64,000 nt of DNA, taken from NCBI GenBank assembly GCA_937974035.1, contig CALJIV010000049.1:10638-74637 (forward strand), read 5' to 3'. The stretch comes from an uncultured Phycisphaerales bacterium (GTDB lineage: Bacteria > Planctomycetota > Phycisphaerae > Phycisphaerales > UBA1924). Of the stretch, positions 1 through 64,000 are shown in pieces. Numbering within the stretch: position 1 is the first letter of the stretch; each line of letters begins with the position of its first letter. The notes under the pieces are model-generated. The model did no database searches, had not been told where the DNA came from, and worked only from the letters and a program-made list of their open reading frames with translations. Both the position numbers and the translations under genes were made by a program.

Positions 1-1
1 G

Positions 2-2809
2 ACGGGTCTGGACGCGGAGTTCAAGGCCCTCGATGAGCTGGTCAATGAGATCCGCTCTCGCCCCGCCCCCAAGGACCAGGCCGAAGTCCGGTCGCTGCGC
101 AACGCCATGAACGATGCGGAAGCGAAGCTCGCCGCCCTCGATAAGAAGGTGGCGGAGCTGGACGCCGCGATCGTGGTGATCGACCCGGAGAAGGACCCGC
201 GGCCGGACAAGTGGATGGAAGCGCCGATCGCCGAGCTGGCGGGGCTTCTCAGCGCGGTACTCAAGGACTGCCCCTCCGGCGTGACGATCGAGGGGGCACC
301 CGATCCGGTCGCCCTCCAGATTGAGGTGGACGAGTTCATCGCGCAGGTCAACGAGATTCGCGCGCGGCCGTGGGAGCAGCCCGACCTTACCCCCGTCGAG
401 CAGAAGGCCGCGCAGGCGGAGCTGCACCGTGCGGTGAAGGACGCGATTCTGCGCCAGCGCACCTTGAAGGCGTCGCTGACCAAGGCCAAGGCCGAGGCGC
501 GCGACGTCCTCACCCGGTACGTGCGCTCTCTTGAGCAGCAGAACAAGGACGCGGCGATCGTCCAGTCGGTCCCGCTGCGCGAGGCCTTCGCGATCGGCAT
601 CCGCGCCGCGGACCCGGAGCGGTATCAGGAGCTGGACTGGGCGGGGGTGAAGTCCAAGGTTGAGGCGCTGACGGGGTGGCTCAAGGGGCTGGAGGAGCAG
701 TTCGCGGTTTCGCTGGATGTTTCCCCCATGCCCGGCTCGGCGGTCGCCGTGGACGCCGCGGTGCGTGCCGTGGACGCCCGGCGCGAGCGGGCCCTGGCGA
801 GCAGCGTCGAACCGATGACCTCCAGCGGGAAGATGCCGGGCGATGATCCGGCGTATGCCGAGGCCACGGCGAGGCTGAAGGCGGAGCTGACGGCGTACAT
901 CGAAGGGGTGAAGCGCGTGCTCGCCGACGCGGTGGAGGTCGAGCGGCTGCTATCGCTTGGGTACGCCTACGAGGAAGCCGCGGGCGACAAGTCGATCAAG
1001 TCGCTGCATGAGTCGGTGAACAGCGCGGTGACCGACGGCGGCGCGTACGCGGACATCCGCGCCTCGGTGGAGAGCGTGCTGGGACGCGCGGCGGACCTGC
1101 AGCAGGTCGCCACCGTCACAGACGGCGTGCGCCTGATCAACCTCATCGCCCGCGCCGGGCAGGGGCCCGGAGGGGTGTCGCCCGCGATGGCCGCGTGGAA
1201 CAAGCTGCCGGAGATCGGTTTCCCCGCCGTGCCCGCGGACCTGGACGGGGCGCTGCGCATCCTGAATGAGCAGCTCATTCCCGCGCTGGCGCAGGTCTCC
1301 GACGCGGCCCGCCGCGCGGCTCTTGAGAGCCGCGCGAAAGAAGTGCTCAAGCGGATGTGGACGGTCTACGTGCTGGAGCGCAGCGCGGGCAACTTCGAGG
1401 CCGTGAACGCCGCGTTCTCCGGGCGTGCGAAGTACGGTGTGGCGGACGCGGACATCGCGCAGCTCCCCGCCTGGGCCCGGTACAACTTCGAGCGCTGGAA
1501 GCTCCTGCAGGATGTCGCGGCGGTGAACGTTCCCGACCCCAAGGAGCAGATCAAGCAGCTTCAATCACGGGTGCTGGCCTTCAACCAGGCCGTGGCCGGG
1601 CTGGGGCTGGATGGCCTGGAGGCGGTCAACACGATGGGCGCGCGGCTCAAGCCTTTCGCCGAGGGCAAGGACCTGGACCTGACGCGCGAGGGGCCGGGGC
1701 GGCTGTCGTGGACGACCACCGTCAACGACGCCGACGGGTACTCGGTGACGTACTCGTGGAAGGGGCCGAGCGGGCGTTCGTACTCGCTCGAGTTCCGGCG
1801 CGTCCATGAGAGCGCCGACGCGGCGAGCTATCTCTGCACGACGGAGGTTTCCGCCGGGCTTTTCATCGACCTTGTGGACGCCTACGGGAAGTGGGACGAG
1901 CTGAAGACGCTGACGAACGTCCTGGAGCCGCCGAACGACAACCGCGGGCCGCGGGTGGTGCGGTGGACGCTCGACGGGAAGCTGGACATCAGCCGTCCGA
2001 CGGACCCGGACAAGACGGGGAAGGGGTGGCACCGCTCGCTGGCGGTGGACGACATGCTCCGCAACCCGTACTACCCGCCGGGCGGCGAGCCGGAGCGCGG
2101 GCCGGACTACGTGGACCCCGTGGACTACATCTCTCCCAGTGCCGCGATTTACGTCTCGCGGCTGCTGGGGTGCCGTCTGCCGAGCTCGGAGGAGTGGAAG
2201 GCGGCGCTGGCGAAGTTCCCCGCGCGGACGGCCAACCTGCGGGACGCGGCCTACGCGGCGCAGCACGCGCACATTTCGCGCATCTTCGCCCAGGCGAACA
2301 AGCAGCCCGAGTACCCCAACTACGGCATGCTCAAGCCGACGCCCGCGGCGCTGGAGGCCCTGAAGGTCACCATCCCGCCCGCGGAGCAGGACGGCCAACC
2401 CGCGGTGGAGGGGACCGACGGCTATCTGTTCTTCGCGCCGGTGGACTTCGGCGAGCCCGGCGACGTCTTCCGCAACTTGATCGGCAACGTCTGGGAGTTC
2501 GTCTACGAGGCTCCCGCGGAGCTGGACGCCTTGGCCGTGCCCGCGTCTCCCGCGGACGTGACGGCCCTGACCCGCACCAGGGAGCAGCGCGACAAGGTGC
2601 GGGCCATCGGCGGCTCGGCGCTTTCGCCGAAGGAGCTGCCGATCGATCGCCCGATCGAGTTCAACTTCCTTGCCTCCCGGGCCGGCTTTACGGACGCCGG
2701 CTTCCGCCTCGCGTTTTCGACCGGCGCCGGCACGGGCGGGACGGGGAAGCCCGCCGAACGGCTCGCCAAGATCCTCTCTGTGGACTACCTCCCGGGGGCG
2801 AACCCCTGA
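2..2809 (+). CDS. 5-prime-truncated large protein with C-terminal FGE/SUMF1-like (C-type-lectin-fold) domain; paralog of the periplasmic part of the TagF fusion at 11086..14739
   Basis: The frame is open from base 2 with no stop before the ATG at 107, so the gene probably starts left of the window. The C-terminal ~330 aa carry FGE-family motifs: TTEVSAGLF, GCRLPSSEEWKAA, NLIGNVWEFV, GGSAL, GFRLAFS. These align motif for motif with 11086..14739. An Ala/Glu-rich helical region precedes the domain. Confidence 0.75.
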   Translation, partial: TGLDAEFKALDELVNEIRSRPAPKDQAEVRSLRNAMNDAEAKLAALDKKVAELDAAIVVIDPEKDPRPDKWMEAPIAELAGLLSAVLKDCPSGVTIEGAPDPVALQIEVDEFIAQVNEIRARPWEQPDLTPVEQKAAQAELHRAVKDAILRQRTLKASLTKAKAEARDVLTRYVRSLEQQNKDAAIVQSVPLREAFAIGIRAADPERYQELDWAGVKSKVEALTGWLKGLEEQFAVSLDVSPMPGSAVAVDAAVRAVDARRERALASSVEPMTSSGKMPGDDPAYAEATARLKAELTAYIEGVKRVLADAVEVERLLSLGYAYEEAAGDKSIKSLHESVNSAVTDGGAYADIRASVESVLGRAADLQQVATVTDGVRLINLIARAGQGPGGVSPAMAAWNKLPEIGFPAVPADLDGALRILNEQLIPALAQVSDAARRAALESRAKEVLKRMWTVYVLERSAGNFEAVNAAFSGRAKYGVADADIAQLPAWARYNFERWKLLQDVAAVNVPDPKEQIKQLQSRVLAFNQAVAGLGLDGLEAVNTMGARLKPFAEGKDLDLTREGPGRLSWTTTVNDADGYSVTYSWKGPSGRSYSLEFRRVHESADAASYLCTTEVSAGLFIDLVDAYGKWDELKTLTNVLEPPNDNRGPRVVRWTLDGKLDISRPTDPDKTGKGWHRSLAVDDMLRNPYYPPGGEPERGPDYVDPVDYISPSAAIYVSRLLGCRLPSSEEWKAALAKFPARTANLRDAAYAAQHAHISRIFAQANKQPEYPNYGMLKPTPAALEALKVTIPPAEQDGQPAVEGTDGYLFFAPVDFGEPGDVFRNLIGNVWEFVYEAPAELDALAVPASPADVTALTRTREQRDKVRAIGGSALSPKELPIDRPIEFNFLASRAGFTDAGFRLAFSTGAGTGGTGKPAERLAKILSVDYLPGANP

Positions 2810-2812
2810 GAA

Positions 2813-3031
2813 TCAGTCGTTGGTCGGCACGAACGCCGTCGTGTGCGGCACGAAGGCGGTCTGCACCTGGTCATGGAGGGCAAGATTGCACCCCAGCGCA
2901 TCGCTCGCGGCGATATTGCCGCCGTCCTGCTGGGAAAAGGTGTAGGTGCCGGAGGAGGCAGTTTGGCTGGAGCAGCCGCCGACGACAAGAGCAAACGCGG
3001 CACACGCAGAGAGGCAGAGCAGACGACGCAT
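2813..3031 (-). CDS. small lipoprotein (72 aa), convergent with the FGE-like gene
   Basis: ATG at 3031 is preceded by GGGAG with a 6-nt spacer. The N-terminus MRRLLCLSACAAFALVVGGC has a signal peptide and lipobox. Third-position G/C is high in this frame. Stop TGA lies 3 nt from the stop of the convergent gene. Confidence 0.5.
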   Translation of the reverse strand: MRRLLCLSACAAFALVVGGCSSQTASSGTYTFSQQDGGNIAASDALGCNLALHDQVQTAFVPHTTAFVPTND

Positions 3032-3414
3032 GGTCGAACTCCCGTTGGCCCGTGGTTGCAGGCCTGCGGGAAAGGTCGGCAACTTTCGCCGATCTCCCGA
3101 GCTCGCGACCATGCGAGGGGCGTGTTCGCTCGGGTCTGCGACGATGGGGGGGAGCGGGGCGTGCGGGGGGGACGTGGGGGTGCTGACGGCTGGGAAGGGC
3201 GTGCGGGCGCGGTGGAACCCATGGTTCGGGGCCGAGCGGGCCCAGCGGCGTGGGAGACCTGTTGTTTACGGACCCCGCGATCTGTCTCAAACATCGGACC
3301 TGGGGGAAGTTGTGCGGGGGGGTAAGCCCGATATCATGGGCCCCGGCGGCCGCGCACGGGTGCGCGGCGGTTGTGACTTGATAGCCGCGCCTTTGGCGCA
3401 CGGAGTTGTCCAGC

Positions 3415-4347
3415 GTGATTGAACCGACCTCGGAACGCGGGAGGAAGCTGGCGGCGCTGTCCGCGCGCCTGCGAGTTCTGCACAGCGAGCTGGCCGATCA
3501 GCCCGCGGAGATCCGCGCCGAGCAGCTTCGGGACGAAGTCCAGAGGGCCACGGCGAGCATCGCCCCCGGCGAGCGGGAGGCCTTCCTGACCGGTCTTCTT
3601 GAGCAGTTCCCCACCTGGGCGGACGGGGGCCCGAGCGCCGCGCCTTCGCCCGCGCCTGCCACTGCCGCGGCTGCTCCCCCGCCGGAAATCAAAGACCCCA
3701 AGGTGCTGGCGGAGAAGCTCATCGAGAACTCCCACAACCTGAGCGACGCCGAGCGGGCGGACATCGCCTCTCGCCTCGCGGGGGCGGGCTTCTCGCTGGT
3801 GCAGGTGAAGGAGGCCCCGGGCGGGCTGCCCACGGCGCAGGTCACGGAGTTCAAGAAGGTGGTGGGGCTGCCGCCGGAGACGGAGGTCAATCCCGTCCGC
3901 CTGGTGGAGATCGCGTCCCTGCTCGCGGAGTTCACGCTGAAGCTCGAGCCCTGGGCGTGCAGCTATTGGCGCGACCTGGCTCCCGACGCGAAGAACCAGA
4001 TTTACCAGATCCTGAACAAGGATCTGCCGCGGTACGCGGCGGGGGACGACAAGCTGACGAAGGAGGGGATGCACAAGAACGTGTACAAGCTGCGCAGCCT
4101 GGTCTCGCTGCTGATGAAGGGCGTGATCGAGGCGGGCAAGCAGTTCTCGCGGGATCACCTTGCGAGGTACTCGATCGAGGCCATCCGCGAGGCGGCCCCG
4201 CGCGAGACGTTCAAGAGCGACGAGTACCGCTGCTGGAAGCAGTACGAGCGTCTGATGGAGGGGGTGGACGCGGCGGCGATCGAGAAGCGGCTCAAGCAGG
4301 TGATCGCCAGGGACGTGGACGCCGGGTTGAGCCAGGTGATCCGGTAG
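3415..4347 (+). CDS. hypothetical T6SS-associated protein in the fha/tagH position, with no FHA domain visible
   Basis: Good coding frame directly upstream of tssK. GTG at 3415 has a GGAG 9 nt upstream. The longest ORF starts at TTG 3406, but that codon abuts the GGAG. The protein has a helical N-terminus, a Pro/Ala-rich linker (SAAPSPAPATAAAAPPPE) and a ~200-aa C-terminal domain of unknown family. Confidence 0.7.
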   Translation: MIEPTSERGRKLAALSARLRVLHSELADQPAEIRAEQLRDEVQRATASIAPGEREAFLTGLLEQFPTWADGGPSAAPSPAPATAAAAPPPEIKDPKVLAEKLIENSHNLSDAERADIASRLAGAGFSLVQVKEAPGGLPTAQVTEFKKVVGLPPETEVNPVRLVEIASLLAEFTLKLEPWACSYWRDLAPDAKNQIYQILNKDLPRYAAGDDKLTKEGMHKNVYKLRSLVSLLMKGVIEAGKQFSRDHLARYSIEAIREAAPRETFKSDEYRCWKQYERLMEGVDAAAIEKRLKQVIARDVDAGLSQVIR

Positions 4348-4408
4348 GGATAGATAAGTTCAAGGCCACACGCCGCGGGTTTGGGCCCCGGCGCAACATG
4401 GGGGCATC

Positions 4409-5824
4409 ATGTCGCAGATCGGACAGATCCATTGGCACGAGGGGTTGTTCCTCCAGCCCCACCATCTCCAGACAATGCAGCGGGACCTGGCGGAGACCAG
4501 CGCGCGGGAGCGGCGGCTCTCGTGGCCCTACCCGTACGGCCTGATCGACCTGCGCATCTCGACCGATGCGCTTGAGAACATGCTGGTGCGGATCGACCGT
4601 CTTCGGGCGATCATGCCCAGCGGTCTGGAGATCGACGTTCCGGGCAACGCGGACATTCCGGCGCTGGACATCAAGCGTGTGTTCCAGGCCAGCAGCGGGT
4701 CGTTCACGGTGAGCCTGGCGGTGCCTCTGTGGCAGGCGCAGCGGGCCAACACCGTCGAGCCCACGCCCGCGCAGGGCGGCGGCGGCGCGGCTCACCGTGC
4801 CGTGGCGGAAGAGGCCCGCATCAAGCGGCTCTACCGCGTGGCCGAGATCACCCGTCCCGACGAGAACACGGGCGAAAACCCCCAGCCGGTGATCGTGCGC
4901 CGCTACAACGCGCGCCTGGTGGTGGAGGGGGACGACACCAGCGACATGGAAGTCCTGCCGCTGGTGCGCATCATCCACGCGGCGCAGGAGAGCACTGTTC
5001 CGCGTCCTGACCCCTCCTTCGTGCCGCCCTGCCTCGTGATCGGCGGCTCGCCGACGCTGCGCAACCTGCTCCGCGACCTGGGCGCGGCGGTGGAGGCCTC
5101 GCGCAAGGAGCTGGTGAACCAGATGACCCGCGGCGGGTTCGTCCCCGAGAACCTGCGCGGGCCGCAGCTCATGCAGCTGCTGCGTCTGCGCACGCTCAAC
5201 AAGTTCGCGGCGCGCCTGCCGGTGCTTGTGGCCGGGGGCACGACCGGCGGCGGCTCGATCACGCCCTATCAGGCGTACCTGGAGCTGCGCGAGCTGCAGG
5301 GCGAGCTGGCCGCGCTCTCGCCCGACCGCGATCCCTTCGAGGCTCCCCGCTACGACCACGACAATCCGGGCGTGGTGTTCGAGGAGCTGGACCGGCGCAT
5401 CCGGCCGCTGCTCCGCGGCGACATCCAGAAGAAGTTCCTGCAGGTGCCCTTCACGCGCCAGGACGGCGTCCTGGCGGCGACGCTCACCGACGAGCACCTC
5501 ACGCAGCCCAACGGCTACTTCATCGGCATCCGCACGAAGATGGACCCGACGCAGCTCGGCAAGCTGGTGGAGGATCAGGACCGCTTCAAGCTCATGCCGC
5601 GGAGCATGATCAAGCTCAACATCTACGGCATCAAGCTGGTGGAGGAGCGGCACCCGCCGATGGAGATGCCCAGCAGCATCGACCTGCACTACTTCCGCGT
5701 GGACATCGGCGAGAGCAAGAAGATGTGGGAGCGGATGACGGGCGAGAAGGCCATGGCCATCCGCTGGCCGGAGAACGAGAACTTCGAATACCAGGACGTG
5801 TCGCTGTACATGACGGTGCCGTGA
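4409..5824 (+). CDS. tssK: T6SS baseplate protein TssK
   Basis: 471 aa. The N-terminus IHWHEGLFLQPHHLQ matches the conserved TssK start. Position is before tssL-tssM. Confidence 0.9.
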   Translation: MSQIGQIHWHEGLFLQPHHLQTMQRDLAETSARERRLSWPYPYGLIDLRISTDALENMLVRIDRLRAIMPSGLEIDVPGNADIPALDIKRVFQASSGSFTVSLAVPLWQAQRANTVEPTPAQGGGGAAHRAVAEEARIKRLYRVAEITRPDENTGENPQPVIVRRYNARLVVEGDDTSDMEVLPLVRIIHAAQESTVPRPDPSFVPPCLVIGGSPTLRNLLRDLGAAVEASRKELVNQMTRGGFVPENLRGPQLMQLLRLRTLNKFAARLPVLVAGGTTGGGSITPYQAYLELRELQGELAALSPDRDPFEAPRYDHDNPGVVFEELDRRIRPLLRGDIQKKFLQVPFTRQDGVLAATLTDEHLTQPNGYFIGIRTKMDPTQLGKLVEDQDRFKLMPRSMIKLNIYGIKLVEERHPPMEMPSSIDLHYFRVDIGESKKMWERMTGEKAMAIRWPENENFEYQDVSLYMTVP

Positions 5825-5843
5825 GCGCCGAGCGAGGAATCCG

Positions 5844-6536
5844 ATGACGCTTGTCGAGATCTGCGAACCGCTGCTGGAGTACGTGTGCCGCCTCAACCGC
5901 CTCGGGCGCAAGGGCGGGCGCGCGGACTTCGGGGTCATCCGCGGCGAGATCAAGAGCCTGTTCGCGGAGATGCGGGCCAAGGCCGACGCCACGCCGGGCA
6001 TGAGCGGGCCCTACACCGAGATCGAGCTGGTCCTGATGTTCTTCGTGGACTCGATGATCCTCAACAGCAACCTCGGCGGGGGCTGGAAGCCGCTCTCGCA
6101 CGAGCGGGGCGAGCTGGGCTTCGAGGAGAAGTTCTGGGATCTGCTGGAGGACGCGCTCAAGGACCCGAGCGACTCGGCCACGCAGCGGCTGGCGGTGTTC
6201 TACGTGTGCATCGGCCTGGGCTTCACCGGGCTGTACACGGGGCAGTACGACTACATCCGCCGCAAGATGCTGGAGATCTCGGCGCGTCTGCGCGGGTTCA
6301 TCGACGCGGACCAGGCGGCGCGCATCTGCCCCGACGCCTACGAGAACGTGGACACGCGCAACCTGACGCAGCCTCCCAACCGCAGCCTGACGGCGATGGT
6401 CATCGCGCTGGTGGCGATCACGGGCGTGCTGCTGGTGGCCTACGTGCAGATGTTCCGCCATGCCGCGGGGGAACTCAGCGGCTCGCTGGGGGCGATCCAG
6501 CAGAGCCACGAGCAGAGCGGCAAGGCCGGGACCTGA
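5844..6536 (+). CDS. tssL: T6SS membrane-complex protein TssL (DotU family), with no peptidoglycan-binding extension
   Basis: 230 aa. DotU-like core (LAVFYVCIGLGFTGLY) and a single C-terminal TM helix (LTAMVIALVAITGVLLVAYV) with only a short tail. GAGGAA lies upstream of the ATG. Confidence 0.9.
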   Translation: MTLVEICEPLLEYVCRLNRLGRKGGRADFGVIRGEIKSLFAEMRAKADATPGMSGPYTEIELVLMFFVDSMILNSNLGGGWKPLSHERGELGFEEKFWDLLEDALKDPSDSATQRLAVFYVCIGLGFTGLYTGQYDYIRRKMLEISARLRGFIDADQAARICPDAYENVDTRNLTQPPNRSLTAMVIALVAITGVLLVAYVQMFRHAAGELSGSLGAIQQSHEQSGKAGT

Positions 6537-6560
6537 ACTCGAACGACTGGAGACCGAACG

Positions 6561-9500
6561 ATGCTGTGGTCAGGATTCACGAACCTCCCACGTCCGATTC
6601 AGGCCCTGGCGCTGCTGGCGAGCGGGGTCTGCGTCGTCTCGGTGGCGATGTCCTTCTTCGACACGAGCAACCCGTTCTGGCGGTGGCTGGCGATCGGGTT
6701 CGTCGCCGTGTTCGTGCTGGTCGCGCTGTACCTGCTGGTGATGAAGCTGCGCGACAAGGCCAAGAGCGGCCCCTTCGCCTCGCTCATCGCCAAGGCCGGC
6801 GTCGGGCGCGCGGCGGTGGACCCCGCGCAGAAGGCCCGCATGGACGACCTGCGGAAAAAGTTTGAGGAGGGCGTCAACGCCTTCAAGAGCGCGGGCAAGG
6901 ACCTCTACAGCCTTCCCTGGTTCCTGCTCGTCGGCCCCAGCGGCTCGGGCAAGACCGAGGCGATGCGCCACTGCAACGTGGGCTTCCCCCCCGGCCTGCA
7001 GGACTGCCTGCAGGGCACCGGCGGCACGATGAACATGCACTGGTGGTTCACCAACCACGCGGTGGTGCTCGACACCGCGGGCCGCATGTTCATGGAGGAG
7101 GCGGCGGACGGCCAGGCGACGGAGTGGAAGGAGTTCCTCAAGCTCCTGAAGGACTGCCGCCCCAACGCACCCATCAACGGGCTGCTGCTGGTGATCTCCG
7201 CCGAGAGCCTGCTCAAGGACACCGCGGACAAGATCGAGAAGACCGCCAGCGCCATCGCCCGCCAGCTCGACGTGGTGCAGCGCACGCTCGACGTCCGCTT
7301 CCCGGTGTTCGTCATCGTCACCAAGTGCGACAAGATCGTGGGCTTCCGCGACTTCTTCGAGACGCTCAACGATCCCGCGCTGCAGCACCAGATCCTGGGG
7401 TGGAGCAACCCCGCCCCGCTGGACGAGCCCTTCAAGCCCGAGCAGGTGGATCAGCACCTCGCCAGCGTGCGCGCCCGCCTCATGAAGCGGCGCATGGGCC
7501 TGCTGCAGAACCCCATCCACACCAGCGACCCCAGCGCCCGCCGCACTGACCAGGTGGACGAGCTGTTCGAGCTTCCCGACAACCTGATGCGCATCGCCCC
7601 GCGCCTGCGCCGCTATCTGGAGATGATCTTCGTCGCGGGCGAGTGGAGCCCCAAGCCGCTCTTCCTCCGCGGCATCTACTTCACCAGCTCCATGCGTGAG
7701 GGCCAGGCCCTCGACGTCAGCCTCGCCGAGGCCCTGGGCATCGACGTGGAGTCCATCCCCGGCGGCAAGGAGTGGGACAAGGACAAGGCCTACTTCCTCC
7801 GCGACGTCTTCATGAACAAGGTGTTCAAGGAGAAGGGGCTGGTCACCCGCGCGGCGAACGTCAGCAAGGCGCTGGCGAAGCAGCGGCGGCTGATCCTGGG
7901 CATCTCCACCGCCACGGTGGTGGTGGTGACGGGCGTCGCCGTGCTGGGTTGGTTCCAGTTCAAGAGCTCGCTGGGCCCGCCGAGCCGGTTCTGGTCCCAG
8001 GTGCGCCTGGCCTACGCCGGTGATCCCGACGGCGAGCGCGACCCGCTCGACATCGAGGTCATCAAGAGCGAGGACGGCAAGACGTGGACCTATGTGGGCG
8101 GGCGCGAGTGGGGCCCGCGCGAGGCGCTCGACGATGATCGGCTCGCCACGCCGACGGAGCTGGTGCTTGAGTCCGCGGCGCAGACGCGCCGGCAGATCAA
8201 GCCGCCGCTGATCGCCGCGCCGATCGTCGGCTGGAGCTCGACGTGGAGCGAGGAGCAGGTGCGGGCGCACCGGGCGGTGGCCGAGCGTGCGGTGATCGTT
8301 CCGCTGGTGCAGGCCGCCCGCAGCAAGCTGATGGTGGAGAAGAAGTGGGGGCCCGACGCCGTGGGCGCCCTCGCCCAGCTTCTGCGCCTGCAGACCTACG
8401 CCCTGGGCGCCAAGCCCGCGGACAACGACCCCGGGACCAAGCCGGTGAAGGGTATCGACGCGGACGTGCTGTTCCGCTACGTGCTGGGCGCGGAGTACAA
8501 CACGCGCACCGGCTTCGGCGCGGACCGCGAGAAGCTGGTGAAGGCCGTCGCCGACGCCTACCCCGAGGACTGGGACCCGAAGCGCAACAAGCCCGCGGAG
8601 GTTCTGGGCGGGGCGGACCGCGACTCCATCATGACGATGAACCTCGCGGTGGATGAGCTGGTCAAGCACCTGACCGCTCTGGGCGCCAGCGAAGGCAGCA
8701 AGATGGCGCACCTGACGGACCTGCTCGACGGTCTGTCCACCTTCCGCGATGAGGAGACCAAGCTGCTGAGCCTGGAGTGGTTCCGCTCCGGGCCGGAGGC
8801 GAAGCTGCCGCAGACGCTGGCCGAGTACACGCTCTTCGAGGCGGCGTTCCTCAACAGCGCCGACAAGATCGCGGACAGCCGCGCGAAGATCGACGCCGTC
8901 GCCAAGGCCCTGGGCCCGGCGATGAACGACGTGCCCAGCCTGCTCAAGACGGCGGGCGATGAGCTGCAGAAGGAGATGGCCCAGTACTTCGCGATGCTGC
9001 GGGCCCAGCTCCCCGAGGTGCCCGAGAGCGAGCGCGACTCCTCCAAGATTCACAGGGAGCTTGTGGACCTTCGCGCCAAGCTCGACGAGCAGTCCAAGAC
9101 GGTGGACGCCGCCGTCCGCGCCAAGCTCGAGCAGATGGCGGGCCTGGTGAAGGAGCTGGCCCCGATGGTGGCTCCGGGCCACGCCGACCGCACCGACGCC
9201 CGCGCCTACGTGGCGCGTGCCGAGGCGTACCGCATCGCGGCGGAGGACGTGAAGAACGCCACGGCCCCCCTGACGCCGCCCGTGGACCCCGCGGTGCCCG
9301 TCAGCGACGTGCCGCCTTCGCTCGCCTCGCAGGTCGAGCTTGTGGACAAGAACGTGGCGCAGCTTTCCGCGGCGATCGCCGCGTGGGGCGCGTGGGTTCC
9401 CGATTCGGGCCAGCAGCCCGTGCTCGCGTCGGCGCGGGACGCCTCCGTCAGCCTGGCGCGCCGGGCGCTTGAGGTGGCGCGTTCGCGCCGCCTGGGCGAG

Positions 9501-11060
9501 CTGGCGAGCAAGACCATCGCGGGCTGGCCGCAGACGCCCGCCGCGGTGGCGAATCGCGTGCAGACCGTCGGCACGGGCCGGATCAACGAGGGCACGTTCA
9601 AGAAGGTGATGCGTCCGCGCGTCCCGCTGAGCGAGATGGAGTCGGGCGGGGAGTTCTCGCGCGAGTACCACCCGGACGCGGCCCGCGAGGTGCTGGGCGA
9701 CTGGGCCAAGCTGCGCGAGCTGATCGAGCCGACCTCCAGCGGGGCGCAGCGCGCGGTGATCGGGCGTGAGGAGCTTCGGGCCGATCGCGCCTACCGCATC
9801 AGCGCCGACGCCACCGCCGAGTTCGTCCGCGACTACATCCGCTACTGGCGCGCCCAGGCCCTGGAGGCCAGCCGCCCGAACAAGGCCACGTGGGCCGAGT
9901 TTGGCGAGAAGCTCAAGTCCGCGCCTCACTTCGAGATCAAGAGCGAGCTTCAGGCCCTGTACGACACCGTCAAGCAGGCCCTGAGCGCCGTGCCGCCCTC
10001 CGCGGCGTGGGACGACGTGCTCAACTCCGCCAACGGCGAGTTCGAGGCCGCCTTCACCGGCCTGTCGAAGCCCGCGTTCATGGACGAGACCAAGGTCAGC
10101 CTGAGCGCGTGGAACAAGCTGGTGGATATGGGCCCGGCCAAGGCCCGCGACACGCTGCTGGATTCGATGCGGCGCGAGAAGATCCGCGACGAGTACTTCA
10201 GCGTCTACCGCGCCGACTCGCTGGGTCTGAAGTACTGGAATGACCTGCTCGTCAACGGCCTGACCTGCCTGGTCCGCGAGACCCAGGGCGAACTGGAGGC
10301 GGCGCGCGACGGGCTGGTGAAGGACGCCAAGGGCGTGCCTCTGGCCTTCGGCCCCTCGGACCTGCGCGACCTCAGCCCCGCCGCGGTCGCAAAGATCAAG
10401 GGCTGGGCGGACAAGCTCGAGGCTCTGGCCGGCAACAACCGCAGCGCCGCCGCGGCGGAGTCGCTCGCGCCGGAAATCAAGACCCTCATGCTGCGGCTGG
10501 CGGGAGCGGACATCTTCCCCGACCCGCTCAGCCGTCAGTGGTTCTCGAGGCTGCGCGCCGTGGTCAACGTCGTCGGCCAGGACAAGCCGCTGGGCGTGAT
10601 GATCAACTACCCGGTGGAATACGACCGGCCCCGCAAGCCGGGTCTGGTGGACGACGTCCGCGACAACTTCCGCTACGCGGCCCTGCGCGTGGGCGGGCTG
10701 GCCCGCGGCCCGGTCTTCAGCCTCATCAACCCGATCGAGGAGGCCAAGCTCAAGGAGCTGCGCATCGAGCTGCCTCTGCCCGACGGGCAGACCAGCGAGG
10801 TGTACCTGTACAAGCAGGACCCCGGCCTGGGCGGCATGAACCAGCCCGACGCGAAGATCGTGCTGCCCGGCAACTGGAGCTTCCTGCGCCAGATGCTGAT
10901 CGAGTCGGGCGAGGCTCAGCGTGATGAGAAGACCGGTCAGTGGAAGGTGCTTCTGACCACCACCGACGGATCGATGTACCTGTGGTTGACGCTGACGTTC
11001 GACCAGGAGCTCCCGCTGCCCAGCGAGTGGCCCCGCGTCGAGCAATGGCCCGTGCCGTGA
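6561..11060 (+). CDS. tssM: T6SS membrane-complex protein TssM (IcmF family), unusually long at 1499 aa
   Basis: Two N-terminal TM helices, Walker A GPSGSGKT, and a third TM near residue 445-465 (LILGISTATVVVVTGVAVLGWF). A very large C-terminal region follows. Gene sits between tssL and tagF. Confidence 0.92.
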   Translation: MLWSGFTNLPRPIQALALLASGVCVVSVAMSFFDTSNPFWRWLAIGFVAVFVLVALYLLVMKLRDKAKSGPFASLIAKAGVGRAAVDPAQKARMDDLRKKFEEGVNAFKSAGKDLYSLPWFLLVGPSGSGKTEAMRHCNVGFPPGLQDCLQGTGGTMNMHWWFTNHAVVLDTAGRMFMEEAADGQATEWKEFLKLLKDCRPNAPINGLLLVISAESLLKDTADKIEKTASAIARQLDVVQRTLDVRFPVFVIVTKCDKIVGFRDFFETLNDPALQHQILGWSNPAPLDEPFKPEQVDQHLASVRARLMKRRMGLLQNPIHTSDPSARRTDQVDELFELPDNLMRIAPRLRRYLEMIFVAGEWSPKPLFLRGIYFTSSMREGQALDVSLAEALGIDVESIPGGKEWDKDKAYFLRDVFMNKVFKEKGLVTRAANVSKALAKQRRLILGISTATVVVVTGVAVLGWFQFKSSLGPPSRFWSQVRLAYAGDPDGERDPLDIEVIKSEDGKTWTYVGGREWGPREALDDDRLATPTELVLESAAQTRRQIKPPLIAAPIVGWSSTWSEEQVRAHRAVAERAVIVPLVQAARSKLMVEKKWGPDAVGALAQLLRLQTYALGAKPADNDPGTKPVKGIDADVLFRYVLGAEYNTRTGFGADREKLVKAVADAYPEDWDPKRNKPAEVLGGADRDSIMTMNLAVDELVKHLTALGASEGSKMAHLTDLLDGLSTFRDEETKLLSLEWFRSGPEAKLPQTLAEYTLFEAAFLNSADKIADSRAKIDAVAKALGPAMNDVPSLLKTAGDELQKEMAQYFAMLRAQLPEVPESERDSSKIHRELVDLRAKLDEQSKTVDAAVRAKLEQMAGLVKELAPMVAPGHADRTDARAYVARAEAYRIAAEDVKNATAPLTPPVDPAVPVSDVPPSLASQVELVDKNVAQLSAAIAAWGAWVPDSGQQPVLASARDASVSLARRALEVARSRRLGELASKTIAGWPQTPAAVANRVQTVGTGRINEGTFKKVMRPRVPLSEMESGGEFSREYHPDAAREVLGDWAKLRELIEPTSSGAQRAVIGREELRADRAYRISADATAEFVRDYIRYWRAQALEASRPNKATWAEFGEKLKSAPHFEIKSELQALYDTVKQALSAVPPSAAWDDVLNSANGEFEAAFTGLSKPAFMDETKVSLSAWNKLVDMGPAKARDTLLDSMRREKIRDEYFSVYRADSLGLKYWNDLLVNGLTCLVRETQGELEAARDGLVKDAKGVPLAFGPSDLRDLSPAAVAKIKGWADKLEALAGNNRSAAAAESLAPEIKTLMLRLAGADIFPDPLSRQWFSRLRAVVNVVGQDKPLGVMINYPVEYDRPRKPGLVDDVRDNFRYAALRVGGLARGPVFSLINPIEEAKLKELRIELPLPDGQTSEVYLYKQDPGLGGMNQPDAKIVLPGNWSFLRQMLIESGEAQRDEKTGQWKVLLTTTDGSMYLWLTLTFDQELPLPSEWPRVEQWPVP

Positions 11061-11085
11061 TGCAGGCAACCAGGAGGGCCCTCGG

Positions 11086-14000
11086 GTGAGCCAGGCAAGG
11101 ACCAAGGACGGGATCGGCAAAGGCGTGCGGGTGCATGTCGCCGCGTTCGGCAAGCATCCCGGCTGGGACGACCACATCGAGGAGATCGGCCTCGATACCT
11201 CGATGCTGGTCAACGCCAAGCGGCTTCTGTACACCGAGTGCATCGGCGGGTGCATCGACTCGGGCGAGTGGGAAAAGCTCGACGAGGACCGCCGCATCCC
11301 CTTCCGGCACCAGTTCTACTGGCGCACCCCCGAAGGGCTGCTGATCGGCCGCATGTGGGCCAGCCGCGACGGCAAGGGCCGCACCAAGTATCCGATGGTC
11401 GTCTGCGCCGTGATCCACGGCGTGCCGGACTCGTGGGCCGTGGAGCAGGTGCTGCCGCGGCTCGCCGTCGTGGAGGAAAAGTGCGGGCAGACCAGCTCCG
11501 CGGAGCTGGTGCGGCTGGCCATCGGCGAGTGCCGCTCCAGCCTCGAAGCCGCCGCCGCGGCGTACGACGGCTCGCCGGGCGAGTCTCCCGCGCAGCGTCT
11601 CTCGCGCCTCGTGCAGAGCCCCGAGCTTTCGGCCAACAACGGCGAGGGCCTCAAGCGCGTGCTCTACGAGATGTCGCGCGAGTTCGTGGACTTCCGTCCC
11701 AGCGGCAACGCCGCCCTCCGCTCGCGCAACGCCGTGCTCCCGGCCCAGCAGATCCGCGTGCCCAAGGGCCTGACCGCGCCGGGCGAGGCCGCCCTCGCTT
11801 GGATGACGCTGCTGGATCAGGAAATCTCTCGCTCCATCCCGCTGCTGCTCGTGGAACCCGTGGACGGGCGGTACATCGACCTCATCGTCGGTGACATCAA
11901 GCCCAAGCAGTTCTACTGCGTCCGCGCGGGCGAGAAGGCGCTGGGCCTCACCAGCGACGTGCCTTACACGATGGACGCCGCGGCTGTTCAGGAAGCGCAG
12001 GACAAGATCGACGCGTGGTCCCAGGGGCGCACCGTCGCGGGCGCGGAGCCCATCACCAGCGGCGCGGCACCGCTCCGCTCGAAGAAGGCGCTGCGGTTCG
12101 CGCTGCTCGCAGGCGCGGGTTTGGCGGTGATCGCGGTTGTGTTCCTCTTGACGCGCGCCGGCACGCCCGACCCGGCCAACGCCGAGCCGCCCGAGCCCCC
12201 GCGTCCGCAGGTGCGCCGCGCTCCGGCTCCGCAGCCGGAAGAGCCCATCGCGAAGGAAACCGAAGAGCCCGCCGAGCCTGCCGCGCAGGACCCCACCGAC
12301 CCGCGCGTGAACTGGACGTATGACCAGGCCGCCGCTCATGCACGGGAAACGCTGGCCCGCCTGAACCGGGAGCTCGCGGCGGAAAACAGCCCTCCGCGCG
12401 CGGGCGAGCGTCAGCATCTGGAAGACATCGAAAAACGCGCCGCGATCATCCGCAACAAGCCCTGGCGGCCCGCGACGCGGGAGGCGCTGGTGCGCGACAT
12501 GGCCGCGGTGGACGCGGAACTCAAGAACGTGCAGATCGCGCTGGATGAAGCGCTCGCGGGCGTCGCGGCGAGGATCGATGCGTTCCTGATTCAGCGAGCC
12601 GCCACGACGCCGGTTCAGAACCGCATCCTGGCCGCGGCGTGGGGGGCGGGGCTGGCCGCGATCGACCGCTCCGCCGGTTGGAAGGAGGCCCGCGCGCGGG
12701 TCAGCGCGCTGGAGACGAACCTCAAGGCCGCGGAGGCCGCCGTCGCGGGCGTGGCGCTCGTCCAGCCTCCCGAAGACTCGATGCTGAACGCGGAGGTGTT
12801 CAAGACGGCTTCCGCGGCTCGGCGCGACGCGGCCCTGCGTGCCGCGGGCGATGCCGCCGCCGCGGGCGATCGCGAGCGAATCGATGCCGTGGCCAAGGAA
12901 CTGCGGGATTGGAACGGGTACGCGGTCTCGCTGCTGGACCAGGGTGTGCAGCTCGCTGCGATGGTGCAGTCGGGCGGCGTGCTCGATCCTCAGGCCAAGC
13001 CCTCGGCGTCGCAGATCATCGCTTCGATGCAGTCCTCGCCCGCTTACAACGACCTGAGCGAAGCGTTCCGGCCGGTGCTCGATCAGGTGGAGGCGGTCCG
13101 CGCGGTGGGAAGCCTCAACGACGCAGAAGCGTTGATCGACGTGATCAAGGGCGCGGCGAACGACGCCTCGGGGCGTCGCACGCCCGCCGCGGTCGCCGCT
13201 TGGCAGCGTCTGTGCGATCTTGGCTGGCCCTCGCTTCCGGCGGAACTCTCGGAGGCCGCCGCGATCCGCAGCGGGGCCCTCGGCCGCGCTCTGGCCGCGG
13301 TTCCGGACAGCGCTCAGCGCGAAAGCCTGGAGAAGCTCACGCAGGCTCCCTCCCGCGAGATGTGGCGACGTTTCACGGCGAAGGGGGGCGTCAACGAGGC
13401 GGGGCTGGAAGCGGCCGTCGCCGCCCGCGACGTGCTCACCACTGGCGACGCGGCGTCGTCTCTGCCTGCGACGATCCGGTACAACCTGCTGCGCAAGGAA
13501 CTGGCCGACGCACTGAAAGCCGCCGATGCGGAGCCGCTGTCCAGGCGGAGAGAGGCGCGTCTCGCGGCGGTGGAGTCTTTCCGTCGGCAGGTCGCGGCTT
13601 TGGGGCCGGAGATCGCGGCGAAGCCGAAGGTCGCATCGTTCATCGCCGCGGTGAACAAGGCGGCCGAGTCGATGGCCGCGCCGGACGTCAGCAACCTCGG
13701 GCCGGGCAGCGTGGGCTGGAAGGCTGGGCCGATGACCGACGACGGCACGGTCACCTACACGCACGACAAGGCCGGACAGCTCACCTTCCGCCGCATCTCC
13801 GGCACGGAGAGCGTGGCGTTCATGAGCACCACGGAGGTTTCCGTGGGGCAGTTCATCGAGGCGATCTCCAGCGCGGGCAAGTGGGACGAGGTGCGCCAGC
13901 TCCTCATCAACTATCCCGCCGGAGGCGACGATCCCCGGCGCGGCCCGCGCACCTGGGAGTGGACCACCAACCCCGACGCTCCGATGGCCGTCGCGGCTCC

Positions 14001-14739
14001 CGGCGAGGGGGACACCAGCAGCGGCTGGCTCCGCGTCAAGACCTCCATGGCGGGCAAGGCGTACTACCCCGAGGGGCTATCGGTGGAGCCACCCTCGGCC
14101 GATCACCCGATCCAGTACATCTCGCCAGCCGCGGCGGTGCTCGCCGCGCGCACGCTCGGGTGCCGCCTCCCGACAACCGCGGAGTGGCAGGCGGCCGCTG
14201 CTGCGACCAACACAACAGCGCAGAACTTGCGCGATGCCACGTGGCGTCGTCAGTTCGAGCGCTGCAAGGAGCTGCTCTCGTCGAGCCCGGACTTCCCCTC
14301 CGGGGGCGTGTTCCGGCCCGCCGATGCTCCTCGCGTTCAGCCGTTGCAGGATGGGTTCCCCGCCGTGGAAACCGACGACCAGACCCTCTGGTTCTCGAAA
14401 GTCGGCGGTGGACCGAACTTCCAGCACCTGATCGGCAACGTAGCGGAGTTTGTTTGGGAGGACAGCGCGGGGATGGAGGCGCTCCCGGCCGTGGCGGGGC
14501 CGATCAAGTCTGCGCTGGGGCGGTGGGAAAAGTTGCGCGTGGTGGGGGGGTCTGCCCTGTCGGCGAAGGACATTCCGACCAACGTCCCGCAGGCGCCGGC
14601 CTTTACTCAGTCGCCGGAGGGTTGGTCGGACGTCGGTTTCAGGCTCGCGTTCACCGCGCCGGCGGGCGCGGGGGAAGGCGGGGCGGCGGATCTCGAAGCG
14701 GCGCTGGCCTCCAGCGGCTACCTCCTGAGCGACGAGTGA
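11086..14739 (+). CDS. tagF: TagF-like N-terminal domain / single TM helix / long helical region / C-terminal FGE-SUMF1-like domain fusion (1217 aa)
   Basis: GTG start with AGGAGG 8 nt upstream. The N-terminus VHVAAFGKHPGWDDHI resembles the TagF (DUF2094) G-x-F/Y-G-K-x-P-x-x-x-D motif, and the gene sits in the tagF position after tssM. TM helix FALLAGAGLAVIAVVFLL is at ~12097..12150. The C-terminus has FGE motifs: STTEVSVGQF, GCRLPTTAEWQAA, HLIGNVAEFVWE, GGSAL, GFRLAFT. Confidence 0.7.
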   Translation: MSQARTKDGIGKGVRVHVAAFGKHPGWDDHIEEIGLDTSMLVNAKRLLYTECIGGCIDSGEWEKLDEDRRIPFRHQFYWRTPEGLLIGRMWASRDGKGRTKYPMVVCAVIHGVPDSWAVEQVLPRLAVVEEKCGQTSSAELVRLAIGECRSSLEAAAAAYDGSPGESPAQRLSRLVQSPELSANNGEGLKRVLYEMSREFVDFRPSGNAALRSRNAVLPAQQIRVPKGLTAPGEAALAWMTLLDQEISRSIPLLLVEPVDGRYIDLIVGDIKPKQFYCVRAGEKALGLTSDVPYTMDAAAVQEAQDKIDAWSQGRTVAGAEPITSGAAPLRSKKALRFALLAGAGLAVIAVVFLLTRAGTPDPANAEPPEPPRPQVRRAPAPQPEEPIAKETEEPAEPAAQDPTDPRVNWTYDQAAAHARETLARLNRELAAENSPPRAGERQHLEDIEKRAAIIRNKPWRPATREALVRDMAAVDAELKNVQIALDEALAGVAARIDAFLIQRAATTPVQNRILAAAWGAGLAAIDRSAGWKEARARVSALETNLKAAEAAVAGVALVQPPEDSMLNAEVFKTASAARRDAALRAAGDAAAAGDRERIDAVAKELRDWNGYAVSLLDQGVQLAAMVQSGGVLDPQAKPSASQIIASMQSSPAYNDLSEAFRPVLDQVEAVRAVGSLNDAEALIDVIKGAANDASGRRTPAAVAAWQRLCDLGWPSLPAELSEAAAIRSGALGRALAAVPDSAQRESLEKLTQAPSREMWRRFTAKGGVNEAGLEAAVAARDVLTTGDAASSLPATIRYNLLRKELADALKAADAEPLSRRREARLAAVESFRRQVAALGPEIAAKPKVASFIAAVNKAAESMAAPDVSNLGPGSVGWKAGPMTDDGTVTYTHDKAGQLTFRRISGTESVAFMSTTEVSVGQFIEAISSAGKWDEVRQLLINYPAGGDDPRRGPRTWEWTTNPDAPMAVAAPGEGDTSSGWLRVKTSMAGKAYYPEGLSVEPPSADHPIQYISPAAAVLAARTLGCRLPTTAEWQAAAAATNTTAQNLRDATWRRQFERCKELLSSSPDFPSGGVFRPADAPRVQPLQDGFPAVETDDQTLWFSKVGGGPNFQHLIGNVAEFVWEDSAGMEALPAVAGPIKSALGRWEKLRVVGGSALSAKDIPTNVPQAPAFTQSPEGWSDVGFRLAFTAPAGAGEGGAADLEAALASSGYLLSDE

Positions 14740-14762
14740 GCAAGTGGAGAATCAGGGCCGAC

Positions 14763-14791
14763 TTGACGACGCGCCGAGGTGCTCGTAGGTT
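14763..14791 (+). promoter_or_regulatory. candidate sigma70-like promoter upstream of tpsB
   Basis: TTGACG (14763..14768), a 17-nt spacer, then TAGGTT (14786..14791), inside the 190-bp gap between tagF and tpsB. This is motif resemblance only, and promoter rules for this lineage are unknown. Confidence 0.2.
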
Positions 14792-14928
14792 TGACCCCTC
14801 ATGCCGGTGACGTCCGCCGGCAGGTAGCAGGCCGCGCCCGGTCTGCCTGGCCGGTTCTCCGTGCGCCAGGGGGGACAAAGATCGGAGGGGGTCTGGCGGT
14901 GAGCCAAGGAAGCAGAAAAGGAACTGAG

Positions 14929-17007
14929 ATGAGGGTCCCAGCATTCCGTCCGCGGGTGTGGCGTGCTCCACGATCCGGCGCCACGTGCCGATGGCTGCGC
15001 GAACGCAGCGTGCTGACCGCGCTCGGCGCGGCGGCCTTGCTCTCTTCCCAGGCTCTGGCGCAGGGGACGCCCGAAGATGCGCGCAAGCCTGCGATCGACA
15101 TCAACGCGGTGCAGCCCGCGCCCGGCCAGCCTCCCGCTGAGCCCGCTCCGGGCGAGTCCCTCGACGCGCCTCCGGGCACGGCGACCGAGCGCGACGGCGG
15201 ACGCTACCCCGTCTCCCGCTTCCTCATTGAGTATCACAGCGAGCACCCCGAGCACCCGTCCATCGACGATCTCATGGAGGCGGTGGTGCGCCTGGGCGTC
15301 ACGCCCGACGGCTACGTCGCGTACCGCGAGGGGATGCCCTCGGCGGAGCTGCGCATCGCGGACGTGGTGGAGGGCACCGGCGGCGTGTTCTATCGCAGCG
15401 CGCTCAACTCTGTGGCCCGCGCCATCGTCGAGCGGCTGAACAGGAAGGGCTTCATCGGCATCTTCGTGCAGCTCCACCCCGACGACATCGACGAGACCAA
15501 CGGGGCGGACCTGCGCGCGGGCAAGCGCCCCGAGCTGCGGCTGGTCGTGTGGACGGGCGTCGTGAAGAACGTCCGCACCATCACCTCCGGCGACCGCCTG
15601 AAGAAGGAGGTGGACGCGGGGCTGGTCGATCGCGTCAACACCGATGACCCGGTGCTGAACCGCATCCGCGATCAATCGCCGCTGCAGGTGGACAACCTGC
15701 TGCGCAAGGACCTGATGGACGACTTCGTCTTCCGCCTCAACCGCCACCCCGGCCGGCGCGTGGACGTGGCGATCTCCCCCGGCGAGAACCCGGAGGAGGT
15801 GGTGGTGGACTACCTCGTCTCCGAGGCCAAGCCCTGGTCCATCTATGCCCAGCTCTCCAACACGGGCACCAAGGCCACGAACCAGTGGCGCGAGCGCTTC
15901 GGCTTCGTGCACAACCAGCTCACCGGGCACGACGACGTGCTTCGCGTGGACTACATCACCGGCGGCTTCCAGGACTCGCACTCGGTGGCCGTGAACTACG
16001 AGTTCCCGCTGCTCTCCGACCGTCTGCGGTTGCGGACCTACGGCGCGTTCGCGACGTTCGAGGCGTCCGAGGTCGGCCTGTCCGACGAGTCCTTCTCGGG
16101 GACGACGTTCTCCGCGGGCGCGGAGCTGTCGGGCACCATCTTCCAGCACCGCGAGCTGTTCATCGACGCCGTCGGCGGCATCCGCTGGGAGAACATCCAC
16201 GTCGAGAACGAGACGTTCGTGACCGAGGCGAGGGAGAACTTCGTGATTCCCTACGTGGGCCTGCGGCTCGACCGCGCCACCGAGGCCGCGACGACCTACG
16301 CCACCGTCACGATGGAGTTCCAGGTGCCCGAGCTCGCGGGCACCGACGAGGACGAGATCGACTTCCTCGGACGTCCCGAGGTGGACGACCACTGGCAGGT
16401 GCTCAAGTTCTCCTTCGAGCAGTCCTTCTACCTCGAGCCGCTGTTCAACCCCGGCGGCTACAGCGGACGCAGCGCCCGCGGCCCGCTCACGCTCGCGCAC
16501 GAGATCGCCTTCTCCGCGCGCGGCCAGTGGGCCTTCGGCGCGCGTCTGATCCCCAATGAAGAGGAAGTCGCCGGCGGCTTCTTCTCCGTCCGCGGCTACC
16601 CCGAGTCGGTGGTGGCGGGCGACAACACCGTGATCGCCTCGCTCGAGTACCGCTTCCACCTTCCCCGGGTCTTCCCCGTGAGCGACCCGGGCACGCTGTT
16701 CGGAAGGGAAGTGGGTTTCCTTGGGAAAGACTTCCGATACGCCCCGCAGCAGCCCTTCGGGCGTGCCGACTGGGACCTGGTCTTCAAGGCGTTCATCGAC
16801 GCGGCGCGGACGGAGAACAACGACCCGCAACCCGGCGAGAACGACCACACCCTTGTTGGCGCGGGACTCGGAATCGAGTATCAGTTCAAGCGCAACGTCA
16901 GTGCTCGGCTGGAGTACGGGTTCCCGTTCGAAGTCGTTCGGGATGAATCGGAGAACGTGGACGTCGGCGACGGCCGCTGGCACTTCTCCCTGACGCTTCT
17001 GTACTGA
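14929..17007 (+). CDS. tpsB: two-partner secretion outer-membrane transporter (TpsB; ShlB/FhaC/HecB family)
   Basis: 692 aa from the ATG at 14929, with AAGGAA motifs upstream. Signal peptide ends ...SSQALAQG. Length and beta-barrel-like C-terminus ending in an aromatic residue (SLTLLY) fit the family. It lies immediately upstream of a TPS-domain giant protein. Confidence 0.8.
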   Translation: MRVPAFRPRVWRAPRSGATCRWLRERSVLTALGAAALLSSQALAQGTPEDARKPAIDINAVQPAPGQPPAEPAPGESLDAPPGTATERDGGRYPVSRFLIEYHSEHPEHPSIDDLMEAVVRLGVTPDGYVAYREGMPSAELRIADVVEGTGGVFYRSALNSVARAIVERLNRKGFIGIFVQLHPDDIDETNGADLRAGKRPELRLVVWTGVVKNVRTITSGDRLKKEVDAGLVDRVNTDDPVLNRIRDQSPLQVDNLLRKDLMDDFVFRLNRHPGRRVDVAISPGENPEEVVVDYLVSEAKPWSIYAQLSNTGTKATNQWRERFGFVHNQLTGHDDVLRVDYITGGFQDSHSVAVNYEFPLLSDRLRLRTYGAFATFEASEVGLSDESFSGTTFSAGAELSGTIFQHRELFIDAVGGIRWENIHVENETFVTEARENFVIPYVGLRLDRATEAATTYATVTMEFQVPELAGTDEDEIDFLGRPEVDDHWQVLKFSFEQSFYLEPLFNPGGYSGRSARGPLTLAHEIAFSARGQWAFGARLIPNEEEVAGGFFSVRGYPESVVAGDNTVIASLEYRFHLPRVFPVSDPGTLFGREVGFLGKDFRYAPQQPFGRADWDLVFKAFIDAARTENNDPQPGENDHTLVGAGLGIEYQFKRNVSARLEYGFPFEVVRDESENVDVGDGRWHFSLTLLY

Positions 17008-17094
17008 GCGGCGATAGAGGTACGAACAGGCATCAATCGTCCCGCGCGGGCCAGGAAGGGCCCCCGGGGCTGAACGAGACACGAGGGCAGGGTT

Positions 17095-20000
17095 ATGGCG
17101 AACGGCACGAACCGGACAAGCAACAGGACCGAGCGGGCGGCGTCGCTGGTGCGCGCGGCGGAATGGGTCAGCCGCGGCAGCCTCCTTGGCATCGGGCGCG
17201 GGGCGGGCTGGACGGGCGCGCTCGGCGGCGCGCTGATCGCCGCGGTCTGCTCGCACGCCCTCGCCGGCCCCGAGGGGGCGCAGGTCGTCCGGGGGCAGGT
17301 GGACATCACCCGCAACGGCTCCGAGACCATCATCCGGGCGGGCCACAACAGCATCATCAACTACCGGAGCTTCGACATCGCCGGGCATGAGTCCGTGCGG
17401 TTCATCCAGCCCAACTCCTCCTCGCGCGTCCTCAACCGCATCAACAGCGCCGCGCCCACGCGCATCGACGGGGCCCTCACCGCCAACGGTCGCGTGTACA
17501 TCGTCAACCCCGCGGGCGTGATCTTCGGCAACGGCGCGCGCGTCAACGTCGCCGGGCTGTATGCCGCGGGCGGCAAGCTCAGCAACGCCGACTTCGTCGC
17601 GGGTCGCAACCGGTTCACCGATCTGACGGGCGAGGTGGTCAACCACGGCTCGATCACCGCGGACTTCGCGGGGCTGATCGGCCATCGCGTGTACAACTCC
17701 GGGAGCATCGTCGCGCCCGAGGGCACGGTCGTCATGGCCGCGGGCCCGGAGGTCATGGTCGGCGAGCGCACCGGCAACATCTTCGTGAAGGTCACCGGGC
17801 CGTCGAAGAAGGCGGACGGGACGGCCATCGACAATGCGGGCCTCGTGGAAGCCGCGGGCGGGCGCGTGATGATGGGCGCCGGCGACATGTACTCGCTGGC
17901 GGTGCGCACCACCGGGCACGTGAAGGCGAAGGAGATCGACGTCGGTCTGGGCAAGGGCCACGTCGCGGTCTCCGGCGTGCTCGACGCCTCGAACCAGGGC
18001 CAGGGCGGGACCGGCGGTCGCGTCCACGTGCTGGGCGAGACCATCGCGCTGACCGGCGCCACGATCGACGCCTCCGGTGAGCAGGGCGGAGGACAGGTCC
18101 GCGTGGGCGGCGACTTCCAGGGTCGGGGGGACCTGCCCCACGCCGGCGTCGTCACGGTGGACAAGGAGAGTTCCATCAACGTCTCCGCCCAGCGCCAGGG
18201 CGACGGCGGCACGGCCATCGTCTGGTCCGACCACTTCACCGCCTACTACGGCCAGGCCGAGGCCCGCGGCGGGTCCGAGGGCGGCAACGGCGGTCTCATC
18301 GAGACGTCCAGCAAGAACGTCGTTGATCTGGCTCCCACCTTCATCGATGCCTCCGCGGCCAAGGGCAAGGGCGGCAACTGGCTGATCGATCCTCGCAACG
18401 TCACCATCAGCGATGCCGCGCCGAGTCACGTCGGCGCCGGCCCCAACTTCGCTCCGGACAACAGTGGCCCTCCTGGTGAGTCGTCGAACGTCCAGGTCTC
18501 GACCATCGAAGCGGCCCTCAACGCAGGCACCAGCGTCACGGTCACGACAGCGGGCAGCGGTACGGGGCAACCCGGTCATATCACGGTCCTCGACAGCATC
18601 GAGAAGACCGGCGGCGCCGACGCCACGCTCACGCTCACCGCGATGGGCAACATCACGATCAACGAGCTCGACACGGGCGGCGACCCGCTCGTGATTTCCT
18701 CTTCGGCGGGAGCGCTGGGGGTCATTCTGCAGGCCAACGCCGACGGCGGCGCGGGTCATGCCGCCACCGGCTCGGGCTCGGTCTTCCTCAACGGCAGCAT
18801 CGTCACCAACGGCGGCGTGTTCACCAGCTCGGGCGTGAACTTCACGTCCACATCGACAGGCACGGTGGACACCACCGGCGCGACCAACGGCGCCATCACC
18901 CTCAACCACACCGGCGCGGTCTCGATCGGCGGGACCATGACCGGCGGGGCCATCGACATCGATGCGGGCTCGACGATCAGCCTCGGCGCTGACCTCATCA
19001 CGAGCGCGGGGACGGTCCGCTTCCGTGATCCGGTGATCCTCACCGACGATGTGATCATCGACACCACCGACGGCGGCAACGCCGCCGCCGGCGCGAGCAT
19101 CTCCTTCGACAGCACGCTCGACGGCACGACCGCGAACGAGGAGGACCTGCAGCTCAACGCGGGCACGGGCGGGAACATCACCATCGCCGGCGCGGCGGGC
19201 GGCACGACCCGGCTCGGTCTGCTGAACATCGTCAACGCGAACGACGTGACCACCGGCGCGCTCACGCTCGGCGGCCTGGTGCAGAATGACGGTCAGGGCC
19301 TCAGCACTTTCGACGGTGCGGTGAACACCAACGCCGGCGGCGTGGTGGTGACGGGCAACAACTTCACCTTCACCGGCACGGTGACCACCGGCGCGGGCGG
19401 TGAGCTCTTCTCCACCAACGCCGGTGCGCTGGTCCTTGGTGCGGGCGCGAACCTCGACGGCAGTCTTGTGCAGGCCGGCGGCGGGAGCATCACCGTTACC
19501 GGCAACATCACGACCACCAACGACAACATCGGCATCGCGGGCGACCTGATCCTCACCGGCTCTTCGACCTTCGACGCGGGCACGGGCACCATCGCCCTGA
19601 GCGGCGCCGCGGACCTGGGCACGGGCACCGTCATCTTCAACGCGGACTCGATCAACTTCAACGGCGGCGCGAACTCCGTCTCCGGCACGGGCACGCTGAC
19701 GCTGCGCCCCAGCACCAACGGAGCGAGCATCAGCGTCGGCACGGGGGGCGGCGATCTCGAGCTGACCGCAGCGGACATGGCCGCGCTCGCCGACGGCTTC
19801 ACGCAGATCAACATCGGGCGCGCGGGCACGGGCGAGCACGAGATCACGATCGGCACGCTGGCGATCCGCGACCCGATGGTCTTCCACGCCTCCGCGGCGG
19901 GCGGCTCCGTGGTCGTCAACGGCAACATCACGGGAACGACCAACGGCTCGGTCACGATCAACGGCAGCGGCAACTCGACTACGCTGAACGGGAACATCGT

Positions 20001-23000
20001 CACCGCGGGCGGCGCCATCGCCATCAACGACGGTGTGACCCTGGGCACGAACGTGCAGCTGGACACCACCAACGGCGGCGCGGTCGCCGCGGGCGCGAAC
20101 ATCAGCATCACCGGCGCGGTGAACGCCACGACCAGCGGGACGGAGGGGCTGACGCTCCGCGCGGGCACGGGCGGGGACATCTCGCTCGGCACGGTGGGCG
20201 GCACCACGCGCGTGGGCGCGTTCACCATCACCAGCGCCGATGACGTGAGCGCGGGCGCCATTACCGCGTCCACCATCACCCAGACGGCCGCGACGTCGGC
20301 CACCTACAGCGGGGCGCTGAACACCAACGCCGGGGGCGGCATCAGCCTCACGGGCGGTTCGATCAGCCTCGCGGGCGCGACCACCACCAACGGCGGCGGC
20401 CTGACCATCAACAACAGCGCCGCGCTGAGCATCGACGGGGCGCTGAACCTGGACGGGGCGCTCAGCCAGACCGGCACCGGCACGGTCACGATCTCCAACA
20501 ACATCACCACCACCAACGACGCGGTGTCCTTCGCCTCGAACGTGATTCTCGGCACGGACATCTCGATCGACACCAACTCGGGCACGGGCGCGAACGTCAC
20601 CTTCGGCGGCACGCTCAACGGCACCACCGCGGGTGCGGACAACCTCACCATCAACGCCGGCTCGGGCGACGTGACCTTCACGGGCGCGATCGGCGGATCG
20701 ACCCCGCTGGGCATCCTGACGATCACTTCGGCCGATGACGTCTCCGCCGCCGCGGCGACCTTCCTGCGCATGGTGCAGTCCGCGGGCACGGGCACCACGA
20801 GCTTCAGCGGCGCGGTGAACGCCACCAACGGCGGCCTGAGCCTGACGGGCACGAACTTCACCTTCGGCAGCACGGTCAACACCACGAGCACCTCCGGCCT
20901 GACCGTCGTCGCCACCGGCGCGCTGACCCTCAACGGCGCGGTGAGTCTCGACGGCAGCCTGGTCTTCTCCGGCGGCGGCACCGTCGCCATCAACGCCGAC
21001 GTCACGACCACCAACGACAACATCAGCATCACCGGCAACGCGACCATCGGCGACAGCGTGGAGCTGAGCGTGGGCACGGGCATTATCGCCTTCAGCGGCA
21101 CGCTGGACATGGGCGCCAACGACGTCACCTTCACGGGCGACGAGATCAACTTCAACGGCGGCGCGGACAGTGTGTCGGGCACGGGCGCCATCGTGCTTCA
21201 GCCCGCGACCAGCGGCCTCACGGTCAACGTCGGCAACTCCACCAACAACGCCAACCAGCTCGACCTGCAGATCGGCGACATCAACGCGCTGGCCGACGGC
21301 TTCAGCTCGATCACCATCGGGCGGGCCACCGGCGCGCAGACGATGAACATCAGCGCCTCGCTCTTCAAGGACCCGGTCACCTTCCGCACCGGCAGCGGCG
21401 GGACGGCCACCGTGGCGGGCGCGCTCGCGGGCACCGGCGACGCCTCCTTCACCTTCGATGGCGGCTCGGCGGTCGCGATCAACGCCGCCGTCTCCACCGA
21501 GGGCGGAGCGTTCAGCTCCTCCGGCACCACCTTCACGTCCAGCGCGGCGGGGATCATCAGCACCGGCGGCGGGGCCGTCACCATCGCGCACACCGGCGCG
21601 GTGACCATCAACGGCAACATCTTCGGCGGCGCGCTGGACGTGGACTCCGGGTCCACCATCACCCTGGCGGGCAACGTCACCACCGAGGGCGGCGCCGTCC
21701 GCTTCCGCGACGGGGTGATCCTCACCGACGACGTGGCCATCAACACCACCGCCGACGGCAACACGGCCGGCGCGAACATCACCTTTGACAGCACCGTGAC
21801 CGGCAACTCCGCCGGGAACGAGGACCTGATCCTCATCGCGGGCACGGACGGGGACGTCTCCTTCGGCGGCGCGGTGGGCGGCGCGGCCCGCCTGGGCCAG
21901 CTCTACATCGTCAGCGCGGACATCGTGACCGGCACGAGCGTGAACGCGGTGACCATCCGCCAGGACGAAGGCACGACCAGCACGACCTTCACCGGCGCGC
22001 TGAACACCAACGGCGCGGGCGGCATCACGCTCACGGGCAACGCCTTCTCTCTCAATACGGTGACGACCACCGGCGGCGGCGCGGTCACGATCGACAACTT
22101 GGGCACGCTGACCCTCGGCGGCGCGCTCTCGCTGGACGGGGCGTTCTCTCAGATCGGCCCGGGTTCGACGCAGCTCAACGCCGCGCTCACGACCACCAAC
22201 GACGCCATCAGCTTCGCGGGCGACGTGACGGTGGGGGCCGGCGTGAGCGGCCTGGACGCGGGCACCGCGGGCCTGACCTTCGGCGGCCTGCTCAGCCTGG
22301 GCGCGAACAACTTCACCCTCACCGCCAACTCGCTTGCGTTCAACGGCGGGGCGAACAGCGTCTCCGGCACGGGCACGCTGACCATCCGCGGCGCCACGCC
22401 GGGCACCAACATCGGCGTCGTCGTCACCCCCGCCGGGACCGGCCTCCACATCACCAGCGCCACCTGGGAGGCGCTGGCGGACGGCTTCGCCACGATCATC
22501 GTCGGTCGCCCCGACGGCAGCGGCAACCTCAGCCTGGATTCGATCACCGTGAACGACTCCACGGTGTTCCAGATGCCCAACGGCACCATCAATGTCTACG
22601 GCGTCATCGAAGGCATGGCGGGCGCGTCGCTCACGCTGGTGGGCCACACCCTCTTCGAGACGGGCTCGGGTCTGCATACGCAGGACGAGCAGATCATCAT
22701 CGACGGCGACGTGGTCCTGGACCCCGGCCTCGTCATCATCAGCACCGTCGGCGCGGGGCTCACCGGGGCGGACATCAACATCACCGGCCCCGTCACCGCC
22801 ACCAGCGCCGACACCGCCGCGCTTGCGCTCGACGCGGGCACCAACGGCGACATCGTCATCGCGGGCGACGTAGGCGAGAACGCCGTGCCTCTGCTGTCCT
22901 TCAACGTCGTCAGCGCCAACGACGTGGTGACCGAGGACGTGTACGCCGGCACCATCCTTCAGAGCGTTGGTCTGGGCACGTCCACCTTCGGCCTGCTCCG

Positions 23001-26000
23001 CTCCGGCGCAGGCGGCATCAGCCTCACCGGCACCAACTTCATCCTCAACCAGGGCGCGGCGAGCCTCGGCGGCGGCACGATGACCGTGGACAACTCCGGC
23101 ACGCTGACGCTGAACGGATCGGTCGCCCTGACGGGTTCGTTCACCCAGTCCAACGGCTCCGTCGTCCTCAACGCCAACATCAGCACCACGAACGACGACA
23201 TCACGATCGGCGGCGCGACTACCGCGGGCGGCTTGTTCGCCGCGCTCAACGCGGGCACCGGGACCATCACCCTCGGCAGCACCTTCGATCTGGGCGCGCT
23301 CAACGGCACCTTCACCGCCAACGACATGGCCTTCCTGGGCGGGGCCAACTCCATCACCGGCACCGGCCAGATCACGCTCCAGCCCGGCGCGGCGAACACG
23401 TCGATCGGCATCGCGGGCGGCGCCGGCACGTTCCAGCTCAGCACCGCGGACCTGGCGGCCTTCGCCGACGGCTTCTCGCTCATGACCATCGGCCGCGCCG
23501 ACGGTCAGCACGTCATCAACATCGGCGCGGTCGACTTCCGCGACGCCGTCGTCATCCGCACGCCCTCGGGCGGTTCGATCACCGTCAACGGTGAAATCTT
23601 CGGCGCGGACGACGCCTCCATCACCCTCACCAGCGGCGGCACGATCACCCTCGGCAACGACATCATCACCGAGGGCAACGAGATCTCCGTCAGCGGCCCG
23701 ATGGTGCTCTCCGCCTCCGTGCTGCTGGACACCACCGACGGCGGCAACTTCGCGGGCGCCGACCTGACGCTCGACGGCGACATCCAGGGCACGACCGCGG
23801 GCGCTCAGGCGCTCACGCTTGCCTCCGGCAATGGCGACATCTCGCTGGGCGGGAACATCGGCACCACCACGCGCCTTGGATTCCTGACGGTTGACGGCGA
23901 CGTGCAGTACGCCCCGGCGACCGTCATCCGTTCCGCCGGCGCGACCTTCAACGGCTCCATCACCGGCAACGACGACATCACCATCGACGCCGGTGCGTTC
24001 GCCCTCACCCTCAACGATGACCTGAACGCAGGCGCGGGCGACGTCACCCTCTCCGGCTCGACGATCACTCAGAACGGTGCGGTGACGGGCGCGAGCTATG
24101 CCGTCCAGGCGCAGAGCGACCTCCACGTCTCCGGCGACATCACGGCGACCGGCGCGGGCGGCGTCCTGCTCAACGCGGGCGTCTCGGGCGCGGGCGACCT
24201 CACCTTCGGTGCGGGCGTTGAGATCCACGCCAACGCCATGACGCTCTCGGCGGGCAACGGCACCGGCGCCTCCATTGTGGACGTGATCACCAACAGCCCG
24301 GTCTTCCGCGGCGCGGCGGGCGGGACGACTTCGCCGACCTTCTTCCAGTTCCGCCAGGACGTGGACATCGACTCGTCCGTGCTGCCCTCGGTCGCCACGC
24401 AGTTCGGCAACGGCATCGCGGGGATGGACTACCGCATCAACGCCCGCAACGGCGCGATCACGATCGACACCGCCGCGAGCGTGGCCGACAGCGCCCTGCG
24501 GCTCACCGCCTCGGACTGGATCGTCATCAGCGACGACCTGCAGCTGGCGTCCCTCCGCGCCACAACGGCGATCGCCTACAACGGCTCCGTCACCACCAGC
24601 GGCGGGGACATCCGTCACGACGCCGCGGTGCAGACCCTCGGCAACGCCCTGCTGGACGCCAACGGCGGCCTGATCTCCTTCTTCAGCACGCTCGCCGTGG
24701 ACGGCCCCTCGCTCACCCTCATCGCGGGCGACATCGACTTCGCGGGCACAGTCACGCCGGGCGCCGCGGCCACGCTCTCCATCCAGCCCTCCGACCCCAC
24801 CAAGGACATCTACCTCGGCGGCACGGGCTCGGAAGGCTCGGGCGACATGCACCTCACCGCGGCTGAAATCGCCCGTCTGGGCGACGGCTTCGCCGACATC
24901 AACATCGGCCGCAGCGACAGCAGCGGGACCATCTACGTCCGCTCCGCCGTCTCCTTCCAGGACCCCGTCACGCTGGTTGCTTCCGAGCCCGGCGCGGCGA
25001 TCCGCGTCGAGGCCCTGCTCGAGGGCACCGACGACGCCTCCATCACGCTCGACGGCTCCGGCGCCACCACGTACCTGCTGGCCGATATCCGCACCGCGGG
25101 CCAGGCCATCACCATCAACGACAACGTGATCGTCGGGGCGGACGTCACGCTCGACGCCACGAACAGCGGCGCGGTCTCCTCCGGCGCTGACATCACCATC
25201 AACGGCGACATCAACGCCGACTCCGAGGCGCAGGACCGCCAGCTCGCCCTCAACGCGGGCGATGCGGGCTTCATCTTCATCCAGAACGTCGGCCTCGACG
25301 AGCGCCTCGGCTCCTTCTCCGCGCTCGCGGACCGCACGTTCGTGCAGAGCGTCCAGACGCTCCACGAGCAGACCTTCACCGGCGATGTCTCGCTCGAGGG
25401 CGACCTCAACTCCAGCGTCTCCGGCGACATCGCCATCAACGGCGACCTCTTCCTCGTCTCCGACGTGTCCATCGACACCGCGGGCGGGGCGGGCGACAAC
25501 ATTCACGTGACCGGCGTGATCGACAGCGACGGAACGGCCCGGAACCTCACGATGAACGCCGGCGCGGGCAGAGTCATCGTGGAGGGGGACATCGGGCAGG
25601 TTCTCGAGATCAACAACCTGAACGTGACGGGCGCAAACAACTCGTTCGCGTCGGTCGCCACCACCGGCGTCCAGAGCTACACCGGCGACACCTCGGTCGG
25701 CGGCGTCCTCAGCGGAACGGCGATCACCTTCAACAACCTGCTCACGCTCACCGAGTCCACCACGCTGGCCGGCAGCGTCTCCGTGAACCTGAACGAGGTC
25801 CTCTCCCAAAATGGCGAGGCCAACGACCTGACCATCGAGTCGCCCGTCACCGTGTTCGGCGGCAACATCGGCAACACCACGGGCGGCGCACTGGGTGAGA
25901 TCACGACCGACGCGGGCGGCACGCTCACGGTCAACGCGTCGCAGGTCCGCTCGATGGGCTCGCAGACCTACGGCGACGCCGTGCTCCTGGGCAGCAACGT

Positions 26001-28707
26001 CACGTTCATCAGCAACGGCGACGTGATCTTCGGGTCCACGGTGGATTCGGCGAGCGGCAACCGCAACCTGACGGTGAACACCGCCGCGGGCAAGTCCACG
26101 ATCTTCGCCGCGGGCGTCGGCCAGACCACGGCCCTGGGCTCGCTGACGACCAACGCGGGCGGCATCGCGTTCTTCGTGGGCAACGTCCGCACCACCGGCG
26201 CTCAGAACATCAACGACGCGGTGATCCTCAACAACAACGTCACCTTCCAGGGCGCGTCGCTCTCCTTCGGCTCCACGATCGATTCGGACGCCACCGCCCG
26301 GGCGCTCACCTTCATCGCCACCGGCGGGCAGGTGACCGTCGCCGACGCGATCGGCAAGGCCAGCCCGCTGGCGAGCCTCACCTCCACCAGCAGCACGGTC
26401 TCGCTCCGCGACGTGGTCACGACCACGGGCCAGAGCATCACCGGCGCGCTGACGCTCAACGGCGACCTGATCTCCACCACCGCCGGGACCATCGACATCA
26501 CCGGCACGCTCACCCTCGACGGCGATTCGTCCATCATCACCGCGGGCGGGTCGAACAACCACGTCACCGTCACCGGCGCGGTGGACGCGACCTCCGGCGG
26601 CCTCACCGTCAACGCCGGCGCGGGCAACGTCAACTTCATCAGCGACGTCGGCCAGAACAACCGACTCGCCTACTTCATCATCAACGCCACCAACATCTCC
26701 GCGCACAAGGTGGCCACCACCGGCGACCAGACCTACAACGGCATCCTGGCCACCGACGGCCAGATGAACGCCTCCGTGGACGGCGACATCACCTTCGGCG
26801 GGAACATCATCCTCAGCGGCGACGTGATCGTCTCCACCGCCTCGGGCGACATCATCTACAACGGCACCGTGAACGGCGCCCACAACCTCATCTCCGCGGC
26901 GACCGGCGGGGCGTCCATCTTCAACGGCGAGGTCGGCGGTCTCACCCGCCTCGCGGGCTTCACCTCCAACGGCCAGACCCGGCTCAACGCTTCCATCGGC
27001 ACCACCGGCGATCAGGTCTACAACGCCGGCGTCGTGCTCGGTGAAGACGTCACGATCGAGGCCAAGAACATCACCTTCAACGGCACGATCAACAGCGACG
27101 ATCCGAGCACGCCCCGCGCCCTCACGGTCAACAGCAGCGGCTCCGGCGAGACCCGCTTCTTCGGCACCGTGGGCGGCACAGCCCCGCTGGCCAGCATCAC
27201 CACCAACACCGACGGCGTCACCAAGATCGGCGCCTCGATGGCCACCACCTCCGGCATGACCTTCGGCGACCCTGTCCGCCTCACCGCCGACGCCACGCTC
27301 AACGGCGGCACGGGCAGCCTCTTCTTCCGCAACGCCATCGACGCCGACGCCACCGCCACCGACCCGGTGCTCATCCTGCTCAGCGACGCCGCGGCGGACG
27401 GCGACAACACCCCCTTCATGTTCAACGCGAGCATCGGCGCGACCCGTCAGCTCGGCGGCCTGACGCTGGGCGCGGACCGCTCTGCCCCCCGCGGCGCGAC
27501 CGCCGTCTTCAGCGACGGCTTCCAGGCCGACGGGACCATCCTCGCCTCCAGCTTCCACAGCGGCGACACCTTCACCATCCGAACCGGCGACGGCGGCTTC
27601 ACGATGGGCCGCGGCCAGAAGCTCACCGCCTTCGGCTCGCTCAACATCACCACGACCGGCACGGCCACGCTCGGCGACCTCACGGCTCTCACGAACATCC
27701 GCGTCGTCGCCGACGCCATCCGCATCCAGCTCCGCCCCGGCGCTCCGGTGCTCGACAACGTGTTCGAGACGCCGACGGACGTGCTCCACAACGACGCGGG
27801 CGTGGACTTCATCGCCGCGGGCACGATCGACTTCAGCGTCGTGCCGACCACGATCGGCTCCGGCGCTCAACCGACGTTCTCGACCGACACCGGCCGCGCT
27901 GACCCGCAGCTCATCAACTTCGGCCACCGCCAGTTCACCGACGGCGTGCGGATCGGTCTTTTCCAGGATCCGCGAGCCGGGCGCGAGGGCCAGCTGATGA
28001 AGCTCGACCTCAAGGGCGAGGGCCCCTCGATCACCAACACCGCGACCACGCTCGCCGGGGCCATCCCGCGCGACAGCGAGACCCGCCAGGTCGCCACGCC
28101 GGTCACCGTCGGCAAGGCCCTCCGCGACCCGCTCCAGGAGATGGGCGTGGCCACCAAGGACCTCTCGGTGGACGACCTCGTGGAGTTCATGGTGGGCCGC
28201 TCGATGTACCGCGACCTGCCGCTCAAGGCGCGTCCGACCATCGCCGGCGGCGACTACCAGGTCACGGTCAACCGCCTCTCCATGAGCACGGTGGAAGCCG
28301 CGGTGGACGCCTACCGCCGCCTGGTGTTCGTCGAAGCGGTGGACGAGAACGGCCGCCCGCAGCTCGACGCCGAGGGTCGGGTGGTGCTCGTGAACCGCAC
28401 CGAGACCATCCGCGACACCCTGGCCGAGGCGTGGGACAACTACAGCATGCAGACCGAAGAGGCCGACGGGGCGGGTTTCCGTGCCTACCTCGAGGAGCGG
28501 TCCACCAGCGGCACGCAGGCCGAGCGCGAGTCCCTGGAGTTCCTGCGGGCCGTCCACGAGGTGCTCCTGCGGCTGGATGCCCTGGGCCTCTCGCCCTTCG
28601 AAACCTCCATCCCGAAGCGCAAGCTTCTGAACGAAATCCGGCCCCCGGCCATGACCGAGGAGCAACTGCACGTGGCCGTCGGCGGCGTCCAGCTTTCCCG
28701 CCGCTAA
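17095..28707 (+). CDS. tpsA: giant TpsA-type exoprotein / filamentous-haemagglutinin-like adhesin (3870 aa)
   Basis: Extended signal region followed by a haemagglutination-activity (TPS) domain: QVVRGQVDITRNGSETIIRAGHNSIINYRSFDIAGHESVRFIQPNSSSRVLNRI...ANGRVYIVNPAGVIFG. About 3000 aa of Gly/Thr/Asn/Ala-rich beta-helix repeats follow. The last ~400 aa are non-repetitive. Confidence 0.9.
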   Translation: MANGTNRTSNRTERAASLVRAAEWVSRGSLLGIGRGAGWTGALGGALIAAVCSHALAGPEGAQVVRGQVDITRNGSETIIRAGHNSIINYRSFDIAGHESVRFIQPNSSSRVLNRINSAAPTRIDGALTANGRVYIVNPAGVIFGNGARVNVAGLYAAGGKLSNADFVAGRNRFTDLTGEVVNHGSITADFAGLIGHRVYNSGSIVAPEGTVVMAAGPEVMVGERTGNIFVKVTGPSKKADGTAIDNAGLVEAAGGRVMMGAGDMYSLAVRTTGHVKAKEIDVGLGKGHVAVSGVLDASNQGQGGTGGRVHVLGETIALTGATIDASGEQGGGQVRVGGDFQGRGDLPHAGVVTVDKESSINVSAQRQGDGGTAIVWSDHFTAYYGQAEARGGSEGGNGGLIETSSKNVVDLAPTFIDASAAKGKGGNWLIDPRNVTISDAAPSHVGAGPNFAPDNSGPPGESSNVQVSTIEAALNAGTSVTVTTAGSGTGQPGHITVLDSIEKTGGADATLTLTAMGNITINELDTGGDPLVISSSAGALGVILQANADGGAGHAATGSGSVFLNGSIVTNGGVFTSSGVNFTSTSTGTVDTTGATNGAITLNHTGAVSIGGTMTGGAIDIDAGSTISLGADLITSAGTVRFRDPVILTDDVIIDTTDGGNAAAGASISFDSTLDGTTANEEDLQLNAGTGGNITIAGAAGGTTRLGLLNIVNANDVTTGALTLGGLVQNDGQGLSTFDGAVNTNAGGVVVTGNNFTFTGTVTTGAGGELFSTNAGALVLGAGANLDGSLVQAGGGSITVTGNITTTNDNIGIAGDLILTGSSTFDAGTGTIALSGAADLGTGTVIFNADSINFNGGANSVSGTGTLTLRPSTNGASISVGTGGGDLELTAADMAALADGFTQINIGRAGTGEHEITIGTLAIRDPMVFHASAAGGSVVVNGNITGTTNGSVTINGSGNSTTLNGNIVTAGGAIAINDGVTLGTNVQLDTTNGGAVAAGANISITGAVNATTSGTEGLTLRAGTGGDISLGTVGGTTRVGAFTITSADDVSAGAITASTITQTAATSATYSGALNTNAGGGISLTGGSISLAGATTTNGGGLTINNSAALSIDGALNLDGALSQTGTGTVTISNNITTTNDAVSFASNVILGTDISIDTNSGTGANVTFGGTLNGTTAGADNLTINAGSGDVTFTGAIGGSTPLGILTITSADDVSAAAATFLRMVQSAGTGTTSFSGAVNATNGGLSLTGTNFTFGSTVNTTSTSGLTVVATGALTLNGAVSLDGSLVFSGGGTVAINADVTTTNDNISITGNATIGDSVELSVGTGIIAFSGTLDMGANDVTFTGDEINFNGGADSVSGTGAIVLQPATSGLTVNVGNSTNNANQLDLQIGDINALADGFSSITIGRATGAQTMNISASLFKDPVTFRTGSGGTATVAGALAGTGDASFTFDGGSAVAINAAVSTEGGAFSSSGTTFTSSAAGIISTGGGAVTIAHTGAVTINGNIFGGALDVDSGSTITLAGNVTTEGGAVRFRDGVILTDDVAINTTADGNTAGANITFDSTVTGNSAGNEDLILIAGTDGDVSFGGAVGGAARLGQLYIVSADIVTGTSVNAVTIRQDEGTTSTTFTGALNTNGAGGITLTGNAFSLNTVTTTGGGAVTIDNLGTLTLGGALSLDGAFSQIGPGSTQLNAALTTTNDAISFAGDVTVGAGVSGLDAGTAGLTFGGLLSLGANNFTLTANSLAFNGGANSVSGTGTLTIRGATPGTNIGVVVTPAGTGLHITSATWEALADGFATIIVGRPDGSGNLSLDSITVNDSTVFQMPNGTINVYGVIEGMAGASLTLVGHTLFETGSGLHTQDEQIIIDGDVVLDPGLVIISTVGAGLTGADINITGPVTATSADTAALALDAGTNGDIVIAGDVGENAVPLLSFNVVSANDVVTEDVYAGTILQSVGLGTSTFGLLRSGAGGISLTGTNFILNQGAASLGGGTMTVDNSGTLTLNGSVALTGSFTQSNGSVVLNANISTTNDDITIGGATTAGGLFAALNAGTGTITLGSTFDLGALNGTFTANDMAFLGGANSITGTGQITLQPGAANTSIGIAGGAGTFQLSTADLAAFADGFSLMTIGRADGQHVINIGAVDFRDAVVIRTPSGGSITVNGEIFGADDASITLTSGGTITLGNDIITEGNEISVSGPMVLSASVLLDTTDGGNFAGADLTLDGDIQGTTAGAQALTLASGNGDISLGGNIGTTTRLGFLTVDGDVQYAPATVIRSAGATFNGSITGNDDITIDAGAFALTLNDDLNAGAGDVTLSGSTITQNGAVTGASYAVQAQSDLHVSGDITATGAGGVLLNAGVSGAGDLTFGAGVEIHANAMTLSAGNGTGASIVDVITNSPVFRGAAGGTTSPTFFQFRQDVDIDSSVLPSVATQFGNGIAGMDYRINARNGAITIDTAASVADSALRLTASDWIVISDDLQLASLRATTAIAYNGSVTTSGGDIRHDAAVQTLGNALLDANGGLISFFSTLAVDGPSLTLIAGDIDFAGTVTPGAAATLSIQPSDPTKDIYLGGTGSEGSGDMHLTAAEIARLGDGFADINIGRSDSSGTIYVRSAVSFQDPVTLVASEPGAAIRVEALLEGTDDASITLDGSGATTYLLADIRTAGQAITINDNVIVGADVTLDATNSGAVSSGADITINGDINADSEAQDRQLALNAGDAGFIFIQNVGLDERLGSFSALADRTFVQSVQTLHEQTFTGDVSLEGDLNSSVSGDIAINGDLFLVSDVSIDTAGGAGDNIHVTGVIDSDGTARNLTMNAGAGRVIVEGDIGQVLEINNLNVTGANNSFASVATTGVQSYTGDTSVGGVLSGTAITFNNLLTLTESTTLAGSVSVNLNEVLSQNGEANDLTIESPVTVFGGNIGNTTGGALGEITTDAGGTLTVNASQVRSMGSQTYGDAVLLGSNVTFISNGDVIFGSTVDSASGNRNLTVNTAAGKSTIFAAGVGQTTALGSLTTNAGGIAFFVGNVRTTGAQNINDAVILNNNVTFQGASLSFGSTIDSDATARALTFIATGGQVTVADAIGKASPLASLTSTSSTVSLRDVVTTTGQSITGALTLNGDLISTTAGTIDITGTLTLDGDSSIITAGGSNNHVTVTGAVDATSGGLTVNAGAGNVNFISDVGQNNRLAYFIINATNISAHKVATTGDQTYNGILATDGQMNASVDGDITFGGNIILSGDVIVSTASGDIIYNGTVNGAHNLISAATGGASIFNGEVGGLTRLAGFTSNGQTRLNASIGTTGDQVYNAGVVLGEDVTIEAKNITFNGTINSDDPSTPRALTVNSSGSGETRFFGTVGGTAPLASITTNTDGVTKIGASMATTSGMTFGDPVRLTADATLNGGTGSLFFRNAIDADATATDPVLILLSDAAADGDNTPFMFNASIGATRQLGGLTLGADRSAPRGATAVFSDGFQADGTILASSFHSGDTFTIRTGDGGFTMGRGQKLTAFGSLNITTTGTATLGDLTALTNIRVVADAIRIQLRPGAPVLDNVFETPTDVLHNDAGVDFIAAGTIDFSVVPTTIGSGAQPTFSTDTGRADPQLINFGHRQFTDGVRIGLFQDPRAGREGQLMKLDLKGEGPSITNTATTLAGAIPRDSETRQVATPVTVGKALRDPLQEMGVATKDLSVDDLVEFMVGRSMYRDLPLKARPTIAGGDYQVTVNRLSMSTVEAAVDAYRRLVFVEAVDENGRPQLDAEGRVVLVNRTETIRDTLAEAWDNYSMQTEEADGAGFRAYLEERSTSGTQAERESLEFLRAVHEVLLRLDALGLSPFETSIPKRKLLNEIRPPAMTEEQLHVAVGGVQLSRR
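18700..27450 (+). repeat. degenerate in-frame super-repeats inside tpsA (approximate bounds)
   Basis: The motif A/G-D-G-F-x-x-I-x-I/V-G-R recurs in frame at 19789, 21292, 22477, 23464 and 24880 (residues 899, 1400, 1795, 2124, 2596). ITTTNDxI and FNGGANSVSGTG motifs recur alongside it. Units are ~330-500 aa. Confidence 0.7.
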
Positions 28708-28718
28708 GCTGATGTCCT

Positions 28719-28754
28719 TCCGGTGCAGGGGGCGAGGGCCCCCTGCCCGGTTTT
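28719..28754 (+). terminator. rho-independent terminator after tpsA
   Basis: A 9-bp GC stem GCAGGGGGC (28724..28732) pairs with GCCCCCTGC (28737..28745) around a 4-nt loop. Outer CCGG/CCGG pairs extend it, and TTTT follows at 28750..28753. Confidence 0.7.
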
Positions 28755-28781
28755 CAACACTCGTCCCCTGGGGGAGTATCG

Positions 28782-29843
28782 GTGGCTGTAGTCAACGTTG
28801 AAAGCCTGCTCAAGCCTCTCTCCGAAGAGAACCCGACCGGCGAGAACCTGCGCTGGGACCGCCGATACCTCGAGATCGAGCGTCTCGCCGAGGGCAAGGA
28901 GGAGACACAGTTCTCCGCCGCGGAAGAGCCCGATTGGCGCGAAGTCCGCGACGGGTGCGTCGAGCTCTTCGCCCGCGGCAAGCACCTCCGCGTCGCGGTG
29001 CTGCTCACCCTCGCCGCGGTCCGGCTGGAGGGTTATCCGGGCCTTCGTGACGGCCTGAAGCTCATCCACGGCCTGCTGACCGAGTACTGGGATCAGGTCT
29101 ACCCGCAGCTCGACGTCGAGGACAACAACGACCCCACCGAGCGCGTCAACTCCCTTTCCGCCCTCGTCACCCCCCCGGCGACCTACGGCGACAAGATCAA
29201 GTTCCTCGACCGCGTGATGGAAGCGCCCATCTGCGAGTCGCGGCAGCTCGGCCGCTTCTCCATGCGGGACGTCGCCATCGCCGGCGGCACCCTCCAGGTC
29301 CCGGAAGACCCTGACAGACCCAAACCGACGCTCCAGATCATCGACGCGGCGTTCGAGGAGACCGATCCGCAGGTGCTCGAGGAGATCGCCACGGCGATCG
29401 AGGAAGCCTCGGGGTACCTGGACGGGATCGAGGCGATCTTCGACGAGAAGTGCGGTCCGGGTATCGGACCCAGCCCCCAGATCTTCAAGACCATGCTCCG
29501 GGACGCGGGCATTCAGGTCCGGCGGCACATGGCCGGGTGCGAAGCCCTGGCGGAGGAAGAGGGGGGGGCCGAAGAAGCCGATGAAGGGGGCGGCGGCGGC
29601 GGGGGGGGGAAGGGACGCGCGCTGTCCGGGGAAGTCAACTCCCCGCAAGATGCGCTCTTGGCAATGGAGAAGATTTCCCGATATTATGCCGCACACGAGC
29701 CATCCAGTCCGGTGGCGCTGATCATCGCCGCCGCGCAGCAGATGGTCGGGAAGAGTTTCCTGGAGATTTCAAAGGTCCTGACGCCCGATTACGTGTCGAT
29801 GCTTGTTAACATCAGCACCCCGCCGGACGAGTCGAACGACTGA
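28782..29843 (+). CDS. tssA: T6SS protein TssA (ImpA N-terminal domain family)
   Basis: 353 aa with GTG start and GGGGGAG upstream. The N-terminus LLKPLSEENPTGENLRWDRRYLEIE is typical of ImpA_N. An acidic/Gly linker precedes the C-terminal domain. Gene lies directly before tssB-tssC. Confidence 0.88.
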   Translation: MAVVNVESLLKPLSEENPTGENLRWDRRYLEIERLAEGKEETQFSAAEEPDWREVRDGCVELFARGKHLRVAVLLTLAAVRLEGYPGLRDGLKLIHGLLTEYWDQVYPQLDVEDNNDPTERVNSLSALVTPPATYGDKIKFLDRVMEAPICESRQLGRFSMRDVAIAGGTLQVPEDPDRPKPTLQIIDAAFEETDPQVLEEIATAIEEASGYLDGIEAIFDEKCGPGIGPSPQIFKTMLRDAGIQVRRHMAGCEALAEEEGGAEEADEGGGGGGGGKGRALSGEVNSPQDALLAMEKISRYYAAHEPSSPVALIIAAAQQMVGKSFLEISKVLTPDYVSMLVNISTPPDESND

Positions 29844-29891
29844 GTCGTGCGACCGGCGCGGATCGAGCGGGTAGTTTGAAGGGAGTAAGGG

Positions 29892-30389
29892 ATGGCAAAG
29901 GCCAGCAGCCAAAAGTTCATCGCACGGAACCGGGCGCCTCGGGTGCAGATCGAGTATGACCTGGAGCTGTACGGCGCCGAGAAGAAGGTGAACCTGCCCT
30001 TCGTCATGGGCGTGATGGCCGACCTTTCGGGCAAGCCCTCCGAGCCGCTGCCTCCCGTGGCCGATCGCAAGTTCCTTGAGATCGATGTCGATAACTTTGA
30101 CGAGCGGCTGAAGAGCATGAAGCCGCGCGTCGCGTTCCAGGTTCCGAACACCCTGACCGGCGAGGGCAACCTCTCCGTGGACATCACCTTCGAGAGCATG
30201 GCGGACTTCTCCCCCGGGGCGATCGCGAAGAAGATCGAGCCCCTGGCCAAGCTGCTGGAAGCCCGCACGCAGCTCGCCAACCTGCTGACCTACATGGACG
30301 GCAAGGGCGGTGCCGAGCAGCTTCTGAACAAGGTGCTCTCCGATCAGGAACTGCTCAAGAGCCTCGCCTCCGCCCCCAAGCCGAGCTGA
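29892..30389 (+). CDS. tssB: T6SS contractile sheath small subunit TssB (VipA)
   Basis: 165 aa. RVQIEYDLELYGAEKKVNLPFVMGVMADLSG is the conserved TssB core. Confidence 0.95.
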   Translation: MAKASSQKFIARNRAPRVQIEYDLELYGAEKKVNLPFVMGVMADLSGKPSEPLPPVADRKFLEIDVDNFDERLKSMKPRVAFQVPNTLTGEGNLSVDITFESMADFSPGAIAKKIEPLAKLLEARTQLANLLTYMDGKGGAEQLLNKVLSDQELLKSLASAPKPS

Positions 30390-30472
30390 TCCGCCGGTAA
30401 CGCCCCGTGGGGGGACGCCGGCCCCCCGTCCGAGTCGCCTGTTTCCGCCGCACACGCGGGAGGTAGTTCACG

Positions 30473-31966
30473 ATGTCCGAAGCGCAATCTCAATCCGCGG
30501 TCGCCGGCCTTCAACTGGAAGGCAACGACCTCGAGGCCCTGCTCAAGAAAGAGTTCAAGCCCAAGACCAGCAACGCCAAGGAGGCCATCGAGGCCGCGGT
30601 GAAGACCCTCGCCGCCCAGGCCCTGGAGGGCGTCGCGCTCATCTCCGATGATGCGGTCAAGACCATCGAGGCCATCATCGCGGGGATCGACCAGAAGCTC
30701 AGCCAGCAGATCAACCTGATCCTCCACCACGAGGACTTCCAGGCGCTCGAGGGCACCTGGCGCGGCCTGTCCTACCTGGTCAACAACACCGAGACCGACG
30801 AGACGCTCAAGATCCGCGTCCTGAACATCTCCAAGAAGGATCTGGGCAAGACGATCGCCAAGTTCAAGGGCACCGCCTGGGACCAGAGCCCGCTCTTCAA
30901 GAAGATCTACGAAGAAGAGTTCGGCATGCCCGGCGGCCAGCCCTTCGGCGCCATCATCGGCGATTACTACTTCGACCACACGCCGCCGGACGTCGAGATC
31001 CTCAGCGGCATGGCGCAGATCGCCGCGGCTGCCCACGCCCCCTTCATCACCGCTCCCAAGCCCAGCCTCTTCAACATGGAGTCGTGGCAGGAGCTGGCCA
31101 ACCCCCGCGACCTCACCAAGATCTTCCAGTCCGCCGAGTACGCCCCGTGGCGCAGCCTCCGCGAGAGCGAGGACTCCCGCTACATCGGCCTGGCGATGCC
31201 GCGCGTGCTCTCCCGTCTGCCCTACGGCGCCAACACCTCGCCGGTCGAGGAGTTCGCCTTCGAGGAGGACACCGGCTCGGCGGATCACAACAAGTACACC
31301 TGGATGAACTCCGCCTACGCGATGGGCACCAACATCACCCGCGCCTTCAAGCTCTACGGGTGGTGCAGCCGCATCCGCGGCGTGGAGTCCGGCGGTATGG
31401 TCGAGGGCCTGCCCGTCCACACCTTCCCCACCGACGACGGCGGCGTGGACATGAAGTGCCCCACCGAGATCGCCATCACCGACCGTCGCGAGGCGGAGCT
31501 GGCCAAGAACGGCTTCATGCCGCTCAGCCACTGGAAGAACACCGACTACTCCGTGTTCGTCGGCGCTCAGAGCCTTCACAAGCCCGCCGAATACGACGAT
31601 CCGGACGCGACCGCCAACGCCAATCTCGGCGCGCGGCTGCCGTATCTCTTCGCGACCTGCCGCTTCGCGCACTACCTCAAGTGCATGGTGCGCGACAAGA
31701 TCGGCTCCTTCAAGGAGCGCGATTCGCTGGAGAACTGGCTCAACGACTGGATCAAGCAGTACGTGGACGGCGATCCCGCGAACTCCTCCGAGGAGACCAA
31801 GGCCCGCCGTCCGCTCGCCGCGGCGGAGGTCATCGTCGAGGAAATTCCCGGGAACCCGGGCTACTACTCTTCGAAGTTTTTCCTGCGTCCGCACTACCAG
31901 CTCGAGGGCCTCACCGTGTCCCTCCGGCTGGTCTCCAAGCTGCCGTCGGCGAAGTCCGGCGGCTGA
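30473..31966 (+). CDS. tssC: T6SS contractile sheath large subunit TssC (VipB)
   Basis: 497 aa in the typical TssC length range, adjacent to tssB. Conserved-looking segments include WRGLSYLV and PYGANTSPVEEF. Confidence 0.95.
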   Translation: MSEAQSQSAVAGLQLEGNDLEALLKKEFKPKTSNAKEAIEAAVKTLAAQALEGVALISDDAVKTIEAIIAGIDQKLSQQINLILHHEDFQALEGTWRGLSYLVNNTETDETLKIRVLNISKKDLGKTIAKFKGTAWDQSPLFKKIYEEEFGMPGGQPFGAIIGDYYFDHTPPDVEILSGMAQIAAAAHAPFITAPKPSLFNMESWQELANPRDLTKIFQSAEYAPWRSLRESEDSRYIGLAMPRVLSRLPYGANTSPVEEFAFEEDTGSADHNKYTWMNSAYAMGTNITRAFKLYGWCSRIRGVESGGMVEGLPVHTFPTDDGGVDMKCPTEIAITDRREAELAKNGFMPLSHWKNTDYSVFVGAQSLHKPAEYDDPDATANANLGARLPYLFATCRFAHYLKCMVRDKIGSFKERDSLENWLNDWIKQYVDGDPANSSEETKARRPLAAAEVIVEEIPGNPGYYSSKFFLRPHYQLEGLTVSLRLVSKLPSAKSGG

Positions 31967-32059
31967 TGAGGTTCGAACTGTCCGAGGGTCCGGCGATGGG
32001 CTTGCCCCTCTGGAAAGAATGGGACAGGGTTCCCGCGTTAGTAGGAAGGAGTGTTGGCT

Positions 32060-32545
32060 ATGCCTTTTGATGGATTCCTCAAGATTTCCGGTATCCAGGG
32101 CGAGTCGAAGGACGAGAAGCACCGTAATGAAATCGACGTGCAGTCCTTCAGCTATGGCGTGACGCAGTCCACCTCCGTCTCCACCGGTGGTGGTCTGACG
32201 GCGGGTAAGTCTTCGCTCGGCGCCTTCAGCTTCATTCAGCAGTACCACAAGGGCTCGATCCCGCTGTTCGTCGCCGCGGCCACCGGTAAGCACATCGACG
32301 AGGTGGTCTTCACCGCCCGCAAGTCCGCCGGCGAGCAGCAGCTCGAGTACCTGGTCGTCACCTTCAAGCACTGCCTCGTCACCAGCGTTCAGGTGAGCGG
32401 CGGCACCGAGAACGAGATCCCGACGGAGACCGTCGAGATCCAGTACTCCGAGGTCCGGTTCAAGTACAAGGAGCAGAACGACAAGGGCGGCGTGCTCTCC
32501 GAGGTCGAGGGCGGCTACGACCAGAAGCTCAACAAGAAGCTCTGA
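32060..32545 (+). CDS. hcp: Hcp (TssD) tube protein, copy 1
   Basis: 161 aa from the ATG at 32060, with GGAAGGA 9 nt upstream. The Hcp start is FDGFLKISGIQGESKDEKHRNEIDVQSFSYGV. Confidence 0.92.
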   Translation: MPFDGFLKISGIQGESKDEKHRNEIDVQSFSYGVTQSTSVSTGGGLTAGKSSLGAFSFIQQYHKGSIPLFVAAATGKHIDEVVFTARKSAGEQQLEYLVVTFKHCLVTSVQVSGGTENEIPTETVEIQYSEVRFKYKEQNDKGGVLSEVEGGYDQKLNKKL

Positions 32546-32578
32546 TCGAATCCCTTTTCGTTGGTGTTTGAATCAATA

Positions 32579-32606
32579 CCCCCGCGGCGGTCTTCCGCCG
32601 CGGGGG
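32579..32606 (+). terminator. strong GC hairpin after hcp copy 1 (terminator, attenuator or RNA stabiliser)
   Basis: Perfect 12-bp stem CCCCCGCGGCGG / CCGCCGCGGGGG with loop TCTT. The downstream tail is only TTCATT, so it is not a canonical U-tract. Confidence 0.55.
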
Positions 32607-32649
32607 TTCATTGACCAATGGACGGCCTTGGCCGCGTGGGAAACGACCC

Positions 32650-33144
32650 ATGCCCGACAATTTTGACGGATTCCTCTGGATTGATGGCGTCAAAAGCGAA
32701 TCCAAGGACCCCGACCATAAGCACTGGATCGATGTCGAAGGCTTCACCTACGGCTGCGAGGTGAACGACTTCGCTATCGGCGAGGGCGGCAAGCTCGTTG
32801 CCGACGATCCCTCCGTCAAGCCCTTCACCTTCACCCAGGGTATCCACAAGGGCTCGCCCACGCTCTTCCAGTACTGCGTCACGGGGAGGCCGATCCCCAC
32901 GGCTGAGTTCCACGCCCGCACCGCGGGCGGCGAAAAGCCGCACATCTACTTCAGGGCCTACTTCACCGACTGCCTGATCACCAACGTCTCCGTCACCACG
33001 ATGGACGACAACCCTTACCCCGTCGAAACGATCACGCTGGCCTACCGCAAGGTCCGGATGGTCTACCACGAGCAGAACACGGTCACCGGAGGCGCGTTCG
33101 GCGGCGAGGTTGAGACGGAGTACGACCAGGCGGCCCACGCCTGA
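32650..33144 (+). CDS. hcp: Hcp (TssD) family protein, divergent copy 2
   Basis: 164 aa. FDGFLWIDGVKSESKDPDHKHWIDVEGFTYGC matches the Hcp N-terminal pattern. The rest of the protein is diverged from copy 1. Confidence 0.85.
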   Translation: MPDNFDGFLWIDGVKSESKDPDHKHWIDVEGFTYGCEVNDFAIGEGGKLVADDPSVKPFTFTQGIHKGSPTLFQYCVTGRPIPTAEFHARTAGGEKPHIYFRAYFTDCLITNVSVTTMDDNPYPVETITLAYRKVRMVYHEQNTVTGGAFGGEVETEYDQAAHA

Positions 33145-33166
33145 TCGCGGAGGGATCCCTGGCGTG

Positions 33167-33583
33167 ATGACAGGCTTCCTCAAGGTGGAGGGCATCGAGG
33201 GCGAGAGCAAAGACGCAACGCACCGCCGCTGGATCGATGTCTCCAACGTGAGCTGGGGGATGTCCCAGGAAGCCGTTCCCGCGGTCGATGGGGGTCTGGC
33301 GCCGGGCGCCGCGGAAGTTCAGGCGCTTTCCTTCACCCATCGTTACGACCGGGCTTCGGTTCGACTCTTCGAGGCCTGCGCGACCGGCCGGATGATCGGC
33401 TCCATGATCTTCGAAGCCGTCGTGCCGTTCAGGGAGGACGAGCTTTACGTGTACCTCCGGGCCGAGTTCCAGGATTGTCTGGTGACCAGCGTCCAGACCT
33501 CCAGCGTCGGCGAGCACGTCATGGAGACGGTGGAGGTCGTCTTCCGCTCCGTCCAAGTCGAATCCTTTGATAAGCCCCTGTAG
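33167..33583 (+). CDS. hcp: Hcp (TssD) family protein, divergent short copy 3
   Basis: 138 aa. MTGFLKVEGIEGESKDATHRRWIDVSNVSWGM fits the Hcp start. It is ~25 aa shorter at the C-terminus than copies 1 and 2. Confidence 0.75.
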   Translation: MTGFLKVEGIEGESKDATHRRWIDVSNVSWGMSQEAVPAVDGGLAPGAAEVQALSFTHRYDRASVRLFEACATGRMIGSMIFEAVVPFREDELYVYLRAEFQDCLVTSVQTSSVGEHVMETVEVVFRSVQVESFDKPL

Positions 33584-33686
33584 CCTGGGGCGGTTGTGCG
33601 CTCCCGTGAATCGGGTATCGTGGGGCGCGTAAAAAACAGGACCCTTGACCAAGCCCGGGCTCTGGCCGGCGTGGGGCGCGTAACAA

Positions 33687-34583
33687 ATGACACCGGAAGA
33701 ACTTCTGCGTCAGGGAAAGCTCGACGAGTGCCTCAAGGCCGTGGAGGCCAAGGTCCGTTCCGATCCGGCGGACGCCAAGCTCCGCGTGCTGCTCTTCCAG
33801 GTCCTCGCCGTGATGGGCCAGTGGGACCGCGCCCAGACGCAGCTCCAGACCGCCGCGCAGCTGGACGCGGGCAACAACCTCATGGCGCAGGTCTGCAAGC
33901 AGGCGATCCTGTGCGAGCACCTGCGCGCGGAGGTGTGGGCCGGCAAGCGCACGCCCTTGGTGCTCGGCGAGCCCGAGGATTGGGTGAGCTGGATCATCCA
34001 GGCCGCGGCGATGACCGCCGCGGGTCAGCACGCCGCCGCGGAGGAGCTTCGCGCCCGCGCCTTCGACGCCGCCCCCGCTGTGGCCGGGAAGATCGTGGTG
34101 GGGGATGAGGAGTCCGAGCCGATCTCCTTTGAGTGGATCGCCGACGCCGACGAGCGCCTGGGCCCGATGCTCGAGGCGATGGTGGACGGCAAGTACTACT
34201 GGATCCCGTGGCAGCGCATCGCGCTGGTCAAGATCGACCGGCCCACCGATCTGCGCGACGTGGTCTGGCTCCCCGCCGAGTTCATCTGGACCGCGGGGGG
34301 GCGCTCCGTGGGCCTGATCCCCGTCCGTTACCCCGGCTCCGAGGATCCGCGCCACGAGGGCTTGGTGCGCCTCGCGCGCAAGACCGACTTCCTGGAAGAC
34401 AACGGTTTCCAATACCCCATCGGTCAGCGCCTGCTCGCGACCGACGGGGGCGAGTACCCGATCATGGAGGTGCGATCCGTGCGCCTGGGCGATGCGCCGC
34501 TGAACCCGATCGCCGCGCAGCCCGGCAGCACCGCATCGCTCGCCATCGACAGTTCGCTGAAGCCGGAGGGAGGCAATGGCTGA
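33687..34583 (+). CDS. tagJ: T6SS accessory protein TagJ (ImpE family)
   Basis: 298 aa. The N-terminus MTPEELLRQGKLDECLKAVEAKVRSDPADAKLRVLLFQVLAVMGQWDRA resembles TagJ/ImpE starts. Position between hcp and tssE matches H1-type loci. Confidence 0.85.
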   Translation: MTPEELLRQGKLDECLKAVEAKVRSDPADAKLRVLLFQVLAVMGQWDRAQTQLQTAAQLDAGNNLMAQVCKQAILCEHLRAEVWAGKRTPLVLGEPEDWVSWIIQAAAMTAAGQHAAAEELRARAFDAAPAVAGKIVVGDEESEPISFEWIADADERLGPMLEAMVDGKYYWIPWQRIALVKIDRPTDLRDVVWLPAEFIWTAGGRSVGLIPVRYPGSEDPRHEGLVRLARKTDFLEDNGFQYPIGQRLLATDGGEYPIMEVRSVRLGDAPLNPIAAQPGSTASLAIDSSLKPEGGNG

Positions 34584-35088
34584 ACTGACGACCACAGACA
34601 AACTCCAGCCATCATTGCTCGACCGTCTGCGGGACGACGAGCCCAAGCAGACGCAGGAGAGCCGCGACCGGCGCGTGATGTCCATGCGGCAGCTCCGCGA
34701 GGCCGTGCTGCGCGACCTCTCGTGGCTGCTCAACGCGGGCTGCCACCCGCTGGACGATGAGATCTATGAGTTCCCGCTGGTGGCGAAGAGCACCGTGAAC
34801 TTCGGCATGCCCGACCTGACGGGCCGCACGGCGTCCAACATCAGCCCCACCCGCCTGGAGCAGATGGTTCTGGAGGCCGTCGCCGCGTTCGAGCCGCGGA
34901 TCACGCGCAAGACGCTCAGCGTCCGCGCGGTCTCGTTCGGAAGCCGACGCGACATCCGCGGCAACACCGTGGGCTTCGAAATTTCCGGCGAACTCTGCCC
35001 GCTCCCCATGCCCGAGCCCCTGCTGCTGCGCACGCAGCTGGACCTGGAGACCGGGCGCTGCGAAGTGAAGTCGGGCACCGCCCGTTGA
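34576..35088 (+). CDS. tssE: T6SS baseplate protein TssE (gp25-like)
   Basis: 170 aa. LQPSLLDRLRDDEP is the typical TssE start. It overlaps the tagJ stop by 8 nt (ATGGCTGA). Confidence 0.9.
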   Translation: MAELTTTDKLQPSLLDRLRDDEPKQTQESRDRRVMSMRQLREAVLRDLSWLLNAGCHPLDDEIYEFPLVAKSTVNFGMPDLTGRTASNISPTRLEQMVLEAVAAFEPRITRKTLSVRAVSFGSRRDIRGNTVGFEISGELCPLPMPEPLLLRTQLDLETGRCEVKSGTAR

Positions 35089-35098
35089 CGGAGAGACC

Positions 35099-37042
35099 AT
35101 GGACCGGCGACTCCTCCGCTATTACGACCGCGAGCTTCGGCACCTCCAGTCCACCGCCAGGGAGTTTGCACGCGAGTTCCCCAAGATCGCGGGTCGTCTG
35201 GCTCTTGAGGACTTCCCCTGCGTCGATCCCTACGTCGAACGACTGCTCGAGGGCTTCGCCTTCCTCACCGCCCGCGTGCAGCTCAAGCTGGACGCCGAGT
35301 TCCCGCGCTTCACCCAGAACCTCCTCGAAACCGTCTACCCCACCTACCTCGCCCCGACGCCCAGCATGTGCGTCGTCCAGTTCAACCAGGATCCCGGCGA
35401 GGCGGGGTTGGCCGACGGCTACCACATCCCCCGCGGCACGGTCCTGCGCAGCCCCGCCACGCGCGACCTGGGCTCATGCGAGTTCCGCACCGCCCACGAC
35501 CTCTACCTGTGGTCGATGAAGGTGGAGGACGCTCAGTACTACACCCGCAACGTCGGGCTGCTCGATCTTGCCCGGCCCTGGGGCGGGCAGGCGGCGCTCG
35601 GCCAGCTTCAGATCGGGCGCGGGCCTATCCGCGCCGCCGTCCGCATCCGCTTCCGGACCACCGGCGCGGTTCCCTTCAGCAAGGTCAAGCTCGACGATCT
35701 GCGCCTGTTCCTCCGCGGCGGGGACTCCACCCCCGGCCGCCTTTACGAGCAGCTCTTCGCCCACGCCCGCTCCATCATCGTCCGACCCGCCATGCCCGGC
35801 AACGCCGTGGGGCCTTGGCAGGAGACGTTCGCGCCGGACATCATCCATCGCGCGGGCTACCGCGCCACCGAAGCGCTGCTGCCGTATGACGCCCGCGGGT
35901 TCCAGGGCTACCGACTGCTGCACGAGTACTTCGCGTTCCCGCAGCGGTTCATGTTCGTGGACTTCAAGGGCATCGGCGCGGCGATGCGCCGCTGCGAGGG
36001 CATGGCCCTCGACGTCATCATCACCTTCACGCAGGAAATGCCCGAGCTGGAAGGGGCGGTGGACGCGAACTCCTTCGCGCTGCACTGCACCCCCGCCGTG
36101 AACCTCTTCCCCAAGCGAGCCGACCGCATCTTCGTGAGCGACCGCGCCAGCGAGTTCCACGTCATCCCCGACCGGACCCGCCCGCTGGACTACGAGGTGT
36201 ACAAGGTCACGCGCCTGGTGGGCTACGGCGCGGGCACCAACGAAGAGACGGTGTTCCGTCCCTTCTATTCCGCGTCCGACAGCGACTCCAGCGCCCCGGC
36301 CTACTACGCCACGCACCGCGTTCCGCGCGTGCTCTCCGAGCGTGAGCGCCGCCAGGGCTCCCGCTCCAGCTACGCTGGCAGCGAGGTGTACGTGGCGCTG
36401 GTGGACGCCGCGAACGCCCCGTACAGCACCGACCTCAAGCAGCTCTCGGTCGAGACGCTCTGCACCAACCGCGACCTGCCCCTGCAGATGCCGGTGGGCA
36501 AGAGCAAGACCGACTTCACGATGGAGATCGGCGCGCCCGTGGAGTCCGTCCGCGTCGTCGCCGGCCCCACGCCCCCGCGTCCCAGCCACGTCGAGGGCGA
36601 GACGAGCTGGCGGCTCATCAGCCACCTCAAGCTCAACTACTTGTCGCTGATGGACGAGGACCTCGACGGCGACGGGAATATCACCCTCGAGGAGCGCCAG
36701 GGCGCCGCCGCGCTCCGCGACCTGCTCCGGCTCTACGGCAACACCGCCGACGCCGCGACGCGCAAGCAGATCGAGGGGCTCAAGTCCATCTCCACGCACC
36801 CCATCACCCGGCGCGTGCCCACCCCCGGCGTCGTCGCCTTCGCCCGCGGTCTGGAGGTCAACATCACCTTCGAGGAAGCCCTCTTCGAAGGCACCGGAGT
36901 CTTCGTGCTCGGCTCCGTGCTCGAGCAGTTCTTCGCCCGTTACGTGTCCATGAACTCGTTCACTGAAACTGTCATCAGTACGGTCGAACGAGGGGAGATC
37001 ATGCGTTGGAGTCCAAAGGTCGGACAACGCCCGGTCCTCTGA
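35099..37042 (+). CDS. tssF: T6SS baseplate protein TssF
   Basis: 647 aa. MDRRLLRYYDRELRHLQSTAREFAREFPKIAGRL is the conserved TssF N-terminus. Confidence 0.93.
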   Translation: MDRRLLRYYDRELRHLQSTAREFAREFPKIAGRLALEDFPCVDPYVERLLEGFAFLTARVQLKLDAEFPRFTQNLLETVYPTYLAPTPSMCVVQFNQDPGEAGLADGYHIPRGTVLRSPATRDLGSCEFRTAHDLYLWSMKVEDAQYYTRNVGLLDLARPWGGQAALGQLQIGRGPIRAAVRIRFRTTGAVPFSKVKLDDLRLFLRGGDSTPGRLYEQLFAHARSIIVRPAMPGNAVGPWQETFAPDIIHRAGYRATEALLPYDARGFQGYRLLHEYFAFPQRFMFVDFKGIGAAMRRCEGMALDVIITFTQEMPELEGAVDANSFALHCTPAVNLFPKRADRIFVSDRASEFHVIPDRTRPLDYEVYKVTRLVGYGAGTNEETVFRPFYSASDSDSSAPAYYATHRVPRVLSERERRQGSRSSYAGSEVYVALVDAANAPYSTDLKQLSVETLCTNRDLPLQMPVGKSKTDFTMEIGAPVESVRVVAGPTPPRPSHVEGETSWRLISHLKLNYLSLMDEDLDGDGNITLEERQGAAALRDLLRLYGNTADAATRKQIEGLKSISTHPITRRVPTPGVVAFARGLEVNITFEEALFEGTGVFVLGSVLEQFFARYVSMNSFTETVISTVERGEIMRWSPKVGQRPVL

Positions 37043-37092
37043 CCCCCGGCGCACGCCCGCCGGCGCAAGACCTCGACCCGCTCGAGGCGGTG

Positions 37093-38280
37093 ATGTCCAG
37101 CGCGCACAACGGGCAGGGCTCCGTGGCCGAAACGCCGCCCGAGCGCACCGAGGGCCAGGCCAGGGTCCGCAAGATCAGCCAGCGCAAGGCCGACCCCAAG
37201 GACCTTGAGGAGTTTTTGAGCGAGCTCGCGTACGAGACCTGGAACTACGACTTCTTCCAGGCGGTACGCCGCCTCGACGCCCTCCACCCGCACCTGCAGG
37301 GCATCGGCCGCTCGGATCGCGTCGAGGACGACCCCATCCGCTTCTGCCAGCAGCCATCGCTGGCCTTCCCCCAGAACACCCTCAACCGCTACGACCCGCC
37401 CGCCAGCAACAGGCCGGGGCGGCTCTTCGTCGCCTTCATGGGCATGCTCGGCCCCCACGGCCCGCTGCCCCTGCACCTCACCGAGTACGCCCACGAGCGC
37501 GAGCTGCACGTCAAGGACTTCACCTTCTCGCGCTTCCTCGACGTCTTCAACCACAGGCTCATCAGCCTGTTCTATCGCGCCTGGGCCGTCAACCAGATGC
37601 CCGCGAGCTACGACCGCTCGATGGCCGCGGCGGGCTACGACCCCAACACGATCACCGACGAGCTGCGGGAACGCGCCCTCCTCGAAGACGAGGACCCCTA
37701 CGCGATCTACATCGGCTCGCTCATCGGCCTGGGGATGGACTCCCTCCGCCTGCGCGACCGGGTGCCCGACACGGCGAAGCTGCACTACGCCGGACGTCTG
37801 AGCGCCGGGGCCCCCGGCCCCGAGGGCCTGCGCGCGATCCTGCAGGACTACTTCGGCGTCCCGGTCATGATCGAGGAGTTCGCCGGCCACTGGCTGGACC
37901 TGCCTCCCTCGGCGTACTGCGTGCTCGGGGGCGACCCCGTGGACAAGACGCCCTCCTCCCTGGGCGGGCCGCTCGGCGGGGCCGTCGTGGGCAAGAGGGT
38001 GTGGGATTGCCAGGGCAAGTTCCGCATCCGCCTGGGGCCCATGAGCTACGAGGATTACCAGCGCTTCCTTCCCGTCACCCGGACCGCCAGGCGGCTGGAA
38101 GCCTGGATTCGCAACTACGTGGGCGACGAGTTCGCCTGGGAGGCGCAGGTCATCCTCAGGCGGGACGAGGTTCCCCCCGTGCGTCTGGGAGGCGGCGCGG
38201 CCCTGGGGTGGACGACGTGGAGCTACAGCGGTTCTGCCGAAGAGGACCGCGCCGACCTGACCATCAGGAGCCGGAACTAA
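37093..38280 (+). CDS. tssG: T6SS baseplate protein TssG
   Basis: WNYDFFQAVRRLDAL is the conserved TssG motif. Start is uncertain: ATG at 37093 is used here, but the frame is open from TTG 37006, which would overlap tssF by 37 nt. Confidence 0.88.
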   Translation: MSSAHNGQGSVAETPPERTEGQARVRKISQRKADPKDLEEFLSELAYETWNYDFFQAVRRLDALHPHLQGIGRSDRVEDDPIRFCQQPSLAFPQNTLNRYDPPASNRPGRLFVAFMGMLGPHGPLPLHLTEYAHERELHVKDFTFSRFLDVFNHRLISLFYRAWAVNQMPASYDRSMAAAGYDPNTITDELRERALLEDEDPYAIYIGSLIGLGMDSLRLRDRVPDTAKLHYAGRLSAGAPGPEGLRAILQDYFGVPVMIEEFAGHWLDLPPSAYCVLGGDPVDKTPSSLGGPLGGAVVGKRVWDCQGKFRIRLGPMSYEDYQRFLPVTRTARRLEAWIRNYVGDEFAWEAQVILRRDEVPPVRLGGGAALGWTTWSYSGSAEEDRADLTIRSRN

Positions 38281-38329
38281 ACTAGGTGACGTCAAAAACC
38301 CGCGTTCCGCGGGGACTGGGGAGTGCGTG

Positions 38330-41074
38330 ATGGGCGAAGGTATTTCACGTTCGTCGCTGTTCGGCAAGCTCAACAGCATCGGCTACAAGGCCCTTGAGGG
38401 GGCGACCGTCTTCTGCAAGCTGCGGGGCAACCCCTACGTCGAGCTTGTCCACTGGCTCCACCAGATCATGCAGGCTCAGGACAGCGACCTGCACCGCATC
38501 ATCAAGGCCTGCGGCATCGACGCCGCCCAGCTCGTCGCCGACACCCAGAACGCCCTCGAGAAGCTCCCCAGGGGCGCGAACTCCATCTCCGACATCTCCG
38601 CCTCCCTCTGCGACGCTGTGGAGCGTGCGTGGGTCTACGCCAGCCTGAAGTGGGGCGAGACCAGCATCCGCACGGGGCACGTCATCTACGCCCTCATCAA
38701 CGAGACGAACCTCAAGCCCCACCTCCACCGCATCAGCCACCAGTACACCAAGATCATGCCCGAGCAGCTGGGCAGCCAGTTCCTCAAGATCACAGACGGC
38801 AGCCCCGAGGCGGTGCTCGCCGCGGCGGATCAGCGCGGCATCAGCGGCGCGCCCGGCGAGGCCAGCGGCGCCATGGCGCCCGCGCAGCTCGGCAAGCAGG
38901 AGGCGCTGAACAAGTACTGCAAGGACCTCACCGAGGCCGCCCGGAGCGGCAAGATGGATCCCATCGTCGGACGCGACGAGGAAATCCGTCAGTGCATCGA
39001 CGTCCTCATGCGCCGCCGTCAGAACAACCCCATCCTCACCGGTGAGGCGGGCGTGGGCAAGACCGCCGTGGTCGAGGGCTTCGCCCAGCGCATCGTGAAG
39101 GGCGACGTGCCGCCCCAGCTCAAGGACGTCCGCGTGCTGGAACTGGACCTGGGCCTGCTCCAGGCCGGCGCGAGCATGAAGGGCGAGTTCGAGAACCGCC
39201 TGCGCCAGGTGATCGACGAGGTTCAGGCCAGCCCCCGTCCCATCATCCTCTTCATCGACGAGGCCCACACCCTCATGGGCGCGGGCGGCGCGGCGGGCAC
39301 CAACGACGCCGCGCAGCTCCTCAAGCCCGCCCTCGCCCGCGGCACGCTCCGCACCATCGCCGCCACCACCCAGAGCGAGTACAAGCAGCACTTCGAGAAA
39401 GACCCGGCGATGACCCGCCGCTTCCAGGTCATCAAGGTGGACGAGCCGGACGAGAAGAAGTGTCTCCTCATGATCCGCGGCCTGGCCTCCGTCATGGAGA
39501 AGCACTTCAAGGTGCAGGTGCTCGACGAGGCGCTCGAGGCCGCCGTCAAGCTCAGCAAGCGGTACATCCAGGGCCGCCAGCTCCCTGACAAGGCCGTCAG
39601 CCTCATCGACACCGCCTGCGCCCGCGTCGCCGTGAGCCTGCACGCGGTGCCCGCCGAGATCGACGACACGCGCAAGCGCATCGACGGCCTCAAGACCGAG
39701 CTGGACATCATCGACCGCGAAATTTCCACAGGCAGCGACCACACCCGCCGCCGCGCAGACATCGTCTCCGAGCTTCAGGCCGCCGAGGCGCGCCTCAAGG
39801 AGCTTGAGGATCACTACGCGAAGGAAAAGGCGCTGGTCGAGAAGATTCTCGAGCTTCGCGCCAAGCTCCGCGCCGGCTCCGACCAGCCCATCGACTCCGA
39901 CGCCTCGGCGAACGGACACGCGAGCGGGCAGGCCGCTCCCGCGCCGGAATCCCGGAACGGCACGGCCAAGCTCTCCGAGGAGGAGCGCCTCAAGTACGTG
40001 GAGGAGCTGCGGACGCTCCAGAAGCAGCTCACCGAGATGCAGGGCGAGAACCCGCTGATTCTCCCCAGCGTCGATGCGCAGGCTGTCTCGGCGGTGGTGT
40101 CGGACTGGACCGGCATCCCGCTGGGCCGCATGGTGAAGAACGAGATCGAGGGCGTGCTGAAGCTCGCCGACACGCTCGAGAAGCGCGTCATCGGCCAGCG
40201 CCACGCGCTGGAGGCCATCGCGCAGCGCATCCAGCTCTCCCGCGCGAAGCTCGACAACCCCGGCCGGCCCGTCGGCGTGTTCCTGCTCGTCGGCCCCTCC
40301 GGCGTGGGCAAGACGGAGACGGCAATTGCTCTGGCCGAGGCGCTCTACGGCGGCACGCAGGGCCTCATCACCATCAACATGAGCGAGTACCAGGAGGCCC
40401 ACAAGGTCAGCCTCCTGATGGGCTCTCCCCCCGGCTATGTCGGCTACGGCAAGGGCGGCGTGATGACCGAGGCCGTCCGCCGCCGTCCCTACAGCGTGCT
40501 GCTGCTCGACGAGGTTGAGAAGGCCCACCCCGACGTCCACGAGATCTTCTTCCAGGTCTTCGACAAGGGCATGATGAAGGACAGCGAGGGTGTGGACATC
40601 AACTTCAAGGACACCATCATCCTGCTGACCAGCAACGTCGGCACGGATCTGGTGATGAACATGTGCAAGGACCCGGCCCTGCGGCCCGACCCCGAGGGGC
40701 TGGTCAAGGCGATCCGCGAGCCGCTGCTCAAGGTCTTCCCGCCCGCGCTGCTGGGCCGCCTCAACATCGTGCCCTACTACCCCATCAGCGACGAGATGAT
40801 GCGGAGCATCATCAAGCTCCAGCTCTCCCGCGTCGCGCAGCGCGTGCAGGAGGGCCACAAGGTGCCCTTCAGCTACGACCCCGCCGTGGAGGACACGATC
40901 GTCAGCCGCGTGACGGAGCTGGACAGCGGCGCCCGCGCGATCGACGCCATCATCACCCGTCAGGTGCTGCCCGCCGTGGGCCGCGAGCTGCTGGAGCGGC
41001 TCATGTCCGAGCAGCCCGTCAACCGGGTGCACATCGGCGTCAAGGACAGCGAGTTCGTCTACAGCTTTGAGTAG
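38330..41074 (+). CDS. clpV: T6SS AAA+ ATPase ClpV (TssH)
   Basis: ~914 aa with two Walker A boxes (GEAGVGKT and GPSGVGKT) and a Clp N-domain-like start. Gene sits between tssG and vgrG. A GTG at 38327 is an alternative start. Confidence 0.95.
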   Translation: MGEGISRSSLFGKLNSIGYKALEGATVFCKLRGNPYVELVHWLHQIMQAQDSDLHRIIKACGIDAAQLVADTQNALEKLPRGANSISDISASLCDAVERAWVYASLKWGETSIRTGHVIYALINETNLKPHLHRISHQYTKIMPEQLGSQFLKITDGSPEAVLAAADQRGISGAPGEASGAMAPAQLGKQEALNKYCKDLTEAARSGKMDPIVGRDEEIRQCIDVLMRRRQNNPILTGEAGVGKTAVVEGFAQRIVKGDVPPQLKDVRVLELDLGLLQAGASMKGEFENRLRQVIDEVQASPRPIILFIDEAHTLMGAGGAAGTNDAAQLLKPALARGTLRTIAATTQSEYKQHFEKDPAMTRRFQVIKVDEPDEKKCLLMIRGLASVMEKHFKVQVLDEALEAAVKLSKRYIQGRQLPDKAVSLIDTACARVAVSLHAVPAEIDDTRKRIDGLKTELDIIDREISTGSDHTRRRADIVSELQAAEARLKELEDHYAKEKALVEKILELRAKLRAGSDQPIDSDASANGHASGQAAPAPESRNGTAKLSEEERLKYVEELRTLQKQLTEMQGENPLILPSVDAQAVSAVVSDWTGIPLGRMVKNEIEGVLKLADTLEKRVIGQRHALEAIAQRIQLSRAKLDNPGRPVGVFLLVGPSGVGKTETAIALAEALYGGTQGLITINMSEYQEAHKVSLLMGSPPGYVGYGKGGVMTEAVRRRPYSVLLLDEVEKAHPDVHEIFFQVFDKGMMKDSEGVDINFKDTIILLTSNVGTDLVMNMCKDPALRPDPEGLVKAIREPLLKVFPPALLGRLNIVPYYPISDEMMRSIIKLQLSRVAQRVQEGHKVPFSYDPAVEDTIVSRVTELDSGARAIDAIITRQVLPAVGRELLERLMSEQPVNRVHIGVKDSEFVYSFE

Positions 41075-41088
41075 AGGAGGAGGGGAGG

Positions 41089-41613
41089 GTGGCAACCCAG
41101 CGCATACCCGGAGTTCTCGGCATCCTCGACGACGGCTTCCCGTCGTCGCTGGGGCCGTGGCCCTCCGGCTCCGCGGCTCCGCCCCTGCCCAACGGCCCCG
41201 CCGCGAGCGCCCTGCACCCCGTCTGCACGGCGGGGCTCGAGACCCCCGCGCACGCGGGGCTGGTCGGCGTGGAGTACGACGCCAACGGCTCGGCCGTGGC
41301 GACCCCGGAAGAGTTCGAGGGGTACACCATCCCCGACCGCTACCGCCCCTTCGAGATTCAGGGGGAGGTCGTCATGATCCGCTGCAACCCGCGCTGGCTC
41401 ACGATGGCCAGGGTGATCGCCGAGGTGGGCGACCCCGAAGGCAGCCAGACCGCGGAGTTCCTTCACATGATGCGCCACAGGCCGCAAGACTCGCGATCCG
41501 CCATCGCCGGCGTCCTCATTCCCTACTTCCGCTCATGGAAGAAGGATGACGTCGCCGACGCGCTCGAGCAGCTCGTCCGCCAGAAGAACCGCAGTCAGAG
41601 AATCGTCGCGTAG
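41089..41613 (+). CDS. hypothetical protein (174 aa) between clpV and vgrG
   Basis: Third-position G/C is high throughout. GTG start lies 14 nt after the clpV stop and the gene ends 20 nt before vgrG. No family was recognised, and there is no signal peptide or TM helix. Confidence 0.65.
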   Translation: MATQRIPGVLGILDDGFPSSLGPWPSGSAAPPLPNGPAASALHPVCTAGLETPAHAGLVGVEYDANGSAVATPEEFEGYTIPDRYRPFEIQGEVVMIRCNPRWLTMARVIAEVGDPEGSQTAEFLHMMRHRPQDSRSAIAGVLIPYFRSWKKDDVADALEQLVRQKNRSQRIVA

Positions 41614-41633
41614 CAGAGAAAGCAGGTTCCGCC

Positions 41634-43718
41634 ATGCCCAGCTGGACTCAAGCATCCCGCAAAATCGCCATCGCCACCCCCCTGGGCGACGACGTGCTCA
41701 TCCTCCAGAGCTTCAAGCTGGTGGAGGAGATCAGCCGCCCATTCGTGGTCGAGGCCAAGCTCTACAGCGAGGAAGTCGATCTCGAGTTCGAAGCCATCGT
41801 CGGCGAGAACGTCACCATCCGCATGGAGACGGATCAGGGCGACACGCGCTTCATCAACGGCTACGTATCCCGCTTCGCGCAGGGCAGCGGCGATTCCGCG
41901 AACATCTACTACGCCACCATCGTCCCCTGGCTCTGGTTCCTGACCCGCTCCGCCGACTGCCGCATCTTCCAGAACAAGTCGATCCCCGAAATCATCAAGG
42001 AGGTCTTCGCCGACTTCGGCTGCAGCGAGATGGTCGAAGACGCCCTCACCGGCGACTACCAGAAGCTTGAGTACGTCGTCCAGTACCGGGAGACCGCCTT
42101 CAACTTCGTCTCCCGCCTCATGGAGCACGAGGGCATTTACTACTTCTTCCAGCACGAGGACGGCAAGCACAAGCTCGTCCTCGCCGACTCCCCCAGCGCC
42201 CACACCGAGGTCGAGAACTACGAGACGGTGCCTTGTCAAGCCGGCGACCACATGGACCTGCAGGGCATCACCGAGTGGTCGCTGGAGAAGCGGGTCATGC
42301 CCGGCCGCCACGCCCTCCTCGACTTTGACTTCAAGGTTCCCGGCAAGGACCTCAACGCGGAGAAGGAGCTGAAGGCCAAGCACGCCTTCGCCGACATGGA
42401 AGTCTTCGACTATCCCGGCGACTACATCGAGAAGGTGCAGGGCGACGCCCGTGCCGCCGTGCGCATCGAAGAGCTGGCGATGCACCACTGCATCGGCCGG
42501 GCCAAGTCCGACGCCCGCGGCCTGACCGTCGGCTGCAAGTTCACCCTCTCCAACCCGCCCCGGCCGGATCATGAGGGCGATTACGTCATCACCTCCATGG
42601 TCTGCGAGGTCACCGAGGACTCCTTCGGCCAGCGCACCAACATTCCCACCGAGCTGTTCAAGAGCCGGTTCACCTGCATCCCGGCCGACGTGCAGATCCG
42701 TCCCCGCCGCATCACGCCGAAGCCCATCATCAACGGGCCGCAGACCGCGATCGTCACCGCGCCCGACGGCGAGGAGATCATGACCGACGAGTTCGGTCGC
42801 GTGAAGGTGAAGTTCCACTGGGACCGCTTCAGCGCCTCCGACGACACCAGCTCATGCTGGATTCGCGTCGCGCAGCTCTGGGCCGGGAAGAAGTGGGGGG
42901 CCATGTTCATCCCCCGCAAGGATCAGGAGGTCATCGTCGAGTTCCTCGAGGGCGACCCGGACCGGCCCATCATCACGGGGCGCGTCTACAACGGCGAGTG
43001 CATGCCGCCCTACCCCCTGCCCGAGAGCAAGACCATCTCCACCATCAAGAGCAACACCAGCAAGGGCGGCGAGGGCTTCAACGAGCTGCGCTTCGAGGAC
43101 AAGCAGGGCAGCGAGCAGATCTACATCCATGCCCAGAAGGACATGGAGATCGAGGTCAAGAACGACCGCAAGGTCAAGATCGGCAACGATCACCACGAGA
43201 TCATCGTCAACGACAGCCACACCGAGATTCAGCACAACCGCTCGATCAAAGTCGACAACGACCACATGGAGGAGATCGGCAACGATCGCAACCTCAAGGT
43301 CAACGGCAAGGAGGCGGTGAAGATCATCGGCAGCCAGTCGGTGCAGGTGGACGGCGACGTGCACCAGGAGATCGGCGGCGATCATAACGTGCAGTGCGCG
43401 AAACAGATCTCCATCAAGGCCGACACGCTCGTGATCGAGTGCAACTCAAACATCACGCTGAAGGTCGGAAACTCCTACATCGCCATCGACAGCAGCGGCA
43501 TCAACATCAGCACCGGCGACTTCACGGTTGAGACCTCCAAAGCGACCAAGATCAAGGCGAGCATGGATTGCAAGATCGAGGCCGCCTCGGCCTTCGAGGC
43601 CAAGGGCGGCACGGTCAAGGTCGAGTCCGACGGCCCCGCAGACTTCAAGGGTTCGGTCGCCACGTTCGAGGGCTCGGGCACCTGCCTCGTCAAGGGCGGT
43701 TCGGTCATGATCGGGTAA
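41634..43718 (+). CDS. vgrG: T6SS spike protein VgrG (TssI)
   Basis: 694 aa. The gp27-like N-terminus is SFKLVEEISRPFVVEAKLYS. A gp5-like OB fold and repeats follow (GRVYNGECMPPYPLPE; repeated HxEIxxD/N beta-helix rungs). The protein ends KGGSVMIG. Confidence 0.95.
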   Translation: MPSWTQASRKIAIATPLGDDVLILQSFKLVEEISRPFVVEAKLYSEEVDLEFEAIVGENVTIRMETDQGDTRFINGYVSRFAQGSGDSANIYYATIVPWLWFLTRSADCRIFQNKSIPEIIKEVFADFGCSEMVEDALTGDYQKLEYVVQYRETAFNFVSRLMEHEGIYYFFQHEDGKHKLVLADSPSAHTEVENYETVPCQAGDHMDLQGITEWSLEKRVMPGRHALLDFDFKVPGKDLNAEKELKAKHAFADMEVFDYPGDYIEKVQGDARAAVRIEELAMHHCIGRAKSDARGLTVGCKFTLSNPPRPDHEGDYVITSMVCEVTEDSFGQRTNIPTELFKSRFTCIPADVQIRPRRITPKPIINGPQTAIVTAPDGEEIMTDEFGRVKVKFHWDRFSASDDTSSCWIRVAQLWAGKKWGAMFIPRKDQEVIVEFLEGDPDRPIITGRVYNGECMPPYPLPESKTISTIKSNTSKGGEGFNELRFEDKQGSEQIYIHAQKDMEIEVKNDRKVKIGNDHHEIIVNDSHTEIQHNRSIKVDNDHMEEIGNDRNLKVNGKEAVKIIGSQSVQVDGDVHQEIGGDHNVQCAKQISIKADTLVIECNSNITLKVGNSYIAIDSSGINISTGDFTVETSKATKIKASMDCKIEAASAFEAKGGTVKVESDGPADFKGSVATFEGSGTCLVKGGSVMIG

Positions 43719-43733
43719 CAGGAGGGAGAAGCC

Positions 43734-44138
43734 ATGGCAAGCCCGAAGTCTGTCAAGGAACCCTCCATCGTCGCGCCGGCGGAGCCCGTCGCGCCCGAGG
43801 AGCCGGTGGTCGCCGATCCCGGCGAAGCCGCGAAGATCCAGATGGCCAAGGCCGAGCGCCAGGCCGCGTCCCTCACAGAGCAGAAGGTCAAGCCCTTCAA
43901 GCCCCGCGAGCAGCCCGAGTCCGGCGAAGAGGTCAAGACGACCTGGATCGAGATCGAGCTTGTGGACATGGACGACAAGCCCATCCCCGGCGAGCCATAC
44001 CGCATCACCATGCCCGACGGCAGCGTCCACACCGGAACGCTCGACGACAAGGGCTTCGCCCGTGTCGAAGGCCTCGAGCCCGGAAGCGTGAAGGTCACCT
44101 TCCCCAAGCTCGACAAAGACGCCTGGGAGCCCGCCTGA
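43734..44138 (+). CDS. hypothetical VgrG-adjacent protein (134 aa): disordered N-terminus plus ~55-aa prealbumin/CarboxypepD_reg-like beta-sandwich module
   Basis: The C-terminus WIEIELVDMDDKPIPGEPYRITMPDGSVHTGTLDDKGFARVEGLEPGSVKVTF has the x-D-x-x-G-x-P...G...TD-x-x-G-x-F...L-x-P-G pattern. Gene starts 15 nt after vgrG. Confidence 0.6.
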   Translation: MASPKSVKEPSIVAPAEPVAPEEPVVADPGEAAKIQMAKAERQAASLTEQKVKPFKPREQPESGEEVKTTWIEIELVDMDDKPIPGEPYRITMPDGSVHTGTLDDKGFARVEGLEPGSVKVTFPKLDKDAWEPA

Positions 44139-44141
44139 GCC

Positions 44142-44753
44142 ATGCCTACGCACCGCGTCAGCCAGGGCGAGTGCGCGTTAAGCATCGCCGACCAATACGG
44201 GTTCTTCTGGAAGACCGTCTGGGATCGTCCGGAGAACGAGCAGCTCCGCCGCCTCCGCGGCGATCCCAACGTCCTGCAGGAAGGCGACGAAATCTTCATT
44301 CCCGAAAAGGAGATCAAGGAAGTCTCCTGCGCCACCGAGCAGAAGCACCGCTTCCGCCGCAAGGGCGTCCCCGGCAAGCTTCGCCTCCGCGTGCTCGTGG
44401 ACGACGAGGCCCAGGCCAACACCGACTACGTCCTCATCATCGACGGCCGCTCGCGCAACGGCAAAACCGACTCCGACGGCTTCCTTGAGGAGTCCATCCC
44501 CGCGGGGGCCGTCGAGGGCGAGCTGCGCATCAAGACCAAGGGCGTCGAGCGCCGCTTCTACCTCGCCCTGGGCGCTCTCAACCCCATCGACACCGACATC
44601 GGCGTCCGCCAGCGCCTGCAGCAGCTCGGCTACAACGTCGATGCCGACTTCGAAGGCGCGGTGAAGCGCTTCCAGACCCTCCATGATCTTGAAGTGAGCG
44701 GCCGGGTGGACGACGCCTTCCGCCAGAAGCTCAAGGAGGTCTTCGGCCAATGA
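44142..44753 (+). CDS. LysM-like / beta-sandwich / PG_binding_1-like three-module protein with no signal peptide (203 aa)
   Basis: N-terminus HRVSQGECALSIADQYGFFWKTVWDRPENEQLRRLRGDPNVLQEGDEIFIP is LysM or phage tail-X-like. The C-terminus RQRLQQLGYNVDADFEGAVKRFQTLHDLEVSGRVDDAFRQKL is PG_binding_1-like. Confidence 0.7.
   Translation: MPTHRVSQGECALSIADQYGFFWKTVWDRPENEQLRRLRGDPNVLQEGDEIFIPEKEIKEVSCATEQKHRFRRKGVPGKLRLRVLVDDEAQANTDYVLIIDGRSRNGKTDSDGFLEESIPAGAVEGELRIKTKGVERRFYLALGALNPIDTDIGVRQRLQQLGYNVDADFEGAVKRFQTLHDLEVSGRVDDAFRQKLKEVFGQ
44312..44368 (+). repeat. 57-nt perfect direct repeat, copy A
   Basis: gatcaaggaagtctcctgcgccaccgagcagaagcaccgcttccgccgcaagggcgt is identical base for base to 47526..47582. 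The flanking coding sequence of the two paralogs is clearly diverged. Confidence 0.9.
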
Positions 44754-45277
44754 TCTTCGAGCACATCGCCAGGCTCTTCCACGGAGCCAGCGCGCACAAC
44801 ACCCTCAACATCCGCACGATGGAGCTTTACTTTCAGAAGTCTCCGGGCGTGCCCGAGGGTGATTCCCGCGGCATCAGCGGCCTGGAATACCGCGTCCTTA
44901 CCGACGGCCGTGAGACCCAGTCCGGCACCACCGAGGAAGACGGCCTCATCGCCGTCCAGTGCCGCCCCAACACCGAGACCGTTCTGGAGCTGCTCGTCTC
45001 CGGTTCTCCCGTCGCTCAGTACCGCCTTACCTTCCGCGACGAGCCTTTCGAGCCCGCCGGCGAGCTCATCGGCGTGCAGCGCCGCCTGCGCACGCTCGGC
45101 TATCAGCTCGGCACCAGCGGGCCCACCCGCGACGGCGTGGACGGCACGATGGGCCGCCGCACCGACAAGGCCATCCAGGACTTCCAGATCGACGCCGGGC
45201 TCTCGTTTGATTCCGTGGTGGGCGATCAGACCCGGAGGGCCCTGAACGACGCCGTGGGAGGGAGTGCGCAGTCATGA
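44750..45277 (+). CDS. beta-sandwich / PG_binding_1-like protein (175 aa)
   Basis: C-terminus QRRLRTLGYQLGTSGPTRDGVDGTMGRRTDKAIQDFQIDAGLSFDSVVGDQTRRAL is a typical putative peptidoglycan-binding domain pattern. ATGA overlaps link it to both neighbours. Confidence 0.7.
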   Translation: MIFEHIARLFHGASAHNTLNIRTMELYFQKSPGVPEGDSRGISGLEYRVLTDGRETQSGTTEEDGLIAVQCRPNTETVLELLVSGSPVAQYRLTFRDEPFEPAGELIGVQRRLRTLGYQLGTSGPTRDGVDGTMGRRTDKAIQDFQIDAGLSFDSVVGDQTRRALNDAVGGSAQS

Positions 45278-46434
45278 TCGACGTTGTCGCCACCGACGAA
45301 TGGCGGATCGTTGTCCCCCTCAGGTTTCGCCGCTGGAACCACGGCCAGCTTCCGCACATCGACTCTCCGGAAATCGACGACCGCGGCTACAAGATGGGCA
45401 CGCGCCCGTCCTCCTGGGGATCCACCGACGTCCGCGGCCCGACCTTCGGCGTGGTCAAGGGTGATTCCGTCCGCGTCGCCGTCGTCGCCGAGGACATCGA
45501 CGAAAGCGCCCCGCTCTACGCCAGCAGCTCCAGCCCCTCCATTCTCAAGGTGAACGCGACCAACGGCGGCCCGCTCCCGTCCAGCGGTGAGCTTTGGGTC
45601 ACCGGCATGGCGCAGGGCACCGCCGCGCTGCGCATCCACCTCGGCTCGGCGAGCGGGCCGATCCTCGCCGAGGCCGACGTCCGCGTGCACCGGCTGCTGC
45701 GCGTCACCCTCACGCCCCACATCGTGCGGATCGACTCGACCACCACGACGGGTGTGAACCCGGCCATGCCCATCGACGACATGGTGCGCCGCCTGCGGGC
45801 GATCTGGCGGCCCTGCGGCATCGACTTCCGCATCGCGCCCACGGTCGCCGACAGCGTCCGCCTGCCCAGCAACCGCGTGAACTTCATGGACATCAACACA
45901 GGCACGTGGCTCCAGGAGGTCCGCACCCTGCTGGGCCTCCAGCGCACGCGCCTGAGCCTGCCCGCGGGCACGCGCGACGAGTCCATCAACTGGTACATCA
46001 TCCAGGAGTTTGCTCCCAACGCCAACGGCAACACGGTCGTGGGACTGGGCATCTCGCGTCAGACCGCCGACCAGTGGGGCGTTGACGACACCGGCATCAT
46101 CGTCGCCGCCCAGGCGCACGGCTCGCCGCGAGATCCCGAGTTCACAGCCCGCACGCTCGCCCACGAGGTCGGCCACTTCTTCCGGCTCGCGCATGTGCAG
46201 CGACGCAACGCCGACAACCCTGTCAAGGACACCTACGGCCGCCGTCAGCTCATGTACCCGCTGTCCAATATCACCGGCGGCACCAACGGCATCGCCGTTC
46301 CCCGCTTCAACGACGTGGGCTACGGCGACACCGTCCGCGGCTGCCTGCTCACCATGAAGAACCACGCGCGCCACAGCAGCGACGGCGAGTGCGCCACCGC
46401 ACGCAACGCCATCCACTCCAACAACTGGTTCTGA
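45274..46434 (+). CDS. metzincin-type zinc metalloprotease with N-terminal Big_2-like Ig domain (386 aa); candidate T6SS effector
   Basis: HEVGHFFRLAH gives the H-E-x-x-H-x-x-x-x-x-H spacing of metzincins. A Met-turn-like QLMYP lies 19 residues later. ILKVNATNGG...WVTGMAQGTAALRIHLG resembles a Big_2 domain. No signal peptide. Confidence 0.7.
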   Translation: MIDVVATDEWRIVVPLRFRRWNHGQLPHIDSPEIDDRGYKMGTRPSSWGSTDVRGPTFGVVKGDSVRVAVVAEDIDESAPLYASSSSPSILKVNATNGGPLPSSGELWVTGMAQGTAALRIHLGSASGPILAEADVRVHRLLRVTLTPHIVRIDSTTTTGVNPAMPIDDMVRRLRAIWRPCGIDFRIAPTVADSVRLPSNRVNFMDINTGTWLQEVRTLLGLQRTRLSLPAGTRDESINWYIIQEFAPNANGNTVVGLGISRQTADQWGVDDTGIIVAAQAHGSPRDPEFTARTLAHEVGHFFRLAHVQRRNADNPVKDTYGRRQLMYPLSNITGGTNGIAVPRFNDVGYGDTVRGCLLTMKNHARHSSDGECATARNAIHSNNWF

Positions 46435-47307
46435 ATGCTTCTCGCCGCCCTCTTCATCCCCCTTGTCGCACTTGCTCAGCCTCAGTCCGCACCGCCTCCC
46501 CACAGGAATACACCCGCCCAGAGGGCTACGCCCATGACCCCAGAAACTCTCACGGCACAGGTCCAAAGCGGAGCCTCCGACGCCATCGCCACCGCGTCCA
46601 AGATGGGCGCGTCCGCCGTGCCCACCCTCAAGAAGCTGCTCGAGGACCCCGACCCCGACGTGCGCCTCATGACCATCCGCTGCTTCGATGCCGTCGGCGG
46701 CGACGACGCCATCGAGGCGGGCGTGCGCTCCCTGCTCGACGAAGACTCGCAGGTCGCCTCCCGCGCCGCGGTCCTGCTCCACAACCACCCGCCCCGCGGC
46801 CAGGGCGCCAAGCTCTTCGCGGCGTTCAACCACTCGACCGAGGTCGCCGTGCGCGTGGAAATCCCCAAGATCGCCGGCCGCATCGGCGATGAAAACGACA
46901 TCCGCCTCTGGACCACCGCGCTGCCGCTGGTGAAGGAGCCCGAAGTCCGCGACGGCGTCCAGATCGGCCTCGCGAAGATGGGGCACGAGCCCTCGCGCGA
47001 CTGGTTCAAGCTGCAGCTCGCCGCGGCGGACGGCCCGCCCGCGCTGCCTTGGCTCGAAGCCGCGGAGTACATGGCCGATCCGTGGGTCGTCCCCACGCTG
47101 GCGAAGCTCCTGGACAAGCGCTCGGAGGTCTACACCGCGGCGGCGGACTTTGAGCCGGTGCAGGTGCGCGTCTGTGATATTGCCGCGTACGTCATCTTCA
47201 CCATCACCAAGCACAAGGTTGAGTTCCGCGTCTCCAAGCGCCGTTACCTGGAGACGGAGATCGACGAGGCCCGCAAAGCCGCGGCGCAGCCGCCCGCGGC
47301 ACCCTGA
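46435..47307 (+). CDS. secreted HEAT-repeat protein (290 aa); candidate immunity protein
   Basis: Signal peptide MLLAALFIPLVALAQPQ. HEAT-like repeats are visible (DPDPDVRLMTIRCFDAVG, DEDSQVASRAAVLL, EPEVRDGVQIGLAKMG). The ATG abuts the stop of the metzincin gene (TGAATG). Confidence 0.65.
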   Translation: MLLAALFIPLVALAQPQSAPPPHRNTPAQRATPMTPETLTAQVQSGASDAIATASKMGASAVPTLKKLLEDPDPDVRLMTIRCFDAVGGDDAIEAGVRSLLDEDSQVASRAAVLLHNHPPRGQGAKLFAAFNHSTEVAVRVEIPKIAGRIGDENDIRLWTTALPLVKEPEVRDGVQIGLAKMGHEPSRDWFKLQLAAADGPPALPWLEAAEYMADPWVVPTLAKLLDKRSEVYTAAADFEPVQVRVCDIAAYVIFTITKHKVEFRVSKRRYLETEIDEARKAAAQPPAAP

Positions 47308-47310
47308 GCC

Positions 47311-48015
47311 ATGCCCGACACCAACGCTTCATCCAACCCCCGCGCCCCCGTCGGCGAGGGCAACTACGTTGTCGCCCACGGCGATTGCATGGCCAGCATC
47401 GCCGAGGCCCACGGCCACTTCTGGGAAAAGCTCTGGAACCTTCCCGAGAACCGCACGCTCAAGAACACACGCAAGGACCCCAACGTCCTGCTCCCCGGCG
47501 ACAAGGTCACGATCCCCGATATCGTGATCAAGGAAGTCTCCTGCGCCACCGAGCAGAAGCACCGCTTCCGCCGCAAGGGCGTGCCCTCGAAGCTCCGCCT
47601 GACGATCCTGGAGTTCAACGAGCCGCTCAAGAACCAGCCCTTCCGCCTCATCCTCGAGAACGGCAGCACGAAGAAGGGCCACACCGACAGCGAAGGCAAG
47701 CTGGAGGTTGCCATCCCGCCCCGGGCACGACGCGCCAAGCTCATCGTCGGCCCCGCGGACCGCGAGCGCCACTACGACCTTGATCTGGGCGGCCTCGATC
47801 CGGTGACCACCATCCGCGGCCAGAAGCAGCGGCTCAACGCCCTCGGCTTCGCCGCGGGCAGCGAGGATGACTATTCCAGCGAGGAGTTCATCGAAGCTGT
47901 GCGCAAGTTCCTCGCCGAAGCGGAGCTTGAAGTGAAGGACGAGCTCGACGACGCCGCCCAGGACAAGCTCGAAGACTGGTACCGCAAGTCGAACGTGGGG
48001 GAGCGCCGTGGGTGA
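47311..48015 (+). CDS. second LysM-like / beta-sandwich / PG_binding_1-like protein (234 aa), paralog of 44142..44753
   Basis: NYVVAHGDCMASIAEAHGHFWEKLWNLPENRTLKNTRKDPNVLLPGDKVTIP parallels the first copy. It shares the segment KEVSCATEQKHRFRRKGVP. The C-terminus is QKQRLNALGFAAGSEDDYSSEEFIEAVRKF. No signal peptide. Confidence 0.7.
   Translation: MPDTNASSNPRAPVGEGNYVVAHGDCMASIAEAHGHFWEKLWNLPENRTLKNTRKDPNVLLPGDKVTIPDIVIKEVSCATEQKHRFRRKGVPSKLRLTILEFNEPLKNQPFRLILENGSTKKGHTDSEGKLEVAIPPRARRAKLIVGPADRERHYDLDLGGLDPVTTIRGQKQRLNALGFAAGSEDDYSSEEFIEAVRKFLAEAELEVKDELDDAAQDKLEDWYRKSNVGERRG
47526..47582 (+). repeat. 57-nt perfect direct repeat, copy B
   Basis: Identical to 44312..44368 and in the same reading frame, encoding IKEVSCATEQKHRFRRKGV. 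Confidence 0.9.
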
Positions 48016-50185
48016 CGTTGCGGTCGGTAAAGGTGACGCGGGCGGTTCGAACACGCTGAACACGCGCCTGCAGCTTCCATGCGTGGACGGGCACTGCCAC
48101 CTCTTCGGCTCAAGCCTCACCACCGCGGACCGCTTCCATGAGTGGTCGCAGGACGGGCAGGTGGTGATCGTGCTCGAAGGGACGAACGGTGCGACGAGCC
48201 AGACCTTCCCCCCCAGCACGCGCGTGAAGACCTGGAAGTTCGTCACGAACCGCGCCTACGGGGGCTGGGTTCCCAACTATCACACGCTCAAGGCCCGGTC
48301 CGTGGCGCAGTGCTCGCAGAAGACCTGGCCGCCGGCGATCGGCAAGGACAACGCCATCGATCTCGGCGTCGGACAGGGCGTGATACTCGACATCGGCCTT
48401 GCCCGCTCCGACACGAAGCTGGCCCGCCTGAGCAGTTTCGCATCGAAGTACAAGGGCCTGGCCCACGCGGCGGGCATCGACGGCGACAACGCCGACGTCT
48501 GCCTGCGGGACGTCTGGCGGCAGGACGCCCGCGCATGCGTCTCGCTGCTGCTGGACCTGGGCTATACGCCGCTGCCGCTGCCGAATGTCAACGCCGTGCT
48601 CTGGGCCGCGGGTCTCACGCCGCGGTGCATGCCCGACCCCGACGGGTTTTATCCGCCGGGCAAGAACTACTTCTGGGGCAAGCGCGAGGGTCTTCAGTAC
48701 ACCGTCGAAGCGCTGGCCGAGGTCGCCGCGCGCTTCCCCGGCGAGGTCTGGGCCTTCGTTCCCTTCGATCCGCGCCGGGCCGTCTGCCCGCCCAAGGGTG
48801 AATCTCGTACGCCGCTTCAGGTCGTGCAGTACGCGCTGGAGCACCTGGGCTTCGCGGGCGTCAAGCTCTACACCCGCTGCGGCTGGATGCCCATGGGCAA
48901 CAGGCTCCTGTACCCCGACAAGGGCGACCAGCTCGACGCCAAGCTCCACGAGCTGTACCGCTACCTCTGCGACAAGGACGTGCCCGTCCTCAACCACACC
49001 AGCCCCACGGGCTTCCCGCCCGCCTTCGCGTTCGAGCTTCCGCTCATCTACCACCAGGGCCACCCCGATATCCCGAGCATGCCCGCCCGTCTTCGCCCCG
49101 GCGAGTACACGGGGAGCATGCAGGCCGAATACTTCGCCGAGACCGCGGCGTGGCTCGCCTGCATCGCCGCCGCGAACTACTGCCATTACATTCAGAACAC
49201 CGTATCTCCCTACGCCTGGGAGCCGGTCCTGAAGGACTACCCCAAGCTCCGCCTCTGCTTTGCGCACAGCGGCGGGCGCGTCAGCGCCGTTGCCAAGTTC
49301 GTCGAGAGCAAGTTCGACCCTGCTCTCTGGGACGAGCTGCAGGCAGAGTGGGGACGCAAGGCCTACGCCTGGGACAACGTCGAGAAGGACTGGACCCGCG
49401 AAACTGGCGGCCCCATCTACGACCTCTACACCAACCCCTGCGTCGCCTCGGGCAAGTGGTTCAAGGACGAGCTCTTCCGCCGCTGCTGCCACTCCTTCGC
49501 CGACGACCTGCTCCAGGGCAAGCTGGATGTCATGAAGCCCGATTGGAGCTACTGGAACAGGTCGACCAGAAGCTACGAGATGCTGTTCGCGGGCGTCGAG
49601 CGCCACTCCATCCTCGGCTACAGCTTCACCAGCGCCAACGAGCTCGTCTCCGTCGGCAAGTTCGAGATGCGCGTCAAGGTGCTTGAGCACATCAACGCCC
49701 TGCTCAAGAACGAATGGGCCCCGTGGCTCAACCAGTGGGCCGCGCGCTACCCCCTCGACTGGTACTCCAAGATCATCGAGCTCTACAAGAACCCCAAGTA
49801 CCCCAACCTCTACAGCGACATCGCCTACTACTCCGGCGAAGAGGAGAAGTGGTTCACGCGCCTGCTCAAGCCCTTCGTGGAGCACGCCCGCAAGGACCCC
49901 AAGGTCGCAGAGCGCACCATCTTCGGCACCGACTGGTGGATGACCGAGATGGACGGCATCAGCCCGCGGACTTTCTGGCGGTGGGTGGAGAAGGTCCTCG
50001 ACGACAAGGAGCCGATGTGGACCACCTGGACGACCTACGCCCCGCTCAACTACCTGAACCTTGAGCCGCGCATGCCCACGATGGAGTCGTGGTTCAAGAA
50101 GTGCAACCCCTCCGCGCAGCTTCCCGTCTGGTGGAGCAGCGTGAAGAAGTACTACGAGCAGAAGCGGGCGAAGTCGCAGAACTGA
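48008..50185 (+). CDS. large amidohydrolase-fold (metal-dependent TIM-barrel hydrolase) protein, 725 aa; candidate T6SS effector
   Basis: An H-x-H motif in CVDGHCHLF lies near the N-terminus. CFAHSGG and FGTDWWM (late His and Asp) follow in the order expected for amidohydrolase-superfamily metal ligands. GTG start overlaps the upstream stop by 8 nt. No signal peptide. Confidence 0.6.
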   Translation: MGDVAVGKGDAGGSNTLNTRLQLPCVDGHCHLFGSSLTTADRFHEWSQDGQVVIVLEGTNGATSQTFPPSTRVKTWKFVTNRAYGGWVPNYHTLKARSVAQCSQKTWPPAIGKDNAIDLGVGQGVILDIGLARSDTKLARLSSFASKYKGLAHAAGIDGDNADVCLRDVWRQDARACVSLLLDLGYTPLPLPNVNAVLWAAGLTPRCMPDPDGFYPPGKNYFWGKREGLQYTVEALAEVAARFPGEVWAFVPFDPRRAVCPPKGESRTPLQVVQYALEHLGFAGVKLYTRCGWMPMGNRLLYPDKGDQLDAKLHELYRYLCDKDVPVLNHTSPTGFPPAFAFELPLIYHQGHPDIPSMPARLRPGEYTGSMQAEYFAETAAWLACIAAANYCHYIQNTVSPYAWEPVLKDYPKLRLCFAHSGGRVSAVAKFVESKFDPALWDELQAEWGRKAYAWDNVEKDWTRETGGPIYDLYTNPCVASGKWFKDELFRRCCHSFADDLLQGKLDVMKPDWSYWNRSTRSYEMLFAGVERHSILGYSFTSANELVSVGKFEMRVKVLEHINALLKNEWAPWLNQWAARYPLDWYSKIIELYKNPKYPNLYSDIAYYSGEEEKWFTRLLKPFVEHARKDPKVAERTIFGTDWWMTEMDGISPRTFWRWVEKVLDDKEPMWTTWTTYAPLNYLNLEPRMPTMESWFKKCNPSAQLPVWWSSVKKYYEQKRAKSQN

Positions 50186-50212
50186 CCCGCGCGGCTTGTC
50201 CGCGCTCTCGCG

Positions 50213-51574
50213 TCAGTACGCCTTCACGATCTCCGCGCCGGGATAGAAGGCTTCCATCATCGAGCGCCAGTCCATCCCCTGGTCGGCCATGCCCTTGGCG
50301 CACCACTGGCACATGCCCACGCCGTGGCCCCAGCCGCGCCCGATGAACCGCACCTGGTCCGCCCACACCTCCGCCTCGAAGTCGCCGCTGTGAACGCGGT
50401 TTTCCTTCGTGATCGGCGGCAGGCCGTTCACCGGGTGGTTCAGCCCGTTGCGGAGCTCCTCGGCCTTGAGCACGAAGGTCCGGCCGCGGTCGTCCGTCAG
50501 CTTGTAGCGGTTCGGCCGCTCCGCCGCGTTGCGCTCCAGCACTTCGATCGCGCGGACGCGCGTGATGCCCGCCACCGGGTGCTCGTTGGCCTTGCCCCAC
50601 GCCCGCAGCCGCTGGTTCACGTCGTCCAGCCGGCGCGTCACTTCCCACCGGTAGAGGCTGGAGCGCTGGCAGTACGCCTGCCGCGGCTGGCCCTGCAGCG
50701 GGCGCGCCTTGTTGAAGGAGTACTCGACGGGCCACACGTCCGCCGCGGAGGCCGGACGCCCGCCGCACTGGCTGCTGTAGTACGCCCGCAGCACCTTGCC
50801 CTCGTAGGTCAGGATCATCCCGCGCGTGGCCTGCACGGCATCCACCGCCACCCGCGCGGTGTAGGAGCCGTACACCTGGTCCGCGGTGGTCGCTTCCACG
50901 TCGAAGGGACGCCGCTCGGCGCGGGCGCGCCCGCGCTCGTGCAGCGCGTACGTGCGCGCCGCCACTGCCTGCGCTTCATTCGTCTGACGCGGCCAGTTGG
51001 GCAGCAGCTCGTGCGTCACCACCCCCGGCAGGTACGCCTCGATGGGCATGGTCACGATCACGTCGAACCGCGAGGGGTTCTCGTTCCACAGCGGGCGGAA
51101 GGTGACGAAGCCGGGGAACTTCGCCCCGTCCACCACCAGCGGCTGCGCCACCGGCGTCAGCGGGTCCGCCTCCGTCGTCATCACTTCAAGCTCGCTCCCG
51201 AAGGGCCACACCTCCCGCTCCCCGGAGCCGTCCAGCACCACCAGCCCGGCGCTCCCGCTCGTCACCGTCAGCGGCGTCCGCAACACCACCGTCTTGCCCG
51301 CCGTTCCAACCTGGCGCGCCACCACACGCTCCGGGCCCGACACCCGCTTCTTCGACGCCCCGCGCTCGACGCGAACGCGCATCTCCGGCTCCTGCCGGAA
51401 GGTCACCGGCGTGGGCGCGGCTTCCTTGCGCACTTCAGGGCCCGCGACCGGCGCGGTCATCTGGCACCCCGGCGTGCCCGCCAGCACGCCCGCAAGCACC
51501 ATCGCCGGCGCCATCCACGCCCAGGGACGGATCACCGAACTCACGCGCTGCACCAGGCCTGTTTCGTTCATCAC
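50213..51574 (-). CDS. spoIID: SpoIID/LytB-domain protein (peptidoglycan-remodelling factor)
   Basis: 453 aa with a signal or lipoprotein-like N-terminus. SpoIID signatures are YYSSQCGGRPASAADVW and GRGWGHGVGMCQWCAKGMA. Confidence 0.85.
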   Translation of the reverse strand: MMNETGLVQRVSSVIRPWAWMAPAMVLAGVLAGTPGCQMTAPVAGPEVRKEAAPTPVTFRQEPEMRVRVERGASKKRVSGPERVVARQVGTAGKTVVLRTPLTVTSGSAGLVVLDGSGEREVWPFGSELEVMTTEADPLTPVAQPLVVDGAKFPGFVTFRPLWNENPSRFDVIVTMPIEAYLPGVVTHELLPNWPRQTNEAQAVAARTYALHERGRARAERRPFDVEATTADQVYGSYTARVAVDAVQATRGMILTYEGKVLRAYYSSQCGGRPASAADVWPVEYSFNKARPLQGQPRQAYCQRSSLYRWEVTRRLDDVNQRLRAWGKANEHPVAGITRVRAIEVLERNAAERPNRYKLTDDRGRTFVLKAEELRNGLNHPVNGLPPITKENRVHSGDFEAEVWADQVRFIGRGWGHGVGMCQWCAKGMADQGMDWRSMMEAFYPGAEIVKAY

Positions 51575-51622
51575 GGCTCTCGAACTTTCCCAGTATGCTC
51601 ACCCTTCGGAAAGGGATTGCCC

Positions 51623-52039
51623 ATGATTCGTCGTCTCTCCGCCGTTGTCTTCATCGCGGCACTGCTCCTTGCTCTGATCGGCTGCCAGAGCCGTCCATCT
51701 CTACCGGAGACAACTTCCGACCCTTACCGCGGCCCGACGCTCACGCTCGACGCCTCCAAGCCCGAGTACGACGTCGTCGTCCAGGCTCCCACGCCGGGAT
51801 GGGTCGTCTCCCTCGACCGCGTCGCCGAGCAGTACCGCCACCACGCCGTCTTCATCTCGCTCCGCCGCCCGAACCCCGGATTCCTCTACCCGCAGGTCGT
51901 CGTCGAGCAGCGCGTCGCCACCACCGTACCAACAACCGGCGCGATCAGGGTCTACGCCCGCATCCTCGACCCAGACGACCGCAGCTCCTCCCGACCCTAC
52001 AGCACCGCCGCCCGCAACGACACCCTCGACGCCCGTTGA
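51623..52039 (+). CDS. lipoprotein (138 aa), unknown function
   Basis: MIRRLSAVVFIAALLLALIGC has a signal peptide and lipobox. The frame is part of the longer track ORF 50324..52039, whose upstream part is antisense shadow of spoIID. Confidence 0.65.
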   Translation: MIRRLSAVVFIAALLLALIGCQSRPSLPETTSDPYRGPTLTLDASKPEYDVVVQAPTPGWVVSLDRVAEQYRHHAVFISLRRPNPGFLYPQVVVEQRVATTVPTTGAIRVYARILDPDDRSSSRPYSTAARNDTLDAR

Positions 52040-52088
52040 TCATTCCCCTGGGCTGGGTGCTGCCGGTGGGGTTCTGTAAGATATCGGC

Positions 52089-53264
52089 GTGGACCCCCGC
52101 ACCTTCGACCTGCTGCGTCTGACGCTGACGCCCGGCCTGGGGCCCATCCTCATCGCGCGCCTGCTCGACCGCTTCGGCAGCCCCTCCGAAGTTTTGCGCA
52201 CAAGCCCCGCCGACCTCGAATCCATCAAGGGTATAGGCCGCGGCAGCGCCGCCAAGATCGCCCAGGGCCTGCGCGCTTCCGAAGCCCTTGCCGCCGAGGA
52301 AGCTGAGCACGCCGCGAAGCTCGGCGTCGAGATCCTCACCATCGATCAGCCCGGCTATCCATCGCTCCTCGCCGAAATCCCTGACGCGCCCCCGATCCTT
52401 TATGTTAAAGGCTCGCTCCAACCCGCCGGCCCCGACCAGTACAGCGTCGGGATCGTGGGCTCACGCCAGTGCTCCGCCTACGGCCTGGAGCAGGCTTCGC
52501 GATTCGGCGGCGTCCTCGCCCGTGCGGGCCTGACCATCATCTCCGGCGGCGCCCGCGGCATCGACACCGCCGCGCACCGCGGCGCGCTCCAGAGCGGCGG
52601 CCGCACCATCGCCGTCCTCGGCTGCGGCCTCGCCCATTGCTACCCACCGGAGAACGAGCTGCTCTTTCAGCAGATTGCCGCGAACGGAGCGGTCATCTCC
52701 GAGCTTCCCCTCAACACCGCCCCCTCGCCGGACAACTTCCCCGCGCGCAACCGCATCATCTCCGGCCTCAGCCTGGGCGTTCTGGTCATCGAGGCCGGCC
52801 ACCGCTCCGGGGCGCTCATCACCGCACGCCTCGCCGCGGAGGAGCACGGGCGTGAGGTCATGGCCCTGCCCGGGCGCGTCGATTCGCCTTACAGCCGCGG
52901 CACGCTGGAGCTGATCAAGATGGGCGGGGCGGCTCTCGTCACCGACCCCGGCGATGTCATCCACGCCCTGGAGTCGCAGGCCCGTCACCAGCACGCCGGC
53001 ACCCACGCCGCGCGCTACACCCCGCCCTCCGACGATGGGCTGTTTGAAAACCCCGACGTCCCCGCGCCTGAACTACCCCCGCCCCCGCCTCCGCTCCCGG
53101 AGCATCACCAACTCATCCTGAACGCCCTCGTCGAACCTAAGACCGTGGAAGAGCTGTGCTTAGAAACGGGTCTCGACCCCGCCCGGCTGAGGATGGAAAT
53201 CACCCTTCTGGAAGTGCAGAAGCGCATCGCCCGGGCGGGCACACGCCTGAAGAGGGTTCGATAA
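52089..53264 (+). CDS. dprA: DNA-processing protein DprA (Smf)
   Basis: 391 aa. VGIVGSRQCSAYGLEQASRFGGVLARAGLTIISGGARGIDTAAHRGAL is the DprA Rossmann core. Confidence 0.92.
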   Translation: MDPRTFDLLRLTLTPGLGPILIARLLDRFGSPSEVLRTSPADLESIKGIGRGSAAKIAQGLRASEALAAEEAEHAAKLGVEILTIDQPGYPSLLAEIPDAPPILYVKGSLQPAGPDQYSVGIVGSRQCSAYGLEQASRFGGVLARAGLTIISGGARGIDTAAHRGALQSGGRTIAVLGCGLAHCYPPENELLFQQIAANGAVISELPLNTAPSPDNFPARNRIISGLSLGVLVIEAGHRSGALITARLAAEEHGREVMALPGRVDSPYSRGTLELIKMGGAALVTDPGDVIHALESQARHQHAGTHAARYTPPSDDGLFENPDVPAPELPPPPPPLPEHHQLILNALVEPKTVEELCLETGLDPARLRMEITLLEVQKRIARAGTRLKRVR

Positions 53265-53389
53265 ACCACCCCTGAGAAGGGCGTGAAGGCACTTCCTGCG
53301 ATTTTGAGGGAACCGAAGGGTCTCCCCACAAGAATCCCAACATAGCCCTTGCAGTGAGGGGCTTGGTATGCTACTGTTACCCGAACAAA

Positions 53390-53409
53390 CCGATCAGAAT
53401 TCTGATCGG
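53390..53409. promoter_or_regulatory. perfect 20-bp palindrome nested inside a second inverted repeat, in the dprA-lexA gap
   Basis: CCGATCAGAATTCTGATCGG is its own reverse complement. It is flanked by ACTGTTA (53373..53379) and TAACAGT (53429..53435). Function is unknown; it could be an operator or an RNA hairpin. Confidence 0.4.
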
Positions 53410-53852
53410 GTCGTCGCCGGAGGCACGATAACAGTGGAGTCAGGTCAGCCCGTGGCGTTCGGGCCCCGCCTGAAGGTTTCTCAGGAAACCAACCATGACG
53501 ATGCTCTCTGCCATCCTGCGACTTGGTCCCGGCGGCGACTACGTGAGCGAGTTTGCCCCCCTGTCGGCGAACTCCTCCAAGCTGGTCCGGTCCATCGCCC
53601 GGGTGTTCACCCCTTCAGCTTCCGTCCCCGCGCCGGCGGACGCGCGCATGCAGCTCGCCCAGCAGGTGGGGCTGCTCGCGGTGCTCGAACGCCGGTTGTC
53701 GAATCAGCGCGCGGCTCTCGCATCGGCGCTCGCACGTCCGCGCCGCTTCCTTTGGAATACCCCCGCTTCGGCGGGCGCAACCTTCGATGCCGGACCCGGG
53801 ACCGGTCCGGTCACACCGCAGACATGGACGTCGCTTCTCGAAAGGCCTTGCC

Positions 53853-54473
53853 ATGAACCTGACACCCAAGCAGCTCCGCATTCTTCAACTGATTCGCGAT
53901 TGGCGCGTGCGCAAGGGGTATTCCCCGACCATGCAAGAACTCGCGGACGAGATCGGGGTCAGCAAGGTAACCGTGTTCGAGCACGTCGAGGCGCTCATCA
54001 AGAAGCAGGCGCTGGTGCGGGAGCCCAACAAGGCTCGCTCTTTGTCCATTGCTGAGGGCATCGCCGTCCCGGACGAGGCCCGCCCGCTCCGCTTCCCGCT
54101 TGTCGGCAAGATCGCCGCGGGCAACCCCATCGAGCGCGTTGCCAACGAGGACGAGATCGACCTCGCCGAGGTCCTCTGCCCGCCCAACCGCGGCACCAAC
54201 TCCACCTTCGCCCTCAAGGTCGAGGGGGACTCCATGCGGGACGAGGGCATCCTCGACGGTGACTTCGTCCTCATCGAGCGCACCCAGGTCGCCAACAACG
54301 GCGACAAGGTGGTGGCGCTCCTGCCCGACGGCTCCACGACCCTCAAGACCTTCTATAAGGAAGAGGATCACATCCGCCTGCAGCCCGCCAACCCTCAGTT
54401 CGAGCCCATCCGGGTCAAGTTCTGCCAGGTGCAGGGCATCGTGAAGGGCGTCGTCCGCCGCTACGGCCGCTGA
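53853..54473 (+). CDS. lexA: LexA repressor
   Basis: 206 aa. MNLTPKQLRILQLIRDW forms the winged-helix N-terminus. VGKIAAGNP marks the cleavage-site region. GDSMRDEGILDGDFV and a later Lys (LKTF) form the S24 peptidase Ser/Lys dyad region. Confidence 0.95.
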   Translation: MNLTPKQLRILQLIRDWRVRKGYSPTMQELADEIGVSKVTVFEHVEALIKKQALVREPNKARSLSIAEGIAVPDEARPLRFPLVGKIAAGNPIERVANEDEIDLAEVLCPPNRGTNSTFALKVEGDSMRDEGILDGDFVLIERTQVANNGDKVVALLPDGSTTLKTFYKEEDHIRLQPANPQFEPIRVKFCQVQGIVKGVVRRYGR

Positions 54474-54502
54474 CGAGTAAACAGACTCAAGTCTTTGAAG
54501 GG

Positions 54503-54535
54503 GGCGGGCTTGAAGGCCCGCCCTTTCTCTTTTTG
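54503..54535 (+). terminator. rho-independent terminator after lexA
   Basis: Stem GGGCGGGC (54503..54510) pairs with GCCCGCCC (54517..54524) around a 6-nt loop, followed by TTTCTCTTTTT. Confidence 0.8.
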
Positions 54536-54590
54536 AAAGCCCTGTTTCCGGGAAGGAAGGCTTTCGGCACGCCATCCAATATCCTCCACC

Positions 54591-55712
54591 GTGCTTCCGA
54601 CCGCCGAGCTGGACTTCGATCTCCCGTCCGATCTCATCGCGGCGACGCCCGCCGAGCCGCGGGACGCCGCGCGCCTGCTTGTGGTCAGCCGCACCGATCC
54701 TTCTCTCCTTGAGCACTGCATCGTCCGCGACCTGCCCCGGTTTCTCCGTCGTGGCGACCTGCTCGTCCTCAACACCTCCCGCGTCATCCCCGCCCGGTTC
54801 GAGGGCCGTCGCAAGGAAACCCACGGCAGACTTCCCGGTCTGTACCTCGGCCCCGCGCCAGCAGCTTCTGATTCCCGCCGCTGGCTGATCTATCTCAAGG
54901 GCGGCCATCTCCGCCCCGGTGTGCGGGTGGTGGTGGGGGATATTGAGTTGGAGTTGCTGGAGCGGTCGGCAGATGAGCCGGGGGCGTGGGTCGCGGCGGT
55001 CCACGGCCCGAGCGCCGACGAGCCCGACGCCGCGGTTCTGGCCCGCGTCGGCATGACCCCGCTGCCGCCCTACATCCTCTCCGCGCGCAAGGCGAAAGGG
55101 CTGGATATCCAGGACGCCTACGACCGCGAGCGATACCAGACGACCTTCGCACACCCGGACGTCACGGTCGGTGGCGGTCCCGGTTCCGTAGCCGCTCCCA
55201 CCGCTGGCCTGCACTTCACCCCGGAGCTGCTCGAACAGCTCCTTGCCCAGGGCGTGGAGCGGGCAACGGTCACGCTTCACGTGGGCTCTGGCACCTTCAA
55301 GCCCATCGAGACGGAGTTCGTCCAGCAGCACAACATCCACGCGGAGCGCTGCGCCATGCCTCCGACAACCGCCGAGGCGATCGTCCGCACCCGGGCCTCC
55401 GGCGGGCGCACCATCGCCGTGGGAACGACCGCCGCCCGCGTGGTGGAGAGCTACGCCGCGTTCGCGGCGGCGAACCAGCCTCTCCCGGCGTCGCTGGACA
55501 CCCGCATTTTCATCACCCCCGGCTATGAGTGGAAGTGGGTGGACGGGATGCTGACCAACTTCCACCTGCCGCGTTCAACGCTGCTGGCGATGGTGGGGTC
55601 GCTGTTTGAGTCCTCTGGCGGGCTCGACCGGCTGAAGGCGATTTATGCGGAGGCGATCCGCGAGCGCTACCGCTTCTTCAGCTACGGAGACGCCATGCTG
55701 ATCCTGCCCTGA
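54591..55712 (+). CDS. queA: S-adenosylmethionine:tRNA ribosyltransferase-isomerase QueA
   Basis: 373 aa with GTG start. Motifs: LDFDLPSDLIAATPAEPRDAARLLV, LLVLNTSRVIPARF, PTAGLHFT, VTLHVGSGTFKPI. Confidence 0.93.
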   Translation: MLPTAELDFDLPSDLIAATPAEPRDAARLLVVSRTDPSLLEHCIVRDLPRFLRRGDLLVLNTSRVIPARFEGRRKETHGRLPGLYLGPAPAASDSRRWLIYLKGGHLRPGVRVVVGDIELELLERSADEPGAWVAAVHGPSADEPDAAVLARVGMTPLPPYILSARKAKGLDIQDAYDRERYQTTFAHPDVTVGGGPGSVAAPTAGLHFTPELLEQLLAQGVERATVTLHVGSGTFKPIETEFVQQHNIHAERCAMPPTTAEAIVRTRASGGRTIAVGTTAARVVESYAAFAAANQPLPASLDTRIFITPGYEWKWVDGMLTNFHLPRSTLLAMVGSLFESSGGLDRLKAIYAEAIRERYRFFSYGDAMLILP

Positions 55713-55796
55713 CCCGGCCGGGGTGGGGCCAGCAACCCGATTGATCCCTCGCGTACGCTTGTGCCGATCTTTGGGGCACGGAGGGCCGTCCGGGTC

Positions 55797-57461
55797 ATGA
55801 TGCTGGAGGAGCTGATCGCGGGGCTGGACGTGCGCGTGGTCGCGGGCAAGCCCGCGGGCGTGCGCGTCTGCGACCTCACCGAGGACAGCCGCACCGTAGT
55901 GCCCGGCTCGCTGTTCATCGCCCGCTCGGGCGCGAACGCCGACGGCAAGGCCTTTGTCGAATCCGCCCTGCGGGCCGGGGCCGTCGCCGTCCTGACCGAC
56001 GATCCGGCATTCACCTGCCCTCCGGGCTTTTCCGCCCCCGTCATAGCCGCGACGGACATCCTCCGCGTGTGCGGGCAGATCGCCGAGCGTTTCTACAACA
56101 ACCCCGCGTCAAAGCTGAAGCTCATCGGCGTCACCGGCACCAACGGAAAGACGACCACCGCCTATCTCGCCTGGCAGATGCTCAACACCGCGGGCGAGCG
56201 GTGCGGGCTCATTGGCACCGTGCTGGTGGACGACGGCGCGGAGGTCGCCCCCGCCTCGATGACCACGCCCCCGGCCATCGAGATCAGCCGCACCCTGAAC
56301 ATGATGGTTGAAGCAGGCTGCACCGCCGCGGCGCTGGAGGTTTCCAGCCACGCACTGGACCAGAAGCGGGCGGACGCGCTTCCCTTCGCCGCGGCGATCT
56401 TCACGAACCTCTCCGGCGACCACCTCGATTACCACGCGACGATGGAGCAGTATGCCGCCGCCAAGGCGCGGCTGTTCTCGTTGCTCGCGCCGGGCGGCGT
56501 GGCCATCGTCAACGCGCAGGATGCCTCATGGCAGCGCATCGCCGCGGATTGCAGGGGCCCGCTGCTCCGCTGCGCCGTAGGCGTGGAGACCGAGCCCTCC
56601 AACGCGGATTGCACCGCGGTCATTCTGGAAGAGTCGATCCACGGCATGCTGCTCCGTCTGAACGGCCCCTGGGGCTCGGTGCAGGCGAGCGTGCCGCTGA
56701 TCGGCCGGTACAACGCGATGAACGTGCTGCAGGCCGCGGCGGCGTGCCATGCGGTGGGGTTGTCCGAGACGGACCTTGCCCGCTGCCTGCATCGAGTGAG
56801 CGCCCCGCCGGGGCGTCTGGAGCGCGTGAGCGAGCCGGAAGACGGCATCAGCGTCTTCGTGGATTACGCGCACAGCGACGACTCTTTGCGCAATGTTCTG
56901 ACCGCGGTGGGCTCGGTGATGGACGGCCGTCGGCACGCGTGTGTGCATGTGCATGACGCCGCGGGAGCGCCGGTGGACGTGCCGCCCGGCCCGCGCCTGT
57001 GGGTGGTGTTCGGCTGCGGCGGCGAGCGCGACCGCACGAAGCGGCCGCGCATGGGCCTAGTCGCGGCGACGCTGGCCGACCGCGTCATCATCACCAACGA
57101 CAACCCACGCCGGGAAAAGCCGGGCGATATCGTGGACGAGGTGCTCGCGGGCATTCCATCCGAGCTGCGCCCCAAGGTCACGGTGCAGATCGACCGCGCG
57201 CGGGCCATCCGTGCCGCGATTGAGGGCGCCGCGCCGGGCGATGTCATCGTGATCGCCGGCAAGGGGCACGAGACGGAGCAGATTCTGCCCGACGGCGCCG
57301 GCGGCACCATCCGCACGCACTTCGACGATCGGGAAGTGGCGCGGGCCATCCTCGCCGAACGCCGCCCCGCGCCGCGCGCCGAAGCAGCGCAGGCCAAGGC
57401 GAGGCGCGTCCCCGGCGCACGGTCCCCTCGCCCGACACGCCCCCACAAGCACGGACGTTGA
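55797..57461 (+). CDS. murE: UDP-N-acetylmuramoyl-L-alanyl-D-glutamate--2,6-diaminopimelate ligase MurE
   Basis: P-loop GVTGTNGKTTTAY and the MurE-type DNPR motif (ITNDNPRREKP). ATG at 55797 has GGAGGG 11 nt upstream; the track ORF begins at GTG 55761. The protein has a basic Ala/Arg/Pro-rich C-terminal tail. Confidence 0.92.
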   Translation: MMLEELIAGLDVRVVAGKPAGVRVCDLTEDSRTVVPGSLFIARSGANADGKAFVESALRAGAVAVLTDDPAFTCPPGFSAPVIAATDILRVCGQIAERFYNNPASKLKLIGVTGTNGKTTTAYLAWQMLNTAGERCGLIGTVLVDDGAEVAPASMTTPPAIEISRTLNMMVEAGCTAAALEVSSHALDQKRADALPFAAAIFTNLSGDHLDYHATMEQYAAAKARLFSLLAPGGVAIVNAQDASWQRIAADCRGPLLRCAVGVETEPSNADCTAVILEESIHGMLLRLNGPWGSVQASVPLIGRYNAMNVLQAAAACHAVGLSETDLARCLHRVSAPPGRLERVSEPEDGISVFVDYAHSDDSLRNVLTAVGSVMDGRRHACVHVHDAAGAPVDVPPGPRLWVVFGCGGERDRTKRPRMGLVAATLADRVIITNDNPRREKPGDIVDEVLAGIPSELRPKVTVQIDRARAIRAAIEGAAPGDVIVIAGKGHETEQILPDGAGGTIRTHFDDREVARAILAERRPAPRAEAAQAKARRVPGARSPRPTRPHKHGR

Positions 57462-57464
57462 GAC

Positions 57465-58955
57465 ATGAGCTTCTGGACGGTGGACAACATCAAGACCGTG
57501 CTCGGTGGAAGCTGGCTCGCCCGCACCGCCGACGCACCCATCGACGGGATCTCCACCGATTCCCGTTCGCTGCGGCCCGGCCAGGCCTTCCTTGCCCTCC
57601 GCGGCGAGAACACCGACGGCCACCGCTACGTCGCGCAGGCGGCCGCCGCGGGCGCGGCGCTCATCATCGTGGATGATCCGACCTCCATCGCGGGCGTGGA
57701 GCGTCTGCCTTCGGTGCTCCATGTTCCGGAGACCGGCGCGGCGCTGCTCAAGCTCGCCGCGGCGTATCGCCGCACGCTGGAGCGCACGCGCGTCATCGCG
57801 GTGGGGGGGTCGAACGGCAAGACCACCACGGTGAGGCTGATTCACCAGGTGCTCGGGACGCGCCTCCGCGGCACGGCCTCGATCAAGAGCTTCAACAACG
57901 CCGTGGGCGTGCCGCTCACGATCCTCAGCGCGAAGCGCACGGATCAATACCTCGTGTGCGAGGTGGGCACCAACGCGCCGGGCGAAATCGCCCCGCTCAC
58001 CGCGTGCATCGAGCCGGATATCGCCGTGCTCACCAGCATCGGGCGCGAACACCTGGAGGGGCTGGGCTCGCTCCGCGGCGTGGTGCAGGAGGAAGCGAGC
58101 CTGCTCGCGGGCCTGCGGCCGGGCGGCGTTGCTGTGCTCAACGCCGACGCGGAGGGACTGCTCGAAACCGCGGCGCCGCTGGTCAGCGCGTTGGGCGGGC
58201 GGGGCGGCGAGGCCCGCAGCATCATCACGTTCGGATGGCACGAGCGGGCGGACCTGCGCCTCACGCGCTGCGAGGAGCGCTTCGAGGGGCTGCGCTTCTG
58301 CTTCAACGAGCGCGACTGCTACGACCTGCCGCTGCTGGGGGCGCACAATGCCTGCAACGCCGCCGCGGCGATCGCCGTCGCCCGTCGCCTGGGGCTGGAC
58401 AACGACGCCATCCGCGAGGGGCTTTCAAAGGCCGTGGGCGCGGACATGCGGCTGGAGCGCTGCGTCGTCGGCAGTGTTTCGGTCATCAACGACGCGTACA
58501 ACGCCAACCCAGAGTCGGTGCTGGCCGCGTTGCGCACTTTCTCGCAGGTCGCCTCCTGCGGGGACTTCCGCCGGAAGGTGCTGATCCTCGGCGACATGCT
58601 GGAACTGGGCGACCACGGGCCCGACCTGCACCGCGAGATCGGCGACGCCGCCGCGGCGGTGGGGGCGGACCTGGTGATCCTCGTGGGGCGGCTGTCGCTG
58701 TTCACGGGCGAACGGCTTGCGAAGGCGCAGCCGGGGGTAAGGCTCGCGACGTTCACGGATCTGGAGGAGGGGCGCGACGCCAACGCCGCGGAGCTGCTGC
58801 GGCCGGGGGATCTCGTGCTGCTCAAGGGGTCGCGGGGGATGCGGCTGGAAAGGATTTTGAAGACACTCCAGGCCGGCGCGGCGACGCGGATCGAACCCAC
58901 GACGAACACCAACAGCCACGACGGACTGTGGCTCGCCATCGAGGGCCGCGCGTAG
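57465..58955 (+). CDS. murF: UDP-N-acetylmuramoyl-tripeptide--D-alanyl-D-alanine ligase MurF
   Basis: 496 aa with GGSNGKTTT and DAYNANP motifs. Gene lies between murE and mraY. Confidence 0.93.
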   Translation: MSFWTVDNIKTVLGGSWLARTADAPIDGISTDSRSLRPGQAFLALRGENTDGHRYVAQAAAAGAALIIVDDPTSIAGVERLPSVLHVPETGAALLKLAAAYRRTLERTRVIAVGGSNGKTTTVRLIHQVLGTRLRGTASIKSFNNAVGVPLTILSAKRTDQYLVCEVGTNAPGEIAPLTACIEPDIAVLTSIGREHLEGLGSLRGVVQEEASLLAGLRPGGVAVLNADAEGLLETAAPLVSALGGRGGEARSIITFGWHERADLRLTRCEERFEGLRFCFNERDCYDLPLLGAHNACNAAAAIAVARRLGLDNDAIREGLSKAVGADMRLERCVVGSVSVINDAYNANPESVLAALRTFSQVASCGDFRRKVLILGDMLELGDHGPDLHREIGDAAAAVGADLVILVGRLSLFTGERLAKAQPGVRLATFTDLEEGRDANAAELLRPGDLVLLKGSRGMRLERILKTLQAGAATRIEPTTNTNSHDGLWLAIEGRA

Positions 58956-58968
58956 GACGCGCTCGCAC

Positions 58969-60120
58969 ATGCTGCTCAAGCTCGCCAGTTACTTTGACTT
59001 TCTCAGCGTGATGTACCAGCTCCAGTTCCGCGCGCTGGCCGCGGCGGGGCTGTCCTTCCTCATCGTCATCGTGCTGGGCCAGCCCGTCATCCGCTGGCTC
59101 GTTCAGCAGAAGATCGGCGACAGCGGGGCCACCGACGCCGAGGCCCTCCGCCACCACAACCAGAGCAAGGCCAACACGCCCACGATGGGCGGCATTCTCA
59201 TCGTCGGCTCCATCCTCGCGAGCGTCTTTCTGCTCGGCGACCTGAGCGTGTCGTACATGAAGTACGGCATCGTCGTGGTCGTGTGGCTTGCGGTGCTGGG
59301 CGGGATGGACGACTGGCTGAAGCTCACCGCCAAGAGCCGCGGGACGGGCAGCCGCCAGGGGCTTTACGCCTGGGAAAAGCTGATCTTCCAGCTGGGCCTG
59401 GGGGTGCTCATCAGCTGGTTTGTCTACGGGCAGGGCGTGGTGCAGGGCAGCGAGGGGGCGGAGGACCTGCGTCACGTGCTCAATATTCCGTTCCAGCGCA
59501 CCTTCGAGCCCGTGACGAAGGAGCACAACCCGGCGCTGATCTTCCTCTCCATGCCGATGTTCATCATCCTCGGCACGCTGATGATCGCGGGCATGAGCAA
59601 CGCGGTGAACATCACCGACGGCATGGACGGCCTTGCCGCGGGGATCAGCGCGGCGGTGATGTTCGGGCTTTTCGTGCTGGCGATGATCGCGGGCGACCTG
59701 GGCTTTGCGCAGTACCTGCTGGTGCCCTACATCGCCAACGCGGGGGAGCTGTCGGTGCTCTGCGGCGCGACGGCGGGGGCGTGCCTGGGGTTCCTGTGGT
59801 GGAACTGCTCGCCAGCGCGCGTGTTCATGGGGGACACCGGCGCGCTCTCGCTGGGCGGCATCATCGGCTACGTCGCGGTCGTGACGCGTCAGGAGTTCCT
59901 CATCCTGCTCATGAGCGGCGTGTTCCTTGCCGAGATCGGCTCGGTGGTGCTGCAGGTGGGGTACTTCAAGGCCACGGGCGGCAAGCGCATCTTCAAGGTC
60001 GCGCCCTATCACCACCACCTGCATCTGTGCGGGTGGCCGGAGCAGCAGGTCGTCGCCCGGCTGTGGATCGTCTCGGTGATTCTGGTCGTGCTCGCCCTGG
60101 CGCTCATCAAGGTGCGCTAG
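58969..60120 (+). CDS. mraY: phospho-N-acetylmuramoyl-pentapeptide transferase MraY
   Basis: 383 aa polytopic membrane protein with NAVNITDGMDGLAAG and PARVFMGDTGALSLGG. Confidence 0.95.
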   Translation: MLLKLASYFDFLSVMYQLQFRALAAAGLSFLIVIVLGQPVIRWLVQQKIGDSGATDAEALRHHNQSKANTPTMGGILIVGSILASVFLLGDLSVSYMKYGIVVVVWLAVLGGMDDWLKLTAKSRGTGSRQGLYAWEKLIFQLGLGVLISWFVYGQGVVQGSEGAEDLRHVLNIPFQRTFEPVTKEHNPALIFLSMPMFIILGTLMIAGMSNAVNITDGMDGLAAGISAAVMFGLFVLAMIAGDLGFAQYLLVPYIANAGELSVLCGATAGACLGFLWWNCSPARVFMGDTGALSLGGIIGYVAVVTRQEFLILLMSGVFLAEIGSVVLQVGYFKATGGKRIFKVAPYHHHLHLCGWPEQQVVARLWIVSVILVVLALALIKVR

Positions 60121-61387
60121 GCGTCAGCACGAGGCCCCGCCGCACCACGACGCGATCCTGAATGGGCCCGCTGGGGCCGGGGTCGATGGTGATGCGCAGG
60201 CGTGCCGCGCCGTTCAACGGGGTGTTGACGTGCGCCACGGGGCGGCCCTGGTTCAGAGGCTCGCGCGCCAGCGGTGCCGTGTTGCCGCTGGGGCCGACGG
60301 ACTCGATCACCGCTTCGCAGTCGCCCCACAGACGTGCCGAGGGGGGAAGCTCGAGCGTGGCGCTGAAGCGGGTGGCGTTCGGGGGCAGCGTCCATTCCAC
60401 GCGCATCGGGCCGGGCAGTTCGATGTCCGCCGCGCCCAGGGGCGTCAGGCCCGGCGTCACCACCGGCGGGCTCGTCCACCGGCGGGCGGATGTGTCGCGC
60501 AGCGGCCCGGCGGTCATGGGAAGCTCCGCCAGCGGACGCAGCACGCCCGCGTCAAAGCACACGCCCAGAACCTCCTCCGCGCTCGCGGTCGCCGTGGGCT
60601 GGCTGCTGGCGCCGGGGATGCGCCCCGCGATGGTGTATGTGCCGCCGGGCGTGAGCGTGATCTGCGAGACCGCCGCGGCGGTGTCCGCCGTCCACACCCA
60701 CGCGCCCGGCGCGGGCCGCACGGGGTTCGCCAGGCGCACGCCGTCGACGCGCGCCAGCGGGATGTTCGTGAGCTTGTCCCCCTGCTCCAGCTTGACCTCG
60801 GAGCCGAGGGAGGCGACGAAACCCTCGAGCCGGTCGCCGTTGGCGAGCAATACCGCGTCCTGTGTCGGGCTGATGCCGCGCATCGCCGCGTCGAAGCGGT
60901 CGGGCTGGATCACCACCGCGGCGACGACATCGAGCGGGACTTCCATCGGGCCCCACAGCGTGCTGCGCCACGAGATCGAGTCGCCGTTCGCGCCCGCCGT
61001 GAGCGTGCCGGGGAGCACCTGGCCGTCCGTCAGCTCCAGCCGTCCCTTCGGCGCGGGGGGCGGGGGCGGGGTGGGTTCCTGGATCGGCAGGCGGCCCCGC
61101 CGCGGCTGCTGGAGCGGCAGTTCCGGTGGCGTGGGCACGTGCGGCGGGTCGAGCCGGCTCAGCGGGGGCAGCAGCGCCAGCACCTGCGTCCGCGGCAGCA
61201 CGAGCGTCCGCCCGGTTGCATCGATCACGCGCACGCTCTCGCCGTCGATGGCCGAGAGCTTCACGTTCTGCTGGATCAGCTCGCGATCGATCAGCACGCG
61301 CTCCGCGGGCTCGGGCGGCGCCGTGGGCTCGGTGGGCTGATTCGCCAGCACGGCGGTCAGCAGCGGGATGGCGAGCAGAGGGTTCAC
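60107..61387 (-). CDS. secreted hypothetical protein (426 aa)
   Basis: The GTG at 61387 overlaps the upstream stop (GTGA) and yields a signal-peptide-like start NPLLAIPLLTAVLA. The longer track ORF (to 61531) would overlap the upstream gene by 148 nt. The 3-prime end overlaps mraY by 14 nt, convergently. Confidence 0.6.
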   Translation of the reverse strand: MNPLLAIPLLTAVLANQPTEPTAPPEPAERVLIDRELIQQNVKLSAIDGESVRVIDATGRTLVLPRTQVLALLPPLSRLDPPHVPTPPELPLQQPRRGRLPIQEPTPPPPPAPKGRLELTDGQVLPGTLTAGANGDSISWRSTLWGPMEVPLDVVAAVVIQPDRFDAAMRGISPTQDAVLLANGDRLEGFVASLGSEVKLEQGDKLTNIPLARVDGVRLANPVRPAPGAWVWTADTAAAVSQITLTPGGTYTIAGRIPGASSQPTATASAEEVLGVCFDAGVLRPLAELPMTAGPLRDTSARRWTSPPVVTPGLTPLGAADIELPGPMRVEWTLPPNATRFSATLELPPSARLWGDCEAVIESVGPSGNTAPLAREPLNQGRPVAHVNTPLNGAARLRITIDPGPSGPIQDRVVVRRGLVLTPSAP

Positions 61388-62544
61388 TTCTGGAAGATAG
61401 GGAGGTAGCGCTTGGGCATCTGCAGGATGATGAGGGCCATCGCGGTGCCGTACTCGGGCCCCACGCTGGTGTCGGGCCAGTGGCCCGAGGGCTGCTGGCT
61501 GCGGAGCAGTTCGGAGCGGATCGCGGGCCACCAGCGGGCCCAGGAGTCGCCGCCGGCGAGGAACATCGCCTGCACGGCGTAATACTGGCCGTAGAAGTAG
61601 TGGATGGCGTTGTTGTCCGCCGCGACGCCGGGCAGCGCGTTGTTCATCAGGTAGCGCAGGCCGCGGTCGATGCTGCGGTCCTCGTAGATGCCGGCGTAGA
61701 AGAGGCTGGCAACGCCCGCTGCGGAACGCGGCCAGGCGCTGGGGCCGGCCATCATCTGGTAGCGGAAGCCCCCGTCGGGGTTCTGACAGCCGCGGACGTA
61801 CTCCACGGCTTTGTCGATGGTGGCCTTGGGGATGTCGAGCCCGGCGTTGCGCGCGGAGCGCAGGGCCATGATCTGCGTGATGGTAACGGAGATGTCTGCG
61901 TCGAAGGGCACGGGGTTGTAGCGCCAGCCGCCCTCGTCGTTCTGCGTGGACTCGATGAGGCGGACGGACTTGACCAGCGCCTTATGGACGCGCTCGGCCA
62001 GGGCGGTGTCGCCGCCCCCCTGCGTCATGCCGTAGACCTCGCCGAGAAAGAGCGTCGCGAAGCCGTGGCCGTACATCGGGCTGTTGGCCTGGTCGGAGGC
62101 GATGAGCCCCGATTCGGCGCAGTTGTCGAGGATGTAGTTCAGGCCCCGCAGCACGTTCTCGCCGTAGGCCCCGCGTCCGGGCGTGTTGCCGTCGGCCATG
62201 AAGGCCAGGCACGCGAGGGCCGTCACCGCCACGCCGCGGCCGAACTGCGGCTCTCCGAAGGAGCCGTCGGGGTTCTGGCGGCGGGCGAGGTACGACAACC
62301 CGCGGGTCACGGCACGGTCCAGCTCGGGGGTGATCTCGTCATCGACAGGGTTGTTCGCGGCGGAGCGCGAAGAGCCGGGCTGCGCCGCGCTCGCTACGGT
62401 GGTCGTACGCACAAGCGTGTGAGGAATCTGGGCCTGGGCGTGAGCCTGATAGAACCCGTAGCCGACGGGGCCGATGCCCGCGGCGGCGGTGGAGGCGAGG
62501 GCGAGCGTCGCGCCCAGGAGCGGGATGGTGCGTTGATGGGTCAT
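61384..62544 (-). CDS. secreted prenyltransferase/squalene-oxidase-repeat (terpenoid-cyclase-fold) protein
   Basis: The ATG at 62544 overlaps the upstream stop (ATGA) and gives signal peptide MTHQRTIPLLGATLALASTAAA. Q-x-x-D/E-G-G/S-W/F repeats recur: QNPDGSFG, QNDEGGWRY, QNPDGGFRY, QQPSGHWP. Confidence 0.75.
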   Translation of the reverse strand: MTHQRTIPLLGATLALASTAAAGIGPVGYGFYQAHAQAQIPHTLVRTTTVASAAQPGSSRSAANNPVDDEITPELDRAVTRGLSYLARRQNPDGSFGEPQFGRGVAVTALACLAFMADGNTPGRGAYGENVLRGLNYILDNCAESGLIASDQANSPMYGHGFATLFLGEVYGMTQGGGDTALAERVHKALVKSVRLIESTQNDEGGWRYNPVPFDADISVTITQIMALRSARNAGLDIPKATIDKAVEYVRGCQNPDGGFRYQMMAGPSAWPRSAAGVASLFYAGIYEDRSIDRGLRYLMNNALPGVAADNNAIHYFYGQYYAVQAMFLAGGDSWARWWPAIRSELLRSQQPSGHWPDTSVGPEYGTAMALIILQMPKRYLPIFQK

Positions 62545-63260
62545 GGCTGGCGGGGAAGCTCGCCGGGCTTGGGCTCCTCGGCGAGACGCTTGTAGTACTT
62601 CTCGGTCAGCTGCTTGTACATGGAGCTGTACTGCTCGCTGCGGCCCTGGGAGAGAGCGTCGCGGATGTGCGCGGGCAGGTTGCCCCACGCGGCGGTGCCG
62701 CCGGGTGAGGCGTTGCGCGCGCCCTGCGTCATCGCGGGGCCGGGGCCATCGTTTTGGCTCTGGTTGCTGCGCTGCGCGGCCTGCTGGCTGGACTGCTGCG
62801 CCTGGTTCTGAGGCTGCTGCTGTTGCTGCTGGCTGGTCCTGCTGCGCTGCTTGCTGCGGCTCTGCCGCTTCTTGGCCTCGTCGATCAGCGTGTCGAGCTT
62901 GCGGATCACGTCCTCCTGCATGCGCTGGGTGTCGATGCCCGTATCGCGGGCGTCGGTGAGGCGCAGGGCGGTCTGATCCATCAACGTCACGGCCTGATTG
63001 AAGAGGTCGTTGACCTCGCCGGGCGAGAGCTGGCGTTCAAGCTCAGCGCGGGTGGGGTCCGTCGGACGCGGGGGCTCCGGCGCGTCGGGCTTCGCGGGCT
63101 CTCCGGGAGCCTTGGGAGGCTGGGGCAGGCCGAGCAGCTCGTCCAGCGTGGGTTCCGGCTGCGCGGGCTTGGCGGGCGCGGGCTGCGGCTTCTCGGCGGG
63201 TTGCGCCGGCGAGCCGGGCTGAGCGAGAGCGGCGAGCAGCGCCAGGAGGTGCATGGTCAT
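62541..63260 (-). CDS. secreted Pro/Gln-rich hypothetical protein (239 aa)
   Basis: Signal peptide MTMHLLALLAALAQPGS, a poly-Q stretch (SQQQQQQPQNQAQQSSQQ) and a conserved-looking tail WGNLPAHIRDAL...YSSMYKQLTEKYYKRLAEE. An ATGA overlap links it to the upstream gene. Confidence 0.65.
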   Translation of the reverse strand: MTMHLLALLAALAQPGSPAQPAEKPQPAPAKPAQPEPTLDELLGLPQPPKAPGEPAKPDAPEPPRPTDPTRAELERQLSPGEVNDLFNQAVTLMDQTALRLTDARDTGIDTQRMQEDVIRKLDTLIDEAKKRQSRSKQRSRTSQQQQQQPQNQAQQSSQQAAQRSNQSQNDGPGPAMTQGARNASPGGTAAWGNLPAHIRDALSQGRSEQYSSMYKQLTEKYYKRLAEEPKPGELPRQP

Positions 63261-64000
63261 TGCGGCGGCTCCGGTGCGGGTGTGGGGGCGGGAACCCGCG
63301 GCTGTTCCTCCTGCATGCGTTCCAGCAGCGCCTTGGCCTGGTCCGCCAATTCACGCTGCAGGCGCATTACGGTTTCGGCCAGTGCCGCGTCGGAGGATTC
63401 ATCCGCGGCGCGCGTCAGTTCCGCGGCTTCCACCTGCATGAAGCGGAGCAGCTTCAGCTCGGCGATGGGCGGGATCAGGGGCTGTTCGCCGCTGCCTCCG
63501 CCGCCTCCGCCCGCGTCTCCGCCTCCGCTTTCCTCTTCGCGGAAGTCGTCCTTCTTGCGCTGCATCTCTTCCACGGCGGCGACCAGCCCCTGGAGAATGC
63601 GGATGACCGATCCCTGGTCGCGCCCCACCGATTGGGGTGCGGAACCTTCGGAAAGCGTCTTGGCGATCTGTGCCGTGGTCGCGTCGAGACGCGCGTGGGC
63701 ATAGTCGAACATGCGCGCCTCGTCCATCTCCTGCGTCGAGGAACGCAGGGCGGCGAGGGACTGGCGGATGGCTTCCTGCCGCTCGGCGAGCAGGCGAGCG
63801 GTCTGTCGCTCGCGCCGGTCGAGCGTCTTGCCCAGCAGCGGCGCGGTCTCGGCACGCAGGGCGACCTCAAGCTCCAGCGCTTCCATGTAGGCCCGGCGCA
63901 GCTCCTCGCGCCGACGGTCGGCCTCGCGCTCTTCGGCCTCGTCCTCCAGCTTCTGCGCTTCGTTGCGGGCGTCTTTCAGGCGGGCGAGGCTGATGCGCTC
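63257..64000 (-). CDS. coiled-coil hypothetical protein, 5-prime end beyond the window
   Basis: By hand translation the frame stays open from 63886 to base 64000: ERISLARLKDARNEAQKLEDEAEEREADRRREELRRAYMEALELE. The true start is therefore probably right of the window. It is the first visible gene of a four-gene coupled operon. Confidence 0.6.
   Translation of the reverse strand, partial: ERISLARLKDARNEAQKLEDEAEEREADRRREELRRAYMEALELEVALRAETAPLLGKTLDRRERQTARLLAERQEAIRQSLAALRSSTQEMDEARMFDYAHARLDATTAQIAKTLSEGSAPQSVGRDQGSVIRILQGLVAAVEEMQRKKDDFREEESGGGDAGGGGGGSGEQPLIPPIAELKLLRFMQVEAAELTRAADESSDAALAETVMRLQRELADQAKALLERMQEEQPRVPAPTPAPEPPQ

Follow-up and report, generated by a model that had tools for sequence, protein, structure and literature searches.

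The closest described relatives of the secretion pair reported here are HMW1/HMW1B of Haemophilus influenzae and EtpA/EtpB of enterotoxigenic E. coli, in which the exporter gene (tpsB) likewise precedes the gene of a large, repetitive passenger (tpsA), and in which the TPS domain and adjoining beta-helix of HMW1 and EtpA are the nearest solved relatives of the present TpsA. The latter differs in being two to three times longer, in having a shaft and a C-terminal domain without a Pfam family, and in being encoded inside a type VI secretion system (T6SS) cluster. An HMW1C/EtpC-type glycosyltransferase, a feature of the HMW1/EtpA systems, is not among the open reading frames (ORFs) scanned with Pfam in the window (the whole 64,000-nucleotide stretch of an uncultured Phycisphaerales bacterium that was analysed), where MraY is the only glycosyltransferase-type match. 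FhaB/FhaC of Bordetella resembles our pair in that FhaB is giant and has a conserved C-terminal region distinct from its shaft; this prodomain, which stays in the periplasm and controls maturation, is a possible analogue of the 370-aa C-terminal domain of TpsA, but shaft and C-terminus of the two proteins share no sequence similarity (no Fil_haemagg matches) and FhaB is unlinked to a T6SS. CdiA/CdiB, used in cell-cell contact, is again a two-partner secretion (TPS) pair with a giant filamentous TpsA, from which the present protein differs in lacking a pretoxin motif, a variable toxin tip, an immunity gene and FHA-1/FHA-2 repeats.

How a T6SS senses the place and time of a target is an open question, and the known answers (TagQRST-PpkA, TslA/OmpA and TasL) come from few Proteobacteria. 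In the H1-T6SS of P. aeruginosa (TagQRST-PpkA-PppA-Fha1-TagF), as here, accessory genes follow tagF beside the membrane-complex genes, and both loci have a TagF fold, a TagR-type FGE-like domain and a presumed coupling of envelope or contact to assembly. Our locus differs in having the TPS pair in the neighbouring position and in yielding no kinase, phosphatase, Fha, ABC transporter or TagQ; moreover, a single 1217-aa protein joins the TagF part to the FGE-like part across the membrane. The TagF-TagZ system of A. baylyi resembles it in lacking Fha and the threonine phosphorylation pathway; there TagF is an assembly checkpoint that acts at the membrane, after necessary recruitment by its membrane-associated partner TagZ (bioRxiv 10.64898/2025.12.08.692957). 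Most Phycisphaerales anchor TagF by fusion whereas A. baylyi uses the separate TagZ, and the TSA accessory genes tagN, tagX and tslA were not found here. Precedents for accessory T6SS factors in contact or target recognition are TagQRST, TasL (Vibrio fischeri) and TslA (Acinetobacter), of which the last two are T6SS-encoded proteins promoting or sensing cell-cell contact (PMC13584744); these are a lipoprotein and a periplasmic protein, respectively, and neither is a two-partner secreted fibre. The terms 'two-partner' and 'adhesin' are absent from that review of T6SS accessory factors (PMC13584744; August 2026), a TPS pair inside a T6SS cluster is mentioned neither there nor in a 2023 T5SS-T6SS review (PMC10778856), and a literature search turned up no relevant work on the T6SS of Phycisphaerae or Planctomycetes or on TPS genes within T6SS clusters.

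Gene content of the locus

The pair lies between tssK-L-M with a tagF-like gene and tssA-B-C-hcp, on one strand throughout (Table 1), with tpsB and tpsA in the same orientation and 87 bp apart. This agrees with the preliminary description, which had placed a TPS pair within a T6SS locus and had it share strand and GC content with the T6SS genes; the flanks encode TssK/L/M on the 5' side and TssA/B/C, two Hcp, TssE and TssF on the 3' side, and G+C is 0.68-0.70 over the pair and similar in the flanks. An ORF of 4639 aa on the opposite strand (14752-28671) was rejected as a shadow of the G+C-rich repetitive gene, because the TPS domain and all homologues are on the + strand.

Table 1. Features of the locus and their coordinates in the window
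Feature	Coordinates	Residues	Strand	Basis or remark
900-aa protein, paralogue of C-terminal ~590 aa of TagF fusion (helical region and FGE-sulfatase-like domain)	107..2809		+	BLASTP
313-aa conserved T6SS-associated protein, family without name	3406..4347		+	position kept in relatives
tssK	4409-5824		+	Pfam VasE; baseplate/membrane-complex gene
tssL	5844-6536		+	Pfam DotU; baseplate/membrane-complex gene
tssM, 1499 aa	6561-11060		+	Pfam IcmF-related_N; baseplate/membrane-complex gene
TagF-TM-FGE fusion, 1217 aa	11086..14739		+	fold match, hydropathy, PF03781
TagF-fold domain of fusion	11086-12045	1-320	+	AF2 and Foldseek
Transmembrane helix of fusion	12085-12165	334-360	+	hydropathy
Pro-rich linker and helical region of fusion		between transmembrane helix and FGE-like domain	+	
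FGE-sulfatase-like (TagR-type) domain of fusion	13819-14646	912-1187	+	PF03781
Intergenic region before tpsB, 189 bp, with weak promoter-like match	14740..14928		+	sequence
tpsB, 692 aa, Omp85-family outer-membrane exporter (predicted)	14929..17007		+	PF03865
tpsA, 3870-aa exoprotein (predicted)	17095..28707		+	PF05860, TIGR01901
TpsA putative extended signal peptide		~1-57	+	by eye
TpsA TPS domain	17269-17943	59-283	+	PF05860
TpsA diverged repeat shaft, ~3000 aa	18382-27594	~430-3500	+	G/A/T/S/N-rich repeats
TpsA conserved non-repetitive C-terminal domain	27592-28704	3500-3870	+	~370 aa
G+C-rich hairpin, then UUUU, between tpsA and tssA	28719..28754		+	folding
Second T6SS half: tssA, tssB, tssC, hcp x2, tagJ/impE (33687-34583), tssE, tssF, tssG, clpV, vgrG	28782..43718		+	Pfam and NCBIfam

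From the canonical 13-gene set of T6SS subtype i, the cluster encodes TssA, B, C, Hcp, E, F, G, ClpV, VgrG, K, L and M; the TssJ/SciN model matched no window ORF scanned with Pfam, and no PAAR protein was identified in the cluster. TssM is covered by TIGR03348 over its N-terminal ~450 aa only, its periplasmic two thirds being unrecognisable. Fha, PpkA and PppA were not found in the window, nor did the cluster yield genes for a kinase, a phosphatase, an FHA-domain protein, an ABC transporter or TagQ. The 900-aa protein at the 5' end shares 33% identity with the TagF fusion (BLASTP, E 2e-70) and has a weak FGE-sulfatase match in Pfam; a hydropathy scan detected neither a signal peptide nor a transmembrane segment, suggesting that an FGE-like domain need not be periplasmic. 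Its homologues precede the 313-aa gene and tssK/L in loci L045, L049, L063, L079, L082, L090 and L091, and those of the 313-aa protein, which has no Pfam match, keep the same position in L040-L045, L073, L086, L090 and L091.

The exporter and the fibre

The proposal that the two genes form a two-partner secretion pair is borne out by the ShlB barrel in TpsB and the TPS domain in TpsA. TpsB matches ShlB (PF03865; E 4e-10, 40.1 bits against a cut-off of 22.7, residues 297-576) and weakly Omp85 in Pfam, and by these matches is a member of the Omp85 superfamily with a predicted FhaC/ShlB-type C-terminal barrel. In the sequence, its signal peptide ends in QALA, before QG, and is followed by a Pro-rich linker; residues ~95-295 match no POTRA model at E<=0.1 but are conserved and of sufficient length for two such domains. 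A phmmer search of PDB sequences returned nothing, leaving TpsB with no solved relative by sequence. We found 499 homologues at E<=0.001; where names are given, the proteins are called hemolysin activation/secretion or ShlB/FhaC/HecB, and the organisms are Phycisphaerales, Phycisphaerae or Planctomycetota.

A Pfam scan of full-length TpsA gave no match, which is a false negative, as segment scans recover the TPS domain: the first 400 aa, scanned separately, match PF05860 (E 1.9e-26, 93.9 bits against a cut-off of 33.5) and the NCBIfam model TIGR01901 (E 1.4e-21), and the NPxG motif reads NPAGVIFG. The extended N-terminus has, by eye, a hydrophobic stretch ending in GALGGALIAAVCSHALA before GPEG, which a hydropathy scan (threshold 1.6) did not flag. 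The nearest solved relatives of the N-terminus are the adhesins EtpA (8vba, E 3e-63, residues 42-498) and HMW1 (2odl, E 3.5e-40), not CdiA or haemolysin. From its TPS domain TpsA is a TpsA-type (type Vb) exoprotein, whose export to the surface through TpsB is predicted. The repeats of the shaft have no Pfam match, Fil_haemagg-type (FHA-1/FHA-2) repeats are absent from every TpsA segment at E<=0.1, and no receptor-binding domain is recognisable in the protein.

The last ~400 aa had been described as non-repetitive, without a VENN-type demarcation and without a small immunity-like ORF behind them. The last ~370 aa are indeed free of repeats, none of nine variants of the pretoxin motif (VENN/ELYN-type) occurs in TpsA, and no immunity ORF is possible after tpsA because the gap to tssA measures only 74 bp. 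An exhaustive HMMER search with the C-terminal 371 aa retrieved 384 representative clusters, 85 of them at E<=1e-30, in which the region again stands at the very C-terminus; a word-index homologue search had given 1 match only. Nearly all full-length proteins that share this domain also have the same TPS domain, and it is equally common in stand-alone TPS copies. Its structural model is confident (pLDDT 84.7) and matches no PDB fold at E<=0.001, and neither Pfam nor NCBIfam recognises a toxin domain in the region.

A membrane-spanning TagF fusion

The gene upstream of tpsB had been taken for tagF. The TagF fold is present in residues 1-320, but this is not a plain tagF: the product is a TagF-TM-FGE-like fusion that matches no TagF sequence model. 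AlphaFold (AF2) models residues 1-320 with pLDDT 92 and pTM 0.90 (database homologues were used in structure prediction in place of locus-derived sequences), and the best Foldseek match is A. baylyi TagF (9t0n; E 9.2e-9, prob 1.00, TM 0.50), with 6iz8/2qnu at E 2.5e-4 or weaker (prob 0.99-1.00). The TagF models of Pfam and NCBIfam do not match the isolated domain even at E<=10, and because the TagF-like alignment, used as a profile against PDB sequences, does not find TagF, the kinship is visible by fold comparison only. The domain has 737 homologues; among the 120 of them listed, a Pfam domain occurs in none and the named ones are called 'hypothetical protein'. This TagF clade, unnamed or 'hypothetical', is thus a protein family with neither a Pfam or NCBIfam model nor an informative name, as are the repeat type of the TpsA shaft and the conserved C-terminal domain of TpsA, which has no known fold.

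The stretch that follows the transmembrane helix of the fusion is predicted to be periplasmic, including the FGE-like domain, which matches PF03781 (E 2.3e-9, 37.7 bits against a cut-off of 23.3) and has no phmmer match among PDB sequences. We take COG1262 to be the FGE/SUMF1 family. TagR is assigned to COG1262 (PMC13584744). A TagF-like gene stands directly 3' of tssM in the window, in the 39 tssM-linked loci discussed below and in L085, L086, L089, L090 and L091. A fusion of the 1217-aa type adjoins tpsB upstream in most linked loci; in 12 loci this position is taken by a free-standing TagF-like protein of ~290-345 aa, which lacks a periplasmic part. A homologue of the fusion from end to end also precedes a TPS pair that is not part of any T6SS, and the near-invariant TagF motif, FGKHPGWDDHI, has decayed to MGRHPGWPNAI in fusion-only loci.

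Conservation of the arrangement

We surveyed 80 species-level genomes, nearly all of Phycisphaerales, that encode a relative of TpsB, and found the pair inside a T6SS cluster in 43, corresponding to about two thirds of the 67 judgeable loci (the loci of 13 genomes were unjudgeable and are left out of the 67). The order tssL/M - tagF-like - tpsB - tpsA occurs in 39 of the 80, and 4 more are linked via a downstream tssA. Another 5 have the fusion-tpsB-tpsA trio with no tssM within 10 kb upstream, and 19 have a stand-alone TPS pair among housekeeping genes, which indicates that the fibre can exist without an adjacent T6SS. Of the 80 genome loci, 77 show tpsB paired with tpsA; of the remaining three, two break off no more than ~220 bp from tpsB.

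The linked order, including tssA-B-C in some loci, persists to ~40% TpsB identity, and T6SS-linked copies are spread across the whole TpsB tree (40-88% identity) rather than forming one young clade. It recurs in L001 and L003, in the TagF-anchored loci L089 and L090, and in the TssA-anchored metagenome locus L088 (a metagenome scan with TssA gave two loci, one of them informative). It outlasts fusion and fission of TagF as well as the splitting off of tssA-BC, at a TssM identity of ~33-45%; in L073, with its divided T6SS cluster, tpsB and tpsA remain with tssL-M-tagF. Comparative genomics, the check put forward in the preliminary description, speaks in favour of its reading. A recent foreign insertion, which the preliminary description had also judged improbable, is therefore rejected on the flank-like G+C, the deeply conserved order and the tree-wide linkage. 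At this site the pair is absent from comparable T6SS loci in Sedimentisphaerales, in Kiritimatiellae and in one unplaced genome, and those of Sedimentisphaerales and Kiritimatiellae have no recognisable TssJ. In L091, a T6SS without the TPS pair is accompanied by an FGE-like protein.

Possible roles of the fibre

We put at about one half the probability that the pair, a two-partner (type Vb) secretion system, is an ancient accessory module of the T6SS kept by Phycisphaerales, most likely an adhesin acting as a tether for target cells. The fibre is probably a T6SS accessory part because about two thirds of the judgeable related species keep the arrangement, and a giant fibre in this capacity is probably so far undescribed. 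TpsB, as an Omp85-type outer-membrane barrel, would recognise the N-terminal TPS domain of TpsA and thread TpsA to the cell surface, where TpsA would fold as a beta-helix into a very long fibre of the HMW1/EtpA adhesin type. Since tpsB-tpsA sit between tssK-L-M-tagF-like and tssA-B-C, the pair is probably co-expressed with tssA-B-C and with the membrane-complex genes (tssK-L-M and the membrane-anchored TagF-like checkpoint protein). The fibre would most likely catch or hold neighbours close enough for the short-range T6SS spike, and so serve as a built-in tether or target-recognition factor; it may also pass contact information to the membrane-anchored TagF domain. It is the conserved gene order that suggests functional coupling, through a contact adhesin or an envelope signal, as the preliminary description had proposed; we infer surface display, adhesion, co-expression and an effect on T6SS killing. 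Counted against an accessory module are the 19 stand-alone species, the strong hairpin after tpsA, the T6SS of other lineages that lack the pair and the want of a recognisable receptor-binding domain. An entire order of Planctomycetota builds a giant two-partner fibre into its T6SS cluster, usually with a membrane-spanning TagF fusion, so that the locus supplies a well-defined and testable candidate for a contact sensor or physical tether to which a contractile weapon is coupled.

Sensing proper, which we consider unlikely, would require fibre, exporter and TagF-TM-FGE fusion to form a kinase-free trans-envelope relay that lifts the TagF block at the contact site. Contact or strain on TpsA/TpsB would be read in the periplasm by the helical and FGE-like part of the fusion, and the relay would replace the P. 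aeruginosa TagQRST-PpkA-Fha/TagF pathway without a kinase. Several features are consistent with such a relay: a single transmembrane helix joins the TagF-fold domain to the FGE-like domain, anchoring is built into the fusion where TagF of A. baylyi depends on TagZ, the fusion adjoins tpsB upstream in most linked loci and travels with the pair in the 5 genomes without a nearby tssM, and Fha, PpkA and PppA were not found in the window. The FhaB prodomain and the C-terminal half of CdiA stay in the periplasm, and the conserved C-terminal domain of TpsA could by analogy remain there too. That domain is, however, equally present in stand-alone copies; the 12 free-standing TagF-like proteins have no periplasmic part with which to read a signal, the FGE-like paralogue has neither signal peptide nor transmembrane segment, an FGE-like protein also accompanies the T6SS without a TPS pair in L091, and the TagF motif is degraded in the fusion-only loci. 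If true, this reading would describe the first type V secretion system to serve as a type VI aiming device.

Somewhat less probable still is an absence of direct coupling, with TpsA an ordinary attachment or aggregation adhesin whose gene pair was inserted once, early in Phycisphaerales ancestry, into the T6SS cluster and kept there by inertia or by shared regulation for a surface lifestyle. The stand-alone members of the same TPS family beside housekeeping genes in 19 species, the T6SS loci of neighbouring lineages without the pair and the hairpin all point in this direction. Against it, linked copies are not one young clade, and the arrangement survives at TpsB identities of ~40% and TssM identities of ~33-45% and through cluster rearrangements, a persistence that is hard to explain without selection.

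Quite improbable, in our view, is a structural role in which TpsB, with or without TpsA, is the outer-membrane part of the T6SS membrane complex and replaces the lipoprotein TssJ. The missing TssJ/SciN match among the ORFs scanned, the unusually long TssM with its unrecognisable periplasmic two thirds and the retention of the TPS pair with tssL-tssM in the split cluster would fit this role, but the similar T6SS of Sedimentisphaerales and Kiritimatiellae have neither the pair nor a recognisable TssJ, a pore does not need a ~3000-aa fibre, and some functional T6SSs, such as those of Acinetobacter, lack TssJ. A CdiA-like delivery of a C-terminal TpsA toxin to neighbours, as a second contact-dependent weapon beside the T6SS, is rejected as very improbable. 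The giant size of TpsA, its repeat-free C-terminal region and a locus given over to antagonism would suit it, but conservation of that region in 384 clusters is the opposite of a polymorphic toxin, its confident model has no PDB match, and a recognised toxin domain, VENN/ELYN-type motif, FHA-1/FHA-2 repeats and room for an immunity gene are all lacking.

Signals flanking the pair

The promoter-like element and the clean terminator proposed earlier for the two ends of the pair stand in part. TTGACG-N17-TAGGTT is present at 14763-14791 but is weak; because its second hexamer matches at only 3/6 positions, it fails a consensus promoter scan, which returned 0 sites in the region before tpsB. The hairpin after tpsA is real (28708-28765, 58 nt, -31.4 kcal/mol, z -4.07), but only four U follow its stem, so that it failed a terminator scan requiring 5 T, and it is not conserved: no strong hairpin occurs in three of five relatives. 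It is possibly a partial terminator or a transcript stabiliser, and could separate transcripts in the window. The tpsA-tssA gaps of these five relatives, at 34-119 bp, fit one transcription unit.

T6SS cluster and the embedded TPS pair

The window (G+C ~68-70%) encodes a single type VI secretion system (T6SS) cluster, in which all genes are co-oriented and the two-partner secretion (TPS) genes tpsB and tpsA lie between a TagF fusion gene and tssA (see table). Since TpsB and TpsA are each members of an established superfamily, the machine itself is of a known kind; what is new is that the pair keeps its place within a T6SS cluster. The arrangement is not mentioned in a review from 2026 on accessory factors of the T6SS (PMC13584744), from which the words 'two-partner' and 'adhesin' are absent, in a review from 2023 on T5SS alongside other secretion systems (PMC10778856), or in the literature searched on Phycisphaerae or Planctomycetes T6SS. 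Neither Pfam nor NCBIfam holds a family for the TagF-TM-FGE fusion, the TpsA shaft repeats or the TpsA C-terminal domain. No Fha, PpkA or PppA was detected in the window's T6SS cluster. TIGR03348 covers only the first ~450 residues of the 1499-aa TssM, with a score below its cut-off, and the C-terminal 499 aa, scanned alone, matched no Pfam family.

Features of the T6SS-TPS region in window coordinates
Feature	Position	Strand	Remark
900-aa protein	107-2809	+	FGE-like domain
313-aa protein	3406-4347	+	no Pfam family
tssK, tssL, tssM	4409-11060	+	tssM, 6561-11060
TagF fusion (1217 aa)	11086-14739	+	
tpsB	14929-17007	+	
tpsA	17095-28707	+	
4639-aa ORF	14752-28671	-	shadow ORF
tssA, tssB, tssC, two hcp, tagJ/impE, tssE, tssF, tssG, clpV, vgrG	28782-43718	+	
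hcp paralogues, n=2	32051-33144	+	tandem, followed by tagJ/impE
tagJ/impE	33687-34583	+	TPR repeats; PF07024, E 1e-37
sigma-70-like match	29658-29687		TTGGCA-N18-TATTAT, 10/12
candidate effector or immunity genes	43734-50185		3' of vgrG
PG_binding_1-domain proteins, n=3	44142-44753, 44750-45277, 47311-48015		small; 3' of vgrG

The cluster is followed by the small peptidoglycan-binding-domain proteins and then by housekeeping genes (dprA, queA, murE, murF, mraY). The candidate effector or immunity region also encodes a HEAT-repeat protein, a 725-aa amidohydrolase-domain protein and a protein of 386 aa that faintly matches reprolysin-like metallopeptidases. At the other end, the gene for the ~313-aa protein is an unnamed T6SS-associated gene, kept across Phycisphaerales, Sedimentisphaerales and one unplaced genome in a position immediately 5' of tssK (or tssL), with homologues in the related loci L086 (2562-3500), L090 (2458-3399) and L091 (2104-3048).

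Conservation of the linkage

Homologues of TpsB are numerous, those named coming from Phycisphaerales. A TpsB alignment scanned against one genome per species picked up 304 stretches with relatives; the best 80 loci were compared and classified by tblastn with the window proteins. Thirty-nine carry tssM and a TagF-like gene 5' of tpsB, four have tssA-B-C 3' of tpsA with upstream sequence too short to judge, five have the TagF fusion alone 5' with tssM absent within 10 kb, 19 are stand-alone and 13 are not classifiable. The placement inside the T6SS seen in the preliminary description is therefore kept in relatives, in ~64% of the 67 judgeable loci among these best 80 of 304. Independent look-ups showed an identical gene order in L001 and L003, and it was recovered in L089 and L090 when the search was anchored on the TagF-like protein, not TpsB, and in L088, a locus located via TssA. 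The counter-example foreseen earlier, the same T6SS without the pair, was found outside Phycisphaerales only, in L085 (Kiritimatiellae), L086 (Sedimentisphaerales) and L091 (the unplaced genome), which carry the same TagF-like gene and have no TPS pair at this position; none was found within Phycisphaerales.

In a neighbour-joining tree of TpsB, linked copies occur throughout and unlinked copies form several nested groups; this rough tree suggests that T6SS linkage is ancestral and has been lost or duplicated away several times. Neighbours of the stand-alone copies are housekeeping genes. On the complete chromosome that carries L073, tpsA is followed by genes for a glycosidase, a bicarbonate transporter and purE, indicating that in a split cluster the TPS pair remains with tssL-tssM-tagF. 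The cluster also appears to be split in one T6SS-linked clade (L042, L044, L045, L052 and L058), where tpsA is followed by other genes and not tssA, in L042 by + strand ORFs (499 and 165 aa) without a Pfam family. The public records of three contigs with a Phycisphaerales-type locus (L009, L078 and L081) bear the names 'Leptolyngbya sp. PLA1' and 'candidatus Brocadiaceae', probably through binning or labelling errors.

An adhesin-like exoprotein with a conserved C-terminus

TpsB (692 aa) scores above the Pfam ShlB/FhaC threshold (40.1 versus 22.7 bits); at its N-terminus a plausible signal peptide precedes a Pro-rich linker. The 3870-aa TpsA gave zero Pfam matches when scanned whole; residues 1-400, scanned alone, match the TPS domain (E 1.9e-26) and TIGR01901 (E 1.4e-21). 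When its N-terminal 500 aa are compared with solved structures, the closest matches are two adhesins, EtpA (E 3e-63) and HMW1 (E 3.5e-40), with HxuA next; neither CdiA nor a haemolysin is matched. Self-comparison resolves residues ~430-3500 into diverged repeats (25-50% identity), long-period over 530-2400 and shorter over 2650-3480, in a shaft rich in G/A/T/S/N and nearly devoid of K, W and C; the repeats match no Pfam repeat family. The 4639-aa ORF antisense to tpsB and tpsA was rejected as a shadow of a G+C-rich repetitive gene; the homology evidence lies entirely on the + strand.

The last ~370 residues of TpsA are non-repetitive, as first described, and include many charged residues. Searched exhaustively with HMMER against 1.84 billion representative proteins, they returned 384 clusters at E<=0.001, of which 85 reached E<=1e-30. 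Among the matches listed, the domain aligns up to or near the extreme C-terminus; those that are full-length measure 887-4615 aa, and nearly all full-length members also have a TPS domain resembling that of TpsA. Judged from these sequences, the family architecture is fixed (TPS domain, variable-length shaft, conserved C-terminal domain), quite unlike a polymorphic toxin tip, where the opposite would hold. A confident AlphaFold model (32-sequence alignment, pLDDT 84.7) predicts final beta-helix rungs followed by a helical domain. With Foldseek, the best PDB match of the model had E 0.029 (TM ~0.1-0.2), outside the E<=0.001 limit. TpsA contains no VENN-type motif, in agreement with the preliminary description, and only 74 bp separate its stop codon from tssA. 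A CDI-like toxin is less likely, and the reading of TpsA as a CdiA was rejected on the conserved C-terminus, the missing motif and this short gap.

TagF fusion and proposed role

In the 1217-aa protein, Pfam and NCBIfam detect just one domain, which is FGE-sulfatase-like and lies close to the C-terminus. The N-terminal ~320 aa contain the motif FGKHPGWDDHI, which is near-invariant, and other genomes also encode this part on its own, as a protein of 290-345 aa. The AlphaFold model of the N-terminal domain (pLDDT 92, pTM 0.90) resembles Acinetobacter baylyi TagF (9t0n; Foldseek E 9e-9, probability 1.0, TM 0.50) and P. aeruginosa TagF (6iz8, 2qnu; E 2.5e-4 and weaker), so the original tagF label is right at fold level; the whole protein is a fusion. 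The TagF domain is followed by a single transmembrane helix (residues 334-360), a Pro-rich linker, a helical region and the FGE-like domain (912-1187). The C-terminal 590 aa have a paralogue (33% identity) in the 900-aa protein, which has no detected membrane or signal segment and whose homologues lie 5' of tssK/L in several relatives, including L091. COG1262 is the FGE/SUMF1 family. In the H1 system of P. aeruginosa, TagR is assigned to COG1262 (PMC13584744).

The best-supported reading, to which we give a probability of about one half, is that TpsB would export a fibre resembling HMW1/EtpA, which would act for the T6SS as a tether or as a factor in target recognition. Alternatively, the fibre could be the sensor of a kinase-free relay via the TagF-TM-FGE fusion. 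This is doubtful: the fusion adjoins tpsB, the fusion-tpsB-tpsA trio stays together outside T6SS loci, there is no Fha and no threonine phosphorylation pathway, and recent work shows that TagF without Fha acts as a checkpoint on assembly and has to be recruited to the membrane (bioRxiv 10.64898/2025.12.08.692957), but the TagF-like gene 5' of tpsB is free-standing in 12 loci, the 900-aa FGE-like paralogue appears cytoplasmic, and an FGE-like protein also lies beside a T6SS without the TPS pair. Simple hitch-hiking of the pair is less likely, as is replacement by the TPS system of TssJ, a lipoprotein whose gene was not detected across the whole cluster.

In the fusion-only loci L011, L013 and L032, which have the TPS pair and no tssM, the motif is degraded to MGRHPGWPNAI, suggesting that function is relaxed or altered in a trio separated from the T6SS. 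In the Kiritimatiellae T6SS (L085, 5278-9311), two FHA-domain proteins are encoded after a free-standing TagF-like gene; this one TagF clade thus exists both with and without Fha partners.

Regulatory signals

The promoter-like element proposed upstream of tpsB (TTGACG-N17-TAGGTT) is a weak match, its -10 hexamer fitting at 3/6 positions only and the site going unreported in a promoter scan. The hairpin 3' of tpsA, described as a clean terminator, is strong (-31.4 kcal/mol, z -4.07) but is followed by only four U and is not conserved: tpsA-tssA gaps in five relatives span 34-119 bp, and three of the five lack notable structure. Co-transcription is a plausible prediction. Two sigma-70-like sites were found against 0.1 expected, and the best match of the region sits within the 3' end of tssA, immediately 5' of tssB.
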